From a virus: a stretch of DNA of 64,000 nucleotides. The stretch covers positions 1,052 to 65,051 of the IMG/VR virus record IMGVR_UViG_3300037502_003029; one strand, given 5' to 3'. Under the pieces are notes generated by a model. It ran no database searches, was not told where the DNA came from, and saw only the letters and a list, made by a program, of their open reading frames with translations. The position numbers and the translations under genes are program-made. Of this stretch, positions 1 to 64,000 are shown piece after piece (positions within the stretch are counted from its first letter, which is position 1; the number at the start of each line of letters is the position of its first letter).

Positions 1-1707
1 TCCTCCAACTCCTATTACAGGTGTAGATGCTTGCCATGTTATGGTAGAACCATCACAATTTTCAGAGGTTAATGTAAACTTTAATCCATCAATAGCATAT
101 ATATTAGACCAACAAGGACATCCTGCACTAGCTGCTATTACTATTTCATTGGTATTCTCAGTTATGGTTATATTTGATCCTTGGACAAGAGTTCTAAATT
201 GTAAGTCTACTCCAGATTTAGTTTTAAATACATCTGCACCTGTTCCTAAGTTTGAGGCAGTATTGACCTCACCCGAATCGGCAGCAGGAGCCCACGTACT
301 TCCATTCCATTTTAATACTTGCCCGTTAGTAGCTGCCTGTTGGGCTATTCTTAGAGGAGAGGCAGTAGTGCCATTACCGGCTAAAGTAGAGTCATGTTCT
401 ACAACTTGAGTTCCCCAGTTATCCCCAGTTCCACTTGTAGGGTAAGGGACAGAGGCAACGACATTATTATCTTGGTCTACTAATTTTAACATGTTATCAT
501 CTAATCTGATAATATATGTAGTATTAGTATCTAAATCAGTCCATGATGGTGATAATATTGTACCATCAGACATTGTTAAAGTTAAAGTTTTTGTAGTCGT
601 TCCAGTTACAGCTGCAGATTCTAAAAATGGATTATTCAAAAATTGAATACAACCGCAAGTATTTCTTACCCAAGCTGTTCCACTATACTCGTATACTGAA
701 ATAGCCCCTGGGTGATAAACGGTGATAACATCTCCCTTCTCTGGTGTATAGTTTTCTACGCTTGCTATGTAGTTTGATACATCTGCTGGCATGTTTGTAT
801 AAGGACAAGATGGGCAAGGATTATTTATCTCTTCACACTCTTCTTCAGAGCAGAAGACTAAATGTCTATTATCTTGTTCCCCTGTACAATTATGCCCCCA
901 ACCGCCAACTAAGTCTCCATCAGCATTGTAAATAACTTCCCAGCATAAGTCTTGAATTTGTTGGTTAGTTAATCCTGAATAAGCAGATTGACTTTTTAAG
1001 GTAGCAATCTCACCTGCTGTTAATGTAGAACCTTCTATAAAATTGGCAGTATGGTCAAAAACATCTTTATCTGCTATAATAGGATGAAGAGTCATAGTAT
1101 ATGTAGAACATATTGTAATGGTATCTTCACCTAGTATACAATTTAATCCCCAGGTAAATGAACCTGGTAGAGATGGATCTATATATTCATAATAACCCCT
1201 ACCAGTATCTTCATCAAAAGAAATTATATTTACATTTTCTTCTGAATCTGTTTCTATAAACCATTCAGATGTAGCTCCTTGTGTACATGGTGTACTACAA
1301 GTAGATAAATCAAATTCTAAACCAGTAGTACAATTTGTACCACCAGCTAAAGGATCACAAGATGCTACTTCAAATAAAATAGTATCTGTTTTTATATTAT
1401 TAACACCATTTGTATCTCCTGTTCCTGTAACAGTAGCTACAATAGTAAATTCTTCAGATATACCTGGAATTGGTCCATTAAAATTTAAAATTATATTTGC
1501 TGATAAAACCTGTCCAGCAGTCATAGCACCGATAGTCCATACGTTTGCTACAAGTGATCCTACTGGAAATATAGTTGTATTACTAATTGATATTTCAGGA
1601 GGTAATGTAAATGTTACTTGTACATTACTATTAGAAGTTGGACCATTAGTAATAGTAAGTGACCATGATAAATGATCGTTTATTGCTCTTACAATACCTA
1701 TTTGCAT
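1..1707 (-). CDS. Large Cys-rich virion protein (tail fibre/adhesin-like), partial: C-terminus lies beyond window start
   Basis: Manual reverse translation from ATG (complement of 1705-1707) gives [23 protein letters not shown]... with no stop seen to the window edge. The ORF track shows only two short plus ORFs here, consistent with a truncated minus ORF it did not list. Many Cys pairs. It sits beside other structural genes. Confidence 0.45.
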
Positions 1708-1722
1708 TTTATATTAGTTTTT

Positions 1723-2175
1723 TTAGCTTATTGAAATAGAAGGTACATTATTAATGCTAACTTCTGGTGGAATAGGAATACAATCTCCAGTGCACTTATC
1801 ACAAGTTTCATATTCATCGCAATTTACGTTTACACAATTATTAGTATAAACTATAATTATTTTACCAAAATCTGATAATCTACCACAAGCTACTTTATAA
1901 ACTATCTCACCGGGAGCGTAGTTATTATTTACAGGCGTAAATGTAACGGCTGTAGAAGTTATTGTAGGATTAGATACGTTTTTAGATGATATTATTGAGT
2001 ATACTGCAGGCGTGCTACCACAAGCTGCAATAACTGGAGATATATCAATATCAGTAACAGGATCACAAGCTGTAACTTGATCCGTAACTAACATGTTAGG
2101 TGTATATATACAGTTCCCACCGCACGCTGGTGCTGGTGGACTTATAACTGTAGGAGTACAAGTACAAAGACCCAT
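1723..2175 (-). CDS. Cys-rich hypothetical virion protein
   Basis: ORF track, 150 aa, 14 Cys, in the structural block. Confidence 0.4.
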   Translation of the reverse strand: MGLCTCTPTVISPPAPACGGNCIYTPNMLVTDQVTACDPVTDIDISPVIAACGSTPAVYSIISSKNVSNPTITSTAVTFTPVNNNYAPGEIVYKVACGRLSDFGKIIIVYTNNCVNVNCDEYETCDKCTGDCIPIPPEVSINNVPSISIS

Positions 2176-2195
2176 TATTAATTATTTATTAGTTA

Positions 2196-2741
2196 TTAAG
2201 GTGCTACTACTACAATTGCGCAAGTGGCTGTAAAGCCTCCATCAGTTGATGTAAATGTAATAGTAGATGTACCTGCAGCAATGGCTGTTACCAAACCGGA
2301 TGAATTAACTGTAGCTTTTGCAGTATTACTTGAAGTCCAATCACCTGTTTGTATTGCTCCTAGAGGTAATACAGTTGCTGTAAGTTGTCTTGTAGCACCA
2401 ACAGTTAAATTAGTACCTACTAAACATCCAGTAATAGTTACACTAGTAGCAGAAGGTGCAGCATTAGTTTTATAAGTACAAACAGCTTCAGCAGCATCTG
2501 CTAAAGTCATTATTGTTAATGAACCATCTACTACCATTAAAGCTACTTTTCTATCTATATCACCTGATACTGGATTAAAATCAGGTAAAACAATATAACC
2601 GTCAGGATGGATATAATATCCACACTCAGGGTCATTGTATATCATTTTCTCTACAGGAACTTTAGAACCATCTCTAGTAAAACGAGATGCTACTCCTCTA
2701 TGAAAATAAACAAAAGGGTCTTTAGGATTTATTCTTCCCAT
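2196..2741 (-). CDS. Bacterial Ig-like (Big_2-type) domain protein, possible capsid/tail decoration
   Basis: C-terminal ...GLVTAIAAGTSTITFTSTDGGFTATCAIVV resembles the Big_2 signature. Confidence 0.45.
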   Translation of the reverse strand: MGRINPKDPFVYFHRGVASRFTRDGSKVPVEKMIYNDPECGYYIHPDGYIVLPDFNPVSGDIDRKVALMVVDGSLTIMTLADAAEAVCTYKTNAAPSATSVTITGCLVGTNLTVGATRQLTATVLPLGAIQTGDWTSSNTAKATVNSSGLVTAIAAGTSTITFTSTDGGFTATCAIVVVAP

Positions 2742-2754
2742 TTTATATTAATTT

Positions 2755-3249
2755 TTAACATTTACAATTTAAGTGTTCAAACATTTTTTTTACAATTGTG
2801 TAGTGTTCTATAGCTTCAATAGTATTGCAAATTCGAGAGTTTGCTTTTATAAATTCTATTTCTTTAAATATTGGTAGTACAGAAGATTCGTACTTTTCTA
2901 AATCAGTAGTTATTAGTAATTTAGTATAAGAACACATTATATGTATTAGTATTGCTTCACATCTTGTATATATATCTCCACATGTTTCTATGATAAATTC
3001 GTATATACCATCGTTTCCGCAACCATTATCAGAAGGTAGATCACAATATTTTATTATTGTAGTTCCACCTACTCGTATATCTATTATTTTAGATTTATCT
3101 CCGTTTTTTATAGTTAGAGGGTGAGTTTCTAATGGAGAATTAAATTCAGAAGTAATCCATTCACTTTTATCAACAAATAATAAATAATCTTCTTTGTATT
3201 CAATTACAAAATTAAAATTATTATTTGCTATGCAGGAGCATTTCTTCAT
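2755..3249 (-). CDS. Hypothetical Cys-rich protein
   Basis: ORF track, 164 aa. Confidence 0.4.
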   Translation of the reverse strand: MKKCSCIANNNFNFVIEYKEDYLLFVDKSEWITSEFNSPLETHPLTIKNGDKSKIIDIRVGGTTIIKYCDLPSDNGCGNDGIYEFIIETCGDIYTRCEAILIHIMCSYTKLLITTDLEKYESSVLPIFKEIEFIKANSRICNTIEAIEHYTIVKKMFEHLNCKC

Positions 3250-3267
3250 TTATTTGTTATTTTAAAA

Positions 3268-3300
3268 GGATACTGCCGAAGCAGTACCCTTTTTATTTTT
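3268..3300. terminator. Hairpin GGATACTGC-CGAA-GCAGTACCC flanked by T/A runs (bidirectional terminator candidate)
   Basis: Inverted repeat read directly from the sequence, followed by TTTTTATTTTT; lies 3' of the minus gene 3306..4994. Confidence 0.45.
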
Positions 3301-3305
3301 AATTA

Positions 3306-4994
3306 TTAACCTCCGATTATGTTACCGTTTGCATTTCTATAACCTGCAGCGTTTACAGTATAGTTAGCATTCAGCGTCCTTTCAACTTGATCTTGATCTG
3401 AAGCGCATGTTACAGATTGGAAGAGTTTACCGGGTACAGAAGCAATCCACGGATTTATAATTGCTTCAAAAGATGTTTTAAACGCTGTATTAGTATTAGG
3501 TACAACAACAGTTAATCGTGTATGAATATCACTGTTATGAGCAAATACGGAAGTATCTTTAGTAACACCATCGTATTCAAAGTTGTAAATACATACAGTA
3601 TCAAAACTATCACAACCTTTAAAGATACCGTGACCCATTGCTGGAGTACGAGAACCAGGTGTAAAGTTTAAATACCTTCCAGAGAATTCATCATAACCCC
3701 AGCTAAATGGTTCGTTCATAGAAGTATCTTGTCTCAAGATATCATGAGCAACTTCGTAAACTAATCCACGAGGTATTTTGTAATCTTGGAATACAAACGT
3801 TTTGAATAAACCAATATTATTGTTGTTGTAACTAGTAGTTACGTTAATATCAGTATATAAAGTTTTTTTCCAATTATCAGGTCTATCAGCAAACTTATTG
3901 ATATCAATAGGTTTAGCAACTACCCTAATAAAGGCGCATGGAGTAACTGTAGTAGAAGTACCACAAGAACCACAATGACCTTGTTTAGTTACAGTATGAG
4001 TAGGTAATCCTGTATCGCATGGAGTAATAGGAGTAGCTTCATCACCTAACAATACGACAGGAACACAAGCGTTAATTAAAATTTTAACACCATCACAGCA
4101 AGGTTTTGCTGTACCTGTAAAAGTAGATGCGTTTAATGCATAACCTTTATCTCCTAAAGCATCGTTAATTTGTTTGATAATTTTATCTACATCAGATACT
4201 CTTGATAACGTATCATCTGCAGGATCTGTAGTTCCTACAAAAGTAGTAGTAACTTCATCCTCACCTTCTCCAATAGTAATACCAGTAATAGCAGAAATAG
4301 TATTACAACCTACACAAGCTGCATCTGCAGTAGTAAAACAGAATTGATAATCATATGGATGCAATACATATACGTGAAATGGACGATCTTTATCTTGATG
4401 CTGTCTAACCCTTCGTATTAAAGAGATATTATCTTTTAAAGAATAGTCTCTATCTTTACCATTAAATTTGTTAACAAGAGCACAAGCTACTTCTTTACAT
4501 TCTAAGGATTGTTCACAACCTTCGCAAGGATCAAAATCAAATTCTACAGTTTCAGTCCATCTTTCATAATCTCTATAATTATAGAAACGTTCTGTTTGCT
4601 CATCACGAGCTTCAATGGTCATAGAAAAAGAGTTACCTCTCTCCATACAACCAATACCTACGTCAATTATTTTAACTTGACCGCACTCAGGTGGTTCAGC
4701 AGTAACTGCATTAAGAGATGTAGCTGCAACTTTCTCAAAAGGAGCTTTTCTTAATACCATACCATCTTTTGTCTGCACACCTTGAGCTATACCCAAGTTA
4801 GGACAAGTACTAGCAGTAACACCAGCACCTACTGATACAAAAGTATCAGCATTATAGATAACGATTTGACCATCCCTAATATTAGGATTAAGTCCATAAA
4901 CATTACCTATTTCTACGAATATGGCTTGATTAGCTGGAAAAATATCTAAATTTTTATCAGCAACCAACCATCTGTCAAAAGCAATTCTAGACAT
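3306..4994 (-). CDS. Hypothetical virion structural protein (562 aa, multiple CxxC/CC clusters)
   Basis: Long ORF immediately downstream of the capsid-module genes. Confidence 0.45.
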   Translation of the reverse strand: MSRIAFDRWLVADKNLDIFPANQAIFVEIGNVYGLNPNIRDGQIVIYNADTFVSVGAGVTASTCPNLGIAQGVQTKDGMVLRKAPFEKVAATSLNAVTAEPPECGQVKIIDVGIGCMERGNSFSMTIEARDEQTERFYNYRDYERWTETVEFDFDPCEGCEQSLECKEVACALVNKFNGKDRDYSLKDNISLIRRVRQHQDKDRPFHVYVLHPYDYQFCFTTADAACVGCNTISAITGITIGEGEDEVTTTFVGTTDPADDTLSRVSDVDKIIKQINDALGDKGYALNASTFTGTAKPCCDGVKILINACVPVVLLGDEATPITPCDTGLPTHTVTKQGHCGSCGTSTTVTPCAFIRVVAKPIDINKFADRPDNWKKTLYTDINVTTSYNNNNIGLFKTFVFQDYKIPRGLVYEVAHDILRQDTSMNEPFSWGYDEFSGRYLNFTPGSRTPAMGHGIFKGCDSFDTVCIYNFEYDGVTKDTSVFAHNSDIHTRLTVVVPNTNTAFKTSFEAIINPWIASVPGKLFQSVTCASDQDQVERTLNANYTVNAAGYRNANGNIIGG

Positions 4995-5009
4995 GTTTTA
5001 AAATTTATT

Positions 5010-5729
5010 TTATTGATTAATATATACTTTTTCATTAAATAATATAGTTTCCATCGGTGTTTTAGGATTACCATTTAAATCCTTCTCAATTTGATATTCC
5101 ACTATATCTATTATTTTTCTCCAAACTATAGGGTTATCTATCATTAAATGTTTATCTTCTGTTATAGTTTCACCATCTTGATTAATATATAATCCATTTG
5201 CTACTCCACTATAATAAGCTACATCAGGTATCCATTTAAGATAATCTATGTAAACATCTGTAATATTCATTATATCTCCATGATATATATGTAAACCTTG
5301 TGAATCTTCGTTGCTAAATGTTTCTCTCCAATTAAAACTTGGTTGAACATTTACATCTCTAAGAGATTCTTCTATTTTGTGAGTTTGAATATCGTTTACA
5401 AATAAAGAATCTTCAAGTTCACATTCATATGATTTAGCTTTACAATATCTATTTAAAGTAGTATAATGATCAGAAGGTAATTTAAAAATAGTACTTTTAC
5501 TATTAGTAGATAACTTTTCTAGTTGTTTATTTTTTATTTCAAGAGATTTTAATTTATCTCCTAAAGTTCTGTTTTTCTCTACAATTGCTGAATAGTTTTC
5601 TAATAAAATCTCTTTGGCTTGATTAATATAAGCATCAATATCAACTACAGTAAGTGCTCGATCATAATCAGAGAATACTCTATTCATTCTCCGTTTAATT
5701 TCTGCATGTAATTTTTGTACTTTAATCAT
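5010..5729 (-). CDS. Hypothetical protein (head module)
   Basis: ORF track; start overlaps the upstream gene (ATGA-type coupling). Confidence 0.45.
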   Translation of the reverse strand: MIKVQKLHAEIKRRMNRVFSDYDRALTVVDIDAYINQAKEILLENYSAIVEKNRTLGDKLKSLEIKNKQLEKLSTNSKSTIFKLPSDHYTTLNRYCKAKSYECELEDSLFVNDIQTHKIEESLRDVNVQPSFNWRETFSNEDSQGLHIYHGDIMNITDVYIDYLKWIPDVAYYSGVANGLYINQDGETITEDKHLMIDNPIVWRKIIDIVEYQIEKDLNGNPKTPMETILFNEKVYINQ

Positions 5730-6702
5730 TTCCGCTGTTGAGTTTTACTGCACTCTTCATTCTTAAATAAATTTCGCTATTAGTAGGATTCATTAAATAA
5801 TCAATAACATTTTGTTTTTCTTTACCTATTGAGTTTCCAAATAAAACATAAGCTTGTGTTTCTCTATCTTTTTTGATAACACCAGTTCTCATTGCTTGAT
5901 CTATATATCTTCTAGCTTCTAAATCATCTGTAGATGATTTTGCTAAATGTATTAAGAACTGTTGCTTGCTCATTTTTAAATCTGGATTCATCTTAGTATC
6001 TAATGCTGCATCCTCTAACAACTCAGTTATATGGTCAATACTGCTATCTTCACTTCTAGTCAACCCTAAGATAAATGCTACTGCTCGTTTTTTATCATCA
6101 CTCATATTATTTATAAGTTCTTCTGCAGTTTTACGATTTTCTCTTACTTTTTTTCTAGCTTGTTTATCGACTTCAGTATCAACTATAATATATTTTGCTC
6201 TATTATTTAAAGCTGGATTTATATTTTCACCACCTATTTGAAATCTTGAATTAGATAAAGCACCTAAATATAAAAGATATTCTAAGGGGTGATCTGTATT
6301 TAAAACGCCATAACCTTCATCTAATCGTAATACTAATTTTAAATTATTAAAAAAAGGATCGTGAACATTATAAAGATCACAAGAAGTTATTGGTCTACCA
6401 TAATCAGGATGTTTTTTAATATCGTTAAATAAATTACATTTTTTTACTAGTTCATTTAATTCATCACTATTTGTATCGTGACCTTTTAAAATGTATCTTT
6501 TTTTACTAGTAGAATAACTTATTGTACGCTCTCCTTGATTAGAACCCGGTAAACGCTCTCTGTTGTATTCTCCCATACTTCTATAAGATTTTACACCAGA
6601 TTCATTTACTTCTTCTGCGTATTGAATCATTTGTCCATTTATTGAATTATTACCTCCAAATCTTTTGGATAATGGACTTGGTATTATTTTAACTATTGCC
6701 AT
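5722..6702 (-). CDS. Hypothetical head-associated protein
   Basis: ORF track; position after the capsid gene. Confidence 0.45.
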   Translation of the reverse strand: MAIVKIIPSPLSKRFGGNNSINGQMIQYAEEVNESGVKSYRSMGEYNRERLPGSNQGERTISYSTSKKRYILKGHDTNSDELNELVKKCNLFNDIKKHPDYGRPITSCDLYNVHDPFFNNLKLVLRLDEGYGVLNTDHPLEYLLYLGALSNSRFQIGGENINPALNNRAKYIIVDTEVDKQARKKVRENRKTAEELINNMSDDKKRAVAFILGLTRSEDSSIDHITELLEDAALDTKMNPDLKMSKQQFLIHLAKSSTDDLEARRYIDQAMRTGVIKKDRETQAYVLFGNSIGKEKQNVIDYLMNPTNSEIYLRMKSAVKLNSGND

Positions 6703-6826
6703 GCTTACTTACTATTTTTAATTTAAAAAAAAGAGGCTCGGTATCACACCTCTAATATATTGTCCTAAGAGTAACTATAACTTTTTGCACGAACGATGCA
6801 TGCCCGATTATTATACCGATATATTT

Positions 6827-8365
6827 TTAATATGTTACAGATGGTAACAATAATAAACACAAGTTTACGTCTTTGATTCTTGCTCCAAAAGTATCAGCAG
6901 CTACTAATTCATAACTTCTTCGCTTATGTTGAGCAGAGAATCCACCTTTACCGGATTTACCGTTGATAGGTCCAATTGGAGACCACAAACCGCAAATATA
7001 AGTAAATGCTTCTGCATCTTTTTTCTTTAACAATTCTACGTTACCGTGAGAACCTAAACCGTAATCCATTACAAAATACATGTAAGATGTTAATGGAAGT
7101 TTAGTATCAGGGTGAACAATACCACCATTTAATTCTCTATTATCAAGAATTGGTAAATGTTCAAATCGTAAAGAACCAAAAGGTAATAAATCTACTTCTA
7201 AGAAGGTAGGATTAAGTACTTTATAACCAGGACTGTTAGAACCAGGATATGCTTCACCAGATTTAACAAATTTATCCCAAGGAACTTGTACATTAAGCAT
7301 GTTATACAATTCACGAATAGAATCATGTGCTTGCATCATACCCGCTCTACCAGTTTTAACAACTATATTAGCGTTTTCTGGAGATATAGTGTCCCAACCA
7401 ACTTCTTGCATAAAATCTCTAAGAGCATCAATAGAGAAGTTACCTAAAGGATAAGTGACGATATTAGCATCTTCCATAAATTCCATGATCCCTGGACCAA
7501 TCCTTCTATGGTATCCTGAAGTCTTATCTATAATATTTTTACCAGCAGCCCTACCATACCAAATCATCAATTCTTTTTCCCATTTGGATTCTACTAAGAA
7601 TTCAGTTTCAACCCAAGATATAAGTTGTCTAGGTATTTGTTTAATCTCTAAACCCTTATCATTAACAGGTGTAAGAACTAAGTTGAGATCATGAGCTTTA
7701 TTAGTTACTTCTACAGATTTACCCCAATCGGATAACCAAGTTTTAAATCTAATATAAGAGTTATTTCCGGTAACTTGAAATGAACCATAACCTTCAGATC
7801 CTTCACTATAAGCAGCACCTACTTTAATCCATTTAAGATTTGGTTCTAACAAATCAGGATCAAAATAAGCGTTTGGATCCATTGTAACAACTTGACCAGT
7901 ATAAATATAATCCAAACCATCTTTAACAGGTAAGTATTGAATTATAATTTGCTGATCCCACGCTATTTCAGGAGCAATAATATCACCAGGTACAAAATTA
8001 GGATTATCTAATTTTACTTGTAACTCAGTAAAGTTGTGACCGGGGTATTTAACACCAGGCATCAAATTCTCTTTAGCTAAAGTTTCAATTTTACCTGAAC
8101 CTTTAAGTGACCATTCTACTTCATCCGCATCTACCGAGCGCTCTCTTCCTTGACCAATCAAAGAATCCCATAAAGTAGCTTTTTTACCACTAAGAGCTGG
8201 TCTAGCTGTAGCAGCATACTGCATAATCTTATCTGTAAGATCTGCAGCTTTTTTTGAATGAGGATGATTAACGAGTAAAACGTTTTCTGAGAAGTAATTA
8301 CCATAAGGTACTTCTTTAGCGGCTTCCTCGTATATCTCCCATTTAGTTGGTTTTAATCTTGCCAT
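6827..8365 (-). CDS. Putative major capsid protein
   Basis: 512 aa ORF directly following a scaffold-like acidic coiled-coil gene in a terminase-portal-scaffold-capsid order; the call is positional only. Confidence 0.4.
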   Translation of the reverse strand: MARLKPTKWEIYEEAAKEVPYGNYFSENVLLVNHPHSKKAADLTDKIMQYAATARPALSGKKATLWDSLIGQGRERSVDADEVEWSLKGSGKIETLAKENLMPGVKYPGHNFTELQVKLDNPNFVPGDIIAPEIAWDQQIIIQYLPVKDGLDYIYTGQVVTMDPNAYFDPDLLEPNLKWIKVGAAYSEGSEGYGSFQVTGNNSYIRFKTWLSDWGKSVEVTNKAHDLNLVLTPVNDKGLEIKQIPRQLISWVETEFLVESKWEKELMIWYGRAAGKNIIDKTSGYHRRIGPGIMEFMEDANIVTYPLGNFSIDALRDFMQEVGWDTISPENANIVVKTGRAGMMQAHDSIRELYNMLNVQVPWDKFVKSGEAYPGSNSPGYKVLNPTFLEVDLLPFGSLRFEHLPILDNRELNGGIVHPDTKLPLTSYMYFVMDYGLGSHGNVELLKKKDAEAFTYICGLWSPIGPINGKSGKGGFSAQHKRRSYELVAADTFGARIKDVNLCLLLLPSVTY

Positions 8366-8378
8366 TTGTTTTTAAAAT

Positions 8379-9515
8379 TTAATCTTCAAAATAATTTTTT
8401 CTTTTATTACTAGTAGAAGTATTTCTACTATTTAACAAATTAGTTAATTCGCTATTTACTTTAGTTTTTGCTTTATTAACAACAGATGTAAAATCAAATC
8501 CATTTGCTAATAATTGCATAAATGCTATTTGTTGTTCTAAATCTTTAGAAAATTCTTGATACCTTTTTTCTACCAAAGGTACTTTATAAGTAACTTTTCT
8601 ACCTTGGTTATCAACACCTTCAACTAATTCAGTTGGTTTAAATATCGCATCTTCCAAAGCTTTCTTTTCTAAAGCTAAACCTTTAGCAGTTCCTTTACTT
8701 ATAATTGCTTTTATTTGAGCATCTGTTTTTTGTTTCTCTTGTAACCATTGTTGTTTACGAGCTTCAGCTTCTCTTTGAGCACTTTGTAATACAATCATTT
8801 CTTGTTGCTTATGAAGAGCTATAGATTCTTCAGCTTTTTCAGCTAACAAACCTTTCTCTTTATAATTCTCGATGATATCATCTATTACATCAGGTGCTGT
8901 ATTTTTTAATTTCAAACCTGATTTAACAATAAATTCTAGATCTTCTTGCTCTTCTTCACCAGTTAAAACTACATCTGCTATATTTTTTAAGTACGCAGCA
9001 GTTTGAATAGTATCTTCATCAGCTCCATTCATTACTGCGTTTATATAATCAGCAATTTCAGCATATTGATTTGTAAGAATTTCTTTTTGTTCTTCTACTT
9101 TTTTGGTAACACTTTTTTTGATACCTTCAATCAAATCTTCTGCTTTTAGATCTTTAGATACTTCTGGTAACTCTAAAAGTTCAGAATCTACGTCTTTAAG
9201 AGCTAATGCTAATAAAGCTGTATTAGAATAATCATCAAAAGATTCAACACTATCTTCCGTAACAACAGAAGTATTGTCTACAACATCTGATACATCTTTA
9301 TCATCATTATCAGCATCATCATCTTCAGCAGATTCAATTGGATCATCAAAATCTTCATCTATTTCTGGTTCCAGAACATTTGAAGGATCATCATCCGCTT
9401 CATCTTGATAATCATCTAATAAATCAGATTCTCCGCTATCAAATAAATCTTCAATAGCATTGTTTACAAACATTTGTTCGCTTGTTTCTGTGAATTCTCC
9501 TACTTTTTTTCTCAT
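8379..9515 (-). CDS. Putative scaffolding protein
   Basis: Highly acidic N-terminus (D/E runs) plus long predicted coiled coil, between the portal and capsid genes. Confidence 0.5.
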   Translation of the reverse strand: MRKKVGEFTETSEQMFVNNAIEDLFDSGESDLLDDYQDEADDDPSNVLEPEIDEDFDDPIESAEDDDADNDDKDVSDVVDNTSVVTEDSVESFDDYSNTALLALALKDVDSELLELPEVSKDLKAEDLIEGIKKSVTKKVEEQKEILTNQYAEIADYINAVMNGADEDTIQTAAYLKNIADVVLTGEEEQEDLEFIVKSGLKLKNTAPDVIDDIIENYKEKGLLAEKAEESIALHKQQEMIVLQSAQREAEARKQQWLQEKQKTDAQIKAIISKGTAKGLALEKKALEDAIFKPTELVEGVDNQGRKVTYKVPLVEKRYQEFSKDLEQQIAFMQLLANGFDFTSVVNKAKTKVNSELTNLLNSRNTSTSNKRKNYFED

Positions 9516-9662
9516 ATTTTTTACTTTCTGTGTGCAAAGATATATATGATATATATATGAAAATAATAATGATACCTATTTAAAAAAGAAATTTTTTCAA
9601 CTTTATGTATTTTTGTTACCTTCGATATTTTATATCTATATAGTTTACACGGTTAATTAATA

Positions 9663-12194
9663 TTATTTTGAATTATTTTTTGATTTTGCAGCTATTTTAG
9701 CTTTTTCTATATCTGTTTTTAATTTTTTATCAATAATCTCTCTTTCTAAATCTCTATCTCTCTCTGCATCTTTTTGTTTAAGTTCTTCAACTTGTAAAAG
9801 ATCGCTTCTACCATCTTTATCAATATCCATTTGATTAGCCATAAGCATAGCTTTGATTTTATCTCTAAATTCATTAGATTCTCTATCTAATGCTTTTTCT
9901 CTAGATAACATCTCTTGCTGTTGTTTCATCATCTCTTGCTTCATAGCCTCAAGCTGCTGTGCTTGCTGTGCTTGTTGCTCTTGCATTTGCTGTTGTCTTT
10001 GCATCATCTTTTCTTCTGCTCTCTCAGCTATATTAAGAGCATCCGCCATATTATTAGCCATTTTTAATCTAATATATTCAGGAAAAGATATCATACCATT
10101 TTGTATCATAGCTTGACTATCCATTTTAATCTCTCTAAGATTATTAAAGTCTTCAGATGAATTTCTCAAACTAATACCAATTTCTGCACTATCTATAACT
10201 TCTTTATCTAACTCTAAATCTGCTATAGACATATCATCTAATACATAAGATGCAATATAAGTATTATCTTTTAATGCAATCTTTTCATTCTCTATGTGAC
10301 GATTTAATACTCTTTCTACAATCTCATTATGTAGAGTAAATAAATCTTGTGTTTGATATGTAGATTGTTGTATATTTTGTTGACTATTTCTAACAGCTTC
10401 TGTTGGTACAATTTGACCTAATCTCTGAGGATTATAGTTCATTGCTAAAGCAGCTTGTGCTCTAATCCAATCTAATTGTTGTAAATGACCAGCAATCTCG
10501 TTAAGTTGAGTTAAATCATACTGTTTAAATATTTGAGCATCAGTACCATTTATAAGCTCATTAGAAGTATTTAAAGGTAATATTTTACCATATTTAGCCA
10601 TTCTTAACCATTGAGCATAAGTCCACCCTTCAGGTTTATAAGTATCCGCTACGGTCATTATTTTACCGATATCAGTATTTTCTTTTTCTTGGATTATAGC
10701 TAATTTGATATTAAACTTATCTTGCCAAGGTTTAGCTAAATCTAGAGGAGCTACATTTTCTGTATTATTGAATAATTTAGAAAATTTAGCACCCATAAAA
10801 GGCATCTTAATATTCCAAGGTTCTAACATGTTTTTATATTGATTAGGTACTGGACCTAAATCAAAATATAAATAAGAATCTGTAGAACCATATTCTACTC
10901 TACAACCCATATACGCATGAGGAAACCAATGAGTAGTACAATATAAATCTTTTTTAGGATTTTTCTCATAAGTACCATCCACCCATATTTCTTCATACTC
11001 ATTCTTTTCTACATTATATCTAGTTACTAATTTAAACTTTCTAAGAGATTTAAAAGCAACTGTAGTACGAGTAAATAAAGTATCATTAGGATCTATATTA
11101 CCAAATTTACGGTGTAATTCTAAAAGTACTGATTGTCCTTCTTTTGATTTAATATTTGGTAACTTATCAAAGAATCCAGTTTCTGCATCAAACTGTGCTA
11201 CTTTAGTAGCCATTGGTTCAGGAAACTCTCCTCTAGTTCTTGTAATATTGTTATTATTAGAGGGATCAAATTCTCTTAACTTAGCTATATCTTTTTCAGT
11301 AATCTCATGACCATGATCTCTAAATAGAGTAGATAAACTTATATCTTCTCTATATACTTGCCAATCCATATCTTCTTCAAATAAAGCATCAGCAGGTCCA
11401 CCAGATAAATATCCTATAGGATTAATAATTTTGGTAAATGCTTTTTTATGCTTTATACCTGATTGATATATTTGTCTACCACTAATAAGCATATGTTTAA
11501 AATTCTCATCAGTCCAAAACTTTAACTTATCTCTTCGTATAGTAAACTCAGTAATCTTTTGTAGTAATGTTTCTCTAGGAGATTTATAATCTGAAGCCAT
11601 ATACCTTTCTATATCTTTAGGTAACATGGCTTTAGATTGTTGGTCTACCTGAGATTCAAATTCCTGTTGCATTTCAGGATCTAATTCTGATGGATCTTGT
11701 ATACTATTAGCTTGCATCCATTGCTGCATTGCTGTTTGACGAGCAGGTTCTATATATTCTTGTTGTAACCAATCTTGATATAATTCTAACTTTTTCTTTT
11801 TACGATAATTAACATTATCTACAGATGAGTCTGTAACTATTGGTTTAAAAGGCATCAATTGTTGTTGACCTAATAAAGATTTACCAATAGGCGTTATAAT
11901 ATCAAAATGAGGTATATCTTCACTATTAAAGTAATAACCAGAATCTTCTATATCATCTGCTATAAATGGACTAGAAACATCAGTTTTATAAATTCCTCTA
12001 GCATTCCATAATCTATAATTTAGTAAATCTTTTTCTAAAAGATCTGGATCGACGTAATCAAATTGATCCGCATAGTAATCAATCCAATCTTTTAACCATT
12101 TCCAGTTGTTAGCTTTTTTTTGAGAATGAGTAGTTCTATGTTGGCTAACACTTTGATGACTAATTGGTACACCTAATGTATTTAATGGTTCCAT
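9663..12194 (-). CDS. Putative portal protein with Q-rich coiled-coil C-terminal extension
   Basis: 843 aa ORF immediately downstream of and abutting terL (positional); C-terminus QQQMQEQQAQQAQQLEAMKQEMMKQQQEM. Confidence 0.4.
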   Translation of the reverse strand: MEPLNTLGVPISHQSVSQHRTTHSQKKANNWKWLKDWIDYYADQFDYVDPDLLEKDLLNYRLWNARGIYKTDVSSPFIADDIEDSGYYFNSEDIPHFDIITPIGKSLLGQQQLMPFKPIVTDSSVDNVNYRKKKKLELYQDWLQQEYIEPARQTAMQQWMQANSIQDPSELDPEMQQEFESQVDQQSKAMLPKDIERYMASDYKSPRETLLQKITEFTIRRDKLKFWTDENFKHMLISGRQIYQSGIKHKKAFTKIINPIGYLSGGPADALFEEDMDWQVYREDISLSTLFRDHGHEITEKDIAKLREFDPSNNNNITRTRGEFPEPMATKVAQFDAETGFFDKLPNIKSKEGQSVLLELHRKFGNIDPNDTLFTRTTVAFKSLRKFKLVTRYNVEKNEYEEIWVDGTYEKNPKKDLYCTTHWFPHAYMGCRVEYGSTDSYLYFDLGPVPNQYKNMLEPWNIKMPFMGAKFSKLFNNTENVAPLDLAKPWQDKFNIKLAIIQEKENTDIGKIMTVADTYKPEGWTYAQWLRMAKYGKILPLNTSNELINGTDAQIFKQYDLTQLNEIAGHLQQLDWIRAQAALAMNYNPQRLGQIVPTEAVRNSQQNIQQSTYQTQDLFTLHNEIVERVLNRHIENEKIALKDNTYIASYVLDDMSIADLELDKEVIDSAEIGISLRNSSEDFNNLREIKMDSQAMIQNGMISFPEYIRLKMANNMADALNIAERAEEKMMQRQQQMQEQQAQQAQQLEAMKQEMMKQQQEMLSREKALDRESNEFRDKIKAMLMANQMDIDKDGRSDLLQVEELKQKDAERDRDLEREIIDKKLKTDIEKAKIAAKSKNNSK

Positions 12195-14530
12195 TAATAT
12201 TTGTAGTATTGTTTAGTTAATAAAGTATTTCTTTTCGTAGTAAGTTGATTATAAAAATCATTTATAGTTTCTTTAGCTAGTTCACTACTTTGTTTTATAG
12301 GTACTTCTTTAGTTTGTTTAATCCATAACATAATTAATTTTAATGATGTTATATGGTCAAGTTTTGTTTTGTTTTCTCTAGTGTAAGCTATTAGTTGTTG
12401 AAGAATCATAGGTGATTTTAGCTTATTAAGGTTTAATAATTTAACACCATTTTCTTCTTTCCATTCAGTTAATAACCATTGTCTTATTAATTGTTCTGAT
12501 TGCTCATGTAACGCTGGAGAAGTCATATCTATACCAACATCATATTTTTTACCAGGGTTTTTAATAGAATCAGATATTGCTTTATAAGGTTTAGCCTGTA
12601 ATAAATGAGCATAACCTTCTCTTTTACAATAACGCACAAAATCCGGTATGTTTGTTTCTACCATTATTTTGGCATTATACATGATAGCTAATTGTACACA
12701 CAACTCATGTACATCCTCTACTCTATCCATCCTTCCTATATATTCTGCTACAATATCATCACTTAATCCTGTAGCCCAATTATTCTCCGATACTCCTTTA
12801 TACACTATTATAGAAGCTAATGATGGACCATCACCATCGTCCCTAACAGGGTCATATCCTATTTTATATAAAGAACTATTTTGATCTGGATTTGGTATAT
12901 TTGGTTCTGGAGCTTCATAAAATACTACCGCACCTTTTAGATTATTTTTGTATTGGTCTCTATTTAAACTTATAATAGGAATCAATCTATTTTGTAAATC
13001 TACTTCAAATATAACATCTGATTTATCTTTATTCCATTTTAGTTCACCAGTATAAGATAGTGTTTTAAATACATCTCTTATTTCTACATAAGTTAACTGT
13101 TCTCTTAATTTAGATATAGGAAATATATTTAACTGACCAGATAAAAACATTTCTGATGGTACAATAGGTCTATCCATCATATAAGCATCTAAAGCATAAT
13201 TGTTATCAGCTTTAGCTTTATCTGCTCGTATTCTCATTTCTTCCTCAAAAGCTGCTTCTAAATCTTGATTACCGTTTTCATCTCTAAATGAGTTATCAAC
13301 ATAATAACCAGGAATAAATAATCCAATAGGTTTTTTTCTACCTTCCCATAAATCAGGAAATCCTAAAAATAAATATTGTTCTGGATTCTCAAATACTGTT
13401 TTAGTATCATGAATCTTTTCCATATTACCTGCTGTACCAATACACAAATGAGAACCAAATTTATTATTTCTTTTTAAACCTGGTTCGTTAGCACCTAATA
13501 TTTTTAATAAATTAGTTACCAAACCCACCTCTTCTATAATAGAAGCTAAAGGTCCTTGTCCTACTGATGCTTCAGGATTATCTTCATAAGTAACGTGTAC
13601 TAAACGAGTACCTTTACCTTTTTTGATATCTACTCCGTTTACTTTCTCTATGTATTCATTTCTATATGGAGATTTTTGATTAGATGTGGTTAAACTACCT
13701 GATACTTGTTGATAAAACCATCCAGGTATAAAATTATCATCTTCTCCCCATGCACCAAAATTATTTTTATGGTATTCCTCTAAAAATGAAAAGTGCTTTA
13801 ATGTATCTGCAGATTTACCTAATACAGAACCAATAACAATTGCTGGTCCTCTCTTTAAGTTAAAATATTCTTCATCAAACCTAATAGCACCATGAAACTT
13901 AAATATATGAGAAAGTATTGCTACTAACCACATGGATTTACCTTGTCGTCTACTTGTAAGAACCATTATATTTAATGATTCATTTTCATATACTGGTAAA
14001 CCTAATGGTTTATCATGAGTTTTATATAAATATTCTCTAGGATCTATATATTTTTTATAACTACCATCTTTTTTATAGATATGTTTAAAATTCTTTAATT
14101 GAATTTTATCTTTAGTAGTTAATAACTCACCTGTTTCTATCTTTCTTAAAATATTATTACAACTATATTCTTCATCACCATCAAATCCGCTAAAACCTCT
14201 ACATATAAGCCAGTTATAAAAAAATAACCACTCTACATCTCGTAGTAGTGGTAAATCAATTCTAATTGAATTGGATATAGGATCTTCTTGCTCTATTGGA
14301 CAAAATGTAGAATACCAATATAGTTGTGGAGTACCATATCTCCAACCACCTTCTTGTGTTACTTCATCTTTATCTAATCCCCAATATCCTTCTACACATC
14401 TCCTTTCTTGCTCATTCCAATAATCACTATAATCTTTACTCTCTGGATGATATTCTGGATGATCCTTTATTAAAAAAGGTTTTAGATTATGGATTTTAGG
14501 AAATAATCTTACTACTTTAGCTTCACTCAT
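12194..14530 (-). CDS. terL: Terminase large subunit
   Basis: Walker A-like LTSRRQGKSMW (compare T4 gp17 SRQLGKT); 778 aa; placed upstream of portal/scaffold/capsid. Confidence 0.65.
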   Translation of the reverse strand: MSEAKVVRLFPKIHNLKPFLIKDHPEYHPESKDYSDYWNEQERRCVEGYWGLDKDEVTQEGGWRYGTPQLYWYSTFCPIEQEDPISNSIRIDLPLLRDVEWLFFYNWLICRGFSGFDGDEEYSCNNILRKIETGELLTTKDKIQLKNFKHIYKKDGSYKKYIDPREYLYKTHDKPLGLPVYENESLNIMVLTSRRQGKSMWLVAILSHIFKFHGAIRFDEEYFNLKRGPAIVIGSVLGKSADTLKHFSFLEEYHKNNFGAWGEDDNFIPGWFYQQVSGSLTTSNQKSPYRNEYIEKVNGVDIKKGKGTRLVHVTYEDNPEASVGQGPLASIIEEVGLVTNLLKILGANEPGLKRNNKFGSHLCIGTAGNMEKIHDTKTVFENPEQYLFLGFPDLWEGRKKPIGLFIPGYYVDNSFRDENGNQDLEAAFEEEMRIRADKAKADNNYALDAYMMDRPIVPSEMFLSGQLNIFPISKLREQLTYVEIRDVFKTLSYTGELKWNKDKSDVIFEVDLQNRLIPIISLNRDQYKNNLKGAVVFYEAPEPNIPNPDQNSSLYKIGYDPVRDDGDGPSLASIIVYKGVSENNWATGLSDDIVAEYIGRMDRVEDVHELCVQLAIMYNAKIMVETNIPDFVRYCKREGYAHLLQAKPYKAISDSIKNPGKKYDVGIDMTSPALHEQSEQLIRQWLLTEWKEENGVKLLNLNKLKSPMILQQLIAYTRENKTKLDHITSLKLIMLWIKQTKEVPIKQSSELAKETINDFYNQLTTKRNTLLTKQYYKY

Positions 14531-15054
14531 TTTCTACGTTTTTCTCTCATAGATAGTTGTGCATTACCTCGTATTTTATTTTTGTTTTTAGCTTCAATCA
14601 TATTATCTTTTACTGTTTGAAGACCCTTCCAAAAATTATGCAATTTATCCATGATGTTGATATATTTTTTATATTGACTATCATCAGATGGATCTAAGTC
14701 TTTAAGGTACGCAGTTAATTCTTCAAATTTAGTTATATGAATATTAAATAAAGCTTCTTCTTTACTTAAAATAAATTTAGTATAATCACTAACTAAGCCT
14801 TTATAGATTTCACTATTTATATCTACTTTATAATAGGATTTTTGAACTTCATTTATACGTTCTTCTCTATCTATAATACGAGCATAAGGATTATCATCAT
14901 CATCTGCTTCTTCTATCATATACATAGCCCAACAAATCTTACTTGCTATATCTGGTTTATTATCTTTATAAACTTTATTAAACCAAGAACAAGTAGTAAT
15001 TATTGGGTTTTGTTCTTTAAAATCAAACTCTGGTTTTCCTTTTATTGCTGACAT
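14527..15054 (-). CDS. Hypothetical protein; positional candidate for terminase small subunit
   Basis: 175 aa, basic C-terminus, overlaps the terL start. Confidence 0.3.
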   Translation of the reverse strand: MSAIKGKPEFDFKEQNPIITTCSWFNKVYKDNKPDIASKICWAMYMIEEADDDDNPYARIIDREERINEVQKSYYKVDINSEIYKGLVSDYTKFILSKEEALFNIHITKFEELTAYLKDLDPSDDSQYKKYINIMDKLHNFWKGLQTVKDNMIEAKNKNKIRGNAQLSMREKRRK

Positions 15055-15176
15055 ACTTCTTTACTTCACTATATGCAATATATACTAATAATAAAATTAT
15101 TAATATTAAGCTTGTTATAGAAAAATTATAAAAAATATTTACAGATAATGCACCTATAAATAAATAAATTAAACTA

Positions 15177-15374
15177 TTAACTATACTGCTCTTCATTCTC
15201 AATTATTACTATATCTCCTATATAAACAAATTCTTTTTCTTCTATCTCAAAATAACCAATCCCCGCCATTAGTTTATTACCATTCTCATCTTCTACAGAT
15301 CCTTCAGGAAAAAAAACTATTTCGCTATTTGCTGGTATATGTCTTAATGCTTCTTTTAAATCTCTTACTGTCAT
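15177..15374 (-). CDS. Hypothetical protein
   Basis: ORF track, 65 aa. Confidence 0.3.
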   Translation of the reverse strand: MTVRDLKEALRHIPANSEIVFFPEGSVEDENGNKLMAGIGYFEIEEKEFVYIGDIVIIENEEQYS

Positions 15375-15379
15375 AATTA

Positions 15380-15691
15380 TTAATTTATTTCATCAAGTAA
15401 TAAATGTATTACTCTATCATTAGCAACTACTTTTTTACCATTCTCATACTCTATTAAAAAACTAGGTAAAGTTCTTAATAGTGATATATCAAATTTTTTA
15501 TTATATTCTGTAAATGATGTATATACTTCGTCCCAATACGCTTTTATATCTGTAACTTTTTTATTCTCATCTATTAAAGATATATATTCATACTTAATAT
15601 TAGAATTTTTAAGTTTATTTTCAATAAGAGCTTTTGTTTGTTGACATCTTCCGCATTGTTTTGTACTAAATTGTATTATTTTACTTATCAT
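15380..15691 (-). CDS. Glutaredoxin/thioredoxin-like protein
   Basis: N-terminal CGRC (CxxC) motif in a ~100 aa protein. Confidence 0.45.
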   Translation of the reverse strand: MISKIIQFSTKQCGRCQQTKALIENKLKNSNIKYEYISLIDENKKVTDIKAYWDEVYTSFTEYNKKFDISLLRTLPSFLIEYENGKKVVANDRVIHLLLDEIN

Positions 15692-15706
15692 GCTATTTTA
15701 TTTAAG

Positions 15707-15778
15707 CGGGATATAAGAGAATCGAACTCTTATTACACGATAGACAGTCGTGGGTAATAACCATTATACCAATATCCC
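15707..15778 (-). tRNA. tRNA-Asp (anticodon GTC)
   Basis: Folded by hand: acceptor GGGATAT/ATATCCC, D-arm with GG, anticodon stem CACGA/TCGTG with loop CTGTCTA, T-arm AAGAG-TTCGATT-CTCTT. Confidence 0.75.
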
Positions 15779-15780
15779 AG

Positions 15781-15857
15781 TGGTAGCAGATGTGAGAATC
15801 AAACTCACCTTTATATAGGTTATGAGACTGATAAGTTCACCAGAACTTTAATCTGCG
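15781..15857 (-). ncRNA. tRNA-like RNA with encoded CCA but no foldable anticodon arm (pseudo-tRNA or Y-RNA-like tRNA mimic)
   Basis: Acceptor CGCAGAT/ATCTGCT (6 bp), U8-A9, D-stem AAGT/ACTT with GG, T-stem GTGAG/CTCAC with loop TTTGATT, 3' ACCA. No 5-bp stem could be found around the CTCATAA loop. Confidence 0.4.
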
Positions 15858-15867
15858 ATGTAGTAAT

Positions 15868-15905
15868 AAGAGGAGATTGTAGATGTCTCCTCTTATTATT
15901 TTTTG
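15868..15905. terminator. Perfect 9-bp hairpin AAGAGGAGA...TCTCCTCTT followed by a T-run
   Basis: Seen in sequence. Confidence 0.5.
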
Positions 15906-15971
15906 TACAGGAGAAGGAGTTGTACATAAAGAATATTATCTTGTAAGATTATACATTGAGTAATATTCCGA

Positions 15972-16337
15972 TTAGAGTTTTACTTGTCCTTTAAACGTTA
16001 ATTTAACGTGTTTCTTATCATTAAGTAATTTCTTATTTAAACCTTCTACTACCCAAATATCCTGTTCAGATTTTAAAAATACATTAATAGATTTACTAAA
16101 GTTAAATAAACCTGTAGGATAATTTTTTGGATCTTGTTTAGCACCATCACTTTCAGTAAATTTACATATTACTTTATTACCAGTATTTTGCCATTTACAA
16201 TCAGCAGTACATCCACAACTTGGTGATATGCTTTGTATTAGATTTTCATCACCTTCAAACTCAAATTCTATTGTTCTTACTTCTCCTTTTGTTAGAATAG
16301 GTTCTAACGTAATTGTTGGATTCTTAAATGTTATCAT
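15972..16337 (-). CDS. Hypothetical protein
   Basis: ORF track. Confidence 0.4.
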   Translation of the reverse strand: MITFKNPTITLEPILTKGEVRTIEFEFEGDENLIQSISPSCGCTADCKWQNTGNKVICKFTESDGAKQDPKNYPTGLFNFSKSINVFLKSEQDIWVVEGLNKKLLNDKKHVKLTFKGQVKL

Positions 16338-16725
16338 CTTTCTTTTCTATTTTTGCTGTAAATTGAATATTATAATTTTTTCTAAAAGTATTCATCTCTT
16401 CATCCGTAAGCATTGGTCCCCATTTATTTAGAGAACAAGCTTGATCTTTAGCACACATTTTACCGGAAATGTTACAACCACAATCTTTACATTTACCTAA
16501 TTCAACACAATCTGTACATTGAGATACTCTATATGCTACTTGTAAAAGTTCATTATCGGTTAATAAAAACGCATTAGGTTCTAACCAATTAAGATATCTT
16601 TTTAATAACCATACATATACTGCTTTCCACTTTTTAGGAGAGAATATATCTTTCCAAGCGTATCCTTGTTTATATCTCGCATGAAGTAGCAAAGCTATTA
16701 TTATTAATAAAATTAAATATATCAT
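16324..16725 (-). CDS. Hypothetical membrane-anchored Cys-rich protein
   Basis: N-terminal hydrophobic helix; CTDCVELGKCKDCGCN cluster. Confidence 0.4.
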   Translation of the reverse strand: MIYLILLIIIALLLHARYKQGYAWKDIFSPKKWKAVYVWLLKRYLNWLEPNAFLLTDNELLQVAYRVSQCTDCVELGKCKDCGCNISGKMCAKDQACSLNKWGPMLTDEEMNTFRKNYNIQFTAKIEKKDDNI

Positions 16726-17390
16726 TTCTTTTTTGTTTGTAAATATCTATCTGGAATACAAAATGTATGTTGATCATCCATAGAAGTATCCGTAAATGGA
16801 TTTACTTGATACATATATTGAGACCATTCGTTTAATCTACCTACATACATAGGTGGTTTAGGAAATTTTCTTTTTAAAGATGGTTGCTCTGTAGTTTGCT
16901 GCTCCCATTGAGTATATTGCTCACTAAGAATATTTTTAGCCATGGCAGCAGGTATATTAACTATATCACCTACGTTTACTTTTGGTGAGTTACTAGCTAC
17001 TACTTTAGCTATTGGAAATATTCGTAAATAACTTTCTTTTTCTTCATCTAAAATCAATAAACTTGAAGAAGGTACTTCGTAGTAATAAAATACTCTAATT
17101 ATAGCGTGATGATCTAGTACAACTTCTTCATTTACAAATTCTTTCTCATGTGGTATCTTTAACCATTCTTTAAATTTCTCTTGCGCTTTTTGTTCTAATT
17201 CAGCAACTTTTTGCTGTTCTTTAATTTTTTCTTCTAAACTACCTTTAGCAATTTCTTCCATTTTGGATTCTAATCGCTCTCTAGTTAATAGAGTATCTTC
17301 TGTATTTACAGGATCTTCACCAGCTCTTTTTTTAAACTGCATCTCACCTGATTTTTTAATTGTACCGTTTTTACTTCCTAAAATTTGCAT
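16722..17390 (-). CDS. Hypothetical protein
   Basis: ORF track. Confidence 0.4.
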   Translation of the reverse strand: MQILGSKNGTIKKSGEMQFKKRAGEDPVNTEDTLLTRERLESKMEEIAKGSLEEKIKEQQKVAELEQKAQEKFKEWLKIPHEKEFVNEEVVLDHHAIIRVFYYYEVPSSSLLILDEEKESYLRIFPIAKVVASNSPKVNVGDIVNIPAAMAKNILSEQYTQWEQQTTEQPSLKRKFPKPPMYVGRLNEWSQYMYQVNPFTDTSMDDQHTFCIPDRYLQTKKK

Positions 17391-17392
17391 AC

Positions 17393-17644
17393 TTAATTTT
17401 TAAAATAATTATTTTTTGTTTTATCAATGAATTCAATTGATTTAGGTTTTACATTTACCCTTAGCAATTGATTAATTTGTTCCTTTACACTTTCTATCTC
17501 ATCTATGTTATATACTGATTCTCTTATATATCCTCCACCTTTTGTATCAGGTTTGGTTCTACCATCTTGTAGAACAGATAAATATTGAATTAATAACTGT
17601 AAATGATGAGTTAATTCTAAACTTTCTACATCTTTAATTACCAT
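17393..17644 (-). CDS. Hypothetical protein
   Basis: ORF track. Confidence 0.35.
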   Translation of the reverse strand: MVIKDVESLELTHHLQLLIQYLSVLQDGRTKPDTKGGGYIRESVYNIDEIESVKEQINQLLRVNVKPKSIEFIDKTKNNYFKN

Positions 17645-17943
17645 AAATTAATATTTTTTTCTTCATTACTAATTGTATCTGTTTGTACATCTTCTTGAAT
17701 GTCTTCTTCAAGATACTTATCTAACTTACTCTTTTGCATCTTTGGAACTACGTATGTAACTCCTTTGTAATTAAAAAAGCTTTTACCTTGTAAGTAAGCT
17801 TTATAAGCTTTTTTAGTGTATGTCTTTGCATTAAACTCTGAATTAATTACATTACCTTCATCATCTTCAGGTATCTTCTTTAGAAGATGAGTTTGAGTAG
17901 TTAACGCAAAAACAAGCGGATCTTCTTGCTTATTCTTCTTCAT
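17638..17943 (-). CDS. Hypothetical protein
   Basis: ORF track. Confidence 0.35.
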   Translation of the reverse strand: MKKNKQEDPLVFALTTQTHLLKKIPEDDEGNVINSEFNAKTYTKKAYKAYLQGKSFFNYKGVTYVVPKMQKSKLDKYLEEDIQEDVQTDTISNEEKNINLW

Positions 17944-18310
17944 CTGATTTACTGTTTACTATATTTAATAAATTTTCTAATCCTTTTATAGGAGTTCTTT
18001 TGGTTTCTTCGCATACTCTCATATATGCTAGAATGTATTTACGAAGTCTAAGAGTTCTTTCTTTTGTTAATAGAGTAATATCTCTATTAATCATATTTTG
18101 AAAATTAAGTATTCTTTTTTCTAAAGTTGTAGCTCTAGCTGAAAACCTACCCCAATTATGTAAAAGTATATTTGGCATATCATCCATACTCATACATTCT
18201 CTTATAGAGAGAAAAGTATGTGATATTAATGCTTCTACCACATCTCTTTCTAATCTATATTTAGAAGATAGTTGTCCTATTATATCTTGATTTTTTTCGT
18301 AAAAACTCAT
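17930..18310 (-). CDS. Hypothetical protein
   Basis: ORF track. Confidence 0.35.
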   Translation of the reverse strand: MSFYEKNQDIIGQLSSKYRLERDVVEALISHTFLSIRECMSMDDMPNILLHNWGRFSARATTLEKRILNFQNMINRDITLLTKERTLRLRKYILAYMRVCEETKRTPIKGLENLLNIVNSKSDEEE

Positions 18311-18693
18311 TTTGTTATTGATAACTTATATTTAATCTCAATATCTTTAGGAATATTTCTATCACTATAATCTAAAGCACTTAATAATTCTAAACCATCT
18401 GGTGTTTGATTTAACCATCCTTTTCTTTTAAGAATGTTTCTATAATTATAAACATCATCTGGTTTAATTTTCATTAACTTACAAATAGTTTTAACAGTCT
18501 CAGAACTCTCTAAACTATAACCTTCATTAGATAAGATTATAGAGTGAATAAGAAACTCTTTTTCTCTATCTCTTAAATAATAATCATCACCTAGCTTTAA
18601 TGTGATTGCTAGATCAATCATTATTTTTAACAAATCATACTTACTATTTACTTTAATTACTTTCATATTTAAATATATAATACAAAGATACAA
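18307..18693 (-). CDS. Hypothetical protein
   Basis: ORF track. Confidence 0.35.
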   Translation of the reverse strand: MYLCIIYLNMKVIKVNSKYDLLKIMIDLAITLKLGDDYYLRDREKEFLIHSIILSNEGYSLESSETVKTICKLMKIKPDDVYNYRNILKRKGWLNQTPDGLELLSALDYSDRNIPKDIEIKYKLSITK

Positions 18694-18787
18694 TAAATTT
18701 TTTAAAAAAAATCAAGTATTATTAATATCTATATAAAATATATAGGACAAAGTGAATAATACCTATATTTTTTACATAATTATTTCG

Positions 18788-18795
18788 TATATTTG
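18788..18795 (+). promoter_or_regulatory. Bacteroidetes-type -7 promoter element TATATTTG (consensus TAnnTTTG)
   Basis: Motif 18 nt upstream of the 18813 ATG. Confidence 0.3.
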
Positions 18796-18812
18796 TAATT
18801 AAAATAATTAAT

Positions 18813-19655
18813 ATGATTTTTTCTGCAAAAGACCATAGCTATATAAAAGACGATAAAAAGTATACTTCAGTTTCTACTCTAATAGGTAAATATAAAAAAC
18901 CTTATAATGGAGAATACTGGAGTACTTATAAAGCATATGAAGCTGTGCTCGGTAAAGATGCTTTTAAAAAATTAAGAAAAGATGGTGGATTTAAACTAGA
19001 AGATCCAGCTTTTTTTGATTATTTAAAACCATTAACAGATTCGTTATTAGTAGAGCAAGCTAAACTTGATATCTTAAAGCAATGGGAGCATGAAAAAGAT
19101 AAATCTATTGTAAAAGGTAATAATTATCATTCGTTTAAAGAGAAACAATCAATAGAACTTGGCTATTGCACTAATCCTTATTTAAATAAAGATTTTAAAA
19201 CTATTGAATCTACTCTAGTAGAAAAGAAAGGTTCTAATGAGATTAGAAAACCTATAGTAACAAATCTATATGATTTAGAAGATGGGTTTCATCCTGAAGC
19301 TATTGTATGGAATGATGATGTAATGTTATCAGGACAAATAGATAAACTTTATATAGAAACTATAAAAGATAAAAGATTTATTGATATAGATGATTATAAA
19401 ACTAATAAGAAGATAGCTACTACAAATTTCTTTGGTAAAATGCTACCTCCTTTAGATCATTTAGATTGTTGTAACTATCATCATTATAGACTTCAAATAA
19501 GTACATACGCATGGTTATTAGAACAAGCAGGATTCATTCCTCGTTATATAGGATTTACTCATATAAATACACCTTATAGATTCGATTATAATCCTAAAGA
19601 AGTAGAGCTAATGCTAACCCATGCAGGTCTTTTAGAAACTAAATATGATTTTTAA
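18813..19655 (+). CDS. PD-(D/E)XK family nuclease (RecB/Cas4/lambda-exonuclease-like)
   Basis: Motifs SGQIDKL (GxID), DIDDYKT (D..D.K) and QISTYAWL (QxxxY). Confidence 0.5.
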   Translation: MIFSAKDHSYIKDDKKYTSVSTLIGKYKKPYNGEYWSTYKAYEAVLGKDAFKKLRKDGGFKLEDPAFFDYLKPLTDSLLVEQAKLDILKQWEHEKDKSIVKGNNYHSFKEKQSIELGYCTNPYLNKDFKTIESTLVEKKGSNEIRKPIVTNLYDLEDGFHPEAIVWNDDVMLSGQIDKLYIETIKDKRFIDIDDYKTNKKIATTNFFGKMLPPLDHLDCCNYHHYRLQISTYAWLLEQAGFIPRYIGFTHINTPYRFDYNPKEVELMLTHAGLLETKYDF

Positions 19656-19690
19656 AAAGAAAAGGAGAGTAAAAATACTCTCCTTTTTTG
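19656..19690. terminator. Bidirectional terminator between convergent genes (stem GGAGAGTA/TACTCTCC, A-run and T-run flanks)
   Basis: Seen in sequence. Confidence 0.6.
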
Positions 19691-19767
19691 TTAGCAGTTC
19701 TTTTTAACCTTACCACCTTTACCATACTTAGGTGTTTTAGGTTTTGGTTTTGTTTGTTTTTTCATAA

Positions 19768-20376
19768 TTAAGATTTTTGAGTAAATAAACCATCAGATTT
19801 AATATCATCTGTACTATTTGCAGACATAACACTACTTGTATATGTTTGATAAGCTAACGTTCTTTCTATACTTGCTTTCTCATATCCTAGTGATGTATCT
19901 GAAAAATACAATATATCATTAATTCCTATATTTTTAGCTACATCTAAAGCTTTTTCATCACAACCCATAAATGTTATTCCCCATCTATTTTCTTTACCTT
20001 TAGATATTAACTTTTTAGCTTCAATAGATGTACATTCTTTAGAAGAGTTTTCTTCTCCGTCTGTTATGATAGATACAAATACTCCATCTACTCCTGAAGG
20101 TATTAATTCAAATGATTTTTTAATAGCATCAAATAAAGAAGTCGATCCTCTAGTTTTATAGTTTTCTATAATATCTGCTGTTAAAAGTTTTGAATCAACA
20201 GTATTGATTAATACATTAAAATCATTAGAAAAATCACATACAATAGTATGCTGATTAATTCCTGTCTGTTGCTTAATATCAGAAAATAGTTTCATTAAAC
20301 CACCTTTAACATCGGATACTCTATTTTGCATACTTCCTGATGCGTCTACTAAAATTAAATTACAAAGTGTTTTCAT
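19768..20376 (-). CDS. von Willebrand factor A (vWA) domain protein
   Basis: MIDAS motif LVDASGSM (DxSxS) near the N-terminus. Confidence 0.55.
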   Translation of the reverse strand: MKTLCNLILVDASGSMQNRVSDVKGGLMKLFSDIKQQTGINQHTIVCDFSNDFNVLINTVDSKLLTADIIENYKTRGSTSLFDAIKKSFELIPSGVDGVFVSIITDGEENSSKECTSIEAKKLISKGKENRWGITFMGCDEKALDVAKNIGINDILYFSDTSLGYEKASIERTLAYQTYTSSVMSANSTDDIKSDGLFTQKS

Positions 20377-20654
20377 TAATATTTTATTTTTATATGTCCT
20401 ATAATATTGTGGTTATTAAATAGTATTAAACTATATGATTTATATGTTCCCATTATATTATCTGCTGCCATAAAAAATAATAAGTTATCAAATGCAGGAA
20501 CATGTATCATAGCTAATTCATCAAAAAAGTTTTCTTTTCTTAGCTTAACTAAGCTATTGTATCCACCTACTACATAAGTTACATCTAACTCTTCAAATAT
20601 AGGTTTGAGTTCTAACTTGTTATAATCTTCTATACTTACTTCAATTACTTTCAT
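20376..20654 (-). CDS. Hypothetical protein
   Basis: ORF track. Confidence 0.35.
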   Translation of the reverse strand: MKVIEVSIEDYNKLELKPIFEELDVTYVVGGYNSLVKLRKENFFDELAMIHVPAFDNLLFFMAADNIMGTYKSYSLILFNNHNIIGHIKIKY

Positions 20655-20875
20655 TAACTATTGTTTAATAAGTCTTCACCTAATTCTTTTACAAAATCTA
20701 CTAACTTATCTTCTGCTACTATAAAAAGATATAATTCATCTTTATTATAATACGCATCATTAAGTTCATCAAATTGATCTTTTCTCAATTCGGTTAATGT
20801 TCCAAAAGCTATAGTACCTGTATGGTCTGCTTTTACTTTAGGTTGGTGTGTTACTACTTTGTGTCTAATTATCAT
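20654..20875 (-). CDS. Hypothetical protein
   Basis: ORF track. Confidence 0.35.
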   Translation of the reverse strand: MIIRHKVVTHQPKVKADHTGTIAFGTLTELRKDQFDELNDAYYNKDELYLFIVAEDKLVDFVKELGEDLLNNS

Positions 20876-20881
20876 ATTTAT

Positions 20882-21253
20882 TTAATTTTTATTATTTAAA
20901 AAAGCAGCATTTTCATAATCTGTTACTCCACATAATTCTTTTGTATAATCAAGAGTAATCTCTTCTCCTGACATTATATTATATAATGGTGTTAATCTAT
21001 ATAAACTTATATTGTTAGTAATATCTTGTTTAGTTAGCGTACAGTTAGGTTTAGAAGAATGATTAATAAAACCTCCTAATGGAGTTCTTATTAACTGCTT
21101 ATTTTCTCCATTTGATATTATGTAATGTGTAATATGATCGTTATGATTTTTTACTTCTTCAGGTAAAAAACAATTAAATTTTACAAATATTCCCATACCA
21201 TGTATAGGAGATTGTTTTAATTCTAAGTATCTAGGAATTGGTAAATAACTCAT
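20882..21253 (-). CDS. SET-domain-like protein (candidate lysine methyltransferase)
   Basis: GFINHSSKPNC resembles SET motif (R)FINHSCxPNC; EEITLDY resembles ELxFDY; 123 aa, the size of minimal viral SET proteins. Confidence 0.4.
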   Translation of the reverse strand: MSYLPIPRYLELKQSPIHGMGIFVKFNCFLPEEVKNHNDHITHYIISNGENKQLIRTPLGGFINHSSKPNCTLTKQDITNNISLYRLTPLYNIMSGEEITLDYTKELCGVTDYENAAFLNNKN

Positions 21254-21265
21254 TTTTTTTTTAAT

Positions 21266-21595
21266 TTATGATTGTGAATAAACTGTTCCTATATAATGCA
21301 TATATTCTCCTATTTTAATTTTAGGGATTAACGCTTCAATATCAACTTTATTATTTTCTCCTGCTGCTATAATCTCGTATTCAAAACTTTTACCTTTTTT
21401 TATTGGAAAAGTTTGTACTACAAAAAAATGATTGGTATCATTTAATAACTGTAATATATTTCCTGGTATATAATAATCAACATCTAAATGTAAAGTTATT
21501 TTTAAACAAGATTTTATATTATAATATTCGGTTAATACATCTTTTATATCAGATATACGTATTATAGTAGCTTTATTAGAAACAGGAATATCCAT
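21266..21595 (-). CDS. Hypothetical protein
   Basis: ORF track. Confidence 0.35.
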   Translation of the reverse strand: MDIPVSNKATIIRISDIKDVLTEYYNIKSCLKITLHLDVDYYIPGNILQLLNDTNHFFVVQTFPIKKGKSFEYEIIAAGENNKVDIEALIPKIKIGEYMHYIGTVYSQS

Positions 21596-22107
21596 TATTT
21601 TAAAAGCTTTATATTAGGAAATAAATTTAAAGTCTCTTGTGCTGAAAAATATAAATCTTCTCCACGTTTAAATCTATCTATTTGCTCATCAGTAAGCCCT
21701 AGTTTTTTGAGTTCGTTTGCTATAATTGTATTATATTTTTTGATATGAGCATTACCAATAGGTTCATAACCTATAGGACGATGATTATACATCTGTGCAT
21801 CACTTTTATGTATCATACTATACATAAAGTCTTTAGTCATATAAATAGGAATATTGTATTTAGCTAGCTCCATTAACATTACAAAACCATTAGAAAACAT
21901 TTCAAAATTAATAAAAACTTTTATATAATCTTGGTATTTAACTAACGCATTAACCATAGGGTGTCTTGTATGTGAGACTCCACCATTAGTAGCTATATAT
22001 ACATCTATCCAATCTCCTTCTCTAAGAGAATATATTTTATTACTTAGCTCATCACAAAAATCAGCTACAGTATCAGGATTCATTTCGTTATCAAATATTA
22101 TCGTCAT
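21595..22107 (-). CDS. Hypothetical protein
   Basis: ORF track. Confidence 0.35.
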   Translation of the reverse strand: MTIIFDNEMNPDTVADFCDELSNKIYSLREGDWIDVYIATNGGVSHTRHPMVNALVKYQDYIKVFINFEMFSNGFVMLMELAKYNIPIYMTKDFMYSMIHKSDAQMYNHRPIGYEPIGNAHIKKYNTIIANELKKLGLTDEQIDRFKRGEDLYFSAQETLNLFPNIKLLK

Positions 22108-22109
22108 GT

Positions 22110-22499
22110 TTATATTTTTTCTAATAAATAAATAAATTCCATTTCAACATTACGAAGTTCTCTTTTTATTGTTTTAATATCATCTTTTACATTAGGAGAT
22201 GTATCTAATATTTTATTAATATCTTTTATATGTTCATAAATTTGTTGTTGACAATCAAGTATATCTTTTAATGTTAAAGTTACTTTAACTGATTTATTTA
22301 CAGTAGACTTAACATCTTCTTTTTTAAGAAGTTTTTTTCTACTAAAAGATAATTCACTTTCTTTCCCATTAGGTCTATATAATGGAGAGCAACCTGTTTC
22401 AAAATCTTCCCATGAGTAACACATATCTTTATTTTTTAAATTTTCATATCTAATTAAACCGTAGGGTGTTTGTATTCCCCATGCCGTTATAATAATCAT
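22110..22499 (-). CDS. Hypothetical protein
   Basis: ORF track. Confidence 0.35.
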   Translation of the reverse strand: MIIITAWGIQTPYGLIRYENLKNKDMCYSWEDFETGCSPLYRPNGKESELSFSRKKLLKKEDVKSTVNKSVKVTLTLKDILDCQQQIYEHIKDINKILDTSPNVKDDIKTIKRELRNVEMEFIYLLEKI

Positions 22500-22705
22500 T
22501 GTTCTTTTGTTTTTTGTAATAATTCTTTTAATTCTTGATTGCTTAATTTTTTATAATCTTTGGGTGATTTATGTACTTGAGGTTCTTTTCTTTTTCTACC
22601 ACCATCAGGATTCATGAATCTATCAAAGTATTTATTTGTTCGTGACATTATTTTATAAGTTTAAGTATTTAATAAATCTTTTCCATAATTAAACTCTATA
22701 TATCC

Positions 22706-23107
22706 TCAAGGAGAAGTATTTCTAAATATAACTAACATTGAAGGAAAAGGTGCTGAGTTTTTAGAATCTCCAAACTTTAATCTACCTTTAATAAATCTTA
22801 TCTCTGCTTTATTATAAACGTAATCATGAAACCATCGAGTGTCTGTTCTAGCAGGTACTAAATATACTAAAGTTTTAGCATTACCTTTTTTTAATTCTTC
22901 TAATCCTTTTTCTAAAAAAGCTTTTATATTAGAATAAGGGGGATTAATAAAAACGTTACCTATCCAATCTTTTTGTAAACCATTTTCACTACTTTTTAGA
23001 GGACATGGATCAAAATCAAAATTAAACTCTTTATCTAGCTTGTTATAAAACTCTTTTGGTGTAGACCAATCATCTGTTTTCTTACTAAACATTACTTCTG
23101 TATTCAT
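22706..23107 (-). CDS. dam: Phage-type DNA N6-adenine methyltransferase (Dam family)
   Basis: N-terminal DDWSTP and catalytic NPPY motif (VFINPPYS). Confidence 0.65.
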   Translation of the reverse strand: MNTEVMFSKKTDDWSTPKEFYNKLDKEFNFDFDPCPLKSSENGLQKDWIGNVFINPPYSNIKAFLEKGLEELKKGNAKTLVYLVPARTDTRWFHDYVYNKAEIRFIKGRLKFGDSKNSAPFPSMLVIFRNTSP

Positions 23108-23811
23108 ATTATATTTTAAATCTTTTCACAAAGATACAAAAAATAATTAACATAATATAGGGTATTAAAAAAAAAATCCCCATCTTAATTAAAAGATAGG
23201 GATTAATTATTTTGAGATTAAATATACTTATAGCAAAAAATAATAAGAAATATTATTTTCTTTTTTAAAGAACGGTGTACCCAGTGAAATTTTCCACTGC
23301 GGTACAAAATATAATCATAACCATATGCATTGTATATAATCTTGTTTTAGTAGGTCTCCTTAAATCATACCGCTAAAGCGGGTTAGATGTGGGGATAATG
23401 AACAATACATTTATTACTCAATGAGCGTATCCCTAAAACTTGTATTATATAATTAACAGCATCTTATAAAATCCTGTTACACCAGAGTTTCCTCTCAAAA
23501 ACAGGGTATAAGAGTTTATGCTCAAATACATAGCACAAAGATAATAAATAAAAAATTAATAAAAGGGGGTATTATGAAAATAATTAAAAAACTATATAAA
23601 AAGTATAGCATAAGCTCTATTAGGAAAGAAGTATATAGCGTGATTAGAGGTATATTTAATAATAAGTTGTGTTACTATGTGCATAGATTCAATATTGAGT
23701 TGTGCTACTATGCGTGTAGATATGTACCCCACCACCCCCCCACCAAAAATTCTACAAAAGAACATCCCCCCCTTCGCGTTTGTGGTTAAGCTTTTCTGTG
23801 TCCTAGCAGTG

Positions 23812-23826
23812 TTTTTTTTATTAACA
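23812..23826 (+). promoter_or_regulatory. T8-ATTAACA box, copy 1 of 4
   Basis: Repeated motif seen four times in 23.8-24.6 kb. Confidence 0.35.
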
Positions 23827-24005
23827 ACCACTTAGCCTATCTTTGCGTGTGTTTGTTACTCATGGGTAGCTATTGCTTAGCATCATGTGCTTGGGTAGAT
23901 ATGATTATCTACTATCAAGCTAGTGCTTAGCATTGCTGGTCCTGGGTAGCTACTGCTAACAAATGCTCTTCGAGCGCTTGCTCGTGGGATGCATATAATA
24001 AGCAG

Positions 24006-24020
24006 TTTTTTTTATTAACA
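24006..24020 (+). promoter_or_regulatory. T8-ATTAACA box, copy 2 of 4
   Basis: Same motif; 55 nt upstream of the 24075 ORF. Confidence 0.35.
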
Positions 24021-24074
24021 CACGCAGAGTTAATATTTGGTTGAGTAGTTTGCTTAACCATCAAATCTTACGTT

Positions 24075-24338
24075 ATGAACATTGCAGAAATCAAATCGAC
24101 CATCGGTATTACGCAGCTTCCGCTCAATAACCTAACAAACAAGGATGGTAGTCCATCCGAGTTTATGGGTGCATGGATGGATAACCCTCGTAGAAGGGTC
24201 TTGATCCATAAGGACGTAGCTGCAAAAGCGGCTACATCCGAAGCGCTGTTTGTTAAAGTAAACGAGATGGAAGGCCCAAAGGGGTCTTACACCCGTTACA
24301 TCATCTGTGAGGGAAAAGAACCAGATATGGTGCTTTAA
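24075..24338 (+). CDS. Hypothetical protein (higher-GC small gene)
   Basis: ORF track; followed by a strong terminator. Confidence 0.45.
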   Translation: MNIAEIKSTIGITQLPLNNLTNKDGSPSEFMGAWMDNPRRRVLIHKDVAAKAATSEALFVKVNEMEGPKGSYTRYIICEGKEPDMVL

Positions 24339-24343
24339 CCCTC

Positions 24344-24406
24344 AAACCCAGTCACGCTAAGGGAGCGTGGTAAGTAGTGCACCTCATGCGCTCACTGGGT
24401 TTTTTA
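24344..24406 (+). terminator. Rho-independent terminator (stem AACCCAGT/ACTGGGTT with nested CACGCT/AGCGTG hairpin, then T6)
   Basis: Seen in sequence. Confidence 0.55.
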
Positions 24407-24419
24407 CTTTTGTGCTTTT

Positions 24420-24436
24420 GTTTTTTTTTATTAACA
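24420..24436 (+). promoter_or_regulatory. T10-ATTAACA box, copy 3 of 4
   Basis: Repeated motif. Confidence 0.35.
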
Positions 24437-24605
24437 AACACTCTGTTTATCTATGCGGAAATATAATATATATTGTATATTTATTTTTGCAACTATATAT
24501 ATAATGCGTACGAATTGTATATATAGAATAGAGTAAAGGGTTATAATAATATCTACAACATGGTTGAGAGTTATAAGCCTCGTAAATCCCTTGTAGATAT
24601 TATTA

Positions 24606-24622
24606 TTTTTTTTTTATTAACA
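24606..24622 (+). promoter_or_regulatory. T10-ATTAACA box, copy 4 of 4 (preceded by 11-bp hairpin AATATCTACAA...TTGTAGATATT)
   Basis: Repeated motif. Confidence 0.35.
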
Positions 24623-25064
24623 CTCACTCTGACTATCTTAGGCGCATTGATTAAACATGGTGCGCTTATTCTTAGCATTTTCATGCTATGTTTTGGGTGT
24701 TATGGATAGATGCCCGATGTAATTTTGTAGATTACGCTGCATATGTGGTGTAATATTTGTTTGGTTTTATGATGTACGAAGGATTTCGTAGATGTTGTAA
24801 TAACCATCAATAGCAAAATTAGCACATCCATAACACCCATTCCTTACCCATAATAACGGGTAATTATATGTATTTTTGTTACGAATAACTACTAAAAGAC
24901 GCATTAAAACAAATCCTATTACATAGTGATTACATGTAATAGCACGTTTAATAATGAATGAAGTTTATAAATAATAAAAACATAGTAGTAGTCTAATCAA
25001 CAATATCTACAGTATGTTCTTCATTCTTTTTTATTTGCATTTTATAACCATCAAATCATAAACC

Positions 25065-25547
25065 ATGAAATCTTTAATTTTCTTTTTATTAGTAATATTG
25101 AGTTCTTGTTCAACATCAAAAAAGGATAAAGACTTAATAATAAGTTTCTATACAATTTCAGACATTTATTATGCCAATCCTAATTCACTTGAGATTACAA
25201 GCGAATCAGGACAAACATCAATAAAATGCACATCTTATAAAGAAATGTTGCAAAAAATTGATTCAATAAGTGCTGATAACACATCAATGAAACACCTAAA
25301 GTTTCATCTTGATTGGTTGATAGAAAGCGGTTATCTTACCGCTAACATCTATCCAACCATAGACACCACCTGTAAAGTTACTGATCCAATAGGTGAAGTA
25401 ATATTACAGTACTATGGTCCAGATTGGACTGTAGATGCAACAAACGATATAGAAATGCAATTAGGTACTTTTTATTTAAAAGATACCCTAAGTTTGCGTT
25501 GTTCGGATAAAATCCTAACCTGGTACAACATATCAGGTCAGGACTAA
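25065..25547 (+). CDS. Predicted lipoprotein
   Basis: Signal peptide plus lipobox LSSC. Confidence 0.45.
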   Translation: MKSLIFFLLVILSSCSTSKKDKDLIISFYTISDIYYANPNSLEITSESGQTSIKCTSYKEMLQKIDSISADNTSMKHLKFHLDWLIESGYLTANIYPTIDTTCKVTDPIGEVILQYYGPDWTVDATNDIEMQLGTFYLKDTLSLRCSDKILTWYNISGQD

Positions 25548-25643
25548 GACTTACGTTAGGTGTACGCGTTAAACACCAAAATCCAAATAACTATGCATGA
25601 TATACAGTAGCTCTGTATTGATTGCATAGTGTATTTGGTAAAT

Positions 25644-25726
25644 GCTGCGGTGGTGGAATTGGTATACACGTAGGACTTAAAATCCTATTCCATAATGGAT
25701 TGTGGGTTCGAGTCCCACCCGCAGTA
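25644..25726 (+). tRNA. tRNA-Leu (anticodon TAA), type II with long variable arm
   Basis: Acceptor GCTGCGG/CCGCAGT, anticodon stem TAGGA/TCCTA with loop CTTAAAA, variable arm TCCAT-AAT-ATGGA, T-arm GTGGG-TTCGAGT-CCCAC. Confidence 0.75.
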
Positions 25727-25980
25727 CAATAGCTATAAATCTTTCACATATGTAAATACATGAAAGATTTGATGGTTAGTAAACCTCGCAGTGAAGGTTT
25801 GACCATAGTAGACAACTCTACATTGGTATTTTGGAAGCTGCACTTTTTTTGATTATATAACCATTTAAATCATAAATATGTTTTCAACAATTACCTACAC
25901 AAAAGAAGCGTTATTACATTTGCAAAACGCAACACCTCAACAACAACGCATTCTAAGCAGAATGCAAAAAACAGGTAAAA

Positions 25981-26367
25981 ATGTTTGTATTATATTTCCT
26001 AACAAAAAGAAAAAATATCAATATGAAGCATCGTAATTTATGGTATTTGTTCATAATCTTTGCTATAGTTATAGCAGGGTTAGCTGGGGTGCAAGGCCAG
26101 TCCATTACAAAATCTGCAAATTCAGTAACTGTATCGTATCCTCTTGAAGATTACGAAAAAGCAGTAAAAGCGTCTTCAGCACAAATTGCATCCAAAGAAG
26201 GATGTAGTTGGACTGTTGACGGAATTAAGTGGGAAACCACATTTGTAAACTCGATCTACGCGCTGCGCAGAAATGGTGTTGAAATTTATTCCTCAACTAC
26301 AATTGCAGCAATCCGCGCAAAATACTTATCGGAGCTTTTAGGAGTTCCGTTTAAGAATCCGAGTTAA
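25981..26367 (+). CDS. Hypothetical secreted/membrane protein (alternative start at 26023)
   Basis: Hydrophobic segment LWYLFIIFAIVIAGLAG. Confidence 0.4.
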   Translation: MFVLYFLTKRKNINMKHRNLWYLFIIFAIVIAGLAGVQGQSITKSANSVTVSYPLEDYEKAVKASSAQIASKEGCSWTVDGIKWETTFVNSIYALRRNGVEIYSSTTIAAIRAKYLSELLGVPFKNPS

Positions 26368-26463
26368 TATACTCCATAAATCTACTCAACCATAAAAGTA
26401 TGGTTGGGTAGTTTTTCAATTGTCTTAATTTTTCTTTTTACATAACCTTTAAAAATAATTATT

Positions 26464-26805
26464 ATGGCAACTAAAACGCCTACCAAAAAACTGTCTCTTG
26501 AGAATTTAAAAGCTCAACCTGAGCTCAAGAATCTACCCGAAGTTATCGTTATTCCTTTGGATAATGGTAAAATCACCGGTAAAAGTAAGTTTAATTTAGG
26601 AGACCTGCTCTTTAAGATGAATTCAAATCTCAAACATGTATTGTATACCAAAGTTCTTGAAAACTTAGGTATTACAATTTACGAAGGTAAACTGTATGAT
26701 GCCGGTCAAACTAAAGCTCGAAGCTACTTTGAGCAGTGGTTAGAGCAAAAAGCTCGTCACGAATCAGCGTTGATGGGAGAGAAAACCGCAATAGCTAAAG
26801 ATTAA
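26464..26805 (+). CDS. Hypothetical protein (higher-GC island)
   Basis: ORF track. Confidence 0.45.
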   Translation: MATKTPTKKLSLENLKAQPELKNLPEVIVIPLDNGKITGKSKFNLGDLLFKMNSNLKHVLYTKVLENLGITIYEGKLYDAGQTKARSYFEQWLEQKARHESALMGEKTAIAKD

Positions 26806-26868
26806 CTCTTTATAGATAAATATTTGTAGATTATATTTTTTTTTATCATTTATCAAAAATCATTTATC

Positions 26869-27225
26869 ATGTCAAAATTATCTTGGACACCAAACCCGGT
26901 TACTGGTCAATTAACTGCATCATTCAATGCAAAATTGATTAACGTTGGCGACACCGTAATCAAAAACAGCAACAACACCGAGTACGTAATCGCAACAATC
27001 GAAATGCCATCCGGTAAACAAGTAAGCGGACGTATGTACGTCAAAAACGCTAACCGAGTAACACCGGAAACAATCGGTCAATCAGTATTATGTACAGCTA
27101 CGCAGTATGATGGCGGTATCGACATTACTGTATCTCACCTCACATCTGCTCCGAGAGTTACTCTCGCAGATTTTGAGCAGGAATTCGGTAGAGTCGAAGC
27201 ACCAGCAGCTGTTGCCGCTAACTAA
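26869..27225 (+). CDS. Hypothetical protein (higher-GC island)
   Basis: ORF track; about 43 % GC versus the flanking ~28 %. Confidence 0.45.
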   Translation: MSKLSWTPNPVTGQLTASFNAKLINVGDTVIKNSNNTEYVIATIEMPSGKQVSGRMYVKNANRVTPETIGQSVLCTATQYDGGIDITVSHLTSAPRVTLADFEQEFGRVEAPAAVAAN

Positions 27226-27238
27226 AACCGGGTTACAT

Positions 27239-27278
27239 CGTAGAGATTAGGAGAAATCCTTTCTCTACGGTGTTTTTA
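27239..27278 (+). terminator. Terminator: CGTAGAGA...TCTCTACG with nested AGGA/TCCT, then T-run
   Basis: Seen in sequence. Confidence 0.5.
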
Positions 27279-27379
27279 ATTATGCTGTACAATTTATATC
27301 TTGATTATATATATGAATATAAAACTATAATATTTGTTATATATATTATAATTAACATAAGTTTAATACCTTATTTATT

Positions 27380-27535
27380 ATGAGATATTTTAAATTTAAA
27401 TTAGCATTAATAAAACTATTTCCTGATACAAAAGAATTAATTAAAAATTCTGATGTACATGGAAATGACATTTATATTCCAGAATCAGAATTATTAAAAT
27501 ATAATAATACTAACCCTCAATCTCAAATCAAATGA
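27380..27535 (+). CDS. Small hypothetical protein (51 aa) absent from the ORF track, ATGA-coupled to the next gene
   Basis: Manual translation MRYFKFKLALIKLFPDTKELIKNSDVHGNDIYIPESELLKYNNTNPQSQIK. Confidence 0.25.
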   Translation: MRYFKFKLALIKLFPDTKELIKNSDVHGNDIYIPESELLKYNNTNPQSQIK

Positions 27536-28155
27536 AATCATATTGTGATATAGATTTTTCTAAAAGAAGAAAAAAAAGGTTTATTCAAACTTTTTTTTAT
27601 TCATCATCTAAAACAAAAAAAAGTAGTGCATTAATATTATGTGGACCTGATTTAGATTCTCATGTATCTGATTTTAAAATTTTAAGTAATGCTTATTTAT
27701 GTAGTTTACATATTTATGAGTTAGATAAAAAAACTTATTTAAAAAATTTAAAAGATTCTGAGAAATATTCTAAATTAAAAATTAATATTGTAAATGATAA
27801 TATTATAAATGCACGGATATGTAGATTTGTAGACTTAGACTTTTGTACTTCATTACATACAAATTTTCCTACGATAGAATCTATATATAATAAAATGAAA
27901 AACATAAAGCCTTATAACGAAAAAGTTCTAAACAAACATATTATAATAACTTTCTCACTAAGAGATGGTAGTTTTGGTACTAAACTAGAAGATTCAATTC
28001 AACAATTATGTGATTTATTTGGTATATCTAATAATTTTAAACCATTAGATTTATTACCTAAATCTTATATTATGAAGCATGCAACTAAAGATTGTATGTA
28101 TTCTACATATAAAGATGGAGCAACTATGTGTACATTTTCTTATCAGTTTAAATAA
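27532..28155 (+). CDS. Hypothetical protein
   Basis: ORF track. Confidence 0.4.
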   Translation: MKSYCDIDFSKRRKKRFIQTFFYSSSKTKKSSALILCGPDLDSHVSDFKILSNAYLCSLHIYELDKKTYLKNLKDSEKYSKLKINIVNDNIINARICRFVDLDFCTSLHTNFPTIESIYNKMKNIKPYNEKVLNKHIIITFSLRDGSFGTKLEDSIQQLCDLFGISNNFKPLDLLPKSYIMKHATKDCMYSTYKDGATMCTFSYQFK

Positions 28156-28316
28156 TCAAAATATGTCTAAAGAAAAAGAACCCATGTTAATTACATTAAC
28201 TGAGGCAATTAGAATATATGAAGAAGAAGAGAAAAAGAAAAAAAATAAAAAAAAAAAACTCAGCTAGGGAGAGTATAAAATTTTTTGCTGACGAGACCTA
28301 GACGAATAAAGACCGA

Positions 28317-28375
28317 AGACCTATAAGAAGAATCATAACCAAAGAGTATTATAGGTCTTTTTTTAATTAACTAAC
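28317..28375 (+). terminator. 10-bp perfect stem AGACCTATAA...TTATAGGTCT (32-nt loop) plus T7; terminator or small structured RNA
   Basis: Seen in sequence. Confidence 0.4.
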
Positions 28376-28389
28376 AAAAATAACAAAAG

Positions 28390-30054
28390 ATGTTTAACAG
28401 CAAACAAACTCAACTAATTTCAAAAGATGAAACTAAACAAAAAACATCTGCTTTTGTTAATGCTGGTTTAAAAAAATCAGCAGAAACAACTTCAGGTAAT
28501 GGTGCTTTAAAATATAGCACTACTGGTAATGATTTTGTAGATCAATTTGGTAAACTTGGTTCATATAAATCACCAAGAAGTTTTGAAGATATATCTCGTG
28601 ATATGTCTACATTATGGGCTCAAAACGCCTTACTTACTGTATGTTTTGTATTTTTTATAAGAATGATAACTCGTGTAGTTCAGTTCTTTGATAATACTAA
28701 AACATCAACTGTACAACGTGGAGCAGGATTAAAACATGAAGGTATTTTTAGAATGATATGGATTCATATACATCATAAAGATACCTTTTGGAAAAACATA
28801 TCATTATGGATTTCTATAGGTAGCTGGAAAGATATTATAACCATGCTCTCTTATGATCTTCAATATAATGGATGGAAAGATAGAAAATTAGATTGGGATA
28901 GTTTTGGTAAACTAATTTTAGCAGGATTAGAAAATCCTAATACTGTTAATTTAGTAAAAAAATATTTACCACAAATAAAATCTAACTCACAATGTACAAC
29001 ATTAGAAGCGCAAGCTGATAATATAATTGCAAAGTGGATATGTTCTTTATTATTTGGTAGTAAAGAAACTCCATCTAGTTATAAAAAATATAGAAAACTT
29101 AAAGCTTCAGGTACAGCGCATCAATGGCAGCAATTAATATCTCAACGTAAGCATAATCTTATTGATTTTAATACTGTTCACGGTAGAGCACTATCTCAAT
29201 TAGTATCTAGTAAATATTTGAAAAATCAAGGTTTAGAAGCTAAATATCAGAAGTGGATAGAATCTAAACCTATAGCTAAATTTACTGGATATGTACATGA
29301 ATTGTTTCACAAACTACCTCAAACAAAATATCAAATAGATACTTTAAATGCTCAATTTAATGGATTAGTAGAAACAGCAAAAAAAAATGCTACAACTGCT
29401 ACATCTATGATTGTAGTTAGAGATACATCTTATTCTATGAGAAGTTTTGCAACTGGTACTAATATGGCATGTTATAACGTTGCAAAAGCTCTTGCTTTGT
29501 TTTTTAGTGAAATGCTACCTAATGGTGCATTTGCTAATTCATGGATTGAATTTAATTCAAGTGCAAAAATGCGTACATGGAAAGGATCTACTCCATATGA
29601 AAAATGGACAAATGATACATCCAGTTATATTGGTAGTACAAACTTTCAATCAGTAATAAAACTTTTTTGTAATATTAAAGAGCAAGGAATCTCTGAATCA
29701 GAATTTCCAACAGGTATTATCTGTATAAGTGATAGTGAATTTAATCCTGCAGGTTTAAATAAGACTAATGTACAAACCGCCTTATCTACTTTAAGAAAAG
29801 AAGGTTTTTCTGAAGAATATGTTTCTAATTTTAAAATAGTTCTTTGGAATTTACAATCTAAAGCATATGGAGGAGCAGGAAATAAATTTGAAACCTATGG
29901 TAATGTACCTAATGTTTATTACTTTAGTGGTTTTGATGGTTCTATTGTAGCATTTCTCACTGGAGTAGAAGGTAAAACTTTTACACCAAGCACTGCTGAA
30001 GAATTATTTTTAGCAGCAATGGATCAAGAGATTTTGAAAAAGATAGTAGTATAA
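28390..30054 (+). CDS. vWA/MIDAS-domain protein with Ro60/Rsr-like architecture (N-terminal helical ~330 aa, C-terminal vWA)
   Basis: MIDAS IVVRDTSYSM (DxSxS) at about aa 340 of 554; the size and domain order match TROVE+vWA Ro60 orthologues. The TROVE assignment itself is inferred and not verified. Confidence 0.4.
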   Translation: MFNSKQTQLISKDETKQKTSAFVNAGLKKSAETTSGNGALKYSTTGNDFVDQFGKLGSYKSPRSFEDISRDMSTLWAQNALLTVCFVFFIRMITRVVQFFDNTKTSTVQRGAGLKHEGIFRMIWIHIHHKDTFWKNISLWISIGSWKDIITMLSYDLQYNGWKDRKLDWDSFGKLILAGLENPNTVNLVKKYLPQIKSNSQCTTLEAQADNIIAKWICSLLFGSKETPSSYKKYRKLKASGTAHQWQQLISQRKHNLIDFNTVHGRALSQLVSSKYLKNQGLEAKYQKWIESKPIAKFTGYVHELFHKLPQTKYQIDTLNAQFNGLVETAKKNATTATSMIVVRDTSYSMRSFATGTNMACYNVAKALALFFSEMLPNGAFANSWIEFNSSAKMRTWKGSTPYEKWTNDTSSYIGSTNFQSVIKLFCNIKEQGISESEFPTGIICISDSEFNPAGLNKTNVQTALSTLRKEGFSEEYVSNFKIVLWNLQSKAYGGAGNKFETYGNVPNVYYFSGFDGSIVAFLTGVEGKTFTPSTAEELFLAAMDQEILKKIVV

Positions 30055-30355
30055 ATCAAAACGAAGTAACAGAAAGAATTGGTGTATATAGCACATCTGT
30101 TATTTTTTTACATGGGGGATAATAGGCAATCGACTAATAATAAAAAATATACAATCAGCAGTGAGAATGGTAGTAGTCTCACTATAATAACTTATACCAA
30201 ACATTAAATGGCAATTTATTTAACAAATTGACTGAAGGTGCTAAAGTAGTATCTTTGGTTTCAAGTTTTAAACCACAAGTAGCAGTTGCTGCTTGATCTT
30301 GAGCAAACAAAGGTTTTTTATAATTTCTCTATTTTAGTATTAATATAAATAGAGT

Positions 30356-30480
30356 GGTGGATGCTTAACCGTACTGGTTAGCCCTTTTTATTCTTGTAGG
30401 TAGTAAAAGAACCTTCATTAAGCTGTATAAATTGTATATCGTATATTATTAACACACGGGTTCGAGTCCCGTATCCTCCA
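30356..30480 (+). ncRNA. tRNA-like/Y-RNA-like element
   Basis: Canonical T-arm ACGGG-TTCGAGT-CCCGT at 30456-30472 and acceptor 3' strand ATCCTCC+A. The only complementary 5' strand is GGTGGAT, 111 nt upstream. An internal hairpin CTTTT...AAAAG is present. Confidence 0.35.
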
Positions 30481-30505
30481 CAAATAAGCAAATTATAGTT
30501 TTTAT

Positions 30506-30578
30506 TGACTCATAGTGTAATGGTTTAGCACCACAGTTTTTGAAGCTGTTAGTTTAGGTTCAAATCCTAATGAGTCAT
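30506..30578 (+). tRNA. tRNA-Gln (anticodon TTG)
   Basis: Acceptor TGACTCA/TGAGTCA, D-stem GTGT/GCAC, anticodon stem ACAGT/GCTGT with loop TTTTGAA, T-arm TTAGG-TTCAAAT-CCTAA. Confidence 0.8.
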
Positions 30579-30599
30579 CACTTTATTAAATTTTAAATC

Positions 30600-31067
30600 A
30601 TGAAAAATGATATAGTTGTATTAAATAAAAATCATGTTGGTAAATATATATCTTTTTATTATAATAATCTTTTTTATGATAAAGGTCTTATTGTAAAAGA
30701 AAACGATATTATATATATATTAAATAACTGTCGTTCTAATAGTAATAAACATAGAATATCTAAAAATAAATATAAATATTCTTTAAGATTTGATGCGTGG
30801 GAGTATTTGAATAGTTGCATAAAAAATATAAAAATACTTGATAATGAATCATCTTTAGCATCAGATATAGAATCTAAAAAAGTTAATTCATTAGATATAC
30901 CAATATCATATATTAATTGTATTCCAGATATAATTATTTCTAAAATAGATAAAACTATAAAAACTGATATAAATATACCTAATATAGATATTCCTAAAAA
31001 GAGTTTAAAAATAAAGTTTTTTTTGAAAAATATTATTACACAACCAATTAAAAAAATCCATATATAA
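30600..31067 (+). CDS. Hypothetical protein
   Basis: ORF track. Confidence 0.4.
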   Translation: MKNDIVVLNKNHVGKYISFYYNNLFYDKGLIVKENDIIYILNNCRSNSNKHRISKNKYKYSLRFDAWEYLNSCIKNIKILDNESSLASDIESKKVNSLDIPISYINCIPDIIISKIDKTIKTDINIPNIDIPKKSLKIKFFLKNIITQPIKKIHI

Positions 31068-31432
31068 TGGCTAAAACATTATCTTATCGCGAATTACTAC
31101 TTCAAAGCAAAGATGATATAGCAAATGAACAATTAGAGTTTAAAATTGAAGAAGCGTCCTTAAAATTTAAACAAGGATTATTATCTGTAGAATCTCAAAT
31201 TATTGAACAAAAAGCTTGTGTATCTAAAAAAGAAAATGCTTTAAAAGTTGCAGAAAATTCATTAGTAACTGCAAAAAGATCTGAGCCTTCAGCTTTAGTA
31301 AATAATATCATTAAAGCAAGAGTAGATATGCTCAATGCAGAGCAAGAAATAATTGCAGCAAAAGAAAGATTACAATATCTTGAAGAAATTTATAACTATT
31401 TAGTAAATACTCAAAAAGAATTAAAATTATGA
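31067..31432 (+). CDS. Hypothetical coiled-coil protein
   Basis: ORF track. Confidence 0.4.
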   Translation: MAKTLSYRELLLQSKDDIANEQLEFKIEEASLKFKQGLLSVESQIIEQKACVSKKENALKVAENSLVTAKRSEPSALVNNIIKARVDMLNAEQEIIAAKERLQYLEEIYNYLVNTQKELKL

Positions 31433-31590
31433 TTATAAAATTATTCCCTTGGATATTTCTATTTAGTTTATTTGGCACTATTATGTATTTTGTATATAAA
31501 TACGAAAAAAAAATAGAAAAGGACAATGAAACTAAATATAAAGATTTTGATAAAGATGATTATGTAGGAGATGATTATTCTAATTTTTAA
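31429..31590 (+). CDS. Small membrane protein (53 aa) absent from the ORF track, ATGA-coupled
   Basis: Manual translation MIIKLFPWIFLFSLFGTIMYFVYKYEKKIEKDNETKYKDFDKDDYVGDDYSNF. Confidence 0.3.
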   Translation: MIIKLFPWIFLFSLFGTIMYFVYKYEKKIEKDNETKYKDFDKDDYVGDDYSNF

Positions 31591-31610
31591 CAAATCTTAA
31601 CAAAAAATAA

Positions 31611-32393
31611 ATGAAAAAATATTTTGTAATTTTATTATTTAGTTTTATCTTTGTGGCCTGTACTTCAGTAGATTCAGGACATAAAGGTGTAGAAGTATCA
31701 TGGGGTGGTAAGACCAACATGAACAAAATTTATGATGAAGGTCTGCATTCGGGATTGCACTGGATACTTGATGATATGATAGAATATGATGTAAGAGAAA
31801 GAACTCTAACCAAAAAATTTGAGTTTAACGATAAAAATAATATGAAAACTGGTGTAGAATTATCAGTTGATTATTCTTTACAAGCAAATGCTGTTAATAC
31901 TATTCATAGTAAAATAGGTAAAGACCAAATTGAAGTTAAAATTTTAACTACTATTAGTTCAGCAGCTAAACAAGTTATTCCTCAATATTCTGCAACAGAA
32001 CTCAATTTAAATAAACGAGAAGAAGCTGAAGATAAATTTTTGGAAATAGTAAAAAAAGAATTTCCAGATTTTTATGTAAATGCTTCAAGAGTTCGTATTA
32101 CTGATGTAGATATTCCTAATCAAATTGCTGAAGCTGCAGAAGCTAATGCTAAACAGCAAGAGCTTAATAAGTTATCTCAATCTAAAGTTGAACAAGCTAA
32201 AAATGAGTTTAATGCTGCTGAATATAATGCTAAAACAAAAGCTATTCTATCTAAACCAGAAATGCTTGAACTACAACGTGTAGAAAATGAGCGTTTAATG
32301 TGGGAAGGATTTAAAACCCATGGTAAATCACCATATGGTGAACATAACGTATTCGGAGGAAATCTTTTATTATCAAAACCTTTAAATAATTAA
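31611..32393 (+). CDS. SPFH/Band-7 (prohibitin/HflKC-like) lipoprotein
   Basis: Lipobox FVACTS; SGHKGVEVSWGG resembles the SPFH N-terminal motif; long C-terminal coiled coil. Confidence 0.4.
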   Translation: MKKYFVILLFSFIFVACTSVDSGHKGVEVSWGGKTNMNKIYDEGLHSGLHWILDDMIEYDVRERTLTKKFEFNDKNNMKTGVELSVDYSLQANAVNTIHSKIGKDQIEVKILTTISSAAKQVIPQYSATELNLNKREEAEDKFLEIVKKEFPDFYVNASRVRITDVDIPNQIAEAAEANAKQQELNKLSQSKVEQAKNEFNAAEYNAKTKAILSKPEMLELQRVENERLMWEGFKTHGKSPYGEHNVFGGNLLLSKPLNN

Positions 32394-32394
32394 A

Positions 32395-32688
32395 ATGCTT
32401 TATTTTCATTCCAAACATGCCCGAAACAGAGTAACTGTTTGCGGTGATTTTTGTGAAGATGGTCTTTGTTTAACTGCAGCTAGATGTAGTGATAAAGATA
32501 ATTTTTGTAGAAAAGAAGGTAGAATACGTGCAGAAGGACGCTTTAACAAAAAGCGTACTTGCGTAACAGTACCGGTTGAAGAAGCTAATTTAAAAACTTT
32601 TGTAGATTTAGCTTCAAAATTCGCTGATTTTGTATCAGCAAACATTAAATTTAAAGACCTTTTAAAACAGGGCGTAAAGCCATTTTAA
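32395..32688 (+). CDS. Hypothetical Cys-rich protein
   Basis: ORF track. Confidence 0.35.
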   Translation: MLYFHSKHARNRVTVCGDFCEDGLCLTAARCSDKDNFCRKEGRIRAEGRFNKKRTCVTVPVEEANLKTFVDLASKFADFVSANIKFKDLLKQGVKPF

Positions 32689-32711
32689 AGGTTAAGTAAA
32701 ATTAAGAATTA

Positions 32712-32780
32712 GGAAATCTTACAGCAAATTAATAACAATTTTGTTCGACCATATTTAAATTAAATTTTATATAGATTTCC
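32712..32780 (+). ncRNA. Structured RNA unit A (terminal helix GGAAATCT/AGATTTCC; ACAGCAAATTAATA box)
   Basis: Perfect 8-bp inverted repeat closing a 69-nt unit; conserved box directly 3' of the 5' strand. Confidence 0.5.
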
Positions 32781-32785
32781 GATAA

Positions 32786-32850
32786 GAACAGTTACAGCAA
32801 ATTAATACAAGCACCAAACTTTTAATTTGACACGCTAATTAATACTGTTC
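32786..32850 (+). ncRNA. Structured RNA unit B (GAACAGT/ACTGTTC; ACAGCAAATTAATA box)
   Basis: As unit A; GATAAG linker on both sides. Confidence 0.5.
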
Positions 32851-32855
32851 TGATA

Positions 32856-32964
32856 AGTACACACACAGCAAATATTAAAAAAAACGGATCAACAACATTA
32901 ATTTCTATTTAATACTTGTAAATCCTAGTTGGTTCAAATCCAGCAGGTTGAAATAAAGTGTACT
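32856..32964 (+). ncRNA. Structured RNA unit C (AGTACAC/GTGTACT) containing anticodon-like hairpin ATTTA-ATACTTG-TAAAT and T-arm GTTGG-TTCAAAT-CCAGC
   Basis: Seen in sequence. Confidence 0.5.
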
Positions 32965-32968
32965 GATA

Positions 32969-33104
32969 AAGATAGTAACAGCAACTTTTATGTTAAAGAA
33001 GATCTGTGGGTCACAAGTTCAAATCTTGTATTCTTATGTAAATAAGAATTAGCTCAGTTGGTAGAGCAATGGAATAAAACAAAATACTATCTTGTTTTTT
33101 TTTT
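32969..33104 (+). ncRNA. Structured RNA unit D (AAGATAGTA/TACTATCTT, then T10) with circularly permuted tRNA module: T-arm + acceptor 3' strand ATTCTTA, 6-nt spacer, acceptor 5' strand TAAGAAT + canonical D-arm AGCTCAGTTGGTAGAGC
   Basis: Seen in sequence; both acceptor strands are perfectly complementary but in reversed gene order. Confidence 0.5.
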
Positions 33105-33122
33105 AATTTTAAAACTTAAAAA

Positions 33123-33620
33123 ATGAATCTTAAAACAGACGATTTTTTAGTAAAATTATATAACGAAGTATATGACAAATTACCTACAAATGTATGTAGT
33201 TTTTTTTGGGGAACATTTTATATTATGTTAAATTTTTTAACAACTATATTTGGAATTATCCAATTAAGTGTTTCATATTATTATTATAATAAAGATAAAT
33301 CAAGTGCAATTGATGCTATAATTGGAATAACTTATTTAGAAAGATTTTTACAAGTCCTATTTATTAGTAATATTATTCAAAATCTTAAAATTACTACAAA
33401 TTATATACTTTTAGATTATATAATATTTATATCGTTAATAGTAGTTACTATTATTTTATTTTATTTTTTAACTAATTTTATAGGGTTTATTAGTGATATT
33501 ATAAGTAATTATTCAAATAGTCCGAGTAAACAAAAAAATAATAAACAACCTGGTTTAATAAAAACTTATTTTAAAAGTATAAAAGAAAAGTATTGTGAAT
33601 TAATCACATATACTGATTAA
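33123..33620 (+). CDS. Hypothetical multi-pass membrane protein
   Basis: Three or four hydrophobic helices. Confidence 0.45.
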   Translation: MNLKTDDFLVKLYNEVYDKLPTNVCSFFWGTFYIMLNFLTTIFGIIQLSVSYYYYNKDKSSAIDAIIGITYLERFLQVLFISNIIQNLKITTNYILLDYIIFISLIVVTIILFYFLTNFIGFISDIISNYSNSPSKQKNNKQPGLIKTYFKSIKEKYCELITYTD

Positions 33621-33628
33621 TATTATAT

Positions 33629-33744
33629 GGGGGCAGATGGAAATTTTAATCAGTATTGATTAATAACAGCAAATTATAATTAAATAAATAGCACAAATTG
33701 TCACTTTGTAGTTCATTACATCCTGAAAGTAATTGCCCCCGCCA
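33629..33744 (+). ncRNA. Structured RNA unit U1 (GGGGGCA ... TGCCCCC-G-CCA: acceptor-like stem with encoded CCA; internal hairpin TTAATCA/TGATTAA; ACAGCAAATTATAA box)
   Basis: Seen in sequence. Confidence 0.45.
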
Positions 33745-33746
33745 CA

Positions 33747-33820
33747 AGATATCATACAGCAAATTAAAAATATTTAAACACAAAAATAGGGATTTTGCAA
33801 GTTTTTATAAAATGATATCT
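33747..33820 (+). ncRNA. Structured RNA unit U2 (AGATATCAT/ATGATATCT; ACAGCAAATTAAAAA box)
   Basis: Perfect 9-bp terminal helix. Confidence 0.5.
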
Positions 33821-33828
33821 GTTTAATA

Positions 33829-33926
33829 AATTCTCATACAGCAAGTATATATATAAAAAAATCTTTTTCTAAACAAAAGCGAAGCCTGGATGGTGGGTAT
33901 TAAGGGTTCGATTCCCTACGAGAATT
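33829..33926 (+). ncRNA. Structured RNA unit U3 (AATTCTCAT/ACGAGAATT, 8 of 9 bp) containing T-arm-like AGGG-TTCGATT-CCCT
   Basis: Seen in sequence. Confidence 0.45.
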
Positions 33927-33931
33927 GATAA

Positions 33932-33992
33932 GAGTACATACAGCAAATTTAAAAACACCCTGATTTATAATTTGGTTATGTAAAATGTACTC
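33932..33992 (+). ncRNA. Structured RNA unit U4 (GAGTACAT/ATGTACTC; ACAGCAAATTTAAAAA box)
   Basis: Perfect 8-bp terminal helix. Confidence 0.5.
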
Positions 33993-33997
33993 TGATA

Positions 33998-34070
33998 AGA
34001 AGCGAAACAGCAAATTAATTATAGGACTAGACTTTTAATCTAACATTCTAAATAATCGCTTCTGTTTTTT
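33998..34070 (+). ncRNA. Structured RNA unit U5 (AGAAGCGA/TCGCTTCT, then T6) with anticodon-like loop CTTTTAA on stem TAGA/TCTA
   Basis: Seen in sequence. Confidence 0.5.
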
Positions 34071-34166
34071 AACTTTAAAAATAAAATAACATGTTTGATA
34101 TTATTATTGCTGGTTTAATTGTATATGCGTTTATAGGTATAATAATATATTTAGATAAATATACAG

Positions 34167-34535
34167 ATGAGCAAAATCAGTCTAGAAAGATTTAAACAAA
34201 GTATTAAATCAGGTAAAATACCTATTAAAAAAAGATACGGCGGTAAGCTAAAATGGTTCGGAGAACTTGCAGTTTTTGGTGATTATGTATTGGATTCAGT
34301 AACCGCAGAATTTGATTATAAAGGAGTTGATAAAAATAAAATTAAAAACTTTTTAAATTCAAATGAATTTATGCGATTTTGTACTCCAAAATTATATCCC
34401 AAAAACTGCACTTATTATAGCGGTCCATTTTTAGCTGATGCTGCCGAAGCTTATATAGGTAGATTATTTTTAAACAGTGGCGAAAAAGCTGTAACAGAAT
34501 ATATATTACACAATTTAAGAAAATATATAGAATAA
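34167..34535 (+). CDS. Hypothetical protein
   Basis: ORF track. Confidence 0.4.
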   Translation: MSKISLERFKQSIKSGKIPIKKRYGGKLKWFGELAVFGDYVLDSVTAEFDYKGVDKNKIKNFLNSNEFMRFCTPKLYPKNCTYYSGPFLADAAEAYIGRLFLNSGEKAVTEYILHNLRKYIE

Positions 34536-34588
34536 TCTCTTAATTTTTTTAAAGTCTTATAAATATTATTATAAAATTATTAATAAAT

Positions 34589-34915
34589 ATGAAGCATAAA
34601 GTATTAAAAAAACATTTAAAAGAAGGAAATATATTACCAATATATATAAATTGGCAAGAACAACAAGGTTTTAGAGGTAATGCAGTATTATTAAAACGAT
34701 TGGTAAGTAGAGAACCACCAGAAGAAGATAAAATTTATTTATTTAAAGAAATAGGTGATATAATAAAAGATCGCTTAAAAGATAAAATAAATATACTTTA
34801 TTCTTATCAGTGGTGGAGAATTGAATTTATTGATGGTCCAAATTCAGGATTTGTAACTGCTGTAAAAATAGCATATTACAAAAGAACTTTTTGGCAAACA
34901 GAAGAAGAAGAATAA
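34589..34915 (+). CDS. Hypothetical protein
   Basis: ORF track. Confidence 0.4.
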   Translation: MKHKVLKKHLKEGNILPIYINWQEQQGFRGNAVLLKRLVSREPPEEDKIYLFKEIGDIIKDRLKDKINILYSYQWWRIEFIDGPNSGFVTAVKIAYYKRTFWQTEEEE

Positions 34916-34917
34916 CT

Positions 34918-36063
34918 ATGACAATAAGATTTTTTGATTTAGAAATATATCCAAACTTATTTGTAGCTGTATTTTATAATCCTTATGATAAAGAATATAC
35001 AACTTTTACATTATGGGAGCATAATGGATTAGCACAAATAAATGAATTACCGCAATTAAAAAAATATCTTAAAGATAATTCAGATATTTATTTTTGTGGA
35101 TATAATTCTTTAGGATATGATATGCAAATTCTTACAGAAATTATAAAAAAGAATTTGTGTACTACAGACCAGATTAAGCAATTTAATGATTACTTAATAT
35201 CACAGGAATGGCCTATATATAGAGAAAAAGATTTATGTGGTAAAACACTAGATTTAATGCTTATCAATAATTATGGACCAAAAAGCGCTAAAAGTACATC
35301 ATTAAAAAAACTTGAGTTTAATCTTAGAAAAAAGAAAATACAAGATTTACCATATCATTTTAATGATTTAATAACAAAAGAATCTGAAGTAAATGATATT
35401 ATAAAATATTGTAAGTATGACGTAGAAGTTACTGTAGATGTATTTAGATTGAGTAAAGAACTTATTAATTTAAGATTAGAATTTGAACCTATAATTGGAG
35501 AATCTGTATTAAATTCACCTGAACCTGATTTAGCTAAAAAGTTTGTTTATAAAGAATTAGCTAATTATATGGATATTGATGTTAATACTTTTAAGAAACT
35601 AAGAACTTATCATGAAGAAATAAAAGTTAAAGATTTAATATTACCTTTTATTAACTTTACAAAAGAACATTATAAAGAAGTATTAGATTATTATAACGGA
35701 CTAGTTTTAAATGCTACTAATAAATCAGTATTAGGAAATCAAAAAGTAATAAACTTAAAAAATGCAGTAAACAAAACTATTAATTATGATGGTTTAGAAA
35801 CTGTATACGGTAGTGGAGGTATTCACGCTTCAGTAGAAGCTGGTGTATATTCAGAGTCTGAAGAATATATGATTACTACTGCTGATTTTACATCTTATTA
35901 TCCTCATTTACAGTTTATACATGATTGTATAGCAGGACATATACCATCTGAATTATATTCTAAATTAGTTAAATATCTTTTTGCAGAAAGAAAAAAACAT
36001 GCTAAAGGAACAAGCTTAAACTATGTATATAAAATTATGATTAATTTACTTTACGGTGGTTAA
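34918..36063 (+). CDS. Family-B DNA polymerase, exon 1 (3'-5' exonuclease domain through polymerase motif B); alternative start at 34891
   Basis: Exo I FDLEIYPN, Exo II GYNSLGYDMQIL (YGYNxxxFDxxxL), Exo III YCKYDVEV. The ORF ends exactly at motif B, KIMINLLYGG (Kx3NSxYG). Confidence 0.55.
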   Translation: MTIRFFDLEIYPNLFVAVFYNPYDKEYTTFTLWEHNGLAQINELPQLKKYLKDNSDIYFCGYNSLGYDMQILTEIIKKNLCTTDQIKQFNDYLISQEWPIYREKDLCGKTLDLMLINNYGPKSAKSTSLKKLEFNLRKKKIQDLPYHFNDLITKESEVNDIIKYCKYDVEVTVDVFRLSKELINLRLEFEPIIGESVLNSPEPDLAKKFVYKELANYMDIDVNTFKKLRTYHEEIKVKDLILPFINFTKEHYKEVLDYYNGLVLNATNKSVLGNQKVINLKNAVNKTINYDGLETVYGSGGIHASVEAGVYSESEEYMITTADFTSYYPHLQFIHDCIAGHIPSELYSKLVKYLFAERKKHAKGTSLNYVYKIMINLLYGG

Positions 36064-37035
36064 TATTATGTTAATTTCTTATTATTATTATTATATTTAT
36101 AATTATTTTTTATGCATATTTGTATAAAAATATATAAACGAGAAAATAATATAATAGATAGATACAGCCGCTTATTAGAGCAATCTAATATGAAAAACTC
36201 CTTAAATTCGGTGGACGCTCCAGAACAGAGTAATACCGAGCCAAGCATTAATTTAAATGATTAATGAAGGTGTAACGACTAGAGAAATAATTAAAACAAT
36301 TTAAAATCACAAATTAGTGTATTATGCAAAATAGAGAAAAATCATTGTTAATTGCTATGTGCATCGGAGACGGTCACATAGTAAAAGATCCTAATTCCAA
36401 ATCATGTTCGCTTATAATAAGACATTCTACAAAACAAATAGAATGGATAGAAAAAAAACATGAATTGATAGTTTCTATATTAGGAGGGTATGTTCCTAAA
36501 TTAACTAAATTTAATAATTCAGGTTATCCTGGAATTAGATTTAGTAAAAGTTCAAAATACTTTAGGGTATTAAGAAAATGGATATATCCAAATAATAAAA
36601 AAAATATATCAAGATATATATTAAATAAACTTGATGAAGAAGGTATTGCTATATGGTATATGGATGACGGTGGATTGAGTGCTAAAAGAAGAAATGGGAA
36701 AATACATGCTTATAATCTGTTTTTGAATACTCATCTTACTATTGAAGAAAATCAAATAATAATCAATTATTTTAAAGAAGTTTGGGATATTAATTTTCAG
36801 CAAGTAAAAAATAAAGGTCATTATAGATTAAGAATGGGTACTAAAGAAATTAGAAAATTTATACCATTAATTTCAAAATACATCATTCCTTCTATGCAAT
36901 ATAAGATAACAATGAATTTTAATTGAAATTATTTTTCCACGAAAAAGGAGCATCCTACAGGGATGAAGATATAGTCTGGACTGCATATATAGTTCATAAA
37001 TAAAAATGCAGAACTACAAGATAAAGAGCTTGTAG
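36064..37035 (+). other. Intervening sequence in the DNA polymerase gene (candidate group I intron carrying a homing-endonuclease ORF); the 3' boundary lies somewhere in 37036..37113
   Basis: The polymerase frame stops immediately after motif B. A LAGLIDADG ORF sits in another frame, and the polymerase reading frame reopens at 37036. Confidence 0.45.
36324..36926 (+). CDS. LAGLIDADG-family homing endonuclease
   Basis: Two LAGLIDADG-like motifs, LIAMCIGDGHI and IAIWYMDDGGL. Confidence 0.55.
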   Translation: MQNREKSLLIAMCIGDGHIVKDPNSKSCSLIIRHSTKQIEWIEKKHELIVSILGGYVPKLTKFNNSGYPGIRFSKSSKYFRVLRKWIYPNNKKNISRYILNKLDEEGIAIWYMDDGGLSAKRRNGKIHAYNLFLNTHLTIEENQIIINYFKEVWDINFQQVKNKGHYRLRMGTKEIRKFIPLISKYIIPSMQYKITMNFN

Positions 37036-37113
37036 GATAACAAATCGTTAAGTAATTCTGAATACTCTGCATTATTTGATACTAAAGCTACTCTTAAAAC
37101 TACTATAAACGGT

Positions 37114-37869
37114 ATGCTTAGTATTAGTATGATAGCTGATAAAATATATGATATTCCTAAAGCTAGAATATTAATGAAAAATACAGATGGTTTAGAAGTA
37201 TATCATTTAAGAACTGATAAAGATCTTGTTGAAAAAATACTAAATGAAATATCTGAATTGATTAATATACCTATTGAAATAGGTTATTATAGTAAAATGA
37301 TTATATTAAATGTTAACAACTATATAGCTGTAGATGTTAATAAAAAAGTAAAAACAAAAGGTCTTTTTGAAGATTATAATGATATAATAATCGCTGGTAT
37401 GTATCATAAAGATACTTCAGCTATGATAATTCCTAAAGCATTAAAAGCTTTTTTTGTTAATGATATTCCAGTAGAACAAACTATTAATGAAGAAAATTCT
37501 ATTTATGAGTTTTGTTATGGTAATAAAGGTAGTAGTTCATATAAATGGATGTTAACAGAATACGATCCTGAATTAAAAGTAGCAACTTCAGAATTATTTG
37601 ATTCTAGGTTTATACGATATTATGCAGGAGGATATCAAACTATATCACAACTTTGGACAAATGGTAAAAAAGCAGGTCAAATACAAGCAGTACAAGCTAA
37701 AACGCCTGTTACTTTAGCTATGAATATTCCAAAAGAAGATATTTTTGATTATAAAAAAGGAGAGCGTATATATAAAGAAAAAGAACGCTATCCTAATTTA
37801 AATAGGGAATGGTATATTTCAGAATGTTATAAAATTATTAACCAAATTTTAAATAATGAAAAAGTTTAG
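37114..37869 (+). CDS. Family-B DNA polymerase, exon 2 (C-terminal palm/thumb; the frame is open upstream to 37036)
   Basis: Follows the interrupted polymerase gene; KNTDGLEVY is a possible variant of motif C (YGDTDS). Confidence 0.4.
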   Translation: MLSISMIADKIYDIPKARILMKNTDGLEVYHLRTDKDLVEKILNEISELINIPIEIGYYSKMIILNVNNYIAVDVNKKVKTKGLFEDYNDIIIAGMYHKDTSAMIIPKALKAFFVNDIPVEQTINEENSIYEFCYGNKGSSSYKWMLTEYDPELKVATSELFDSRFIRYYAGGYQTISQLWTNGKKAGQIQAVQAKTPVTLAMNIPKEDIFDYKKGERIYKEKERYPNLNREWYISECYKIINQILNNEKV

Positions 37870-38200
37870 TTTACTTTTATTTTTGTTGTTTTCTTTGAGT
37901 TTATCAGCTCAAGAAAACTTTATTACTACATCTGTAGCAGCTAAGCAAGGTATTTTTACAAGTGCTAAACAGTACAATGTAGTTAGTTTTATAAATATTT
38001 ATGATAACTCAATATATCATATTGTTGATAACAAAACATATGTTTATTTAATTAATAATAGACAAATTACGCATGATTATATTATTTATACTTGCTATAG
38101 AGATGGTAAAAATTGGCAAATAAAAAAATCTAATAATCAAATAAGTTTTAAAAATGTATTTTCTAATGATGAAGTAATTTTTTATTATGAAACATATTGA
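37856..38200 (+). CDS. Hypothetical secreted protein
   Basis: Signal peptide MKKFSLLLFLLFSLSLSAQ. Confidence 0.4.
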   Translation: MKKFSLLLFLLFSLSLSAQENFITTSVAAKQGIFTSAKQYNVVSFINIYDNSIYHIVDNKTYVYLINNRQITHDYIIYTCYRDGKNWQIKKSNNQISFKNVFSNDEVIFYYETY

Positions 38201-38498
38201 TGGTCGAATATTTTTATGGGGACCAATCATACTTTATATTATATATTATATAGTTTCATTAATAACAAATCATTTAGATGGTTTAGTCGGAGAAGAAAGA
38301 GATATTTTTATACAAGACGTTGTAGTAGTTAGTTGTTTAATTTTAATAGCGTGGTCAGTATTTTCTGTATGTATGCATGTATTTTATGATAATCAGATGT
38401 ATATAATTTATAGTCCTTCAGTTATATTTATTCTTTTATGGATATTTATAGAAAAATTAAACAAATTTTTTAAAAAACATTTTACAATAAAGTTATGA
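38187..38498 (+). CDS. Small membrane protein, paralog 1 of 6 (C-terminal KKHFTIKL)
   Basis: Shared N-terminal hydrophobic pattern and C-terminal motif; ATGA overlap with the next gene. Confidence 0.45.
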   Translation: MKHIDGRIFLWGPIILYIIYYIVSLITNHLDGLVGEERDIFIQDVVVVSCLILIAWSVFSVCMHVFYDNQMYIIYSPSVIFILLWIFIEKLNKFFKKHFTIKL

Positions 38499-38818
38499 AA
38501 GGTAGAATTTTTTTTCAATTAATATTAGTAAATATAATATTATACTATTTATATATTTATATACCTATATTATGGAAATCTGAAGTGTTTAAAGCAGTTG
38601 TTTTTATATTGGGTATAATTTATATTGTATTGTCTATTGTAGTATTTTTTTCATTAATACAAAACATATTAGATGATGGTTGGAAAAACACAATTAATAC
38701 AATGTATTTAGATTACTCTTCTTATGATTATATTATGCACTGGTTATTTTGCCCTTTACCAATACTATATGAATTAATAGCTGAATTTTTTGACAAACAT
38801 TTTACAATTAAATCATGA
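38495..38818 (+). CDS. Small membrane protein, paralog 2 of 6 (C-terminal DKHFTIKS)
   Basis: As above. Confidence 0.45.
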   Translation: MKGRIFFQLILVNIILYYLYIYIPILWKSEVFKAVVFILGIIYIVLSIVVFFSLIQNILDDGWKNTINTMYLDYSSYDYIMHWLFCPLPILYELIAEFFDKHFTIKS

Positions 38819-39108
38819 AAATACCAGGTTTGACATTTATAATTGTTCCTATAATTATCTATTTAATATACTTATATTTTCCTGATATTGTTTGTTTTTT
38901 TTCAGAAGCTGACGGTGAAAGTATTCTTAAATTTATATTGTTTTTTACTTTTTTTAATGCAATATTAATAATAATACTTGGAATAAGTGGTGTAGAAAAT
39001 TCAGATCCTGAAATATTGTTTGATAAATATCTATATGTATGGGTAATTAGTAAAATAATGTTTAAAATTCTAATATATATTAATGAAAAATTAACAATTA
39101 AATTATGA
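38815..39108 (+). CDS. Small membrane protein, paralog 3 of 6 (C-terminal EKLTIKL)
   Basis: As above. Confidence 0.45.
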   Translation: MKIPGLTFIIVPIIIYLIYLYFPDIVCFFSEADGESILKFILFFTFFNAILIIILGISGVENSDPEILFDKYLYVWVISKIMFKILIYINEKLTIKL

Positions 39109-39449
39109 TACGAGGATATTGGTTTTTATATGGTCCTGTTATAATAAGTATTTTATATTATTTAATAAGTTTAATAGATTTTTCTTTAATAATCGAAAAT
39201 TGGAAACAATTAGATGAACATGGTAAAATGGATTTTATTTATTTACTTATATTGATATGTTTTACATGGATACTAATATTTTCTCCACCTATTTGCTCAT
39301 ATGGAAGCGAAGATTGGTATAAATTTACTATCTTACAAAAGATGCTTATGATTATAAATCCACTTTTTATAATTTCAAATTTATTAGATTTAATATTAAA
39401 TATTCATAAATTTTTAGACAAATATTTAACAATAAAATTAAAAAAATGA
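39105..39449 (+). CDS. Small membrane protein, paralog 4 of 6 (C-terminal DKYLTIKLKK)
   Basis: As above. Confidence 0.45.
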   Translation: MIRGYWFLYGPVIISILYYLISLIDFSLIIENWKQLDEHGKMDFIYLLILICFTWILIFSPPICSYGSEDWYKFTILQKMLMIINPLFIISNLLDLILNIHKFLDKYLTIKLKK

Positions 39450-39693
39450 AGCTAAGTCTATGTACTTATCAAACGCTTAGACAAATAATTGGATTTGGAT
39501 TATTAGGTTTATTTAACTATATGTTAATACCTAGTAATCCATCTTCATTACAGGTATTTTTACTATTTTTGCAAATAGTATAGGATTATTTTCTGTTCTT
39601 AAATTTGCTAGTGAAGGTTCTTTAAAACATATTGAGTTTGATTTTAGAACTGAAGAAGAAAAAATAACAGATGATATTAAACATAAACATGAA

Positions 39694-39939
39694 ATGATAG
39701 AAGCAGGTATGAATAACTTAATAATGAAAGCAGTACATGGAGAGATAAGTCAAGCTAAATTAAAAGATAGTTTGCAGTCTCTAGAAGAAATAAAACTTTT
39801 TATAGATTCTCAAGCTAAAACTAGATTACTTGCTGCACCAAAAGAAGAAGAAGATGATGATTCTTTTTTAATTATGCCTACAAAAAAAGAAGAATTGACT
39901 GAAGAACAAGTATTTCAAATTTTAAATCAAAAAATATGA
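39694..39939 (+). CDS. Hypothetical acidic protein
   Basis: ORF track. Confidence 0.35.
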   Translation: MIEAGMNNLIMKAVHGEISQAKLKDSLQSLEEIKLFIDSQAKTRLLAAPKEEEDDDSFLIMPTKKEELTEEQVFQILNQKI

Positions 39940-40253
39940 GAATTCCAGGTTATTGGTTTTTATATTATCCTATATATTTATTTTGTGTATATTTAATTGT
40001 TAGTAATTTTCCTACTTGGTCAGAAAATAATCAAGTAATTTTTTTAATAATTTATTTTATTATTGATATTTTATGGCTTATATATATAACTCCTGCATAC
40101 GAAGAGGATCCACTCTTTAAGTTATATAAAAGTCCAAAAGCATATATTTCTATATCAGCAATATGTATAATTATATTAGACAGATTAACAGCTATGTTTA
40201 AATATATTCATAATTTTTTAGAAGAGCATTTAACCATTAATGATGAAAGGTAG
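39936..40253 (+). CDS. Small membrane protein, paralog 5 of 6 (C-terminal EEHLTINDER)
   Basis: As above. Confidence 0.45.
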   Translation: MRIPGYWFLYYPIYLFCVYLIVSNFPTWSENNQVIFLIIYFIIDILWLIYITPAYEEDPLFKLYKSPKAYISISAICIIILDRLTAMFKYIHNFLEEHLTINDER

Positions 40254-40653
40254 ATATTTTGTATTACTTCCTATATTTATATTTTTAGGATGGTATCTTT
40301 TTACTTTAAACATAGGATATTTTATAGCATATATGATTCTTTTATACATTGCATCTTGTTTAAATATGCATTATTATCTTGCAGATATATATAAATATAG
40401 ATATAGACCTATAGGACCTAGAGGTGAAGAAAAGCATGAATTATATAATCTTTATTTACATGATGGTTGGAGTAACGGTGATTATTCTGTATGGTGGGAT
40501 ATTGAAAAAGTTATAAAACATACAAAAGATCTTAGTTTTATATATTCTATATCACCAGTATTTTTAATTATTACACCGTGGATTGTAGTAGACTACGTAA
40601 TAAAATATACAAATAAAGCTTTAATTTGGTTAGATAACAATCTAAAAATATGA
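40240..40653 (+). CDS. Small membrane protein, paralog 6 of 6 (divergent, 137 aa)
   Basis: N-terminal MMKGRYFVLLPIFIFLGWYLFTL matches the family pattern. Confidence 0.4.
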   Translation: MMKGRYFVLLPIFIFLGWYLFTLNIGYFIAYMILLYIASCLNMHYYLADIYKYRYRPIGPRGEEKHELYNLYLHDGWSNGDYSVWWDIEKVIKHTKDLSFIYSISPVFLIITPWIVVDYVIKYTNKALIWLDNNLKI

Positions 40654-41078
40654 AATATTTAATTATTTTTATATTAAATTTTTATTCAGTAGAAATTATT
40701 AATAGTTCGTTAATTAATAGAAATCTTTATGATTATATCTCTAATGATGATTTATTAATAGCTTCTACTATACAATCAGAATGTAATTATTGTTCTGATT
40801 ATGAAAAAGATTTAATCATTTCTTCAATTTTAAATCGTTGCGATAATGAGAATTATCCTATTTCTATTACAAGTGTTCTTTCAGCATACTCTACTAAAAA
40901 TAGTGAGAAGATTTCTGAAAATAATATCAAAAAAGTAATATATTTTAACAATCGAAATTACGATGTATTTTATTTTTTTAATGCTAAAAAAAGTACAGAT
41001 AAATCATTTATTAGAAAAATTCGTAAAGTTACAAACTTAATTTACAAATCCAAATACCATGAGTATAGAGGAAATTAA
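40650..41078 (+). CDS. Hypothetical secreted protein
   Basis: ORF track; hydrophobic N-terminus. Confidence 0.35.
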   Translation: MKYLIIFILNFYSVEIINSSLINRNLYDYISNDDLLIASTIQSECNYCSDYEKDLIISSILNRCDNENYPISITSVLSAYSTKNSEKISENNIKKVIYFNNRNYDVFYFFNAKKSTDKSFIRKIRKVTNLIYKSKYHEYRGN

Positions 41079-41394
41079 AAAAAAATTAATACAATATTTT
41101 GTAGAAGATGCTATAAATAAACGTCATTTAGAAATATTAGATGAAGGATCTGCTACTGCTAATATAAGAGGTTATTATACCGGAGTATCTATTCCATATA
41201 TAAAAAAATTTGTTTTAGAAAATGAAAAAATTTCTAATGAAAAATTATTTTTTGTATTAGGTCAACTTCATATTGAAAAACAAATTGGTATTTTGTTTTG
41301 TGGAGATATACGGAAAACTGTAATAGAAAATTATACGTTAAGAGCAAATCCTATAAACGGAATATTTGCTAATCAAGCATTAAATCAAATATGA
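41059..41394 (+). CDS. Hypothetical protein
   Basis: ORF track. Confidence 0.35.
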   Translation: MSIEEIKKKLIQYFVEDAINKRHLEILDEGSATANIRGYYTGVSIPYIKKFVLENEKISNEKLFFVLGQLHIEKQIGILFCGDIRKTVIENYTLRANPINGIFANQALNQI

Positions 41395-42452
41395 GACCTT
41401 TAACTCAAGCACAATTAGATTGTCAACAAAAATTAGATTTAGTAAAAAATCCATTAATTATAAAATCAATAAGAAGTGGTAAAACTCTTTGTATATTGGA
41501 TTATATTGAATCTCGTAAAATATCTCAAGTGCTATGGATAGTGCCATATACTACTAATATAATAGGTGTTTATGAAGAAATAGATAAATGGGATATACAA
41601 GGTATAAATGTTAAAGCTATTTGTTATCAAAGTTTAAAAAATTATATTGATAAAGAGTTTGATTTGATTGTTTTAGATGAGATACATAAAATTACCGAAA
41701 CGTATTACGATTATATTTCTAATATAAAACATAATCGGATTATAGGTATGACAGGTACTTATCCTAAAAAATTTAACAAACGTCATATAATTGAAAACTT
41801 ATTGCGTTTGCAGTGTGTTTATACTTATACAGTAAAAGACGCAGTAAAAGATCAAAACGTAGCGCCTTATAATATTATTATTATAAAAAAAAATTTATCA
41901 CAAGAAAAAAATATATTAGTAAAGTATATAGATAAAAAAACAAATCAACCTAAAAGTTTCTATGCTTCTGAACAATCTACTTATAATAACTTATCTAATA
42001 GAATAGAATTAAGTAGTGGTAAAAGACAAATGATGCTTCGTTTGGAAAGAATGCGATTTGTAAATACTTTAGATTCTACAATCGAATACATAAAAGAATA
42101 TATACAAAGAAACAAATCAAAAAGATTTCTTGTATTTGTAGCTACTAAAGATATGGCTGAAAGATGTTCAGAGTATTGTTACTATGGTGGTAAAACAGAT
42201 AAATACTTTAAACTTTTTCAAGAAGGTAAAATTAACCACTTAATACTTGTTGAAAAAGCAACTGTTGGCGTTACTTATGAAAATTTAGATCAAGTTTTAT
42301 TAACTAACATTAATAGTAGTAACGCCTCTGTTCAACAAAAAATATTTAGAGCTATATTATTTAGACCTGATTATGAAGCACAAATAGATATTTTGATTAA
42401 TAATAACACAGAACAAGAAAAATGGATACAATATAGTATTTCAGATATTTAA
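41391..42452 (+). CDS. SF2 (DEAD/DEAH-box) helicase
   Basis: Walker A RSGKTL, motif II VLDEIHK (DEIH), motif III-like GMTGT. Confidence 0.55.
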   Translation: MRPLTQAQLDCQQKLDLVKNPLIIKSIRSGKTLCILDYIESRKISQVLWIVPYTTNIIGVYEEIDKWDIQGINVKAICYQSLKNYIDKEFDLIVLDEIHKITETYYDYISNIKHNRIIGMTGTYPKKFNKRHIIENLLRLQCVYTYTVKDAVKDQNVAPYNIIIIKKNLSQEKNILVKYIDKKTNQPKSFYASEQSTYNNLSNRIELSSGKRQMMLRLERMRFVNTLDSTIEYIKEYIQRNKSKRFLVFVATKDMAERCSEYCYYGGKTDKYFKLFQEGKINHLILVEKATVGVTYENLDQVLLTNINSSNASVQQKIFRAILFRPDYEAQIDILINNNTEQEKWIQYSISDI

Positions 42453-42462
42453 AACAATAAAT

Positions 42463-42705
42463 ATGAACGTAAAAACATTAAATGTAAAACGATATGAGCC
42501 TGTAAAAGGTATGGATATTTTTAGCGATTTTGCAATAACAAATAAAAATATAAACAAATATGAAATAATTAACGGAGTATACCTAAGAAAAAATAGATTA
42601 TCAACAGTAATAACTGTAGATAGTTATGGAAATATTTTAAATATCGAAGGTGAAAATAAAAAACAATATAAAATAGGAGATAATATATATGAAGAACGAA
42701 ACTAA
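42463..42705 (+). CDS. Hypothetical protein
   Basis: ORF track. Confidence 0.35.
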   Translation: MNVKTLNVKRYEPVKGMDIFSDFAITNKNINKYEIINGVYLRKNRLSTVITVDSYGNILNIEGENKKQYKIGDNIYEERN

Positions 42706-43174
42706 ATTGAAATTAATAAGTTTAATAGAACCCCAGGTAATAGCTAGCTTAATAGCAAGAGGTTATGTTGAGCAAATCAATAAAGACCTTACTTGGGATT
42801 CTATAATAATAACTGATTATACTGAAGCGCTTTTATCAAAAATGGAAGATTCTTCTACAGAGTTTTTAAAACAATATAGAGAACTATTTCCTATACAATG
42901 GAGAGATCCGGTACATGTTTTAGAAAAGCGATATAAATCATGGAGAAAAAAAACACAATATGATATATCAGAAGATGAAATATTATTTTTAACTAATGAT
43001 TATATAAATAATACAGATTCTCGATTTATTGGAACTTCAGCTTATTTTTTATTTAAATATGATAAAGGAATATATTTATCTAGATTAGAAAAAAAATATG
43101 AAGAATATTTAGAGTATATAAAACAAATACAACATAGCAGTGATGAAAGGATGATGAAACCTGATCGAAGCTAA
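42689..43174 (+). CDS. Hypothetical protein
   Basis: ORF track. Confidence 0.35.
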   Translation: MKNETKLKLISLIEPQVIASLIARGYVEQINKDLTWDSIIITDYTEALLSKMEDSSTEFLKQYRELFPIQWRDPVHVLEKRYKSWRKKTQYDISEDEILFLTNDYINNTDSRFIGTSAYFLFKYDKGIYLSRLEKKYEEYLEYIKQIQHSSDERMMKPDRS

Positions 43175-43209
43175 TTTTTATAAATATTTAAATAACGATT
43201 AATAGAAAT

Positions 43210-44163
43210 ATGAAACATATATCACAAGCTATAAAAGAGCACAAAGAATTTGTAGATAGAATACTACAAGAAGGTAGTGGATGGATGACTCCATATACTT
43301 ATCTTAATAATGAATTAATGCCTGGAATACCTTTTAACACTATTACAGCAATTGGTGGTCATTCAGGAGTAGGTAAAACTTCTTTTTTATTAAGCTTAAT
43401 ATTTAATGCTCCAATTTTAAATCCTAAAATGGAGTGCCATGTATTTAGTTTAGAAATGCCAGCTAGAGCTTTAATGGCTCGTAGACACAGTTTTGTATCT
43501 GGTAAACCTGTAAAAGAAATAATTACTGAAGAAGTTGATTTATCTTTATTTACAGATGTAGAAAATTTACCAATATATTTTTATGAACATGATATTCAAC
43601 TAGAAAGAATTTATTCTATAATAGATGAAGTTTGTAAAAAAAGTCCCGATAAAGATATACTAGTAGCTATAGACCATTCTTTATTAATAGATGCAGGAGA
43701 TAGAGATGATGATAATAAACGAGTTAAAAGAGTAGTAGATACTATGTTACATTTAAAAATGACTCATAAAAACTTTAATTGTATAATCATATCTCAATTA
43801 AATGACGCTATGATGAAGGATGAAAGATTAAAAAAGAAAGGAGAATTAATGTTTCCTCAATATACAGATATGATGAATGGTAGACAATTATATCAATTAT
43901 GCGATACTGTTATGATTTTAAATGAGCCTGCTAAGTATGTAGAAAGATCTACAGATCCTAAATTAGCAGGTGTAGAATATAACGGGTTTCCATTAACATA
44001 TATAGGACCAGGTGGTACTAGAGGAACATATATTTATCTACACACATTAAAAGGTAGAGATACCGGTACATCTATTTTAGCATATAAAAATAGATTGTAT
44101 AAAAATCATTTAGAAGAAATAGATATAAGTAAAATTAATAAAAACTTTAGCGTAGCAGTATGA
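43210..44163 (+). CDS. DnaB-family (RecA-fold) replicative helicase domain protein
   Basis: Walker A GGHSGVGKTSF; IIISQLN resembles the DnaB SQLNR motif. Confidence 0.5.
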   Translation: MKHISQAIKEHKEFVDRILQEGSGWMTPYTYLNNELMPGIPFNTITAIGGHSGVGKTSFLLSLIFNAPILNPKMECHVFSLEMPARALMARRHSFVSGKPVKEIITEEVDLSLFTDVENLPIYFYEHDIQLERIYSIIDEVCKKSPDKDILVAIDHSLLIDAGDRDDDNKRVKRVVDTMLHLKMTHKNFNCIIISQLNDAMMKDERLKKKGELMFPQYTDMMNGRQLYQLCDTVMILNEPAKYVERSTDPKLAGVEYNGFPLTYIGPGGTRGTYIYLHTLKGRDTGTSILAYKNRLYKNHLEEIDISKINKNFSVAV

Positions 44164-44645
44164 GACTAATAAATAGAGAAGAATTAGTAAAACTAGTTCA
44201 AAACAGATTGCATGATTCTAATATAACAAATGTAGGAATTTTTTTACTTAAAAAAGGTAGTAAAATTTCAGTATTTAAAGATATGTTGGAAAGAGCAGCA
44301 AATGGAAAACCTTTATATATTGTTATTCCATCTAAATCAGATAAAGATACTAATGGGAATTGGATGCATGATTTAGTTAATTTTAAAATATATAAAGCAG
44401 ATAAATCATATTTACAAAGGTATGATTTAGTAGATCCTTTTGCAAATTTAGGAAATAATGTAGAATTACCAATATCTAATGATATTTTAATCTATGATTC
44501 TTCACAAGGAGAAGTACAAGCTAAGACTGAATACAGCGAGCTTAATATGTATCAAAAAGTATGTTTAGAATTAAAATTACCAATGTCAGGATTAGATTGG
44601 TTAGATAATTTAATAAAAATTTATAACAACAAAAATAATAAGTAA
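44160..44645 (+). CDS. Hypothetical protein
   Basis: ORF track. Confidence 0.35.
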   Translation: MRLINREELVKLVQNRLHDSNITNVGIFLLKKGSKISVFKDMLERAANGKPLYIVIPSKSDKDTNGNWMHDLVNFKIYKADKSYLQRYDLVDPFANLGNNVELPISNDILIYDSSQGEVQAKTEYSELNMYQKVCLELKLPMSGLDWLDNLIKIYNNKNNK

Positions 44646-44647
44646 AA

Positions 44648-45160
44648 ATGGGATTACGTATCGCAGTAGTGGGAGAACCCACAAAAGGAAAAAGTACAGG
44701 TATTTACCCTAACAAAGATTACGGTATTAAAGGATTAGATCCTGCAGAAACTGTAATATTAACATTTAGTGGTAAACAACCGCCAGTAAGAGGAGCTAAC
44801 ACCATGTATCCTAAAGATAAAAAGATTTCTGAAGGAGGTAATTACATGTATGTACAAGATGTAAAATCATTACCAAAAATTATTTCTTTTATATCAGATA
44901 ATAGACCTGATATTAAAAATATAGTACTTGAGGACGCACAATATAGCATGAGTTTAGACTTTATGAATAGAGCTAAAGAAAAAGGGTATGATAAATTTAC
45001 AGATATTGGTGTAGCATTTGCAAATTGGATGACTGAAGCACAAAACTCAAGAGAAGATCTTAAAGTATTTGTAATCTGGCATCCAGAAAAAGATAGAGAT
45101 GGAGAGTTTAAAATGAAAACTGTAGGTAGTATGGTAGAATGTCTGCCATTATCTGCTTAA
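44648..45160 (+). CDS. P-loop NTPase domain protein
   Basis: Walker A GEPTKGKST. Confidence 0.4.
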   Translation: MGLRIAVVGEPTKGKSTGIYPNKDYGIKGLDPAETVILTFSGKQPPVRGANTMYPKDKKISEGGNYMYVQDVKSLPKIISFISDNRPDIKNIVLEDAQYSMSLDFMNRAKEKGYDKFTDIGVAFANWMTEAQNSREDLKVFVIWHPEKDRDGEFKMKTVGSMVECLPLSA

Positions 45161-45379
45161 TTGCTGGAAACCCCTAAAGATTTAACAACTACAAAGTAAT
45201 CTGTAAAGATAAGCTTGAATGTTAAAAAATAGTTAAATATGTATAATTATTAAACAATTAATTAAATAATTTGTTTAGTAATTATTAAATGGGCAATCAG
45301 CAGCGAAGATCCCTTATAGGGATAACGTTCAGAGACTATCTCCTTTGTAGGAGAGTACATTTAAAACTAATTACTTTAA

Positions 45380-46018
45380 ATGGAAACAGCAGATACTAAT
45401 AATTATTTTATTTATTGCTTAAAAGATCCTATTTCTTTAGAAATACGATATATAGGTTTTACTAGTAAAACTTTAAAATATAGATTATCAAAACATATTG
45501 ATAACGCAAAATATAATAAACACAATAAACATTTGTGTAATTGGATTTTGAAATATTTAAAGTTAGATTTAAAACCTATTATTGAACTAATAGAAATTTG
45601 TAATGAAGATAATTGGATAGAACGTGAAAAATATTGGATAAAATGTTATTCAAATCTATTAAATATTTCAGAAGGTGGAGATAAAAATATAATAAATCAC
45701 ACAGAAGAAACAAAACAATTATTAAGAATACAAAAATTAGGTAAAAAACCTAGTAAAGAAACTTTAGAAAAAAGAAGTAAATCTTTAAAAGGTAGAATTT
45801 TTTCAGAAGAGCATAAGAAAAAAATTTCTGAATCTAATAAAAAGAGATCTTTAGAAAAAAATAAAATAAAAGTTATTGATATAGTTAATAATATTGAAAC
45901 TATTTATTTAGGTAGACAGGCTGTAAAAGAAGCTTGTAATATAGGTTTAATGACTATATATAGAAATCTAAATAAAGATAAAATTATTAAAAATCAATAC
46001 AAATTAGTAAAGATATAG
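45380..46018 (+). CDS. GIY-YIG homing endonuclease with NUMOD-like C-terminal repeats
   Basis: YFIYCL...RYIGFTSKTLKYRLSKHI is a GIY-YIG module; repeated K.S..LKG / EEHKKKISESNKKR segments are NUMOD3-like. Confidence 0.65.
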   Translation: METADTNNYFIYCLKDPISLEIRYIGFTSKTLKYRLSKHIDNAKYNKHNKHLCNWILKYLKLDLKPIIELIEICNEDNWIEREKYWIKCYSNLLNISEGGDKNIINHTEETKQLLRIQKLGKKPSKETLEKRSKSLKGRIFSEEHKKKISESNKKRSLEKNKIKVIDIVNNIETIYLGRQAVKEACNIGLMTIYRNLNKDKIIKNQYKLVKI

Positions 46019-46341
46019 TCCAAACTATATAGAAATATATAGAGTATATACTGGGTTTAAGTAATTAATAAACTAATTAAACAGTATTTACAAAAAATGA
46101 GACAATTATTTAACTCCCGAAGGTTTAATGGATATTATTTTATACGCTACTTGTACAAAAGGAGCAAATGGAGTAATGGAATATCGTTTTGTAACTAATA
46201 ATGATGGTACGTTTCCAGCAAGAAGTCCAATAGGTATGTTTGAAGATATTACAATACCAAATGATTTTGGATATATTGTAGAAAAAATTGATGAATATTA
46301 TAATTAAAATTAATTAATAAGAAATAGTAAATAAATAAAGT

Positions 46342-46980
46342 ATGTTTGATTTTAGTAAAAAAAGTGAAGGTGGAAATCAAAAAGTAGATTTCCCATTAGG
46401 AATTGCAGTAGATAATGTAGTTTTAAGAAATATTGAAGTAAATCGTAATATCTTAGGATTACAATTTAATTTTCAAAGAGTGTTAAATGGTACTATAGCG
46501 TTTTTATCAGATACCTTATTACCACCTAAACAAGAGTGGTTTACAGAAGATAAACAAATAGGAGATAAACTTTTATCTGCTGAAGAGCAATATAATTTGC
46601 AAATACGTGTATTTTCAGGTTATGTAAGACATTTATTAACTAATTGTGGTTTAGATAATAATGATTTAGCAAAAGTACCACCTTCTGAAGATTTGAAGGA
46701 ATATTTAATAAAATTTTGTGAGATTATTAATCCTATTATTGAAAGAAAAAGAATACCTGTATACTTAAAAACAGTAGTTGATAAGCAAGGGTATATTAAA
46801 TTACCTAAATTTAGAGGCAAAGGTGTAGCATCTCCTATGGATGCTGGTAAACCAGCTTTTGAGTATAGTGAGTATGAATTAGAACTTATACAAGGTTCTA
46901 GAAAGGAAGGAGTAGAAGAAGTTACTCAAGCAGGAGATAATACTCCTAAAGCTACTACAGGTACAGGTATGGATTTTTAA
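46342..46980 (+). CDS. Hypothetical protein
   Basis: ORF track. Confidence 0.4.
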   Translation: MFDFSKKSEGGNQKVDFPLGIAVDNVVLRNIEVNRNILGLQFNFQRVLNGTIAFLSDTLLPPKQEWFTEDKQIGDKLLSAEEQYNLQIRVFSGYVRHLLTNCGLDNNDLAKVPPSEDLKEYLIKFCEIINPIIERKRIPVYLKTVVDKQGYIKLPKFRGKGVASPMDAGKPAFEYSEYELELIQGSRKEGVEEVTQAGDNTPKATTGTGMDF

Positions 46981-47004
46981 AATCTGTTATTAATTAATTT
47001 TAAT

Positions 47005-47038
47005 AAGCAGGGGGAGAAATCCTCCTGCTTTTTTTTTA
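47005..47038 (+). terminator. Terminator (AGCAGG...CCTGCT then T9)
   Basis: Seen in sequence. Confidence 0.5.
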
Positions 47039-47039
47039 T

Positions 47040-48008
47040 ATGATAGATATAAATGATTTTGAAGTAAATCTTAGCGATTTAAATGGTAAAGTATCTGATG
47101 AAGATATATATTATCATTATTTAGGAGATTTTGAAGATAATAGTTGGTTTTCTGCTCCTTGGAGAAGCGATACTGATCCTTCATTACGAATTTCTTATTA
47201 TAAAAACAGATGGGTATGGACTGATTTTGGAGAAGATAATAGACCTAAACATGCTATCAATTTTGTAATGCGTTTATACAATATAACGTATTTTGAAGCA
47301 TTAGAAAGAATTTATAAAGAAGTATATTTAAATAATGAACCTAATAACAAAAGTAAATCAGTAATTAAAACTGAATCAACATCTTATTGTAAGATAAGAC
47401 AAGAATTTTTTACTTTTGAGTTAGATTATTGGAAACCTGCGGATATAACTAAACAAGATTTACTGTATTGGGATATATATTCAGGAGAAATAAGACATAA
47501 TGGTAGAGTATGGCATCAATCTAAAGAATCTGATCCATTATTTATATATATGTTTGATAAAAAAATTCCAATATATAAAGGTTATAGACCATATGCTAAA
47601 GATAAACATTGTAAATTTTATGCTAAAAATGTATCAAATCATATACAAGGTTTAGATAAATTAACAGGTAAATCAAAAATATTAATCATAACTAAAAGTT
47701 ATAAAGATGTAATAGTTTGGAACAAATTAGGATATGATGCTATAGCTCCTCATACGGAAAATATGTTTATAAGTCCTTTTGATTTTTATGATTTACAATT
47801 AAAATATCCTATAATATATGTAAATTATGATAACGATGATGTAGGTGTAAAAAAGTCAATAGAATATACTAATATGTATGGTATTAATTACTTTAATATT
47901 CCTTTAAGTACATGCTGTAAAGATGTGTTTGAATTTGTATGTAATAACTCTTATAAGGAATTAGATGAATTATTTAAACAAAAATTAAAAAGAGATAATG
48001 TCTATTAA
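47040..48008 (+). CDS. Hypothetical protein; weak primase-like (TOPRIM-like) features
   Basis: Sits in the replication block after the DnaB-like helicase; no zinc-finger Cys seen; low confidence. Confidence 0.25.
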   Translation: MIDINDFEVNLSDLNGKVSDEDIYYHYLGDFEDNSWFSAPWRSDTDPSLRISYYKNRWVWTDFGEDNRPKHAINFVMRLYNITYFEALERIYKEVYLNNEPNNKSKSVIKTESTSYCKIRQEFFTFELDYWKPADITKQDLLYWDIYSGEIRHNGRVWHQSKESDPLFIYMFDKKIPIYKGYRPYAKDKHCKFYAKNVSNHIQGLDKLTGKSKILIITKSYKDVIVWNKLGYDAIAPHTENMFISPFDFYDLQLKYPIIYVNYDNDDVGVKKSIEYTNMYGINYFNIPLSTCCKDVFEFVCNNSYKELDELFKQKLKRDNVY

Positions 48009-48357
48009 ACTTACAGAAGAGCAAAAAGATAAGATTTTAGAAATGTGTAAAGTATTATTTCCTGAATATGATTTTGTATTTTACCATACAATATCTAAAG
48101 CAAATATGCTTACAGGATTTTTAAAAACAAATGATTCAGACCTTTATGATAATTGTGACATATTTATACATTGGTTTGAGTTTTGTATGACTCATTTAGC
48201 TGAAAAAATAGCTAAACATGATAGATATGATGATTTAAATCTACATGTTGATACTATACTAGCTTGTTGGGTAAACCATACAGAGAATTTTCCTAGAAAA
48301 CACCCAGTAGATTATTTATATGAAAAATTTAAAAGAATAAAAAATGAGAATACATGA
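47998..48357 (+). CDS. Hypothetical protein
   Basis: ORF track. Confidence 0.35.
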   Translation: MSIKLTEEQKDKILEMCKVLFPEYDFVFYHTISKANMLTGFLKTNDSDLYDNCDIFIHWFEFCMTHLAEKIAKHDRYDDLNLHVDTILACWVNHTENFPRKHPVDYLYEKFKRIKNENT

Positions 48358-48510
48358 GTCTATAACTTGTGATTTAAAATTAGTAGATGAAGAAGTTAAT
48401 AAATATTTAAGAGAATATCCTCCTGCAGGATACGGAACTCGTGAAACAAAGCGAGAAATTAACAATAATAAAGTAACAATAACATTTATAAGATCTAAAA
48501 GTTGTGATTA

Positions 48511-49458
48511 ATGAAAAATAAAGTAATTTTAACAGCTCAACATGGAAGACCTAGTACTAAGTTAGTTTGGTCTAAAGTGCAACACAATCGTGAAAACCCT
48601 ATTGTATTAGTACAACGAAGAAGATTTACTAAAAGAAATGGTAAAGTTGTATCTTATTATAGAGTGTTTGGAGATCCAAATGTATATAATGAAAAACAAC
48701 TATATCAGTTAAAAATGAAAACATTTAATTTTAATAATACTGTATTAATTAGATGGGGAACTAGAGAAGAGATTGAAGGTGAAAACTTAATAGTTTATAA
48801 TCAATCTAAATCTATTAAAAATGCTACTGATAAAAAATTAAGTAGAGAAATATTTGAGCAAAACAACGTATCTACTCCGAGATTATTAAAAAGTGTTAAT
48901 GATTGGAATAATGTTTGGGTAATTGCTAGACCTTCAGTACATTCTAAAGGTAAAAACTTTGTAATATTAAAAACAAAAGATGAGTTAAGACAACATTGGA
49001 GACAAGGTTGGTATTATAGCGAATTTATTAATAAACAAAGAGAATTTAGAGTACATGTAGGTCATTCTAAGGTATTAGCATTAATGGAAAAACATAATCC
49101 TAATAATGGTAATATTGCTTGGAATAGAGCAATAAATCAAAATGATCCTTTTACTTGGGTAGGCCAACAGCAAAGCGATAACGAAAATTTAAAACCTGTA
49201 TTAATAGAAGCCATTAAAGCAGTAAATGCTTTAGGTTTAGATATGGGAGGAGTAGATGTAATGTTACGAGATGGAGTAGCTTATGTTTTAGAAGTAAATA
49301 CTGCACCTACATTAAATACTTCACCTAAAGTTGCTAATATGTGGGCTAAATATTGGGAATTTTTATTAAGAAGAGACGATAGAAGATTGCATTGGAATTA
49401 TAAACAATTTACTAAGGCTAGTAGTTTATTTTGGAAACAAAATCAACTTGAAGAATGA
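48511..49458 (+). CDS. ATP-grasp fold ligase (RimK/glutathione-synthetase-like)
   Basis: WVIARPSVHSKGKNFVIL, EFRVHVG and GLDMGGVDVMLRDGVAYVLEVNTAPTL are typical ATP-grasp motifs. Confidence 0.55.
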   Translation: MKNKVILTAQHGRPSTKLVWSKVQHNRENPIVLVQRRRFTKRNGKVVSYYRVFGDPNVYNEKQLYQLKMKTFNFNNTVLIRWGTREEIEGENLIVYNQSKSIKNATDKKLSREIFEQNNVSTPRLLKSVNDWNNVWVIARPSVHSKGKNFVILKTKDELRQHWRQGWYYSEFINKQREFRVHVGHSKVLALMEKHNPNNGNIAWNRAINQNDPFTWVGQQQSDNENLKPVLIEAIKAVNALGLDMGGVDVMLRDGVAYVLEVNTAPTLNTSPKVANMWAKYWEFLLRRDDRRLHWNYKQFTKASSLFWKQNQLEE

Positions 49459-49823
49459 ATTTAATTGCAACACCTTTTGATGAATATTGTTTTTATAAAG
49501 TAGATAGTAAAGTATTTGTAGCATGGACAGGCGCATTTGGTAATTGCCAAAATATTACAATTAGATTTTGTAATTACTTGTTAACAGAATCATCTACTTA
49601 TATAAATAATTATTTTTTTGAATTATATAATAAAACAGGTAGACCTTATGTAATAATTGACATAAATTATATCTACTTTAACAAATTAACTGAATTTATG
49701 AAAGAAAACTCATTGAGTAAATTAAAAATAGTTTCACACCAACCTTATAAAAATGGTAATGGTTCTAATATGAACCTGATAGTTTTAGATATTAAAAATT
49801 TAAGAAAAATAACAAATGAATAA
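49455..49823 (+). CDS. Hypothetical protein
   Basis: ORF track. Confidence 0.35.
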   Translation: MNLIATPFDEYCFYKVDSKVFVAWTGAFGNCQNITIRFCNYLLTESSTYINNYFFELYNKTGRPYVIIDINYIYFNKLTEFMKENSLSKLKIVSHQPYKNGNGSNMNLIVLDIKNLRKITNE

Positions 49824-50661
49824 TTTTATACTTGGAGCAGATCCTGAATTTTTTGCTCGAAACGTAAAAACAGGTGAATATATTAGTTTAGTACCTTTTT
49901 TAAAGGGTACTAAAAGTAAACCAGAAGTATTAAAAATACCATTAGTAGATGGTTGTTTTAAATTAAAAGATAATGTTGCTGTAGAATTTAATATGCCTCC
50001 AGTACCTGAATACTGGATGCTAAAGATTTTAATTGATCAATGCATACAAGAAACTAACGATTGGTTAAAATCTATAGATCCTGATTTAGAGTTGGCTATA
50101 ACATCATCTGCTGAATTTGATGATAGAGAATTAAGCTCTGAAGAAGCAATGGAGTTTGGATGTGAACCTGCATATTCTGTATATTCTGAAGATGTAGTTT
50201 ATAGACCTTCTCCAGTAGAAGTAGGTAATTTAAGAACATCCTCATATCATATTCATTATGGATGGGATAAGAATTATAGTAGAGAAGATTTATTTAAATT
50301 TATAGTTTTAAACGATGTATTTTTAGGTTTTCCAGCTATTTTTAAAGATGAAACTGATAAATTACGAAAAGTAGTATATGGTAGTTTATCTGAACATAGA
50401 ATTAAAGCTAAAGAGCATTATTTTCATATCGAAGCTGCTAATAGAATAGAATATCGAAGCTTAGGTGCAGGTATACATAATCATCCTGAATTTGTAAATA
50501 ATGGTATAAATTTAATTAGAAAAAATACTCAAAATATAGATGATATCTATGATAGATATTTTGATGATTTATATTTATTAAACTATGATTTATATAACGA
50601 TAAATTAAAAACTAATTTAAAAAATAAATTAATAAAAAATGGACATTGGAACAACGCGTAA
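49816..50661 (+). CDS. Putative carboxylate-amine ligase (amidoligase/GCS2-like)
   Basis: N-terminal GADPEFF (GxExE-like) and HIHYG motif; lies within the ligation cassette. Confidence 0.35.
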   Translation: MNNFILGADPEFFARNVKTGEYISLVPFLKGTKSKPEVLKIPLVDGCFKLKDNVAVEFNMPPVPEYWMLKILIDQCIQETNDWLKSIDPDLELAITSSAEFDDRELSSEEAMEFGCEPAYSVYSEDVVYRPSPVEVGNLRTSSYHIHYGWDKNYSREDLFKFIVLNDVFLGFPAIFKDETDKLRKVVYGSLSEHRIKAKEHYFHIEAANRIEYRSLGAGIHNHPEFVNNGINLIRKNTQNIDDIYDRYFDDLYLLNYDLYNDKLKTNLKNKLIKNGHWNNA

Positions 50662-51007
50662 GTTAGCTGTTTATGGTACACTAAGAAACGGTTTTGGTAA
50701 TCACCGGTATTTAAAAAATTCAAAATTTATAGGAACAGGGAAAACTGTAGAAAGTTTTACACTAAGTGCAAATGGTATTCCATTTGTACATAAAGATCCT
50801 TTACATAATGTAGTAGTAGAAGTATATGAAGTAGATGATAATGATTTTAAAAATATAGATTCATTAGAAGGTCATCCTAACTGGTATAAAAGAGAAATAA
50901 CTGATATCCAAATAGGAAATCAGATAATACCAGCATGGTTATATTTTTATCCTAAAAAAGCAAATGAAATAATAGAATCAGGTGATTATAAAGATTATAA
51001 ATTATGA
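50639..51007 (+). CDS. Gamma-glutamyl cyclotransferase (GGCT/AIG2-like)
   Basis: LAVYGTLRNGFGNH (YGTL motif) and LEGHPNWYKRE (E..Y.R). Confidence 0.55.
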   Translation: MDIGTTRKLAVYGTLRNGFGNHRYLKNSKFIGTGKTVESFTLSANGIPFVHKDPLHNVVVEVYEVDDNDFKNIDSLEGHPNWYKREITDIQIGNQIIPAWLYFYPKKANEIIESGDYKDYKL

Positions 51008-51774
51008 TAGTAAGTTCTCAAAACTATGCTAAAATAAAACAAAATAGTGATGTTCGTCTATACACAAAATACGACTGTAACGGTTGGTATAAAAATTCTA
51101 GACATAAAGGTGAAGATCCTAAATTTTATGTAGATAAATCAATTGCCGATCAAACTTTAAACTTTTGGAATATTTCTTTAGAAAGATTTTTAGAAGAATT
51201 ATCTTTAATAGGTTTTACTTTTAGTGTAACTGTTTATAATCGTAAATTAAAATGGAAAAATAATAATGAGATGACTCCGCATTATGAGTTTAAATTATTA
51301 GTACCTAAAAAATACAAAGAGTCATCCTATTATAGATATTTAGGTTTTTGTTTATTTCGTCATTTATATTATTATCAAAATTATTTTAAAATATATTTTG
51401 ATTATATAGATAACAATACAACTGAACATACTAAAATTCTTGTATTAGGTTTGTTAAGAGGTATACCAACGCATACTTATTTGCAAGCTACACCAACAAA
51501 AGTTACTACGTTTGCAGAATTATTAGAAAAATTATTAAAAAATGGTAGTAATTATAGTGTAGATGGTAGTGATGCTTCTTTGCGTTTTAATTTTCTAGCG
51601 ATGAATAGTGCGTTAGTTAATAAAAAAATACTTAACGATGTACTATCTATAATTCATTTATCAAGAAATGAGTTGCTTAAATTAAATAACGATTTATTTA
51701 AAGTATCAACACCTATTTATGGAAATATTAATCAATTAAATTACAAAAAAATCCAAAACGCTTTAAGATTTTAA
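51004..51774 (+). CDS. Hypothetical protein
   Basis: ORF track. Confidence 0.35.
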   Translation: MIVSSQNYAKIKQNSDVRLYTKYDCNGWYKNSRHKGEDPKFYVDKSIADQTLNFWNISLERFLEELSLIGFTFSVTVYNRKLKWKNNNEMTPHYEFKLLVPKKYKESSYYRYLGFCLFRHLYYYQNYFKIYFDYIDNNTTEHTKILVLGLLRGIPTHTYLQATPTKVTTFAELLEKLLKNGSNYSVDGSDASLRFNFLAMNSALVNKKILNDVLSIIHLSRNELLKLNNDLFKVSTPIYGNINQLNYKKIQNALRF

Positions 51775-51775
51775 C

Positions 51776-53251
51776 ATGTGCGGACTTGCTGGTTTTTATC
51801 CCAAAAAAGGAAAAATGGCAAATATAGATTTTATATTTGCAATGGGAATTATGAATGAAAATAGAGGTACTGATTCTTGTGGAATTAGTATAGGAGATTA
51901 TGTAGAAAAAGGTATAGCTAAAGAATCAGATGCTAGAACTTTTATTGAGATTAATAAAAAAAAAATCACAAATAGATTAACATCAGAACCTATAATATTT
52001 CATACAAGAAAAAGTACTTACGGTACTCATACTTATGATAATGCACACCCTTTTCATTGGTATATGCCAAATGATAAAAAGAATTATTTCGTATTTGCAC
52101 ATAATGGTACTTTAGACGCTTGGAGAAATATGATTGATAGTTGGAATATTCAAGGAGATTCAAAACTAGCAACTATAGATTCTCACGCCTTAGGTTTAGC
52201 AATGTTTAAAGCTATAAGAAACGGACAAGATTTTGATCGCATATTAACCAAATATAAAGGTGCTGCTGCATTTTTAGGTTATACTGGTGATACATTTTTT
52301 GTATGGAAAGGTGCTAGTAATAACATTGTAGAAAGACCGATGTATTATATAGAAAATGCTGATGGTTGGTATTTTCATTCTCAAGAAATAGTACTAAGTT
52401 TATTATTTCCTAATAAACATGTTTATGAAGTAGATAATAATACTCTAATAACGTTTAAAAATAATAAACTATTTAGCAAAACTGAATATAAAAGAGAATT
52501 TAAAACTATAGCAGAAACTGCTCATACAGCATCGCAAAACGTTAAAGAGTTATTTAAAAAGATTAATCCATTACATATGTTAATCTTAAATTCTAAAACG
52601 TTAATTAAAAGAAAAGCTAATAAATTCGATAAATATGAATCTAAAAAAAGTAGAAAACATAAAGCAAAATATCAAACAGATAGTCAAATGATGATACCAT
52701 TTGATGTTGATAATACTGAAGAAGAAGAAGATCTTTTATTAGATTTTAATTTTCCATATTCTTGTGGTGTAAATGCAAATATAAACTCTTATAATTATGC
52801 AAAATATACATCGTCTAAAGGAGCTATTTTAAATGGTACATACTATTTTAAACTTAGTAAAATAAATGATGATTTTATTATTGAAAATAAATATTCACAT
52901 AATCCACCTGATAATGGTTATATACCTATAATATTTATCAATGGAATTGCCTTCTATAATATAACAAATTCTTTAAAAATATCTGATACTATTTCGGTAC
53001 TTACTGAAAAAATTGAATCTTGTACAAACATTCAACAATTAAATGAATTAGTAGATAAAGAATATAGATCTAGTATATTTAAAAATTTAGCAAGTTATAT
53101 GCATGTATATAATGATATATTAGGTAAACATGTTGTCATATATAAATCAGTTAATGGCTTGGTTTATGCAGAAGTAACAGAAGATGTACCAACATTGATT
53201 ACTTTTTATGAAGAGGTTGTAGGAGTAAAAACATTTAAAGCGCTTGTATGA
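51776..53251 (+). CDS. Class-II glutamine amidotransferase (Ntn) domain protein
   Basis: N-terminus MCGLAG (catalytic Cys2), as in GlmS/AsnB-type GATases. Confidence 0.5.
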   Translation: MCGLAGFYPKKGKMANIDFIFAMGIMNENRGTDSCGISIGDYVEKGIAKESDARTFIEINKKKITNRLTSEPIIFHTRKSTYGTHTYDNAHPFHWYMPNDKKNYFVFAHNGTLDAWRNMIDSWNIQGDSKLATIDSHALGLAMFKAIRNGQDFDRILTKYKGAAAFLGYTGDTFFVWKGASNNIVERPMYYIENADGWYFHSQEIVLSLLFPNKHVYEVDNNTLITFKNNKLFSKTEYKREFKTIAETAHTASQNVKELFKKINPLHMLILNSKTLIKRKANKFDKYESKKSRKHKAKYQTDSQMMIPFDVDNTEEEEDLLLDFNFPYSCGVNANINSYNYAKYTSSKGAILNGTYYFKLSKINDDFIIENKYSHNPPDNGYIPIIFINGIAFYNITNSLKISDTISVLTEKIESCTNIQQLNELVDKEYRSSIFKNLASYMHVYNDILGKHVVIYKSVNGLVYAEVTEDVPTLITFYEEVVGVKTFKALV

Positions 53252-55212
53252 AAAAGATATTAAAAAAAAAGATAAGAAACCGATGGTATCCTATGTCAGA
53301 GGTAGTTATTGATACATATACTAATGAGTATGAAGTAAAAAAGAAAACTAAAGCTTATTTAGGTTTAGACAATACTATACAATTTAGTAGTAAAGTAGTT
53401 GATTATTATAATATTAAAAATCGTAATTATCAATCTATATGTCTTTCGATTATTGAAAAAAATATAGATTCTTTTATTTTCTATAAAAATGCATATTATC
53501 ATTTAACAGCTACCAATAACTTTCCCAAATATAAAAAACCTAATAATAAAATATATGAAATTCGTAGTTATCCGTTTATTGTAAATGAACCTATAGTTAA
53601 TATTCCAAATAAATTATCAAATATATTAAAGAATACAACTATTGGAATTGAGTTAGAAACTTCTAGTAGCGTAATACCAAAAATAGAAGCAGAAAAGTTA
53701 CATTTTGCTGAATTATATGATGGATCAATTAAAGGTCCTGAGTATACTTCTAAAGTCTTTACAGCTAATAATTTACATTATGTATATAAGATGTTAACAT
53801 TGTTAAAATGTATGACAACTTCTGATGAATATTGTTCTCTTCATATACATTTTGGTAACATTCCTTTTAGTGATGATAATTTATTAGCTATTTATAACTT
53901 ATACCAAAGATTACAAGATGAGTTAAATTTTATAATTGCGCCCTTTAGAAAAGATTATAGGTATTTAGCAAGCAAAGATAAAGATCATTGCAAAAATCTT
54001 CCTAAGTTATTAAATAATACTTCTAAAGAGATTTATCAATTATTAAAATTAGATAATTTATCACAAGAAGACTTACGACAATATAAAGATAGAAATAATA
54101 AATGGAATATTTTAGGAAGATATTATAATATCAATTTTATTAATTTTATTTGTAATAACTCTAATAGTAAAACTATTGAAGTAAGACCTTTACAAATGAC
54201 TACTAATTTTGATTATTTTATAACATTTTTACTTGTTAATTATTATATAATTAATTATGCTACAAATCATGTATCAGTAATAAATAATAAAGAAAAAAAG
54301 ATAGAATTATCTGATGTAATTTCATATCATAAAGATGAAATATCATCTACAGTATACAAAAACATTGTAATTATAAAAGATTTTTTCTATAACTTATTTC
54401 ATATAAAAAATTTAGATATAAGAAATATAGCAAAAATTGATTTAGATTTAGCTAAAAATATAATACCATATAATTTATTTCCTGATACTATAAATTTTGA
54501 TATATATAATAAATTAGTATCATTAGATTATAATGTATATATTAAATATTTAGCAGAAAATAATTTAATTAGTGACCATATCGAGTTAATAGAAAAAAGT
54601 AAATATTTTAATAAATCTATAAAATATGATAAAACAACTAGTTTTTTTGATTATTTGTATAAAACTGACGAGAGCGATGATATTAAACAAAAGCTTTTAA
54701 GTTCATTTATTATTAATTCTATAGTACATTATAATAGTCATATAAGAAATGATTATTATAGAAATGAGCAAGAATCTCTTTATGATTTAAATACTAACAA
54801 TTATGACTCAGGATCTTCTACATCTTCTGCTTATGTAACTTTTAATCATTTTGATGGTGATGAACAAAAATTATCAGCTAAACTTGATAAATCATCTTTT
54901 TTAAAATTAAAAATGAACTTAGATTCTGTATACTTAGATATGGAAAATATGTTTTTAAAAAATGATGATGTTGGTAGCATAGCAGTACTAGAAAATGGTA
55001 TAATAATTAAAAGAGAATTTTCTGATATATTTACTGCTATATTAGATGATACTTGTTTTTATTTACCTATAACTAAAAATATGGTTAATAGATATTTTAC
55101 TTTAAATCCTAATTTATCTATACCTGAAAAATATAAAAAACTTATTACTGAAAAACATTTTAATAAATCTTATACTGTTTTTAATCTCAGAGATGTTGAA
55201 GAAGAAGAATGA
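53248..55212 (+). CDS. Amidoligase-family domain protein (654 aa)
   Basis: GIELETSS (GiElE), ELYDGSI, SLHIHFGN. Confidence 0.45.
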   Translation: MKKILKKKIRNRWYPMSEVVIDTYTNEYEVKKKTKAYLGLDNTIQFSSKVVDYYNIKNRNYQSICLSIIEKNIDSFIFYKNAYYHLTATNNFPKYKKPNNKIYEIRSYPFIVNEPIVNIPNKLSNILKNTTIGIELETSSSVIPKIEAEKLHFAELYDGSIKGPEYTSKVFTANNLHYVYKMLTLLKCMTTSDEYCSLHIHFGNIPFSDDNLLAIYNLYQRLQDELNFIIAPFRKDYRYLASKDKDHCKNLPKLLNNTSKEIYQLLKLDNLSQEDLRQYKDRNNKWNILGRYYNINFINFICNNSNSKTIEVRPLQMTTNFDYFITFLLVNYYIINYATNHVSVINNKEKKIELSDVISYHKDEISSTVYKNIVIIKDFFYNLFHIKNLDIRNIAKIDLDLAKNIIPYNLFPDTINFDIYNKLVSLDYNVYIKYLAENNLISDHIELIEKSKYFNKSIKYDKTTSFFDYLYKTDESDDIKQKLLSSFIINSIVHYNSHIRNDYYRNEQESLYDLNTNNYDSGSSTSSAYVTFNHFDGDEQKLSAKLDKSSFLKLKMNLDSVYLDMENMFLKNDDVGSIAVLENGIIIKREFSDIFTAILDDTCFYLPITKNMVNRYFTLNPNLSIPEKYKKLITEKHFNKSYTVFNLRDVEEEE

Positions 55213-55838
55213 AATTTGAAAAGATATTTAAAAAGTATAATACAAGTTTAGTATTAATTTTACCTATATTTAAAAAAATTATCCAACACGTAAAAAATAG
55301 ATATAATCAAAACTATTCTATTCAAGGATTATTTTGTCAATATGGTTTGATTAATACTTACTTGTATAATACTAACGGGTTTAATGGTACTTTAAAATTA
55401 TTATTTGATTCTAATAAATTACTAGATTGTAAATTAAAAGCTCAAGTTCAACAACCTATTAATAATTTATTAGATTTAATAATAAATTCTGAATATTTTT
55501 ATTCTATCGTTTATAGGGAAAAACATATATTAATTGAATTAAAAATTCCTGAAGAATTTTTAAACGATATTAAGTTAATTGAAAATTCTCAGTATTCAAA
55601 AGTATCTGATAAATATAAAGAATATATTAAATATGTAGGTAGTTATATCTTAACAGAAGATGATGTTTTAAATTATTTATATATTGAAAACATACCATCT
55701 AAAATAATAGAAAAGAAAAAAAGTTTAGAAGATATAATTAGGAAAACTTTTGGTTTAGATACAAGCATATCTTCAGAAGAGCTTGAAGAGTATTATTCAC
55801 AATTTAATAAAAAAAAAGAAACATATTCTAATGAATAA
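55209..55838 (+). CDS. Hypothetical protein
   Basis: ORF track. Confidence 0.35.
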   Translation: MKFEKIFKKYNTSLVLILPIFKKIIQHVKNRYNQNYSIQGLFCQYGLINTYLYNTNGFNGTLKLLFDSNKLLDCKLKAQVQQPINNLLDLIINSEYFYSIVYREKHILIELKIPEEFLNDIKLIENSQYSKVSDKYKEYIKYVGSYILTEDDVLNYLYIENIPSKIIEKKKSLEDIIRKTFGLDTSISSEELEEYYSQFNKKKETYSNE

Positions 55839-56337
55839 ATTATATGACCTTTTAGAAAGTTTTAGAAAACAACATTTATCTGCTTCGGATAGAAAATCTT
55901 CTTCTGCTATTATATTTGTTAAATTTTTATCTTTATATTCAGATGTTTATTCAAAATATAATGATGAAAATGTAAAAGATACAAAAGAATTTATTGAAAA
56001 AGTAGAGCATCTTATAGTATGGACGTTATTATTAAAGCATTCTACAATAAAAGATTTAGTTTATGTAGAAGGTGATTTTACAGAATCTTCATATGCTACT
56101 AATCAAGTGTTTTCGTTATCGAACGTTGCTGAGACTATATATACATATTTAAATACCAATATTGATACTCTTCCTTATAATAGTATTTGGAATTTTAGAG
56201 TATTTGTTAATACAGTACTTAACGATTCTATTGATATGTTAAATTATGCAGTAGATAAAAAACTTTTAATACCTTTTTTTATAGATCTTTTTGAATTATA
56301 TATGGATGACAAAAAAATTATCGAATCAAGAATTTAA
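55831..56337 (+). CDS. Hypothetical protein (start moved to the ATGA-coupled Met; the ORF track begins at 55783)
   Basis: ORF track plus overlap logic. Confidence 0.35.
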   Translation: MNKLYDLLESFRKQHLSASDRKSSSAIIFVKFLSLYSDVYSKYNDENVKDTKEFIEKVEHLIVWTLLLKHSTIKDLVYVEGDFTESSYATNQVFSLSNVAETIYTYLNTNIDTLPYNSIWNFRVFVNTVLNDSIDMLNYAVDKKLLIPFFIDLFELYMDDKKIIESRI

Positions 56338-56749
56338 TGAATTATTACTTTTACATACGGATTATGTAAAGAATATTCGATCATATGCAATAAAGATACA
56401 GTTATCTAATACTAAAGACGTAGATATATTAACAGATAATTTTAACTCAATAACTGAAAAATTAACATTAAATATTTTAAAGTTTTGCAACATTTTAGAT
56501 TTAAGACCTGTAGAAGTTTTTAATCTTAAATCAAAAGATGAAAAAATGTATGATTATTTAATAATTAGTACTTTTATATTAAACTTAAAAGAAGATTTAA
56601 ACGTAGGAGAAAATAAAAAAACATTATTTACTAAAGTATTTAATAGTTTATTTAAGTTATTGCAAACTAATAACCCAAACCTAGATTTATATGATATTAT
56701 GCTTAAACAAATAGAAAATAAAAAATATTATGGATTTAAAAAAATATGA
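56291..56749 (+). CDS. Hypothetical protein (start uncertain, possibly 56306)
   Basis: ORF track. Confidence 0.3.
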   Translation: MNYIWMTKKLSNQEFNELLLLHTDYVKNIRSYAIKIQLSNTKDVDILTDNFNSITEKLTLNILKFCNILDLRPVEVFNLKSKDEKMYDYLIISTFILNLKEDLNVGENKKTLFTKVFNSLFKLLQTNNPNLDLYDIMLKQIENKKYYGFKKI

Positions 56750-57227
56750 AACAATAATAGCTCAAACAGCAGTATATCCTAGAACAGTAGAAAACTTTGA
56801 TGTTGCTTACTGTTATTTAGGAATAATAGATGAAACATTTGAATTATTTGAAAAAATAGAAAATAATGCTTCTGATATTGAAATAAAAAAAGAAATAGGT
56901 GACGTAATATGGTATCTTACAGCTTTTGCTGTATTTTATAAAATACCATTAGAAACCGTATTTATAACACTTTTAAACCCGGATTATGAAGAGGATATGT
57001 TTTTATTTTATCGTTTTGCAGGTAAAGTTAAAAAGTTTTATAGAGATAATAAAGAAATTCCTAAAGAAGAAGTATCTAGATTTATAACTATTGTTTGGAA
57101 TAGATTACTCCAATATACTTCTCAAGAAGATATTGGTAGCATTCTTCAAATGAATTACGATAAATTAATTAAAAGGAGAGAAACCGATACTTTACACGGA
57201 GATGGTGATAATCGAGAAATACAATAA
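56730..57227 (+). CDS. MazG-like nucleoside triphosphate pyrophosphohydrolase
   Basis: EIGDVIWYL (E.GD.LWYL) is typical of all-alpha NTP-PPases. Confidence 0.55.
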   Translation: MDLKKYETIIAQTAVYPRTVENFDVAYCYLGIIDETFELFEKIENNASDIEIKKEIGDVIWYLTAFAVFYKIPLETVFITLLNPDYEEDMFLFYRFAGKVKKFYRDNKEIPKEEVSRFITIVWNRLLQYTSQEDIGSILQMNYDKLIKRRETDTLHGDGDNREIQ

Positions 57228-57229
57228 TT

Positions 57230-58030
57230 ATGGAACATAAAGGATTAAGATATAATAAAGGTAAACTAAGATATGATTTAGTTCATCCTGATGCTCATCA
57301 AGAAATGGTTAAAGTATTAACTATGGGAGCAGAAAAATATGCAGAACGCAATTGGGAAAAAGGTATGAAGTGGAGTAATATAATTGCTTCACTTAAACGT
57401 CATATTGCAGCTATTGAGATGGGTGAAGATTATGATGCAGAATCTGGGTTATTGCATGCTGCTCATGTGGCGTGTAATGCTCATTTTCTTACTGCGTATT
57501 ATAAAATATACCCACAAGGTGATGATAGACCTCATTCATATTTAAACTCTTTAAAAATAGGATTAGACATAGATGGTGTACTTGCTGATTTTGACTTACA
57601 TTTATGTAATACTGTAGGTATAGATTTGCATAATATTACACATTGGAATGATCCTATTATTAAAAAACATTATGAAGCAATAAAACATGATGAAAACTTT
57701 TGGTTAACTATGCCTACGCTTATTAAACCAGAAGATATTCCTTTTGAACCTCACGTTTATATAACTAGTAGAAGTATAGATAGTAAGATAACAAAAAAAT
57801 GGTTACATGATAATGGATTTCCTGATGCTCCTGTGCATAGTATAGGTACTAATGAATCTAAGGTAGATACTGCTATAAAATCAAATATTGATATATTTAT
57901 AGATGATAAATGGCAGAATTTTATAGAATTAAATGCATCAGGTATATGTACATTTTTAATGGATGCTCCTCATAATAGAAAATATAACGTAGGTTATAAA
58001 AGAATTTTTAATTTTGATAATTTTAAATAA
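57230..58030 (+). CDS. Fusion: N-terminal dATP/dGTP-pyrophosphohydrolase-like domain + C-terminal HAD 5'(3')-deoxyribonucleotidase
   Basis: GAEKYAERNW...DAESGLLHAAHVACNAHFL N-domain; LDIDGVLADFD (DxDGVLxDF) HAD motif I and IFIDD C-terminal motif. Confidence 0.5.
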   Translation: MEHKGLRYNKGKLRYDLVHPDAHQEMVKVLTMGAEKYAERNWEKGMKWSNIIASLKRHIAAIEMGEDYDAESGLLHAAHVACNAHFLTAYYKIYPQGDDRPHSYLNSLKIGLDIDGVLADFDLHLCNTVGIDLHNITHWNDPIIKKHYEAIKHDENFWLTMPTLIKPEDIPFEPHVYITSRSIDSKITKKWLHDNGFPDAPVHSIGTNESKVDTAIKSNIDIFIDDKWQNFIELNASGICTFLMDAPHNRKYNVGYKRIFNFDNFK

Positions 58031-58033
58031 GAT

Positions 58034-59140
58034 ATGATTAAAGCAGAAGTAGTAGCTGATAGTTTATCACCACAAGGTGATAGACTTATTAGCTTATTGG
58101 TTACATTCCCTAGAATTATTCTTGCTGAAGTTAATACACATCGTATGCTTTCTAAGAATACATCTAGTAGTAGAGCTATACCATTTAATAAAATGGTAGA
58201 ATCTGTGCAAAATGATCCTTTTATACCTATTGCTTGGCAAAAAGAACATAAAGGAATGCAAGGTAGTGAGTATATTAATGATGAAAACGATATTTGGTTA
58301 GCAAAAGCCAATTGGTTAAGAGCAAGAGATTATGCTATTGATTATGCTAAACATAATAATGAGCAGGTTGGAGTAACCAAACAACTATGCAATAGACTTC
58401 TTGAACCTTTTATGTGGACTACTATGTTAATTACAGGTAGTAGAGAAGGTTGGGATAATTTTTTTAAATTAAGATGTCCTCAATATCATTTTCCAGTAGA
58501 TACACATTTTCGCTATAAAAGTAAAAAAGACTGTATTGCTGCTCATAGTAACCCTATTAATTTAGAAATATTTGAAAAGTTTTCAACAGTAGATTGGTTA
58601 AAAATTAATGAAGGTCAAGCCGAAATTCACATGATGGCTTTAGCTGAATCTATTTGGGATTCAGTTAATGAAAGTAAACCCAAACAATTACAAACTGGTG
58701 AATGGCATATACCTTTTGAGAATAAGATAAATTTACAAGATTGGTATAATAATAATAAAAGACCTACAGTAGCTTTTTGGAATGAGTTAGAAGGGTATGA
58801 AATGGATAAATATAAAGTTAAAGTATCTACAGCTATGGCTGCTCATACTTCTTATACAGTAGTAAGTAATGAAGCTGTTAAAGATTATTCTAGATGGGTA
58901 GAGTTACATGACAAATTAATAGCTTATGATCCACCTCATAGTAGTCCACTAGAACATTGCGCTAAGGTTATGGGTTATAATGAATATTATGATTATTTAA
59001 AAACTAATGGTGAAGTAATTGATTATACTCTTGATGGAGATAATATATATTCAGAGAGAAGTTTTGGTTGGTGTGGACCTTATAAAGGATTTATGTCTTA
59101 TAGATATTTTATTGATAATAAAATAAATGCTTTTAATTAA
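58034..59140 (+). CDS. thyX: Flavin-dependent thymidylate synthase (ThyX-like), unusually long at 368 aa
   Basis: ThyX signature NTHRMLSKNTSSSRA (RHR...S...S.R). Confidence 0.5.
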   Translation: MIKAEVVADSLSPQGDRLISLLVTFPRIILAEVNTHRMLSKNTSSSRAIPFNKMVESVQNDPFIPIAWQKEHKGMQGSEYINDENDIWLAKANWLRARDYAIDYAKHNNEQVGVTKQLCNRLLEPFMWTTMLITGSREGWDNFFKLRCPQYHFPVDTHFRYKSKKDCIAAHSNPINLEIFEKFSTVDWLKINEGQAEIHMMALAESIWDSVNESKPKQLQTGEWHIPFENKINLQDWYNNNKRPTVAFWNELEGYEMDKYKVKVSTAMAAHTSYTVVSNEAVKDYSRWVELHDKLIAYDPPHSSPLEHCAKVMGYNEYYDYLKTNGEVIDYTLDGDNIYSERSFGWCGPYKGFMSYRYFIDNKINAFN

Positions 59141-59146
59141 TAAAGT

Positions 59147-60205
59147 ATGAATCTTAATCAACTTAAAAAAAGTGGATGGATAATTCATGAATGCATAGTA
59201 GGTTCACATTTATATAACACTAACAAAGAAGGTAGTGATGTTGATGTAAAAGGTGTTTATATACAACCTACAAAAGAAATATTAAAAGGTAATTATATTG
59301 AACAAATAAGCGATGATAAACAAGATCATACTTATTATGAAATTGGTAGATTTATAGAGTTATTATGTAAAGCTAACCCTAATATGTTAGATATTATAGG
59401 AAGCGATCAGATACTTTATACTACAAATTTATGGAAACAATATTTTTCTAATCCTCAAGAATATATAACAAAAAAAATAAAACATACTTTTAATGGATAT
59501 GCACATAGTCAGATTCAAAAAGCTAAAGGTATGAATAAAAAAACTAATTGGGAAAAATCCAGAATGGAACGTAAAACACCATTAGATTTTTGTTATATAC
59601 TTTTAAATAATGAAAGTTCTATTAAAATTAAAGATTTTTTTGAAATACCAGAAAACGAATTTAATAAATTTAGACATTGGGGGTTAGCGTCTATAAATAA
59701 TTTTCCTGATTGTTATGCTATGTATTATTTTAAAGAAGGAAACGCAGGAATATGTAATAAAGAGTCTAATGATATTTGTTTAACATCTATACCTAAAAAC
59801 TATAATAGAAAGTATATATTACGTTTTGATCGGAATGCTTATTCTACTCATTGTAAAGATTATAGAGAATATCAAGAATGGTTAGAAAAACGTAATCCTC
59901 TTAGATATCAAGATAATGCTAAAGTAGATGATGAATATGATACAAAAAATATGATGCATTGTGTTAGATTATTGCTTACATGTAAAGATTTACTTTTAGG
60001 TAAAGGTTTACTATTAAAGCGACCTGAAAGAGATTTATTATTAAGTATTAGAAATGGTGAAGTTTCATATAATAGCATCATAGAGTTATCTGAATCATTA
60101 AAATTAGAAGTTGAAAGTTTATATGAAACTTCTAAATTACCAAGAGAAGTAAATATTAATATGGTTAAAGAGTTATTATTAAAAATCAGATTAAATCATT
60201 TATGA
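59147..60205 (+). CDS. Pol-beta superfamily nucleotidyltransferase domain protein
   Basis: VGSHLYNTNKEGSDVDVKGV matches hG[GS]x(9-13)DxD. Confidence 0.45.
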   Translation: MNLNQLKKSGWIIHECIVGSHLYNTNKEGSDVDVKGVYIQPTKEILKGNYIEQISDDKQDHTYYEIGRFIELLCKANPNMLDIIGSDQILYTTNLWKQYFSNPQEYITKKIKHTFNGYAHSQIQKAKGMNKKTNWEKSRMERKTPLDFCYILLNNESSIKIKDFFEIPENEFNKFRHWGLASINNFPDCYAMYYFKEGNAGICNKESNDICLTSIPKNYNRKYILRFDRNAYSTHCKDYREYQEWLEKRNPLRYQDNAKVDDEYDTKNMMHCVRLLLTCKDLLLGKGLLLKRPERDLLLSIRNGEVSYNSIIELSESLKLEVESLYETSKLPREVNINMVKELLLKIRLNHL

Positions 60206-61509
60206 ATTTACAAATAGCGAAAGATAGCGAAAATTATGCAGGAATAGTTTGTAAAGTATCTAATATAATTCCTATAGAAGGTGCTGATAAAATACAACTT
60301 GCAATAGTAGAAGGTAATAGTGTAGTAGTTAGTAAATCTACTAAAGTAGGAGATTTAGGTCTTTTCTTTTGTTCTGGAACGCAGTTATCTGAAGATTATT
60401 GTAAACTTAACAATTTATATGATGATCCTAATAAAAATTTAGATACTTCTGAAAAAGGTTATATATCTTCAAGACAAAGAAGAGTAAAAGCTATAAAACT
60501 CAGAGGAGTTATATCTAATGGTATGTTTATGCCTATTCATTCTTTGGATTATATATCTGAAGATGTATTTAATTTAAAAGAAGGTCAGTCATTTACCTCT
60601 ATAAATGGGTTAGAAGTATGTAGAAAGTTTATAGTTGTAGAACAAAAAGGTCCTGCTAATACACTAGCAAAACCTAAAAGTCCTAAGTTTAATAGATTAA
60701 TTGATAACCAATTTATTCTTCATAATAATACATCTAATTTAAGACATAATATTAAAAATATCGAACCAGAGGATATTATAGGAATTCATTACAAAAAGCA
60801 TGGTACAAGTGCTGTTTTTGCTAATATTCCTACGTTACGAAAATTAAGTTGGTGGGAAAGATTTTTAATGAAAATAGGTATTAAAATTAACACAACTGTA
60901 TATGATATAATATACTCTTCTAGAACTGTAATTAAAAATAAAAATATTAATTTAGAAAGCGGAGAAGGGTATTATGGAGAAGATATATGGAAAGTTGTTA
61001 AAAATGAGATATCTCATTTAATACCTAAAAATTGGACTTTATATGGTGAGATTATAGGATTTATGCCTTCAGGTCAATCTATACAAAAAAAGTATGATTA
61101 TGGTTGCAAATTAGGAGAACATAAATTTTATGTATATAAAATATCAGTAAATAATCCTGACGGTAAAGTAATTTATCTAACAGATTTACAAATAAAAGAA
61201 TTTTGTGATTCTGTTGGTTTATTATATTCTGATACTTTTATGTACTATGGTAAAGCTAAAGATCTATTTCCTATTCGTAAAAATGGTAATATAAAAACTT
61301 GGAGACAAAACTTTTTAGAGTTTTTAGAAAAAACTTATAACGATAAAGATTGTTATATGTGTATTAATAAAGTACCAGAAGAAGGAATAGTGTTGCGTAA
61401 AGAGTCTTTATTTAGTTATGAAGCTTATAAATTAAAAAGTAAAGGGTTTATATTACAAGAATCTAAACAACAAGAAGATAATGAGTACAACATCGAAGAT
61501 GAAGCTTAG
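60202..61509 (+). CDS. ATP-dependent RNA ligase (Rnl2/Rnl5-like nucleotidyltransferase domain preceded by an N-terminal domain)
   Basis: Motif I KKHGTS (KxHGT[NS]) at about aa 199; Rnl-like downstream motifs. Confidence 0.5.
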   Translation: MNLQIAKDSENYAGIVCKVSNIIPIEGADKIQLAIVEGNSVVVSKSTKVGDLGLFFCSGTQLSEDYCKLNNLYDDPNKNLDTSEKGYISSRQRRVKAIKLRGVISNGMFMPIHSLDYISEDVFNLKEGQSFTSINGLEVCRKFIVVEQKGPANTLAKPKSPKFNRLIDNQFILHNNTSNLRHNIKNIEPEDIIGIHYKKHGTSAVFANIPTLRKLSWWERFLMKIGIKINTTVYDIIYSSRTVIKNKNINLESGEGYYGEDIWKVVKNEISHLIPKNWTLYGEIIGFMPSGQSIQKKYDYGCKLGEHKFYVYKISVNNPDGKVIYLTDLQIKEFCDSVGLLYSDTFMYYGKAKDLFPIRKNGNIKTWRQNFLEFLEKTYNDKDCYMCINKVPEEGIVLRKESLFSYEAYKLKSKGFILQESKQQEDNEYNIEDEA

Positions 61510-61906
61510 AGTAGAATTTGCAGTTAATAAATATCAAATATTATGCAATAATACATATACTGGAGCTTTTTTTGTTAAAACAACTAATTGTAAAATAAAT
61601 ATTTTTCAAAATTTTAATTCTCTCATGTATTATATTAGGAAAGAAATTCCTGATATTACTAAGGAAGAGTTTAAAAAACTTTTTATAACCGTTTTAAAAG
61701 AATGTGATATAACAGTATTATTTGATATAACTAATGATGAGTTTGTTCCATACTTATTAGAAAATTTTGAATATTATTATGCAATGCAAATTCCAATAGG
61801 TTATGGAAAAAATCCTACAACAATGATATGTTTAAAAAATCAGCATAGTAGTAATAATAATTATCATAAATATTTATTAGACAAATCATTAGTAAATAAC
61901 TTATAG
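61481..61906 (+). CDS. Hypothetical protein
   Basis: ORF track. Confidence 0.35.
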   Translation: MSTTSKMKLRVEFAVNKYQILCNNTYTGAFFVKTTNCKINIFQNFNSLMYYIRKEIPDITKEEFKKLFITVLKECDITVLFDITNDEFVPYLLENFEYYYAMQIPIGYGKNPTTMICLKNQHSSNNNYHKYLLDKSLVNNL

Positions 61907-61930
61907 GAGGGGTTTTCCCTCCATTTTTTT
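61906..61930 (+). terminator. Terminator (GGAGGG-TTTT-CCCTCC then T7)
   Basis: Seen in sequence. Confidence 0.5.
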
Positions 61931-61941
61931 AATTTAAAAAC

Positions 61942-62460
61942 ATGAAACATATTATTATATGTGTAGGTATATCAGGAAGTGGTAAATCTACATGGAGTGA
62001 AAATTTTATGGCATTAAATCCTTCATTTTTAAGGATAAATAGAGATGATATACGAAGAGTATTAGTTAAAAATCTAGTAGGATATTACAATAGTAAGAGA
62101 GTAAGTTATGTAGAACCTATAGTTAATACTATTGAATATGATATGTTTTTAAGATTATCGGCTAAAGAAGCTGATATTATAATTGATAATACAAATCTTA
62201 CTAGAGATTATATTAAAAACTGGATAAAAATATCTGAATTTAATAATTACGACATTAAGTTTAAATTATTTGATTCTAAAGTAAAAGATGCTAAATGTAG
62301 AGTTTTAAACAGAGATTATAAAGAACTTGTTGAAGATTTAGATAGTCCTATGAGTATTAGACCTACTTTAGAAAACTTAGAATATATAGATAATCAATAT
62401 AATCAATATAAAGAAATTTCAAAATGGATTTTAGAAAACTTTAAAGATAAAGTTATATGA
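61942..62460 (+). CDS. Polynucleotide 5'-kinase (T4 Pnk kinase-domain-like P-loop kinase)
   Basis: MKHIIICVGISGSGKSTWSENF closely resembles the T4 Pnkp N-terminal P-loop. Confidence 0.55.
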   Translation: MKHIIICVGISGSGKSTWSENFMALNPSFLRINRDDIRRVLVKNLVGYYNSKRVSYVEPIVNTIEYDMFLRLSAKEADIIIDNTNLTRDYIKNWIKISEFNNYDIKFKLFDSKVKDAKCRVLNRDYKELVEDLDSPMSIRPTLENLEYIDNQYNQYKEISKWILENFKDKVI

Positions 62461-63164
62461 TTAAAAAAATTTGGTTAATTAGTGATACACATTGTAACCA
62501 CAAGCAGTTGCGTGTTCCAGAAGTTGATTTAGTTATTCACGCAGGTGATAGTACTAATAGTAAAGGTTTTATGAATTATGACCAAGCTAGCGATTTTTTT
62601 GAATGGTATCACAATTTACCAATAAAAGATAAATTATTAATCGCTGGAAATCATGATTATTCTTTATATAATAAAGTATTTAATCTTGTTCAATATTCTT
62701 TTAAATATTTAGAACAAGATATTTATAAATATTATAAAAATCAGATTTATGGAACACCATATACTCCTGAATTTAGTGATTGGTATTTTATGTTATCTAA
62801 AGAGAAAGAAGAAGCTCATGCTAAAAATATTCCACCATGTGATATTCTTATTACTCATGGTCCTCCTAAATTTATTTTAGATAGTGTTTATAGAGAAAAT
62901 ATATTTTACGAACATTGTGGTGATTTAAGCTTATATCATAGAGTTATTAAAATAAAACCAAAATTACATGTTTTTGGTCATATCCATTCTTCACATAATA
63001 ATAAATATCCTGAAAATAATGGAGTATTTTTTAACGGAGATACATGGTTCGTAAATGCAAGTTGCTGTGTAGATGGTAATATGACTAATATATATACTCA
63101 TGGTTTTATTTGTGAATATGATATAGAAACTAAAGAAGTACTTAAAATTTATAGAAATAAATGA
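62457..63164 (+). CDS. Calcineurin-like metallophosphoesterase (candidate RNA 2',3'-phosphatase)
   Basis: ISDTHCNH, AGDSTN, IAGNHDY, ITHGPP and HVFGHIH are MPE motifs. Confidence 0.55.
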   Translation: MIKKIWLISDTHCNHKQLRVPEVDLVIHAGDSTNSKGFMNYDQASDFFEWYHNLPIKDKLLIAGNHDYSLYNKVFNLVQYSFKYLEQDIYKYYKNQIYGTPYTPEFSDWYFMLSKEKEEAHAKNIPPCDILITHGPPKFILDSVYRENIFYEHCGDLSLYHRVIKIKPKLHVFGHIHSSHNNKYPENNGVFFNGDTWFVNASCCVDGNMTNIYTHGFICEYDIETKEVLKIYRNK

Positions 63165-63346
63165 TACGAGTATGTTTTATAGTTAATCATCAACTTATAG
63201 TAAAAGATGTTATAAGCGATACTTATGATGATCTTGTAAATTTTATGTTAAATTATGAGCAAGATATATTAGAGCAAATACCTGTAGCCACTAATATTAA
63301 ATTAGTTAGTGGTTACATTACTATAGGTGAATGTTAAATTAATTTT

Positions 63347-63814
63347 ATGAAAACAAAAATATATATTCTAACACCTAAATCTCCACCTTTAAAACTTGAA
63401 GGTAAATCTAAATCAATATTTTTAGCAGGTACTATAGATAATGGAGATAGTGAAGATTGGCAGTCTAAGTTTATAGATAAAATATTAGAAAAAGAACATG
63501 CTAGATCAGAACAACTAGTAATATTTAATCCAAGAAGAAATAATTGGAATAATAATGCTACAGAACAAGAACAACATGCTCAAATAGATTGGGAATTTAA
63601 AGCTTTACACAAAGCAGATTATATAATAATGAATTTATTACCAGATAGTAAATCCCCAATAAGTCTTTTAGAACTAGGATTATTTGCTGATAAAAAAAAG
63701 TTAATAATTATATGTCCTAAAGAATTTTATAGATATTATAATGTATATTATATAGCTAAAGCATATAACCTTCCAATATTTGAATCTATTGAGCAAGTAT
63801 ATGAATTTATATAA
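63347..63814 (+). CDS. Nucleoside 2-deoxyribosyltransferase-like protein
   Basis: SIFLAGTIDNGDSEDW and LLELGLFADKKK resemble NDT family motifs. Confidence 0.35.
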   Translation: MKTKIYILTPKSPPLKLEGKSKSIFLAGTIDNGDSEDWQSKFIDKILEKEHARSEQLVIFNPRRNNWNNNATEQEQHAQIDWEFKALHKADYIIMNLLPDSKSPISLLELGLFADKKKLIIICPKEFYRYYNVYYIAKAYNLPIFESIEQVYEFI

Positions 63815-63822
63815 TTAATTAT

Positions 63823-64000
63823 ATGTCAAGATCAATAAAAAAAACTCTAATAATAAAATCTGGTAGATGGTTAAAATCTACATGGTGGAAAATTATAAGA
63901 AAAAATTGGAAACAAGAATTAAAAATTAAAGGAGAAGATGCTGAATTTAAAAATCAATATGCTATAAATAATCAATGTAATCATTGTGATTATAAGTATA
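63823..64000 (+). CDS. Hypothetical protein, partial (runs off the window end)
   Basis: Manual translation MSRSIKKTLIIKSGRWLKSTWWKIIRKNWKQELKIKGEDAEFKNQYAINNQCNHCDYKY... with no stop to the edge. Confidence 0.35.
   Translation, partial: MSRSIKKTLIIKSGRWLKSTWWKIIRKNWKQELKIKGEDAEFKNQYAINNQCNHCDYKY

What the first reader, a model, noticed from the sequence alone, without database searches (positions are those of the whole stretch)
23574..24660. Divergent-module junction packed with direct repeats, C-tracts, terminators and a fourfold T8-10-ATTAACA box
Several repeat features cluster between the minus structural block and the plus replication block. There are imperfect 24-nt direct repeats (AGTTGTGyTACTATGyG..TAGAT, twice). 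There are poly-C tracts (CCCCACCACCCCCCCACC, CCCCCCC) in a ~28 % GC genome. There are three TGGGTAG(C/A)TA repeats and GCTTAGCAT twice. The box TTTTTTTT(TT)ATTAACA occurs four times, each directly after a hairpin. This is an origin- or early-promoter-like regulatory hub. The box may be a phage-specific promoter or termination-reinitiation signal.
Basis: seen in the sequence. Interest (0 to 1): 0.55.

Follow-up and report, generated by a model that had tools for sequence, protein, structure and literature searches.

The report
Promoter boxes heading early phage cassettes
At the point where a marine crAss-like phage genome switches from leftward structural genes to rightward replication genes, a 42-base promoter-like box repeated four times heads a row of small self-contained units (three folded non-coding RNAs and one tiny protein gene), and relatives gain, lose or swap units exactly at these boxes.

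Summary
The sequence features are real. TTTTTTTTATTAACA occurs exactly four times in 64 kb, all on the + strand within 810 bases (0.37 expected). The true repeat is 42 nt: T-run, ATTAACA, 2 nt, CACTCTG, 2 nt, then TATCTTTG/AATATTTG/TATCTATG/TATCTTAG. The last element matches the Bacteroidetes sigma-A -7 box (TAnnTTTG).

Each box heads a short unit:
- two paralogous structured RNAs (A, D)
- an 87-aa gene with its own terminator
- an AT-rich hairpin RNA (C)

A fifth unit runs leftward. The "TGGGTAG/GCTTAGCAT repeats" are the arms of unit A's long hairpin.

Close relatives from other metagenomes keep the boxes and RNAs at 92–100% identity (80–97% in the third lineage), although the 87-aa gene has saturated synonymous sites (dS 1.2–2.2). 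These relatives lack unit C exactly from box to box. A more distant relative keeps T-run, CACTCTG and TATATTTG but replaces ATTAACA and carries an unrelated gene in the protein slot.

Best reading: composite terminator/promoter boxes, probably read by host RNA polymerase, that drive early RNAs and act as recombination joints. This resembles the PeSL cassettes of T4-type phages.

Unresolved: which polymerase reads the boxes, what the RNAs do, and what the iterons and C-tracts do. The virion RNA polymerase is the interesting alternative reader.

The parts
23165..23204 (-). Intrinsic terminator of the leftward RNA: 12-bp stem at 23175-23204, then a T10 tail at 23165-23174. The Dam promoter follows it (-7 box TATCTTTG, 23129-23136, minus strand).
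23205..23531 (-). Leftward structured non-coding RNA (L-RNA), about 330-370 nt including the terminator.
   Evidence: The fold has z -4.85. Identity to lineage B is 97.9%, while Dam dS is 0.16. No Rfam family matches.
23536..23564 (-). Leftward promoter P_L: TTTTATTAAT (23555-23564), 11 nt, then TATCTTTG (23536-23543). It is a degenerate, inverted relative of the box.
   Evidence: with coordinates read
23665..23723 (.). Iterons AGTTGTGyTACTATGyGyrTAGAT. The window has two copies 33 nt apart and lineage B has three.
23727..23772 (+). C-tracts CCCCACCACCCCCCCACC and CCCCCCC. Similar tracts sit at the same place in distant relative L290 and at the phi14:2 junction. Four independent contigs end here.
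23811..23852 (+). Box 1: T8, ATTAACA, AC, CACTTAG, CC, TATCTTTG. Predicted start is about 23850.
23850..24013 (+). Unit A: a structured RNA made of a long hairpin (arms are the TGGGTAGCTA and GCTTAGCAT motifs) plus a terminator hairpin and U8.
   Evidence: The fold has z -4.87. Positions 23853-24004 are 100% identical to lineage B and 97.4% to lineage C. The lineage C changes fall in the 5' end and in a hairpin loop.
24005..24046 (+). Box 2: T8, ATTAACA, CA, CGCAGAG, TT, AATATTTG. Predicted start is about 24044.
24075..24338 (+). Unit B: an 87-aa protein gene of unknown function, preceded by TAACCATCAAA (24055-24065).
   Evidence: dN/dS is 0.06-0.13 with dS 1.2-2.2. Homologues are P0002 and P0003. 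There is no Pfam, PHROG or PDB-fold match.
24344..24408 (+). Terminator of the 87-aa gene: a branched hairpin followed by U6.
   Evidence: z -2.0. Identity across the three lineages is 96-98%.
24421..24462 (+). Box 3: T9, ATTAACA, AA, CACTCTG, TT, TATCTATG. Predicted start is about 24460.
24460..24617 (+). Unit C: an AT-rich RNA with two hairpins. The second is a perfect 16-bp stem (24543-24558 with 24591-24606) followed by U10. The whole 186-bp cassette 24421-24606 is absent from lineages B and C.
   Evidence: z -4.15; I7
24606..24648 (+). Box 4: T10, ATTAACA, CT, CACTCTG, AC, TATCTTAG. Predicted start is about 24646.
24642..24883 (+). Unit D: a structured RNA of about 240 nt. Its 5' 70 nt are paralogous to unit A. 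Alignment between lineages breaks down after 24883.
   Evidence: The fold has z -4.33. The consensus structure has 80 pairs, 6 of them with compensatory double changes. The paralogy is family D2.

Best explanation
The window comes from an uncultured phage distantly related to Cellulophaga phage phi14:2 (Crassvirales). The 'box' is the upstream half of a 42-nt composite regulatory element. Its parts are a T-run, a lineage-specific heptamer (ATTAACA), a conserved CACTCTG, and a Bacteroidetes-type -7 promoter element (TATCTTTG-like).

Four copies head four short rightward transcription units at the start of the replication-side module:
- structured RNA A
- an 87-aa protein gene
- hairpin RNA C
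- structured RNA D

Each unit ends in a hairpin plus U-tract. In two cases that U-tract is the T-run of the next box, so termination of one unit and initiation of the next share the same 50 bases.

I infer that the host sigma-A RNA polymerase initiates about 5 nt after the -7 element and makes abundant early or constitutive RNAs, like the persistent non-coding RNAs reported near the left end of phi14:2.

Because the boxes are near-identical direct repeats, they also act as homologous-recombination joints where cassettes are lost, gained or replaced.

Shown: the repeat, its conservation, the unit structure, the RNA folds with covariation, and the box-to-box indel. Inferred: promoter activity, which polymerase is used, the transcription start sites and the function of the RNAs.
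For: Phage identity:
- TerL, portal and major capsid protein match crAss-type PHROG families. The best cultured relative is phi14:2, at 34.5% TerL identity.

The repeat:
- The box occurs 4 times against 0.37 expected, and the repeat family is 42 nt long.
- In the register-aligned boxes the last octamer matches TAnnTTTG at 6/6, 5/6, 5/6 and 5/6 positions. Only 1.4% of octamers in the window reach 5/6.
- The sigma-A -7 box TAnnTTTG lies at -12 to -5 in Flavobacterium (PMC9723704).

Same -7 word elsewhere:
- TATCTTTG sits upstream of Dam, upstream of gene 8379-9515, in the 18694-18812 gap, and in a canonical TTG-N19-TATCTTTG site upstream of tRNA-Gln.
- phi14:2 middle promoters read as TTG, about 20 nt, then TAnnTTTG. 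The paper says these are host-RNAP promoters.
- The first phi14:2 long non-coding RNA has TACCTTTG just upstream. The paper reports these RNAs as early and persistent.

The T-run belongs to the box:
- Boxes 1 and 3 have the T-run without an adjoining hairpin, so it is not merely a terminator tail.

The units are real:
- Fold z-scores are -4.2 to -4.9.
- Unit D has 6 compensatory pairs.
- Non-coding parts are 92-100% identical between the window and lineage B (80-97% against lineage C), while ORF87 dS is 1.2-2.2, ORF160 dS is 0.76 and Dam dS is 0.16.

A distant relative keeps the architecture:
- L290 (62% identity in the 160-aa protein) has three boxes of T-run, GTACTCCwT, CACTCTG, NN, TATATTTG-like, in the same layout.

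Cassette exchange:
- Unit C (24421-24606) is absent from box to box in lineages B and C.
- Identity drops to about 75% between box 2 and the terminator.
- The gene in the protein slot of L290 is unrelated to ORF87.
- Lineage B carries an extra 110-aa ORF flanked by TAACCATCAAA-type repeats.
Against: - There is no transcript data, so no start site is mapped.
- The canonical -33 TTG is missing. At the expected position the window boxes have only T's, and in L290 the TTG sits about 2-3 nt too close.
- A conserved CACTCTG in the spacer and a lineage-specific heptamer are not known features of sigma-A promoters. They would fit a phage-encoded specificity factor or polymerase.
- The 5' hairpin of unit D (24642-24665) shows three one-sided compatible changes. 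It begins 4 nt upstream of the start site predicted from the -7 register.
- The boxes lie at the head of the module that, in phi14:2, is transcribed by the virion RNA polymerase.
- The four window boxes are paralogues, so their agreement is not four independent observations.
- Only three close lineages and one distant lineage were available.
Confidence: 0.5

Rival explanations
1. The boxes are early promoters for the phage's injected virion RNA polymerase (the two-barrel, gp66-type enzyme of crAss-like phages). The lineage-specific heptamer would be the specificity element and CACTCTG..TATCTTTG the conserved melting and initiation region.
For: - The boxes cluster at the very start of the rightward module, which is the early, virion-RNAP-transcribed class in phi14:2.
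- A cluster of 3-4 strong promoters at the leading end is the classic layout for phages that bring or redirect a polymerase (N4 and T7; my own knowledge).
- The split between a lineage-specific upstream half and a conserved downstream half is the pattern seen in phage-polymerase promoter families.
- There is no -33 TTG.
- Nearly all other plus-strand intergenic regions lack a TAnnTTTG site.
Against: - In phi14:2 the mapped early 5' ends had no common upstream motif.
- The downstream element is the same word (TATCTTTG) used upstream of minus-strand genes whose phi14:2 counterparts are host-RNAP dependent.
- The virion RNAP gene lies outside the window and was not seen.
- The box is absent from all other plus-strand intergenic regions of about 40 kb of putative early genes.
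Confidence: 0.2
2. The junction is mainly a DNA-level hub, either a replication origin or a packaging/terminus region. The iterons, the C-tracts, the ultra-conserved hairpin-forming unit A and the boxes would be protein-binding or cruciform DNA elements rather than transcription signals.
For: - The iterons have about 33-nt phasing and vary in copy number, 2 against 3.
- The only C6+ runs in the window are here, and similar tracts recur in L290 and at the phi14:2 junction.
- Cumulative GC and AT skews reach their minima at 27.5 kb and 24.8 kb.
- Four contigs from different assemblies end at the C-tracts.
- Unit A is 100% identical between the window and lineage B.
Against: - The skew minimum coincides with the switch of coding strand, so it carries little information.
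- Contig ends at poly-C next to a variable repeat are what short-read assemblers tend to produce for technical reasons (inference).
- Unit D shows RNA-type compensatory changes.
- Every box is strand-specific and is followed by a unit that ends in a hairpin plus U-tract.
- No initiator or small-terminase gene was identified next to the junction.
- This reading may still hold for the iterons and C-tracts without explaining the boxes.
Confidence: 0.1
3. The boxes are scars of tandem duplication or recombination with little present function. Alternatively they are RNA-level processing sites within one long early transcript.
For: - Units A and D are paralogues that share about 70 nt after the box (family D2), so at least one duplication happened.
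- The cassette indel lies exactly at the boxes.
Against: - Within the boxes, conservation is concentrated in discrete blocks (T-run, heptamer, CACTCTG, -7) separated by freely varying positions. This indicates selection on those blocks.
- The blocks persist in L290, where the flanking units are no longer alignable.
- Terminator hairpins precede boxes 2 and 4 directly, and box 3 at about 20 nt. That argues against obligatory read-through.
Confidence: 0.1
4. The boxes are promoters for a T7/T3-type single-subunit RNA polymerase. Box 4 reads ATTAACaCTCACT, against ATTAACCCTCACT in the T3 promoter.
For: Twelve of 13 bases match the T3 promoter core in box 4.
Against: - The two bases that complete the match in box 4 vary in the other boxes.
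- The heptamer is replaced in L290.
- No ORF of suitable size and no RNAP family hit exists in the 64 kb.
- Crassvirales are not known to encode such an enzyme.
Confidence: 0.02

Closest known systems
PeSLs (promoter-early stem-loop cassettes) of T4-type phages (Arbiol et al. 2010, PMC2839356; Comeau et al. 2014, PMC4122927)
   Same: - Both are short repeated composite motifs that combine an AT-rich stretch, a host-type early promoter and a terminator stem-loop.
- Both sit between small non-essential units in a plastic region.
- In both, insertions, deletions and replacements between close relatives are bounded by the motifs (for the definition; here).
   Different: - The phage order (Crassvirales) and the host phylum differ.
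- The promoter half is a Bacteroidetes -7 type, not a sigma-70 -35/-10 type. It carries an extra conserved CACTCTG and a lineage-specific heptamer, and it lacks the -33 element.
- Only about 4 copies were found, all at one junction within the 64 kb examined (the complete genome was not available), rather than dozens across several regions.
- Most cassettes here are structured RNAs, not ORFans.
- Neither promoter and terminator activity nor mini-circle formation has been tested.
Bacteroidetes sigma-A promoters (-33 TTTG / -7 TAnnTTTG), including the phi14:2 middle/late promoters
   Same: The -7 element is present at a fixed register. The same word, TATCTTTG, is used at other putative promoters of this phage and upstream of phi14:2 g110.
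   Different: - There is no TTG at -33. A T-run occupies that position.
- The conserved ATTAACA and CACTCTG lie in what should be a non-specific spacer.
Early persistent long non-coding RNAs of Cellulophaga phage phi14:2 (bioRxiv 10.1101/2020.03.07.982082)
   Same: - Both are long non-coding stretches near the start of the rightward module of a crAss-like phage.
- In phi14:2 they are transcribed rightward, are more abundant than most mRNAs, appear from the earliest time point and do not decline.
- A -7-type box lies just upstream of the first one.
   Different: - There is no detectable sequence similarity.
- One of the two phi14:2 regions is a tmRNA by ARAGORN. No tmRNA or Rfam family is found here.
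- No repeated box is seen in phi14:2.
Leading-end early promoter clusters (T7 A1-A3; N4 P1-P3)
   Same: Three to four closely spaced, same-strand promoters sit at the entry side of the early region (my own knowledge).
   Different: - T7 A1-A3 are sigma-70 promoters, and N4 promoters are DNA hairpins read by a T7-like virion RNAP.
- The physical genome end of this phage is not known.

Membership tests
Bacteroidetes sigma-A promoter | -7 element TAnnTTTG | tested here: met
   The octamers TATCTTTG, AATATTTG, TATCTATG and TATCTTAG lie in register, matching at 6/6, 5/6, 5/6 and 5/6 positions. Background frequency of a 5/6-or-better match is 1.4%. L290 has TATATCTG, TATATTTG and TATATAGG.
Bacteroidetes sigma-A promoter | -33 element TTG/TTTG about 19-20 nt upstream of the -7 element | tested here: not met
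   The window boxes have TTTT at that position, with no G. In L290 a TTG lies 17 nt upstream. The reference spacing is 19-20 nt, taken from phi14:2 promoters and from the 30228-30257 site.
Bacteroidetes sigma-A promoter | A primary transcript 5' end about 5 nt downstream of the -7 element | not testable with these tools
   No transcript data are available. The register is taken from PMC9723704.
PeSL-type composite terminator/promoter cassette | A repeated intergenic motif that contains a host-type early promoter | tested here: inconclusive
   The repeat and the -7 element are present. Promoter activity is untested and the -33 element is absent.
PeSL-type composite terminator/promoter cassette | A stem-loop terminator that is part of, or adjoins, the motif | tested here: inconclusive
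   A hairpin adjoins boxes 2 and 4 directly. It lies about 20 nt upstream of box 3. Box 1 has none.
PeSL-type composite terminator/promoter cassette | Indels and replacements between close relatives are bounded by the motifs | tested here: met
   The 186-bp unit C is absent from box to box in lineages B and C. Divergence jumps at box 2 and at the terminator. An unrelated gene fills the protein slot in L290.
PeSL-type composite terminator/promoter cassette | Sigma-70 -35/-10 consensus and occurrence in T4-type phages (the family as originally defined) | tested here: not met
   No sigma-70-type pair has the right spacing. TTAACA is followed at 17 nt by TGCGTG or TGGTTG (read; scan). The phage is crAss-like.
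Intrinsic (hairpin + U-tract) terminator | A stable stem-loop immediately followed by a U-run | tested here: met
   Unit A ends in a hairpin plus U8, ORF87 in a hairpin plus U6, unit C in a 16-bp stem plus U10, and L-RNA in a 12-bp stem plus U10.
Iteron-type replication origin | Several phased direct repeats next to an AT-rich region, with a cognate initiator gene nearby | tested here: inconclusive
   There are 2-3 iterons about 33 nt apart, with the 23546-23664 spacer beside them (AT-rich by my reading). No initiator was identified. The skew minimum is confounded by the strand switch.
Known RNA families (Rfam 15), tRNA, tmRNA | A covariance-model match at the gathering score | tested here: not met
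   Nothing in 23150-24900 scores above 21.5 bits, against gathering scores of 39 or more. ARAGORN finds nothing there.
T7/T3-group single-subunit RNAP promoter | A cognate single-subunit RNAP gene in the phage, and a conserved -17..+6 promoter | tested here: not met
   No candidate gene exists in the 64 kb. The resemblance is limited to box 4 and is not conserved in L290.
crAss-like virion RNAP early promoter | None is defined. No consensus is known for phi14:2. | not testable with these tools
   This needs in vitro transcription with the enzyme or rifampicin-resistant 5'-end mapping.

The most novel reading that the evidence does not exclude
The 42-nt boxes are the promoters recognised by the crAss-like virion RNA polymerase, whose promoter has not been defined. 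The lineage-specific heptamer (ATTAACA versus GTACTCC) would co-evolve with the enzyme. The ultra-conserved RNAs A, D and L would be the first products made in the infected cell, for example host-takeover or anti-defence RNAs.
Probability: 0.2. Interest if true: 0.8.

Novelty: new variant of a known kind. Interest (0 to 1): 0.5.

Why it matters
- Transcription signals of Crassvirales are poorly known. For the one studied member, host-type middle/late promoters were defined but no early-promoter motif was found.
- This lineage offers a compact 1.7-kb stretch with five short units, a sharply defined repeated promoter-like element and at least three non-coding RNAs. Those RNAs are held nearly invariant while neighbouring synonymous sites are saturated.
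- That makes two questions directly testable on one PCR fragment: which polymerase reads the first transcription units of a crAss-like phage, and what the abundant early phage RNAs do.
- It also suggests that PeSL-style cassette shuffling at composite terminator/promoter repeats, described for T4-type phages, operates in an unrelated phage order.

Tried and rejected
Searches that led nowhere:
A longer box pattern returned nothing.
- Megablast of the region against GenBank phages found no match.
- Anchoring relatives on Dam gave 67% identity at best and loci that were not syntenic. Anchoring on the 202-aa gene gave 43% at best. The 87-aa protein had no relatives in IMG/VR.
- The metagenome scan with a unit A 19-mer gave only a chance hit in an unrelated 48% GC contig.
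- Rfam, at gathering and at lax thresholds, matched only tRNAs.
- blastn of the units against phi14:2 and L290 found nothing.
- The 87-aa protein has no Pfam or PHROG family. Its AlphaFold model has pLDDT 82, but no PDB fold match reaches E<=0.001.
- Supplementary promoter tables of the phi14:2 paper are not held.

Ideas considered and dropped:
- Coding through the boxes: ORFs cross boxes 1, 3 and 4, but in different frames, and they are not conserved.
- A small peptide in units A or D: in relatives the start codon is lost, and the changes are RNA-compensatory.
- A sigma-70 -35/-10 reading of TTAACA: no -10 element at 16-18 nt.
- An IHF-site reading: only box 1 approaches the consensus (my own check).
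- Pairing of the unit A 5' end with box 2 (inverted repeat I20): the lineage C substitutions break it without compensation.
- An integron attC-like reading: no matching core site and no integrase.
- Antisense targets of the RNAs within the window: only one 16-nt match, of doubtful significance.
Full report
**What the window is.** The minus-strand block encodes a terminase large subunit (12194-14530), a portal (9663-12194) and a major capsid protein (6827-8365). All three match crAss-type PHROG families. By TerL, the closest cultured phage is Cellulophaga phage phi14:2 (Crassvirales) at only 34.5% identity. The plus-strand block holds replication and nucleotide-metabolism genes: PolB-like, a LAGLIDADG endonuclease, helicases, DnaB, ThyX-like and an RtcB-like ligase. 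Window GC is 27.2%. The finding sits where the two blocks diverge. The last leftward gene is a Dam methylase (22706-23107) and the first rightward gene is at 24075-24338.

**Checking the observation.**
- TTTTTTTTATTAACA occurs four times, at 23812, 24006, 24422 and 24608, all on the + strand. Expectation is 0.37, and no shuffle out of 100 reaches 4.
- Relaxing the pattern adds no convincing copies elsewhere.
- The two 17-nt direct repeats, the C-tracts (the only C6+ runs in 64 kb) and the TGGGTAG/GCTTAGCAT motifs are all present at the stated places.
- 'Each box directly after a hairpin' holds only for boxes 2 and 4. Box 3 follows the terminator of the 87-aa gene at about 20 nt, and box 1 has no hairpin.
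- So the T-run is part of the box itself and not only a terminator tail.

**Anatomy of the box.** The repeat is 42 nt long (family D1). In register, the four window copies, the six copies from two close lineages and the three copies from a distant relative read as follows:

| Block | Sequence |
|---|---|
| 1 | T-run |
| 2 | 9 lineage-specific nt: ATTAACAnn here, GTACTCCwT in the distant relative |
| 3 | CACTCTG (box 1 CACTTAG, box 2 CGCAGAG) |
| 4 | 2 free nt |
| 5 | TATCTTTG / AATATTTG / TATCTATG / TATCTTAG here; TATATCTG / TATATTTG / TATATAGG in the distant relative |

- The last block matches the Bacteroidetes sigma-A -7 element TAnnTTTG at 5-6 of 6 specified positions in all window boxes. 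Only 1.4% of window octamers do as well.
- In Flavobacterium this element lies at -12 to -5 (PMC9723704). That predicts starts near 23850, 24044, 24460 and 24646.
- TATCTTTG is also found upstream of Dam, upstream of gene 8379-9515, in the 18694-18812 gap, and in a canonical TTG-N19-TATCTTTG site before tRNA-Gln.
- In phi14:2 I read the published host-RNAP middle promoters as TTG, about 20 nt, then TAnnTTTG. One of them is TATCTTTG.
- The boxes lack the -33 TTG. T's occupy that position. The conserved ATTAACA and CACTCTG lie in what should be a neutral spacer.

**What the boxes head.**
- Box 1 leads to unit A (about 23850-24013).
- Box 2 leads to an 87-aa gene with a branched terminator and U6.
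- Box 3 leads to unit C, an AT-rich RNA ending in a perfect 16-bp stem and U10 (z -4.15).
- Box 4 leads to unit D, about 240 nt (z -4.3). Its first 70 nt are paralogous to unit A (family D2).
- On the other strand, TTTTATTAAT-N11-TATCTTTG (23536-23564) is a degenerate inverted cousin of the box. It heads a structured RNA of about 330-370 nt that ends at a 12-bp stem plus T10. The Dam promoter follows directly.
- None of these RNAs matches Rfam, tRNA or tmRNA models.

**Relatives.** IMG/VR and GenBank phages hold no close relative. Protein look-ups gave contigs from other assemblies:
- Lineage B (L284, L285, L286, L293) has the 87-aa protein at 83% identity.
- Lineage C (L287, L288) has it at 82%.
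- The more distant L290 has the 160-aa neighbour at 62%.

The alignment and per-segment identities are shown below.

| Segment | Window vs lineage B | Window vs lineage C |
|---|---|---|
| Unit A core | 100% | 97.4% |
| Boxes | 90-100% | 86-95% |
| Unit D | 92% | 80% |
| 87-aa gene (DNA) | about 75% | about 75% |

- For the 87-aa gene, dS is 1.2-2.2 and dN/dS is 0.06-0.13. It is a real gene, and neutral sites are saturated.
- Even against the least diverged neighbour (Dam, dS 0.16), zero changes in 152 nt of unit A is far below the neutral expectation.
- Unit D has 6 base pairs with compensatory double changes and many one-sided compatible ones. Examples are UAGCAU/AUGCUA becoming GACCAU/AUGGUU, and the long-range stem 24694-24707 with 24826-24839.
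- These units are therefore functional RNAs or equally constrained DNA. They are not spacers.

**Cassette dynamics.**
- Lineages B and C have three boxes, not four. The 186 bp from the start of box 3 to the start of box 4 (unit C) are missing exactly from box to box. The single remaining box is a box 3/box 4 chimera.
- L290 keeps three boxes in the layout of the window's boxes 2-4 (box, gene, box, unit, box, D-like unit) and has no recognisable box before its A-like unit. Its protein slot holds an unrelated 92-aa gene.
- Lineage B also carries an extra 110-aa ORF flanked by TAACCATCAAA-type repeats. That motif sits 10 nt before the start codons of the 87-aa and 160-aa genes here.
- The iterons number two here and three in lineage B. 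The ORF that would span them is truncated there, so they are non-coding.
- Loss, gain and replacement of units at conserved composite terminator/promoter repeats is the behaviour described for PeSL cassettes of T4-type phages (PMC2839356, PMC4122927).

**Most likely mechanism.**
- The boxes are promoters fused to the preceding unit's terminator, and they drive short independent units.
- I favour the host sigma-A polymerase for three reasons. The -7 element is present. The same word is used at minus-strand promoters of the host-RNAP type. The persistent early non-coding RNAs of phi14:2 include one with TACCTTTG just upstream.
- The main rival is the virion RNA polymerase. The boxes sit at the head of the module that this enzyme transcribes in phi14:2. 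They lack -33 TTG. Their upstream half is lineage-specific while their downstream half is conserved.
- Against the rival, no common motif was found at phi14:2 early starts, and the box is absent from the other plus-strand intergenic regions of the window.
- One detail fits neither reading cleanly. The 5' hairpin of unit D starts 4 nt before the start site predicted from the -7 register.

**Iterons and C-tracts.**
- They lie between the divergent promoters P_L and box 1.
- C/G tracts recur at the same place in L290 and at the phi14:2 junction.
- Four contigs end there.
- The skews reach their minima nearby.
- An origin or terminus role is possible. However, the skew signal is confounded by the strand switch, and contig breaks at poly-C next to a variable repeat are expected for technical reasons. 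I leave this part open.

**Novelty.** Promoter/terminator cassettes and early promoter clusters are known kinds. Three things are new here:
- their occurrence in a crAss-like phage;
- the unusual promoter architecture, with a -7 element but no -33, plus CACTCTG and a lineage-specific heptamer;
- a set of unannotated, extremely conserved RNAs.

This is a new variant of a known kind, of moderate interest. Interest would be higher if the boxes prove to be the undefined virion-RNAP promoter.

Noticed in passing
window 32689-33122 and 33621-34166 (+): A second, unrelated repeat family has about nine same-strand copies of (C)TGATAAG-N7-ACAGCAAATTAA. ACAGCAA starts at 32721, 32794, 32865, 32978, 33666, 33756, 33838, 33940 and 34007. 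All lie in two long non-coding gaps of the replication module. The gaps also hold tRNA-like fragments (T-arm and D-arm-like strings near 32930, 33052 and 33905) that neither ARAGORN nor Rfam calls. This could be another promoter or processing box class, or an array of degenerate or split tRNA-like RNAs.
   Followed up: partly
window 23165-23564 (-): A leftward structured RNA of about 330-370 nt has its own TATCTTTG promoter and terminator, and lies between the junction and the Dam gene. It is 98% identical in lineage B, and no Rfam family matches.
   Followed up: partly
L001 4031-4500 (phi14:2 record coordinates): ARAGORN calls a tmRNA (tag GSSVQKLAMVA*) in one of the two phi14:2 intergenic regions reported as abundant long non-coding RNAs of undetermined function.
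   Followed up: yes
window 24867-24882 and 9604-9619 (+): The 16-mer TATGTATTTTTGTTAC ends unit D and is conserved in all lineages (ATGTATTATTGTTAC in L290). It recurs in the gap after the portal gene. It contains TAnnTTTG, so it may be a further promoter or an antisense target, or it may be chance.
   Followed up: no
window 23724-23745; starts of L284, L287, L288, L290: Four contigs from independent assemblies, including the distant relative, begin at or within the poly-C tracts. This could mark a physical genome end, or an assembly break at a homopolymer next to a variable repeat.
   Followed up: no
window 34891-37869 (+): A PolB-like ORF (34891-36063) is followed by a LAGLIDADG homing endonuclease (36324-36926) and a further ORF (37114-37869). 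This looks like a polymerase gene split by an intron or another mobile insertion. phi14:2 PolB is likewise annotated as joined from two pieces.
   Followed up: no
window 24055-24065, 25045-25055; L285 about 2210 and 2555: TAACCATCAAA sits about 10 nt upstream of the start codons of the 87-aa and 160-aa genes. It also flanks the extra 110-aa ORF of lineage B. It may be a translation-initiation leader that doubles as a recombination joint (10 matches against 3.3 expected at one mismatch or fewer).
   Followed up: partly
window 30228-30257 (+): This is the only canonical TTG-N19-TATCTTTG promoter in a plus-strand intergenic region. It lies about 250 nt upstream of tRNA-Gln (30506-30579), leaving room for another small RNA. 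It lies just after the 554-aa 'RNA-binding protein' (phrog_850, DUF7788). An RtcB-like ligase lies at 60202-61509.
   Followed up: no
L292 400-830: In the most distant relative found (58% identity in the 160-aa protein), the region upstream of the homologous genes is 40% GC and full of long G/C-rich inverted repeats. It shows no box motif, which suggests a different set of structured RNAs in the same slot.
   Followed up: no

What the first reader, a model, noticed from the sequence alone, without database searches (positions are those of the whole stretch)
28390..30054. 554-aa protein with C-terminal vWA/MIDAS and Ro60/Rsr-like architecture, upstream of the RNA array
The MIDAS motif DTSYSM lies at about aa 340, after a ~330-aa predicted helical N-terminal region. 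Ro60/Rsr proteins are ~530 aa with an N-terminal TROVE helical repeat domain and a C-terminal vWA. Bacterial and mycobacteriophage rsr genes are flanked by Y-RNA genes, and a tRNA-like structured RNA (30356..30480) lies 300 nt downstream of this gene. The TROVE assignment is inferred only from size and architecture.
Basis: inference. Interest (0 to 1): 0.7.

Follow-up and report, generated by a model that had tools for sequence, protein, structure and literature searches.

The report
Phage Ro60-like protein with RNA arrays
This phage gene encodes a distant structural relative of Ro60, an RNA-quality-control protein, and it travels with tandem arrays of small tRNA-mimicking RNAs that are probably its partners, pointing to a widespread protein-RNA system that has not been described.

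Summary

The likely partner RNAs lie further downstream, in two tandem arrays (32712-33093 and 33630-34063). Each of the nine units has a covarying closing helix (AG...CU) followed by the motif (U/A)ACAGCAA and a variable insert. Unit A4 (32969-33093) is a YrlA-type Y RNA with a permuted tRNA-like module.

The same units flank the gene in 70 of 73 related loci (342 on the gene's strand, 57 opposite). They also flank it in cultured Leptolyngbya, Bacillus and Listeria phages and on Bacteroidota chromosomes, but they are absent beside canonical Ro60 genes. A further unit overlaps the gene's own start codon.

The units also match Rfam's Dictyostelium Class I RNA model.

Verdict: a Ro60-Y RNA-like system built from a different protein family and a new RNA handle. 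Binding is inferred, not shown.

The parts
28390..30054 (+). Gene for a 554-aa Ro60-like protein of the DUF2828/DUF7788 family (PHROG 850). The helical-repeat N-terminal domain is about aa 45-331 (nt 28522-29382). The Ro60-type vWA domain is aa 335-554 (nt 29392-30051).
   Evidence: ORF. PF25043 E 2.8e-9. phrog_850 E 3.5e-30. Homologs carry PF11443 + PF25043. AF2 model pLDDT 83.2. Ro60 is the best PDB match. hhalign to the Ro60 vWA 95.9%.
29422..29436 (+). MIDAS DxSxS motif (D345-T-S347-Y-S349). The further MIDAS residues are T417 and D448.
   Evidence: Invariant in alignments A1 and A3. hhalign places it on the Ro60 DVSASM motif.
28388..28449 (+). Stem + ACAGCAA unit overlapping the gene's own start codon. 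AG-AUGUUU pairs with AAACAU-CU, and the codons AUG UUU AAC AGC AAA spell the motif. Candidate autoregulatory site.
   Evidence: Rfam Class I model 20.8 bits at 28389-28450. The same unit occurs in 11 of 69 related loci.
28257..28344 (+). Candidate RAGATH-1-type hammerhead ribozyme in the 5' leader. Below threshold.
   Evidence: RF03152 49 bits (gathering score 56.3), E 7.8e-6 in 13 kb. The pseudoknot CUAGG/CCUAG covaries relative to the consensus. Not found at the gathering score in 15 related loci.
30114..30480 (+). Phage tmRNA (ssrA). CCA is not encoded. The tag ORF is 30210-30296 and ends ...VAVAA*.
   Evidence: RF00023 full-length match, 23.4 bits. Acceptor stem with G3:U70, P2, PK1 and tag frame. 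Orthologous tmRNAs above the gathering score in L003, L006 and L026.
30506..30579 (+). tRNA-Gln(UUG)
   Evidence: ARAGORN. Rfam 62.1 bits.
32712..32780 (+). Array A, unit A1: short stem + ACAGCAA RNA (helix GGAAAUCU/AGAUUUCC).
   Evidence: RF01414 19.7 bits.
32785..32851 (+). Array A, unit A2: helix AGAACAGU/ACUGUUCU. The insert carries a tRNA-Lys(UUU) anticodon-loop-like hairpin (CAAA-CUUUUAA-UUUG).
   Evidence: RF01414 18.6 bits.
32856..32964 (+). Array A, unit A3: helix AGUACAC/GUGUACU. The insert has a T-arm-like hairpin (32928-32944).
32969..33093 (+). Array A, unit A4: YrlA-type Y RNA. Closing helix AAGAUAGUA/UACUAUCUU, ACAGCAA at 32978, permuted tRNA-like module (T-arm 33013-33029, closed acceptor-like hairpin 33030-33050, D-arm 33051-33067), then a U-run.
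   Evidence: RF02553 28.2 bits, full length, E 0.012 in 13 kb and 4e-4 in the intergenic region. The MFE fold recovers every element, z -2.74. Homologous modules in related loci.
33630..34063 (+). Array B, five units. B1 33630-33739 (atypical). B2 33747-33820. B3 33829-33926 (T-arm next to the 3' strand, an acceptor/T minihelix mimic). B4 33931-33993. B5 33998-34063, followed by a U-run.

Best explanation
The ORF encodes a Ro60-like RNA-binding protein. It is a divergent relative, or at least a close structural analogue, of Ro60/Rsr: a helical-repeat N-terminal domain joined to a Ro60-type vWA domain with an intact MIDAS site.

It most likely forms ribonucleoprotein particles with the small RNAs encoded beside it. 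Each RNA has a common 'handle': a 7-9-bp closing helix, usually 5'-AG...CU-3', followed directly by single-stranded (U/A)ACAGCAA. The handle is the predicted protein-binding site. It stands in the position of the Y RNA stem that Ro60 binds, but has a different sequence.

The handle displays a variable insert that often mimics part of a tRNA: a whole permuted T-arm/acceptor/D-arm module (YrlA-like, unit A4), a T-arm minihelix (A3, B3), or a tRNA-Lys(UUU)-like anticodon stem-loop (A2).

By analogy with Ro60-Y RNA particles, which tether PNPase (and which the Thermus phage Ro60 uses to dampen host PNPase), the particle probably recruits or sequesters host tRNA- or RNA-processing or RNA-cleaving enzymes during infection. 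It sits in a phage module that also supplies a tmRNA, tRNAs and, elsewhere in the genome, an RNA ligase.

A copy of the handle enclosing the gene's own start codon suggests the protein represses its own translation.

Shown here: the fold similarity, vWA homology, RNA structures, covariation, and gene-RNA linkage across distant taxa. Inferred: protein-RNA binding, the role of the handle, enzyme recruitment or decoy function, and autoregulation.
For: Protein.
- AF2 model pLDDT 83.2, pTM 0.85.
- Foldseek top 7 hits are all Ro60/Rsr/phage Ro60, E 2.6e-7 to 9e-5, aligned over the full length.
- hhalign to a Ro60 profile 95.9%, E 5e-9, across the vWA domain.
- Pfam vWA_Ro60 hits in 8 of 45 members.
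- MIDAS residues invariant.
- PHROG 850 is labelled 'RNA-binding protein'.
- An amoebozoan-transcriptome homolog is fused to a 2H/2'-5' RNA-ligase-type domain.

RNA.
- YrlA model hit at 32989-33097.
- The YrlA model also hits the RNA next to the gene in 6 of 6 related loci tested, at 29-42 bits. The module beside the canonical Ro60 gene of mycobacteriophage Colt scores 33 bits.
- The permuted tRNA-like module is found in about 31 of 73 loci, never on the opposite strand, mostly 70-600 nt from the gene.
- Closing helices differ in sequence but stay complementary: 222 distinct helices in 278 unique units.
- 342 complete units on the gene's strand against 57 on the opposite strand; 70 of 73 loci have at least one.
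- 45% of same-strand motifs have an in-register helix, against 13% opposite.
- The spacing between units peaks at exactly 4 nt.
- The motif starts at unit position 10 in 86 of 90 short units.

Linkage across deep divergence.
- Units flank homologs in Leptolyngbya phage Lbo-JY46 (47% identity), Bacillus phage Tsamsa (~26%) and Listeria phage LMTA-94 (~24%), and in Lewinella and Chitinophagales chromosomes.
- Canonical Ro60 phage loci lack ACAGCAA units next to the Ro gene; Colt and Forza carry the tRNA-like module.

Context parallels canonical Ro60.
- Gordonia phage Forza has Ro, then tRNA, tmRNA and a tRNA array.
- Listeria phage LMTA-94 has DUF2828, then RtcB-type and other RNA ligases, like the Salmonella rsr-yrlBA-rtcBA operon.

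Inserts.
- tRNA-type hairpins (5-bp stem, 7-nt U33/R37 loop) number 111, against 7.6 +/- 2.8 in shuffles. About 39 are T-loops and 20 are Lys anticodon loops.

Start-codon unit.
- Present in 11 of 69 loci. From the opposite-strand rate, about 0.05 would be expected by chance.
Against: - No binding data exist, so the protein-RNA partnership rests on co-occurrence.
- The N-terminal domain shows no sequence similarity to TROVE.
- Modelled alone, the N-terminal domain is no closer to Ro60 than to other helical repeats.
- Global TM-scores to Ro60 are only 0.37-0.51.
- The conserved GNCGAA-type Ro-binding motif of YrlA is replaced by ACAGCAA.
- All Rfam hits to YrlA, tmRNA, hammerhead and Class I in the window are below gathering scores.
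- In the window, the arrays lie 2.7-4 kb from the gene, with five ORFs between them.
- Expression and processing of the units are unknown. Promoter and terminator scans were uninformative.
- The start-codon unit is present in only a minority of loci, and its 5' strand cannot covary because it encodes Met-Phe.
Confidence: 0.6

Rival explanations
1. tRNA/tmRNA maintenance scaffold. The protein mainly acts on the phage's own tRNAs and tmRNA, by quality control or by repair together with RNA ligases after cleavage by host anticodon nucleases. The ACAGCAA RNAs would then be regulators or adaptors rather than the main ligands.
For: - The gene sits beside tmRNA and tRNA genes in the window and beside tRNA arrays or tmRNAs in 27 of 55 related loci.
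- Tsamsa and LMTA-94 place it next to arrays of 19 and 13 tRNAs, and LMTA-94 has RtcB and another RNA ligase just downstream.
- The window encodes an RNA ligase at 60202-61509.
- Iyer et al. 2021 (PMC7824862) describe TROVE proteins in jumbo phages as RNA-repair platforms.
Against: - The chromosomal Bacteroidota homologs have the units but no tRNA array, tmRNA or ligase nearby.
- The units are linked to the gene more tightly than tRNAs are: 70 of 73 loci against 27 of 55.
- This overlaps with the best explanation rather than excluding it.
Confidence: 0.2
2. A generic vWA/MIDAS protein-interaction module (for example a chaperone cofactor or assembly factor), whose resemblance to Ro60 is convergent. 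Under this reading, the neighbouring RNAs are bound by something else or act alone.
For: - vWA domains are widespread protein-protein modules.
- The N-terminal domain alone matches only generic helical repeats.
- There is no TROVE signal.
- Jumbo phages do use MoxR-vWA chaperone pairs (PMC7824862).
Against: - The vWA is specifically Ro60-type, not generic.
- The whole-protein fold matches Ro60 well above any vWA-only protein.
- No AAA+/MoxR partner is adjacent.
- Co-occurrence of the gene with one RNA class, from about 24% identity phage homologs through to bacterial chromosomes, is hard to explain without a functional link.
Confidence: 0.1
3. The repeated stem + ACAGCAA elements are not stable RNA partners. 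Instead they are cis-acting transcript-processing or termination signals, or a selfish repeat family that happens to accumulate in the tRNA/ncRNA region of these phages.
For: - The units are head-to-tail with fixed GAUA-type linkers, as processing sites would be.
- The last units of both window arrays end in U-runs.
- Expression has not been tested.
Against: - The inserts contain tRNA-like modules recognised by the YrlA model and tRNA-type hairpins far above chance.
- Helices covary while the motif stays fixed, which is typical of a structured RNA with a protein-binding site.
- Single units with their own U-run terminators flank the chromosomal genes.
- Canonical Ro60 phage loci with equally large tRNA arrays lack the units.
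Confidence: 0.08

Closest known systems
Ro60/Rsr-Y RNA ribonucleoproteins, including phage Ro60 (Thermus phage phiLo, PDB 9l5y; 'Ro-like RNA binding protein' of actinophages) and YrlA RNAs
   Same: - Protein of about 530-550 aa with a helical-repeat domain plus a C-terminal vWA domain carrying a MIDAS site.
- Best structural match in the PDB. The vWA domains are homologous.
- The partner-type RNA has paired 5' and 3' ends and a circularly permuted tRNA-like module (T-arm, closed acceptor hairpin, D-arm), as in YrlA (PMC4201824).
- The gene lies next to tRNA arrays and a tmRNA, as in Gordonia phage Forza.
- RNA ligase neighbours recall rsr-yrlBA-rtcBA.
   Different: - The N-terminal domain is Pfam DUF2828, with no detectable TROVE similarity.
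- The RNA handle carries ACAGCAA instead of the GNCGAA-type Ro-binding element.
- The RNAs come in tandem arrays of up to about ten units with diverse inserts.
- Different hosts: 114 phage records (Bacillus, Listeria, Enterococcus, Vibrio, jumbo phages) against 358 records, mostly actinophages, for canonical Ro60.
Pfam DUF2828 (PF11443) + DUF7788 (PF25043); PHROG 850 'RNA-binding protein'
   Same: The window protein is a member: PF25043 above its cut-off, full-length PHROG 850 match, and relatives carry both domains.
   Different: The family has no described function in the searchable literature. Neither the associated RNA arrays nor the Ro60-like fold is part of its description.
Dictyostelid Class I RNAs (Rfam RF01414; PMC7919456)
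   Same: - About 60-nt RNAs with a short terminal stem joining the 5' and 3' ends.
- A conserved motif next to the 5' half of the stem whose near-invariant positions (U3, C6, C9, A10, A11) fit the phage consensus UUACAGCAA.
- A variable remainder, a conserved G-C pair near the end of the stem, a 3' ...CUGU-type end, and clustered genes.
- The Rfam model hits phage units full-length and in register, with a best score of 39.3 bits against a gathering score of 41.5.
   Different: - They are eukaryotic nuclear genes with their own promoter element, and are reported as restricted to Dictyostelia.
- The only known direct binder is an RRM protein (Rnp1A/Cibp).
- No link to a DUF2828 protein is known, and I could not test whether dictyostelids encode one.
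- The phage units mostly score below the model's threshold.
tmRNA (ssrA), including phage-encoded tmRNAs
   Same: tRNA-like domain with G3:U70, P2, PK1, and a tag ORF ending in ...AA followed by a stop. Same position relative to the Ro-like gene as in L003, L006, L026 and L063, and as in phage Forza.
   Different: Very A+U-rich and divergent: 23.4 bits, below the gathering score of 47, and missed by ARAGORN. CCA is not encoded.

Membership tests
Ro60/Rsr (TROVE + vWA) | TROVE domain detectable by sequence profile (Pfam PF05731) | tested here: not met
   No PF05731 hit at E <= 10 in the window protein or at E <= 1 in 45 family representatives. hhalign of the N-terminal halves against a 6-sequence Ro60 profile gives E 0.56. 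The profiles were shallow (Neff 4.5 and 2.6).
Ro60/Rsr (TROVE + vWA) | Ro60-type C-terminal vWA domain with a MIDAS site | tested here: met
   hhalign 95.9%, E 5e-9, query 326-513 against Ro60 355-524. PF25045 vWA_Ro60 hits in 8 of 45 members. D345, S347, S349, T417 and D448 are invariant.
Ro60/Rsr (TROVE + vWA) | Ring of HEAT-like repeats closed by the vWA domain | tested here: inconclusive
Ro60/Rsr (TROVE + vWA) | Y RNA gene(s) with a tRNA-like module encoded nearby | tested here: met
   YrlA-type RNA at 32969-33093. The same module is found in about 31 of 73 related loci, mostly within 600 nt of the gene on the same strand. The YrlA model hits 6 of 6 loci tested.
Ro60/Rsr (TROVE + vWA) | Conserved Ro-binding element of Y RNAs (bulged stem; GNCGAA(N)G in YrlA) | tested here: not met
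   The equivalent position carries (U/A)ACAGCAA. The Rfam alignment shows the Ro-binding helix region largely deleted or mismatched.
Ro60/Rsr (TROVE + vWA) | Binds Y RNA and misfolded RNA; tethers PNPase | not testable with these tools
   Needs biochemistry.
DUF2828/DUF7788 (PF11443 + PF25043; PHROG 850) | Profile matches above the curated thresholds | tested here: met
   PF25043 scores 37 bits against a cut-off of 27.1. phrog_850 E 3.5e-30 over aa 27-528. PF11443 is found in 40 of 45 relatives, though it falls below detection in the window protein itself.
YrlA (Rfam RF02553), for unit A4 | Score at or above the gathering threshold (69 bits) | tested here: not met
   28.2 bits. Related loci score 29-42 bits. 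The module beside the canonical Ro60 gene of mycobacteriophage Colt scores only 33.2 bits.
YrlA (Rfam RF02553), for unit A4 | Paired 5'/3' ends enclosing a permuted T-arm, closed acceptor hairpin and D-arm | tested here: met
   Read directly from the sequence and from the MFE fold.
tmRNA (RF00023), for 30114-30480 | tRNA-Ala-like acceptor/T domain, tag ORF ending in a degron, pseudoknots; gathering score 47 bits | tested here: inconclusive
   The structural and coding hallmarks are met. The model score is 23.4 bits with E 3e-6, and ARAGORN is negative.
Dictyostelid Class I RNA (RF01414), for the short units | Terminal stem plus an 11-nt motif next to its 5' half; gathering score 41.5 bits | tested here: inconclusive
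   The architecture and the 9 conserved motif bases match. Scores are 18.6-20.8 bits in the window and up to 39.3 bits in Lbo-JY46. All are below the gathering score.

The most novel reading that the evidence does not exclude
The stem + ACAGCAA handle is the recognition element of the whole DUF2828/DUF7788 protein family, including its eukaryotic members. Under this reading, the Class I RNAs of dictyostelid amoebae (abundant, developmentally regulated, thought unique to that group, mechanism unknown) are the same RNA class: Y-RNA-like partners of a Ro60-like protein, possibly acquired from bacteria or phages.

Within phages, the arrays would be a display system that presents tRNA-part mimics as decoys or adaptors for host tRNA-targeting enzymes. 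Examples are the whole tRNA-like module, the T-arm minihelix, and the tRNA-Lys(UUU) anticodon loop. From my own knowledge, tRNA-Lys is the substrate of anticodon nucleases such as PrrC and of the PARIS effector.
Probability: 0.2. Interest if true: 0.92.

Novelty: new variant of a known kind. Interest (0 to 1): 0.8.

Why it matters
It would give a function to a large domain-of-unknown-function family: more than 2,400 clusters at 50% identity. The family occurs in phages of Firmicutes, cyanobacteria, Proteobacteria and Bacteroidota, on bacterial chromosomes, and, according to papers that list the domain, in plants.

It would also reveal a second lineage of Ro60-Y RNA-type particles that uses its own RNA code.

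The tandem arrays define a new class of phage small RNAs: one constant handle carrying exchangeable tRNA-like inserts. That leads to a testable idea, namely that phages use them to recruit or decoy host RNases and tRNA-targeting defences.

The system is present in cultured, tractable phages (Listeria P100-type LMTA-94, Bacillus Tsamsa, Leptolyngbya Lbo-JY46), so binding and knockout experiments can be done now.

The match to Dictyostelium Class I RNAs offers a concrete hypothesis for a long-standing orphan RNA class.

Tried and rejected
1. **Direct sequence searches for TROVE/Ro60.** Pfam, NCBIfam, and phmmer/hmmsearch against PDB sequences found no TROVE and no Ro60.
2. **hhalign with low-diversity profiles** aligned only the MIDAS segment. 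Broader profiles were needed.
3. **N-terminal halves alone** and the **N-terminal-only model against the PDB** gave no specific Ro60 signal. I therefore do not file the N-terminus as TROVE.
ARAGORN with introns found nothing. It is part of a tmRNA.
5. **Nucleotide conservation of the window's intergenic regions** in related loci: none by blastn. The comparison had to rely on structure and motif.
6. **Lower ARAGORN thresholds for the tmRNA** gave only spurious permuted calls.
7. **My first strict regular expressions** for the tmRNA and for the permuted module lost true hits and were rewritten. Eight hits that were simply two adjacent tRNAs were removed.
8. **MAFFT alignment of the Y-like RNAs** misaligned the 3' strand. 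I did not build a covariance model or use the count of structure pairs. The covariation statistics come from my own scripts, with opposite-strand, non-cognate and shuffle controls.
9. **Promoter and terminator scans** were no different from shuffles.
10. **AFDB50 fold search** for eukaryotic relatives was unavailable. Searching from the amoebozoan homolog returned mostly bacterial relatives, so contamination cannot be excluded.
11. **Literature on DUF2828/DUF7788** holds nothing functional. The paper on Class I RNA-binding proteins (Avesson 2011) is not in the library.
Full report
**1. Observation**

DTSYSM lies at aa 345-350. D345, S347 and S349, together with T417 and D448, form a complete MIDAS set. 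These residues are invariant in 34 close homologs and in 45 representatives down to 27% identity.

The gene is conserved far beyond chance. There are 2,496 hits among the 90%-identity clusters and 2,471 clusters at 50% identity, of which 1,175 have E <= 1e-10.

The window is a low-GC (about 27%) tailed phage. Major head, portal and large terminase genes are on the minus strand. DNA polymerase, helicase, thymidylate synthase and an RNA ligase are on the plus strand with this gene.

**2. What the protein is**

*Sequence searches.* Pfam finds only DUF7788 (PF25043, aa 340-523, E 2.8e-9). Most relatives also carry DUF2828 (PF11443) at the N-terminus. PHROGs matches the full length to phrog_850, labelled 'RNA-binding protein' (E 3.5e-30). 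NCBIfam and PDB sequence searches give nothing.

*Whole-protein structure.* An AlphaFold2 model built on 34 homologs is confident (pLDDT 83.2, pTM 0.85). It has helices from about aa 48 to 331, then a vWA fold.
- Foldseek against the PDB returns Ro60 or Rsr as the seven best matches: frog, human, Deinococcus, and Thermus phage phiLo. E-values are 2.6e-7 to 9e-5 with full-length alignments. Isolated vWA domains follow.

*Profile comparison.* I verified Ro60 and Rsr sequences against the PDB and added three phage Ro60 proteins. The family profile then aligns to a Ro60 profile at 95.9% probability (E 5e-9). The match covers only the vWA half, and includes the shared DxSxSM, G(G/S)T(D/N) and C-terminal GFD motifs. 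Eight of 45 members hit Pfam's Ro60-specific vWA model. None hits TROVE.

*Conclusion on the protein.* The vWA domain is homologous to that of Ro60, and the two-domain architecture is most like Ro60. The claim that the N-terminus is a TROVE domain is not established.

**3.

A permissive Rfam scan matches the full tmRNA model at 30115-30483 (23.4 bits, E 3e-6 in 13 kb). The hallmarks are all present:
- a 7-bp acceptor stem GGGGGAU/AUCCUCC with G3:U70;
- the long P2 helix and PK1;
- a tag frame resuming at GGC (30210) that encodes GNLFNKLTEGAKVVSLVSSFKPQVAVAA*.

Orthologous tmRNAs above threshold occupy the same position in related phages. The '30356-30480 tRNA-like RNA' is therefore the tmRNA's 3' third. 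tRNA-Gln follows at 30506-30579.

**4. The Y-RNA-like partner and the arrays**

*The YrlA-type RNA.* A wider Rfam scan found a full-length, sub-threshold YrlA match at 32989-33097 (28.2 bits; E 0.012 in 13 kb, 4e-4 within its 434-nt intergenic region). The sequence shows the defining YrlA topology, a circularly permuted tRNA-like module:
- T-arm ACAAG-UUCAAAU-CUUGU;
- closed acceptor-like hairpin;
- canonical D-arm GCUC-AGUUGGUA-GAGC.

A 9-bp helix, AAGAUAGUA/UACUAUCUU, encloses the module and is followed by a U-run. The MFE fold recovers every element (z -2.74).

*The same module in related loci.* Among 73 related loci from IMG/VR, the module occurs in about 31. It is never on the opposite strand, and it usually lies 70-600 nt downstream or 100-340 nt upstream of the gene. 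It also sits next to the canonical Ro60 genes of phages Colt and Forza, which serve as positive controls. The Rfam YrlA model hits it in 6 of 6 related loci tested (29-42 bits), while the Colt module scores 33 bits.

*The common unit.* Aligning the flanks revealed one shared architecture: 5'-AG + 5-7 nt (helix strand), then (U/A)ACAGCAA, then a variable insert, then the complementary strand ending in CU-3'. A further unit usually follows after 4 nt (GAUA).

The window has nine such units in two arrays:

| Unit | Coordinates | Note |
|---|---|---|
| A1 | 32712-32780 | short unit |
| A2 | 32785-32851 | tRNA-Lys-like anticodon hairpin |
| A3 | 32856-32964 | T-arm-like hairpin |
| A4 | 32969-33093 | YrlA-like |
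| B1 | 33630-33739 | atypical |
| B2 | 33747-33820 | short unit |
| B3 | 33829-33926 | T-arm next to the 3' strand |
| B4 | 33931-33993 | short unit |
| B5 | 33998-34063 | short unit, then U-run |

*Statistics across loci.*
- 342 complete units on the gene's strand against 57 on the opposite strand; 70 of 73 loci have at least one; 135 lie within 1 kb downstream of the gene.
- 45% of same-strand motifs have an in-register helix of at least 7 bp, against 13% on the opposite strand.
- 278 unique units use 222 different helix sequences.
- The distance to the next unit peaks at exactly 4 nt.
- The motif starts at position 10 in 86 of 90 short units.
- Cognate helices average 8.1 bp, against 5.9 bp for non-cognate pairings.

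**5. The pairing of this protein family with this RNA class is deep**

| Locus | Protein identity to window | Units |
|---|---|---|
| Leptolyngbya phage Lbo-JY46 | 47% | five, straight after the stop codon |
| Bacillus phage Tsamsa | ~26% | two between its 19-tRNA array and the gene, plus a YrlA-like unit inside the array |
| Listeria phage LMTA-94 | ~24% | three in the unannotated gap upstream; RtcB-type and other RNA ligases just downstream |
| Lewinella, Chitinophagales chromosomes | about 47-50% to the Rhizamoeba homolog P0230 | single units with their own U-runs flank the gene |
| Canonical Ro60 phages (Colt, Forza, Angela) | - | no ACAGCAA units next to the Ro gene; Colt and Forza carry the tRNA-like module |

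Sources. The ACAGCAA handle is therefore specific to the DUF2828-type protein.

Canonical Ro60 occupies the same genomic niche in actinophages. In Forza the order is Ro, tRNA, tmRNA, then more than 25 further tRNAs. The two protein types are found in largely different host groups.

**6. Further features**

*Start-codon unit.* A unit encloses the gene's own start codon (28388-28449). AG-AUGUUU pairs with AAACAU-CU, and Met-Phe-Asn-Ser-Lys is encoded by AUG UUU AAC AGC AAA. The same arrangement occurs in 11 of 69 loci, spanning 41-69% protein identity. About 0.05 would be expected by chance, based on the opposite-strand rate. This suggests autoregulation by ligand mimicry in part of the family.

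*Inserts.* tRNA-type hairpins (5-bp stem, 7-nt loop with U33 and R37) are strongly enriched in the inserts: 111, against 7.6 +/- 2.8 in shuffles. About 39 are T-loops, and 20 have the loop CUUUUAA or CUCUUAA of tRNA-Lys.

*Fusion.* One amoebozoan-transcriptome homolog is fused to a 2H/2'-5' RNA-ligase-type domain.

**7. Mechanism**

*Best-supported reading.* This is a Ro60-like RNP in which the protein binds the helix + ACAGCAA handle. The inserts, which mimic tRNA parts, engage host RNA enzymes. The model for this is the way Y RNA tethers PNPase to Ro60, and the way Thermus phage Ro60 with its Yrl RNAs binds and attenuates host PNPase (PMC12135203; PMC4201824).

*Shown here:* fold similarity, vWA homology, RNA structure, covariation, and linkage.

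*Inferred:* binding, what the inserts target, and autoregulation.

*Rivals:*
- a tRNA/tmRNA repair scaffold (0.2);
- a generic vWA interaction protein (0.1);
- cis-acting or selfish repeats (0.08).

**8. Relation to Dictyostelium Class I RNAs**

The Rfam model for these RNAs hits phage units full-length, in exact register and only on the correct strand: 39.3 bits in Lbo-JY46 (gathering score 41.5), then 32.0, 30.7, 26.2 and four more at 23-25 bits. In the window the scores are 18.6-20.8 bits.

The published description fits the short phage units closely (PMC7919456):
- about 60 nt;
- a 6-bp stem joining the ends;
- an 11-nt motif next to the 5' half of the stem, with U3, C6, C9, A10 and A11 near-invariant;
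- a variable remainder;
- a 3' CUGU;
- clustered genes.

Whether dictyostelids encode a DUF2828 protein could not be tested, so this remains a hypothesis.

**9. Novelty**

The protein family is catalogued but has no described function. PHROGs' label shows that an RNA-binding guess already exists. I found no report of the RNA arrays, of their handle, of their linkage to this family, of the start-codon mimic, or of the Class I resemblance.

I class this as a new variant of a known kind of system, the Ro60-Y RNA particle.

Noticed in passing
window 28257-28344 (+): Candidate RAGATH-1-type hammerhead ribozyme 46 nt upstream of the start codon: 49 bits against a gathering score of 56.3, E 7.8e-6 in 13 kb. 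The pseudoknot (CUAGG/CCUAG) covaries relative to the family consensus. However, positions 15.1/16.1 would be U-A rather than A-U, and the 3' part overlaps a long hairpin with a U-run (28316-28370).
   Followed up: partly
window 30114-30480 (+): Divergent, A+U-rich phage tmRNA missed by ARAGORN. Its 28-codon tag ends in VAVAA. CCA is not encoded.
   Followed up: yes
window 32785-32851 and related units (alignment A7; L078 7021-7037 and 7184-7200): A conserved sub-family of units carries a hairpin whose loop, CUUUUAA, is identical to a tRNA-Lys(UUU) anticodon loop. It may be a decoy for nucleases that target tRNA-Lys. 20 Lys-type loops were found among 298 units.
   Followed up: partly
window 34891-36926 (+): The DNA polymerase ORF matches only positions 51-412 of a 663-position PHROG profile and is followed by a LAGLIDADG homing endonuclease (36324-36926). 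The polymerase gene looks split by a mobile element.
   Followed up: no
window 60202-61509 (+): RNA ligase (phrog_968, E 3e-59) in the same phage, which fits an RNA-repair theme.
   Followed up: no
L063 6191-6755: A tmRNA match (29 bits) is followed, and slightly overlapped, by a strong group I intron match (91.9 bits). This is possibly an intron-interrupted phage tmRNA gene.
   Followed up: no
L080 (Listeria phage LMTA-94) 1682-1780 and 3997-5068: A 'drum' RNA scoring above its gathering score (50.2 bits) lies inside the tRNA array. A 1-kb stretch with no annotation contains an unannotated tRNA (4335-4409, 60 bits).
   Followed up: no
P0230 (Rhizamoeba saxonica transcriptome); L081, L082: P0230 is a family member fused to PF13563 (2'-5' RNA ligase/2H phosphoesterase). 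Close homologs lie on Bacteroidota chromosomes (Lewinella sp. 4G2 and a Chitinophagales MAG). The amoebozoan sequences may be contamination.
   Followed up: partly
L079 (Bacillus phage Tsamsa) 4209-4331: An unannotated YrlA-like RNA (ACAGCAA handle plus a permuted tRNA-like module) sits between tRNA-Glu and tRNA-Ile in the annotated tRNA array of a cultured phage.
   Followed up: partly

What the first reader, a model, noticed from the sequence alone, without database searches (positions are those of the whole stretch)
30356..30480. tRNA 3' half with a distant 5' acceptor strand next to the Ro60-like gene
A perfect T-arm (ACGGG-TTCGAGT-CCCGT) and acceptor 3' strand ATCCTCC-A are present, but no contiguous tRNA 5' half. 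The only complementary 5' strand (GGTGGAT) is 111 nt upstream, followed by a D-arm-like segment (TTAA...GG...TTAG) and an internal CTTTT/AAAAG hairpin. Three readings are possible: a Y-RNA-like tRNA mimic with a long terminal stem, a tRNA interrupted by a ~50-nt intron-like insert, or an att-site-like tRNA fragment. A canonical tRNA-Gln follows 26 nt downstream.
Basis: seen in the sequence. Interest (0 to 1): 0.6.

Follow-up and report, generated by a model that had tools for sequence, protein, structure and literature searches.

The report
Phage tmRNA gene, not a split tRNA
The "orphan tRNA 3' half" is the end of a complete 367-nt transfer-messenger RNA (ribosome-rescue RNA) gene carried by a crAss-like phage; standard tools miss it, but it is a known kind of gene.

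Summary
The T-arm (30456-30472) and acceptor 3' strand ATCCTCC-A (30473-30480) are real. Their partner is not GGTGGAT at 30356. It is GGGGGAT at 30114-30120, which gives seven pairs including the alanine-identity G3·U70.

30114-30480 has every tmRNA landmark:
- a D-loop analogue, AAUAGGCAAUCGAC;
- a 21-bp interrupted P2 helix;
- a pseudoknot before a GGC resume codon;
- a 28-codon tag, GNLFNKLTEGAKVVSLVSSFKPQVAVAA-stop.

Detection is weak. Rfam tmRNA matches full length at 23.4 bits (gathering score 47; E 1.6e-5 window-wide), and ARAGORN finds nothing. Relatives that share the neighbouring Ro60-like gene carry tmRNAs scoring 27-83 bits. Across 24 phage tmRNAs the acceptor and T stems pair in 100% of cells, with compensatory changes, and the window fits.

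That strand does not covary with the acceptor 3' strand.

Verdict: a new member of a known kind (phage-encoded tmRNA), with an unusually long tag.

More novel things lie nearby. The neighbouring protein (DUF2828/DUF7788) models as Ro60. Its likely RNA partners are arrays of stem+ACAGCAA small RNAs, one of them YrlA-like, at 32.7-34.1 kb. The same motif also sits on the protein's own start codon.

The parts
30114..30483 (+). tmRNA (ssrA) gene. The mature RNA is predicted to be 30114-30480 plus a post-transcriptionally added CCA; the genome reads CAA at 30481-30483.
   Evidence: Rfam RF00023 matches full length (model 1-374) at 30115-30483, 23.4 bits, E 1.4e-7 locally and 1.6e-5 window-wide. The MFE fold recovers the acceptor stem, P2 and T-arm, z -3.1. 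An identical copy occurs in an independent sample, L133.
30114..30120 (+). Acceptor-stem 5' strand GGGGGAU
   Evidence: Pairs 7/7 with AUCCUCC (30473-30479), with G3·U70. Across 24 phage tmRNAs this stem is 100% paired, G3·U is invariant, and pairs 5-7 change by compensatory substitutions.
30121..30134 (+). D-loop analogue AAUAGGCAAUCGAC (conserved GG and UCGAC, no D stem)
   Evidence: Aligns to the Rfam tmRNA consensus 'AucuGGaUUCGAC'. The same layout is seen in the ARAGORN-called phage tmRNAs.
30135..30159 (+). P2 helix, 5' strand: P2a 30135-30142, P2b 30147-30155, P2c 30156-30159
   Evidence: Perfect complements lie at 30444-30451, 30431-30439 and 30422-30425. A spliced 5'+3' construct folds like those of bona fide phage tmRNAs. 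All 8 P2a pairs covary.
30161..30199 (+). Pseudoknot PK1: stem 1 GUGAGA 30161-30166 / UCUCAC 30177-30182; stem 2 UGGUA 30168-30172 / UACCA 30195-30199
   Evidence: Complementarity read from the sequence. Stem 1 is in the MFE fold. Not tested by covariation.
30210..30296 (+). Tag reading frame: resume codon GGC at 30210, 28 codons, stop UGA at 30294-30296. Peptide GNLFNKLTEGAKVVSLVSSFKPQVAVAA.
   Evidence: Translation. The context 'UAAAU|GGC AAU' matches 'UAACU|GGC AAU' in relatives whose tags ARAGORN calls. The C-terminal 17 residues align with the tag of L128's ARAGORN-called tmRNA: 41% identical, 82% similar, E 2e-4.
30278..30296 (+). Helix-5-like hairpin enclosing the end of the tag and the stop codon (AGUAGCAG / CUGCUUGA)
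   Evidence: MFE fold; coordinates. Inferred, not tested by covariation.
30327..30409 (+).
   Evidence: This block aligns with the same block of ARAGORN- or Rfam-validated tmRNAs (L001, L012, L110 and others; nhmmer E 1e-6 to 1e-2; alignment). The GUGGUGGA motif sits at the same relative position in 25 of the 38 distinct tmRNA sequences checked, plus three near-variants.
30422..30451 (+). P2 helix, 3' strand (GCUG, AUUGUAUAU, UAUUAUUA), within the conserved 'UAAGCUGUAUAAA' block
30456..30472 (+). T-arm ACGGG-UUCGAGU-CCCGU
   Evidence: The T stem is 100% paired with two covarying pairs across 24 phage tmRNAs.
30473..30480 (+). Acceptor-stem 3' strand AUCCUCC plus discriminator A
30506..30579 (+). 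tRNA-Gln(UUG), 25 nt downstream; probably co-transcribed and co-processed with the tmRNA
   Evidence: ARAGORN and Rfam, 62.1 bits. In relatives too, tmRNAs lie close to tRNA genes: 7 nt in L125, 10 nt in L128, 216 nt in L001.
28390..30054 (+). Upstream neighbour: Ro60-like protein (Pfam DUF7788; relatives also carry DUF2828), 554 aa. Context, not part of the tmRNA.
   Evidence: Pfam and PHROG matches. AF2 model with pLDDT 82.6. The top six PDB Foldseek matches are Ro60/Rsr over the full length.

Best explanation
The segment is the 3' end of a phage-encoded transfer-messenger RNA gene, window 30114-30480. The window is a crAss-like phage genome.

Shown here:
- The 5' end GGGGGAU pairs with AUCCUCC to form a 7-bp acceptor stem with G3·U70 and discriminator A73.
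- With the T-arm and a stem-less D-loop analogue, this makes the tRNA-like domain.
- A long interrupted helix (P2) joins that domain to a ring of hairpins and pseudoknots.
- The ring carries a short open reading frame that starts without an AUG at GGC 30210 and ends at UGA 30294.

Inferred from established tmRNA biology:
- The precursor is transcribed together with tRNA-Gln and trimmed by RNase P at G30114 and by 3' nucleases after A30480. It receives CCA from the host CCA-adding enzyme, because the genome encodes CAA.
- Host alanyl-tRNA synthetase charges it with alanine through G3·U70.
- With host SmpB and EF-Tu it enters ribosomes stalled on broken or stop-less mRNAs and accepts the nascent chain.
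- The ribosome then switches to the tag frame. This adds Ala plus GNLFNKLTEGAKVVSLVSSFKPQVAVAA, terminates normally and recycles the ribosome.
- The ...AVAA end resembles the ...ALAA degron read by ClpXP-type proteases.
- During infection this would keep ribosomes available when host mRNA is being degraded, and would mark abortive products with a phage-specified tag.

They are not a second acceptor strand.
For: - Rfam tmRNA aligns end to end (model 1-374) at 30115-30483, E 1.4e-7 locally and 1.6e-5 for the whole window.
- All landmark helices are perfect complements in the sequence, and the unconstrained MFE fold contains them (z -3.1).
- Relatives found through the neighbouring Ro60-like gene carry tmRNAs near that gene, spanning the same score range:
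  - L125: 83.3 bits.
  - L001: 52.8 bits, also called by ARAGORN.
  - L136: 37.6 bits.
  - L128: 26.9 bits, yet called by ARAGORN.

- The window's 3' half is homologous by sequence to those tmRNAs and to about 20 other ARAGORN-called phage tmRNAs (nhmmer; alignment).
- On an ungapped alignment of 24 distinct phage tmRNAs, 90.4% of cells pair, against 68.7% in shuffles (0/500 reach it) and 46-56% when partners are slid. The acceptor and T stems are 100% paired, G3·U is invariant, and 13 pairs change on both sides. The window's GGGGGAU/AUCCUCC fits this pattern.
- The tag frame is supported by the shared resume context UAAnU|GGC AAU, by the AVAA-stop ending, and by amino-acid similarity to L128's tag.
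- An identical copy exists in an independent run, so this is not an assembly artefact.
- Phage-encoded ssrA is a documented phenomenon (PMC4131195, PMC7162821).
Against: - The Rfam score (23.4 bits) is below the family's gathering score (47), and the hit carries a large composition bias term (18.8).
- ARAGORN does not call the gene even at a 60% threshold.
- PK1, helix 5 and the distal pseudoknots are read from one sequence or from an MFE fold. They were not tested by covariation.
- The 28-residue tag is much longer than the 8-11 residues of the short-tag phage tmRNAs found here.
- CCA is not encoded.
- No SmpB-like ORF was found in the window.
- Expression, charging and trans-translation are all inferred.
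Confidence: 0.9

Rival explanations
1. A tmRNA-derived RNA that no longer performs productive trans-translation. It would act as a decoy, for example by titrating host SmpB or occupying stalled ribosomes to block host ribosome rescue, or it would be decaying.
For: The score is sub-threshold and ARAGORN is silent. The tag is unusually long. There is a published precedent: the mycobacteriophage DS6A ssrA is little more than the tRNA-like domain, and such molecules inhibit tmRNA (PMC4131195).
Against: All modules are intact, including an open 28-codon frame with a degron-like AVAA end. That end is conserved at the amino-acid level with a relative. Acceptor identity elements are preserved. Relatives with equally low Rfam scores are still called by ARAGORN (L128).
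Confidence: 0.07
2. An intron-containing or long-insert tRNA-like gene spanning 30356-30481, with GGUGGAU as the acceptor 5' strand.
For: ARAGORN with introns allowed and its threshold lowered to 80% reports tRNA-Lys(CUU) with a 30-nt intron over exactly this span. 6 of 7 acceptor pairs are possible.
Against: Nothing is found at default thresholds, and there is no Rfam tRNA hit. There is a U·U mismatch at pair 3, and positions 8-9 read GC. In relatives the internal strand fails to covary with the acceptor 3' strand: positions 5-7 pair in 33%, 67% and 50% of sequences, against 100% for the true 5' strand. The whole block is homologous to the pseudoknot region of validated tmRNAs.
Confidence: 0.015
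3. A Y-RNA-like (YrlA-type) tRNA mimic bound by the adjacent Ro60-like protein.
For: The neighbour is Ro60-like by fold. YrlA RNAs contain T-arm and D-arm mimics and lie next to Ro60 genes in bacteria and phages (PMC4201824).
Against: Rfam YrlA gives no hit in 30100-30650 even at E<=10. The YrlA-like module and the stem+ACAGCAA units that accompany this gene in all relatives lie elsewhere in the window, at 32713-33097 and 33748-34062. A covariance model of those units finds nothing in 30055-30600.
Confidence: 0.015
4. An attP-type remnant of a host tRNA or tmRNA 3' end.
For: The 3' ends of tRNA and tmRNA genes are common integration sites, so isolated 3' halves occur in phages (general knowledge).
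Against: The 3' half is not isolated, because a complete gene with a matching 5' end is present. The window was not searched for an integrase, so its absence cannot be stated.
Confidence: 0.01

Closest known systems
Bacterial one-piece tmRNA (ssrA; Rfam RF00023)
   Same: Acceptor stem with G3·U70 and A73; T-arm; stem-less D-loop analogue GG...UCGAC; long P2 helix; PK1 before a non-AUG resume codon; tag ending in ...AA-stop; the conserved 'UAAGC(A)UGUA' 3' strand of P2.
   Different: It is encoded by a phage. G+C is 32%. It scores 23.4 bits against a gathering score of 47, and ARAGORN does not see it. The tag is 28 residues, against about 10 in E. coli (from general knowledge). CCA is not encoded. 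It carries a conserved GUGGUGGA motif that was not found with this T-loop and 3' end in any ARAGORN-called tmRNA among 185,579 species genomes.
Previously reported phage tmRNAs (mycobacteriophages Bxz1, Cali, Catera and others; Bacillus phage G; huge phages)
   Same: An ssrA gene carried by a virulent phage, among tRNA genes (PMC4131195, PMC7162821).
   Different: A different phage group: crAss-like, by capsid, portal and terminase. I found no paper that describes tmRNA in crAss-like phages beyond mentions in annotation pipelines. The tag is long.
Long-tag phage tmRNAs in IMG/VR and metagenomes (found here)
   Same: The same 5' and 3' architecture, and tags of 20-32 residues ending in AA. Examples: L128 DNDNKQIEANMKKVISLINTNKLELKLAA, L136 GKTIELSAYTPESLLAELEAPALLAA, L001 GGTEVSKDLNTIMVEEDLLMAA, L028 AEDIMSIPTSLTRGRSVFVESAELIAA.
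   Different: Sequences are highly divergent. Only the 3' half is alignable by nhmmer, and the tag sequence is specific to each lineage.
YrlA / bacterial Y RNA (Rfam RF02553)
   Same: A tRNA-like T-arm next to a Ro60-type gene.
   Different: In YrlA the T-arm, acceptor-like stem and D-arm are contiguous and permuted inside a Ro-binding terminal stem. There is no tag frame and no G3·U acceptor closed by the RNA's own ends. The model does not match the segment under review.

Membership tests
tmRNA (ssrA) | 7-bp acceptor stem formed by the RNA's 5' and 3' ends, with a G3·U70 pair and discriminator A | tested here: met
   GGGGGAU 30114-30120 pairs with AUCCUCC 30473-30479, followed by A30480. The pair fits the covariation seen in 24 phage tmRNAs.
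tmRNA (ssrA) | T-arm (5-bp stem, 7-nt GUUCRANUC-type loop) directly 5' of the acceptor 3' strand | tested here: met
   ACGGG-UUCGAGU-CCCGU at 30456-30472.
tmRNA (ssrA) | D-loop analogue without a D stem (GG ... UCGAC) after the acceptor 5' strand | tested here: met
   AAUAGGCAAUCGAC aligns to the Rfam consensus.
tmRNA (ssrA) | Long helix P2 joining the tRNA-like domain to the mRNA and pseudoknot ring | tested here: met
   8 + 9 + 4 perfect pairs. It is present in the MFE fold and in spliced-construct folds of 23 phage tmRNAs. P2a covaries.
tmRNA (ssrA) | Pseudoknot PK1 immediately upstream of the resume codon | tested here: inconclusive
   Two interleaved stems (6 bp and 5 bp) can be drawn. 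Only stem 1 appears in the MFE fold. No covariation test was made.
tmRNA (ssrA) | Internal tag reading frame without an AUG, ending in a hydrophobic ...AA C-terminus plus stop | tested here: met
   GNLFNKLTEGAKVVSLVSSFKPQVAVAA*. The resume context is shared with relatives. The tag C-terminus is similar to L128's.
tmRNA (ssrA) | Reaches the curated detection thresholds (Rfam gathering score; ARAGORN) | tested here: not met
   23.4 bits against 47. ARAGORN finds nothing down to 60%. This is a detection criterion, not a biological one. Relative L128 scores 26.9 bits yet is called by ARAGORN, and L136 scores 37.6 bits and is missed by ARAGORN.
tmRNA (ssrA) | Alanylation, SmpB/EF-Tu binding and tagging of stalled nascent chains | not testable with these tools
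   Needs biochemistry or proteomics.
YrlA / Y RNA | Contiguous T-arm, acceptor-like stem-loop and D-arm module inside a terminal protein-binding stem, matching RF02553 | tested here: not met
   There is no RF02553 hit in 30100-30650 at E<=10. The model does hit 32989-33097 in the same window (28.2 bits).
Intron-containing tRNA | Cloverleaf with acceptor, D, anticodon and T arms detectable once the insert is removed; acceptor pairs maintained in relatives | tested here: not met
   ARAGORN -i at default settings finds nothing, and reports a hit only at -ps80. There is no Rfam tRNA hit. The proposed 5' strand does not covary.
attP-type tRNA/tmRNA fragment | A truncated 3' portion only, identical to the host gene's 3' end, with an integrase nearby | tested here: not met
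   The gene is full length. Host identity and an integrase were not examined.

The most novel reading that the evidence does not exclude
The tmRNA may be one component of a phage 'RNA island' organised around a Ro60-like (DUF2828/DUF7788) protein.

- That protein's ligands would be the tandem small RNAs of the form 'terminal stem + ACAGCAA ... UGAUAA'. There are at least eight in this window and four to eight in most relatives. Some carry T-arms or a full YrlA-like tRNA mimic.
- The protein would repress its own translation through a copy of the same stem+ACAGCAA element laid over its start codon (28389-28454).
- The tmRNA could be coupled to this system. Its conserved (G)UGGUGGA is a perfect complement of the mature 3' end UCCACCA, so it could sequester or present the CCA end. 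The ring protein could act on tmRNA or tRNA ends during infection.
- The units also resemble Dictyostelium Class I RNAs (6-bp terminal stem, CCUUACAGCAA motif, about 60 nt, 3' CUGU), whose function is unknown. This raises the possibility that DUF2828-type proteins are the missing partner class.
Probability: 0.12. Interest if true: 0.8.

Novelty: new member of a known kind. Interest (0 to 1): 0.4.

Why it matters
For the finding itself:
- It adds a tmRNA to a crAss-like phage.
- It shows that a family of A+T-rich, long-tag phage tmRNAs escapes the two standard detectors, ARAGORN and the Rfam gathering score. Phage tmRNA counts from annotation pipelines are therefore underestimates.
- The long tags are conserved in part at the amino-acid level. 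They suggest that phages write their own C-terminal tag onto abortive proteins, which can be tested by proteomics.

For the locus:
- The check uncovered a candidate Ro60-like RNP system: a DUF2828/DUF7788 protein, arrays of stem+ACAGCAA RNAs that include YrlA-like units, and a likely autoregulatory copy on the gene's start.
- I did not find this system described. It would give a function to a widespread domain of unknown function.

Tried and rejected
- ARAGORN on the region at thresholds from default down to 60% made no tmRNA call on the + strand. At 60% it gave only a spurious permuted call on the minus strand.
- The phage GenBank collection (blastn, distant mode) has no relative of the locus apart from a 366-bp protein-level echo in a Leptolyngbya phage.
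- An exact pattern built from the GUGGUGGA block found only L001's own contig in IMG/VR.
- MAFFT on spliced 5'+3' constructs mis-registered the 5' ends (A2). I replaced it with an ungapped, landmark-anchored alignment (A3).
- nhmmer with the single window tmRNA aligns only the 3' half to relatives and misses L125 and L128 altogether.
- SmpB search: phmmer against all window ORFs of 80 aa or more found nothing.
- Pfam TROVE and direct PDB sequence searches of the neighbouring protein gave no hit. Only the fold comparison showed Ro60.
- Foldseek against afdb50, intended to ask whether Dictyostelium has a DUF2828 homologue, was unavailable.
- A literature search for DDB_G0281243 gave nothing beyond the preprint already found.
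- The genome-contig scan for the motif plus T-loop plus 3' end gave 7 hits, none an ARAGORN tmRNA. The host lineage therefore stays unknown.
- The hammerhead-like element upstream of the Ro60-like gene is not conserved in relatives.
Full report
**Observation.**
- ACGGG-TTCGAGT-CCCGT at 30456-30472, then ATCCTCC at 30473-30479 and A at 30480.
- GGTGGAT at 30356-30362.
- A TAACC/GGTTA hairpin at 30366-30380 and a CTTTT/AAAAG hairpin at 30384-30409.
- tRNA-Gln(UUG) at 30506-30579.

No tool calls a canonical tRNA over the span. One statement is wrong: GGTGGAT is not the only complementary 5' strand. It pairs 6 of 7 with a central U·U mismatch (-5.6 kcal/mol). GGGGGAT at 30114-30120 pairs 7 of 7 with a G·U at position 3 (-9.1 kcal/mol).

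**What it is.**
- A permissive Rfam scan of 30100-30650 aligned the tmRNA model RF00023 end to end (model 1-374) to 30115-30483. The score is 23.4 bits, E 1.4e-7. In a scan of the whole window the E-value is 1.6e-5.
- Read against the consensus, every landmark is present:
  - the 5' end GGGGGAU followed by AAUAGGCAAUCGAC (consensus GGGGnnn...GGaUUCGAC);
  - a long helix P2 made of three perfect segments (UAAUAAUA/UAUUAUUA, AUAUACAAU/AUUGUAUAU, CAGC/GCUG), with the 3' strand in the conserved 'UAAGCUGUAUAAA' block;
  - a possible PK1 (GUGAGA/UCUCAC interleaved with UGGUA/UACCA);
  - an A-rich stretch ending in UAAAU;
  - an open frame from GGC 30210 to UGA 30294, encoding GNLFNKLTEGAKVVSLVSSFKPQVAVAA.
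- An unconstrained MFE fold of 30114-30483 recovers the acceptor stem, P2, PK1 stem 1 and the T-arm. Its z-score against dinucleotide shuffles is -3.1.

**Context.**
- The window is a crAss-like phage genome. It has a Crass_capsid protein at 6827-8365(-), a portal at 9663-12194(-) and a large terminase at 12194-14530(-). G+C is 22-34%.
- The tmRNA lies 60 nt after the stop of a 554-aa ORF (28390-30054) and 25 nt before tRNA-Gln.
- The identical locus occurs in an independent sequencing run (L133, 100% over 546 nt).

**Relatives.** I fetched loci that encode relatives of the upstream protein from IMG/VR, JGI metagenomes, and Logan and ENA assemblies.
- Several carry tmRNAs near that gene, close to tRNA genes, at variable positions:

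| Locus | Position | Rfam bits | ARAGORN | Tag |
|---|---|---|---|---|
| L001 | 6806-7206 | 52.8 | called | GGTEVSKDLNTIMVEEDLLMAA |
| L125 | 2463-2845 | 83.3 | called | APKAVELELAA |
| L128 | 7370-7690 | 26.9 | called | DNDNKQIEANMKKVISLINTNKLELKLAA |
| L136 | 747-1236 | 37.6 | missed | GKTIELSAYTPESLLAELEAPALLAA (read by eye) |

- The window's 23.4 bits therefore sits at the low end of a continuous range for this A+T-rich family. ARAGORN's silence is shared by at least one other member.
- The window's tag aligns with L128's over its last 17 residues: KVVSLVSSFKPQVAVAA against KVISLINTNKLELKLAA, 82% similar, pairwise E 2e-4.
- The window shares the resume context UAAnU|GGC AAU with the GNTSYRVAA group.

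**Covariation.**
- A scan of IMG/VR for GGGTTCGAGTCCC-N5-CTCCACAA returned more than 119 loci. ARAGORN calls a tmRNA in 43 of them (44 calls counting L001 from the earlier search), and many have tags of 20-32 residues.
- From 24 distinct sequences I built an ungapped alignment anchored on landmarks: 7 nt of the 5' end, 8 nt after GAY, and the last 37 nt (A3).
- On the structure acceptor + P2a + T stem:
  - 90.4% of cells pair, against 68.7 ± 1.5% in shuffles (0 of 500 reach it) and 46-56% when partners are slid by 1-3 columns;
  - the acceptor and T stems pair in 100% of cells;
  - G3·U is invariant;
  - acceptor pairs 5-7 use 3-4 pair types each.
- The window's G5-C, A6-U and U7-A fit this pattern.
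- Spliced 5'+3' constructs of 23 tmRNAs, the window among them, mostly fold into the same architecture of acceptor, long P2 and T-arm.

- The block 30327-30409 is homologous to the distal pseudoknot region of the validated tmRNAs (nhmmer E 1e-6 to 1e-2; alignment). It comprises hairpin CUCUAUUU/AAAUAGAG, GUGGUGGA, hairpin UAACC/GGUUA, CCC, and hairpin CUUUU/AAAAG.
- GUGGUGGA is conserved at the same relative position in 25 of the 38 distinct tmRNA sequences checked, with near-variants in three more. The two hairpins change sequence but keep their pairing. For example, UAACC/GGUUA corresponds to UUGUC/GACAA, and CUUUU/AAAAG corresponds to GUGG/CCAC or GCAG/CUGC (read).
- In relatives the internal strand does not follow the acceptor 3' strand. 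Position 3 is always U·U, and positions 5-7 pair in only 33%, 67% and 50% of sequences. The true 5' strand pairs in 100%.
- With introns allowed, ARAGORN reports nothing at default settings. Only at an 80% threshold does it report a 'tRNA-Lys(CUU) with a 30-nt intron' at 30356-30481.
- Rfam YrlA does not match the segment at E<=10.
- The three proposed readings are therefore not supported.

**Mechanism.**
- Shown: the anatomy, the identity elements (G3·U70, A73), the tag frame, and conservation.
- Inferred from established tmRNA biology: co-transcription with tRNA-Gln; RNase P and 3' trimming; CCA addition (the genome has CAA); alanylation by host AlaRS; delivery by SmpB and EF-Tu to stalled ribosomes; template switching at GGC; addition of a 29-residue tail (Ala plus 28 coded residues) ending in AVAA; then termination and ribosome recycling.
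- I found no SmpB in the window, but the test was weak. Use of host SmpB is assumed.
- Phage ssrA genes are known in mycobacteriophages, Bacillus phage G and huge phages (PMC4131195, PMC7162821).
- I found no description of one in crAss-like phages.

**An unexplained detail.** (G)UGGUGGA is the exact complement of the mature 3' end UCCACCA (-10.6 kcal/mol). Both are invariant in this family, so covariation cannot test a pairing between them. In 185,579 species genomes the combination of this motif, this T-loop and CTCCA occurs 7 times, and none of those is an ARAGORN-called tmRNA. The subfamily therefore looks phage-borne, with the caveat that the pattern was exact.

**Side finding: a Y-RNA-like system exists, but elsewhere.**
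- The protein:
  - Pfam calls it DUF7788. Many of its 2,496 homologues also carry DUF2828. None is called TROVE.
  - An AlphaFold model (pLDDT 82.6) has Ro60/Rsr structures as its six best PDB matches, over the full length (Foldseek E 5e-6 to 3e-4, TM 0.24-0.49).
- The RNAs:
  - Downstream of this gene in most relatives, and at 32713-33092 and 33748-34062 in the window, lie head-to-tail arrays of units with one design. Each has an 8-nt strand of variable sequence, then ACAGCAA, a variable body, the complement of the 8-mer, and UGAUAA. The last unit of an array ends in a U-run instead.
  - 74 of 105 ACAGCAA sites have a closing stem of at least 6 bp followed by TG. The figure is 3.75% for random positions and 3.1% for permuted 7-mers. 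The motif occurs 105 times on the + strand and 17 times on the - strand.
  - Long units contain T-arms or a YrlA-like module. In the window this is RF02553 at 32989-33097, 28.2 bits. Relatives score 30-41 bits.
- The gene's own start:
  - A covariance model built from 47 short units (R1) finds three non-training hits in the window at E<=5e-5.
  - One is 28389-28454, which covers the start codon and first 21 codons of the Ro60-like gene (35.4 bits, E 4e-5).
  - That element, GAUGUUUA-ACAGCAA...AAAACAUC-UG, is conserved in most relatives. This suggests translational autoregulation.
- Resemblance to Dictyostelium Class I RNAs:
  - Rfam weakly labels the units Dicty_Class_I_RNA (up to 33 bits against a gathering score of 41.5).
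  - The published features of those RNAs are about 60 nt, a 6-bp terminal stem, an adjacent CCUUACAGCAA motif and a 3' CUGU (PMC7919456). The similarity is striking, but it may be coincidence.

**Verdict.** The finding is a genuine, complete, phage-encoded tmRNA gene that standard detectors miss. It is a new member of a known kind with an unusually long tag, and its interest is moderate. The neighbouring Ro60-like gene and its ACAGCAA-unit RNA arrays are the more novel lead and deserve their own follow-up.

Noticed in passing
window 32713-33092 and 33748-34062 (units 32713-32779, 32786-32850, 32857-32963, 32970-33092, 33748-33819, 33830-33925, 33932-33992, 33999-34062): There are two head-to-tail arrays of small structured RNA units. 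Each unit has a 6-8-bp terminal stem of variable sequence, ACAGCAA directly after the 5' strand, and UGAUAA (or a U-run at the array's end) directly after the 3' strand. The same arrays follow the Ro60-like gene in most relatives. 74 of 105 ACAGCAA sites have the closing stem, against 3.75% of random positions.
   Followed up: partly
window 32970-33097: One long unit holds a YrlA-like permuted tRNA mimic: T-arm CAAGUUCAAAUCUUG, stem AUUCUU/AAGAAU, and D-arm UAGCUCAGUUGGUAGAGC. Rfam RF02553 matches full length at 28.2 bits (gathering score 69), E 0.061 window-wide and 5e-4 locally. Similar hits of 30-41 bits occur in L002, L003, L125, L131, L132, L136, L137 and L138.
   Followed up: partly
window 28389-28454: The start codon and first 21 codons of the Ro60-like gene form a unit of the same design (GAUGUUUA-ACAGCAA...AAAACAUC-UG). 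It scores 35.4 bits, E 4e-5, with a model not trained on it, and it is conserved in most relatives. It is a candidate site for translational autoregulation by the encoded protein.
   Followed up: partly
window 28390-30054: The 'Ro60-like' protein is Pfam DUF7788 (relatives also DUF2828), not TROVE. It has 2,496 homologues in metagenomes. An AlphaFold model (pLDDT 82.6) has Ro60/Rsr as its six best PDB matches over the full length.
   Followed up: yes
window 32718-32852; L002 6012-6138; L004 6428-6735; L136 3239-3578: Rfam weakly labels the ACAGCAA units as Dictyostelium Class I RNA (RF01414; 19-33 bits against a gathering score of 41.5). Class I RNAs are about 60 nt, with a 6-bp terminal stem, an adjacent CCUUACAGCAA motif and a 3' CUGU, and they are described as unique to dictyostelids (PMC7919456). 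I could not test whether dictyostelids have a DUF2828 protein, because afdb50 was unavailable.
   Followed up: partly
window 32786-32850, 33999-34062; L004, L128, L132, L134, L137: A recurrent unit subtype (7 of 47 short units, two of them in this window) has an internal hairpin with the 7-nt loop CUUUUAA and often a UCAAA/UUUGA stem. From general knowledge, CUUUUAA is the sequence of a tRNA-Lys(UUU) anticodon loop. This could be an anticodon-arm mimic or chance in A+T-rich sequence.
   Followed up: no
window 30354-30361, and the same position in 25 of 38 distinct phage tmRNAs: The conserved motif GUGGUGGA in the distal pseudoknot region is the exact complement of the mature 3' end UCCACCA (-10.6 kcal/mol). 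Both are invariant, so covariation cannot test a pairing. The motif was not found with this T-loop and 3' end in any ARAGORN-called tmRNA of 185,579 species genomes.
   Followed up: partly
window 28257-28344 (+): A hammerhead-ribozyme-like element sits just upstream of the Ro60-like gene. It matches RAGATH-1 hammerhead RF03152 at 49 bits (gathering score 56.3), E 3.8e-5, and includes CUGACGAG...CGAA. It is not conserved upstream of the gene in relatives.
   Followed up: partly
L136 747-1236; L125 2463-2845; L128 7370-7690; L001 6806-7206: Relatives carry tmRNAs at different positions around the Ro60-like gene, each near a tRNA gene. L136's tmRNA is missed by ARAGORN (Rfam 37.6 bits). Tags are 11-29 residues long.
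   Followed up: yes
IMG/VR loci L007-L124: Of more than 119 viral contigs matching GGGTTCGAGTCCC-N5-CTCCACAA, 43 have ARAGORN-called tmRNAs. Several tag families recur (GNTSYRVAA/DNTYRVAA; AEDIMSIPTSLTRG...AA; others of 20-32 residues). Long-tag tmRNAs therefore seem common in uncultivated phages.
   Followed up: partly
window 15784-15857 (-): A sub-threshold tRNA-like hit (RF00005, 26.2 bits against a gathering score of 29) lies directly next to tRNA-Asp at 15706-15778.
   Followed up: no
window 46922-47042 (+): A sub-threshold L20_leader-like hit (RF00558, 36.7 bits against a gathering score of 58.7, E 0.0015) lies in an intergenic gap.
   Followed up: no
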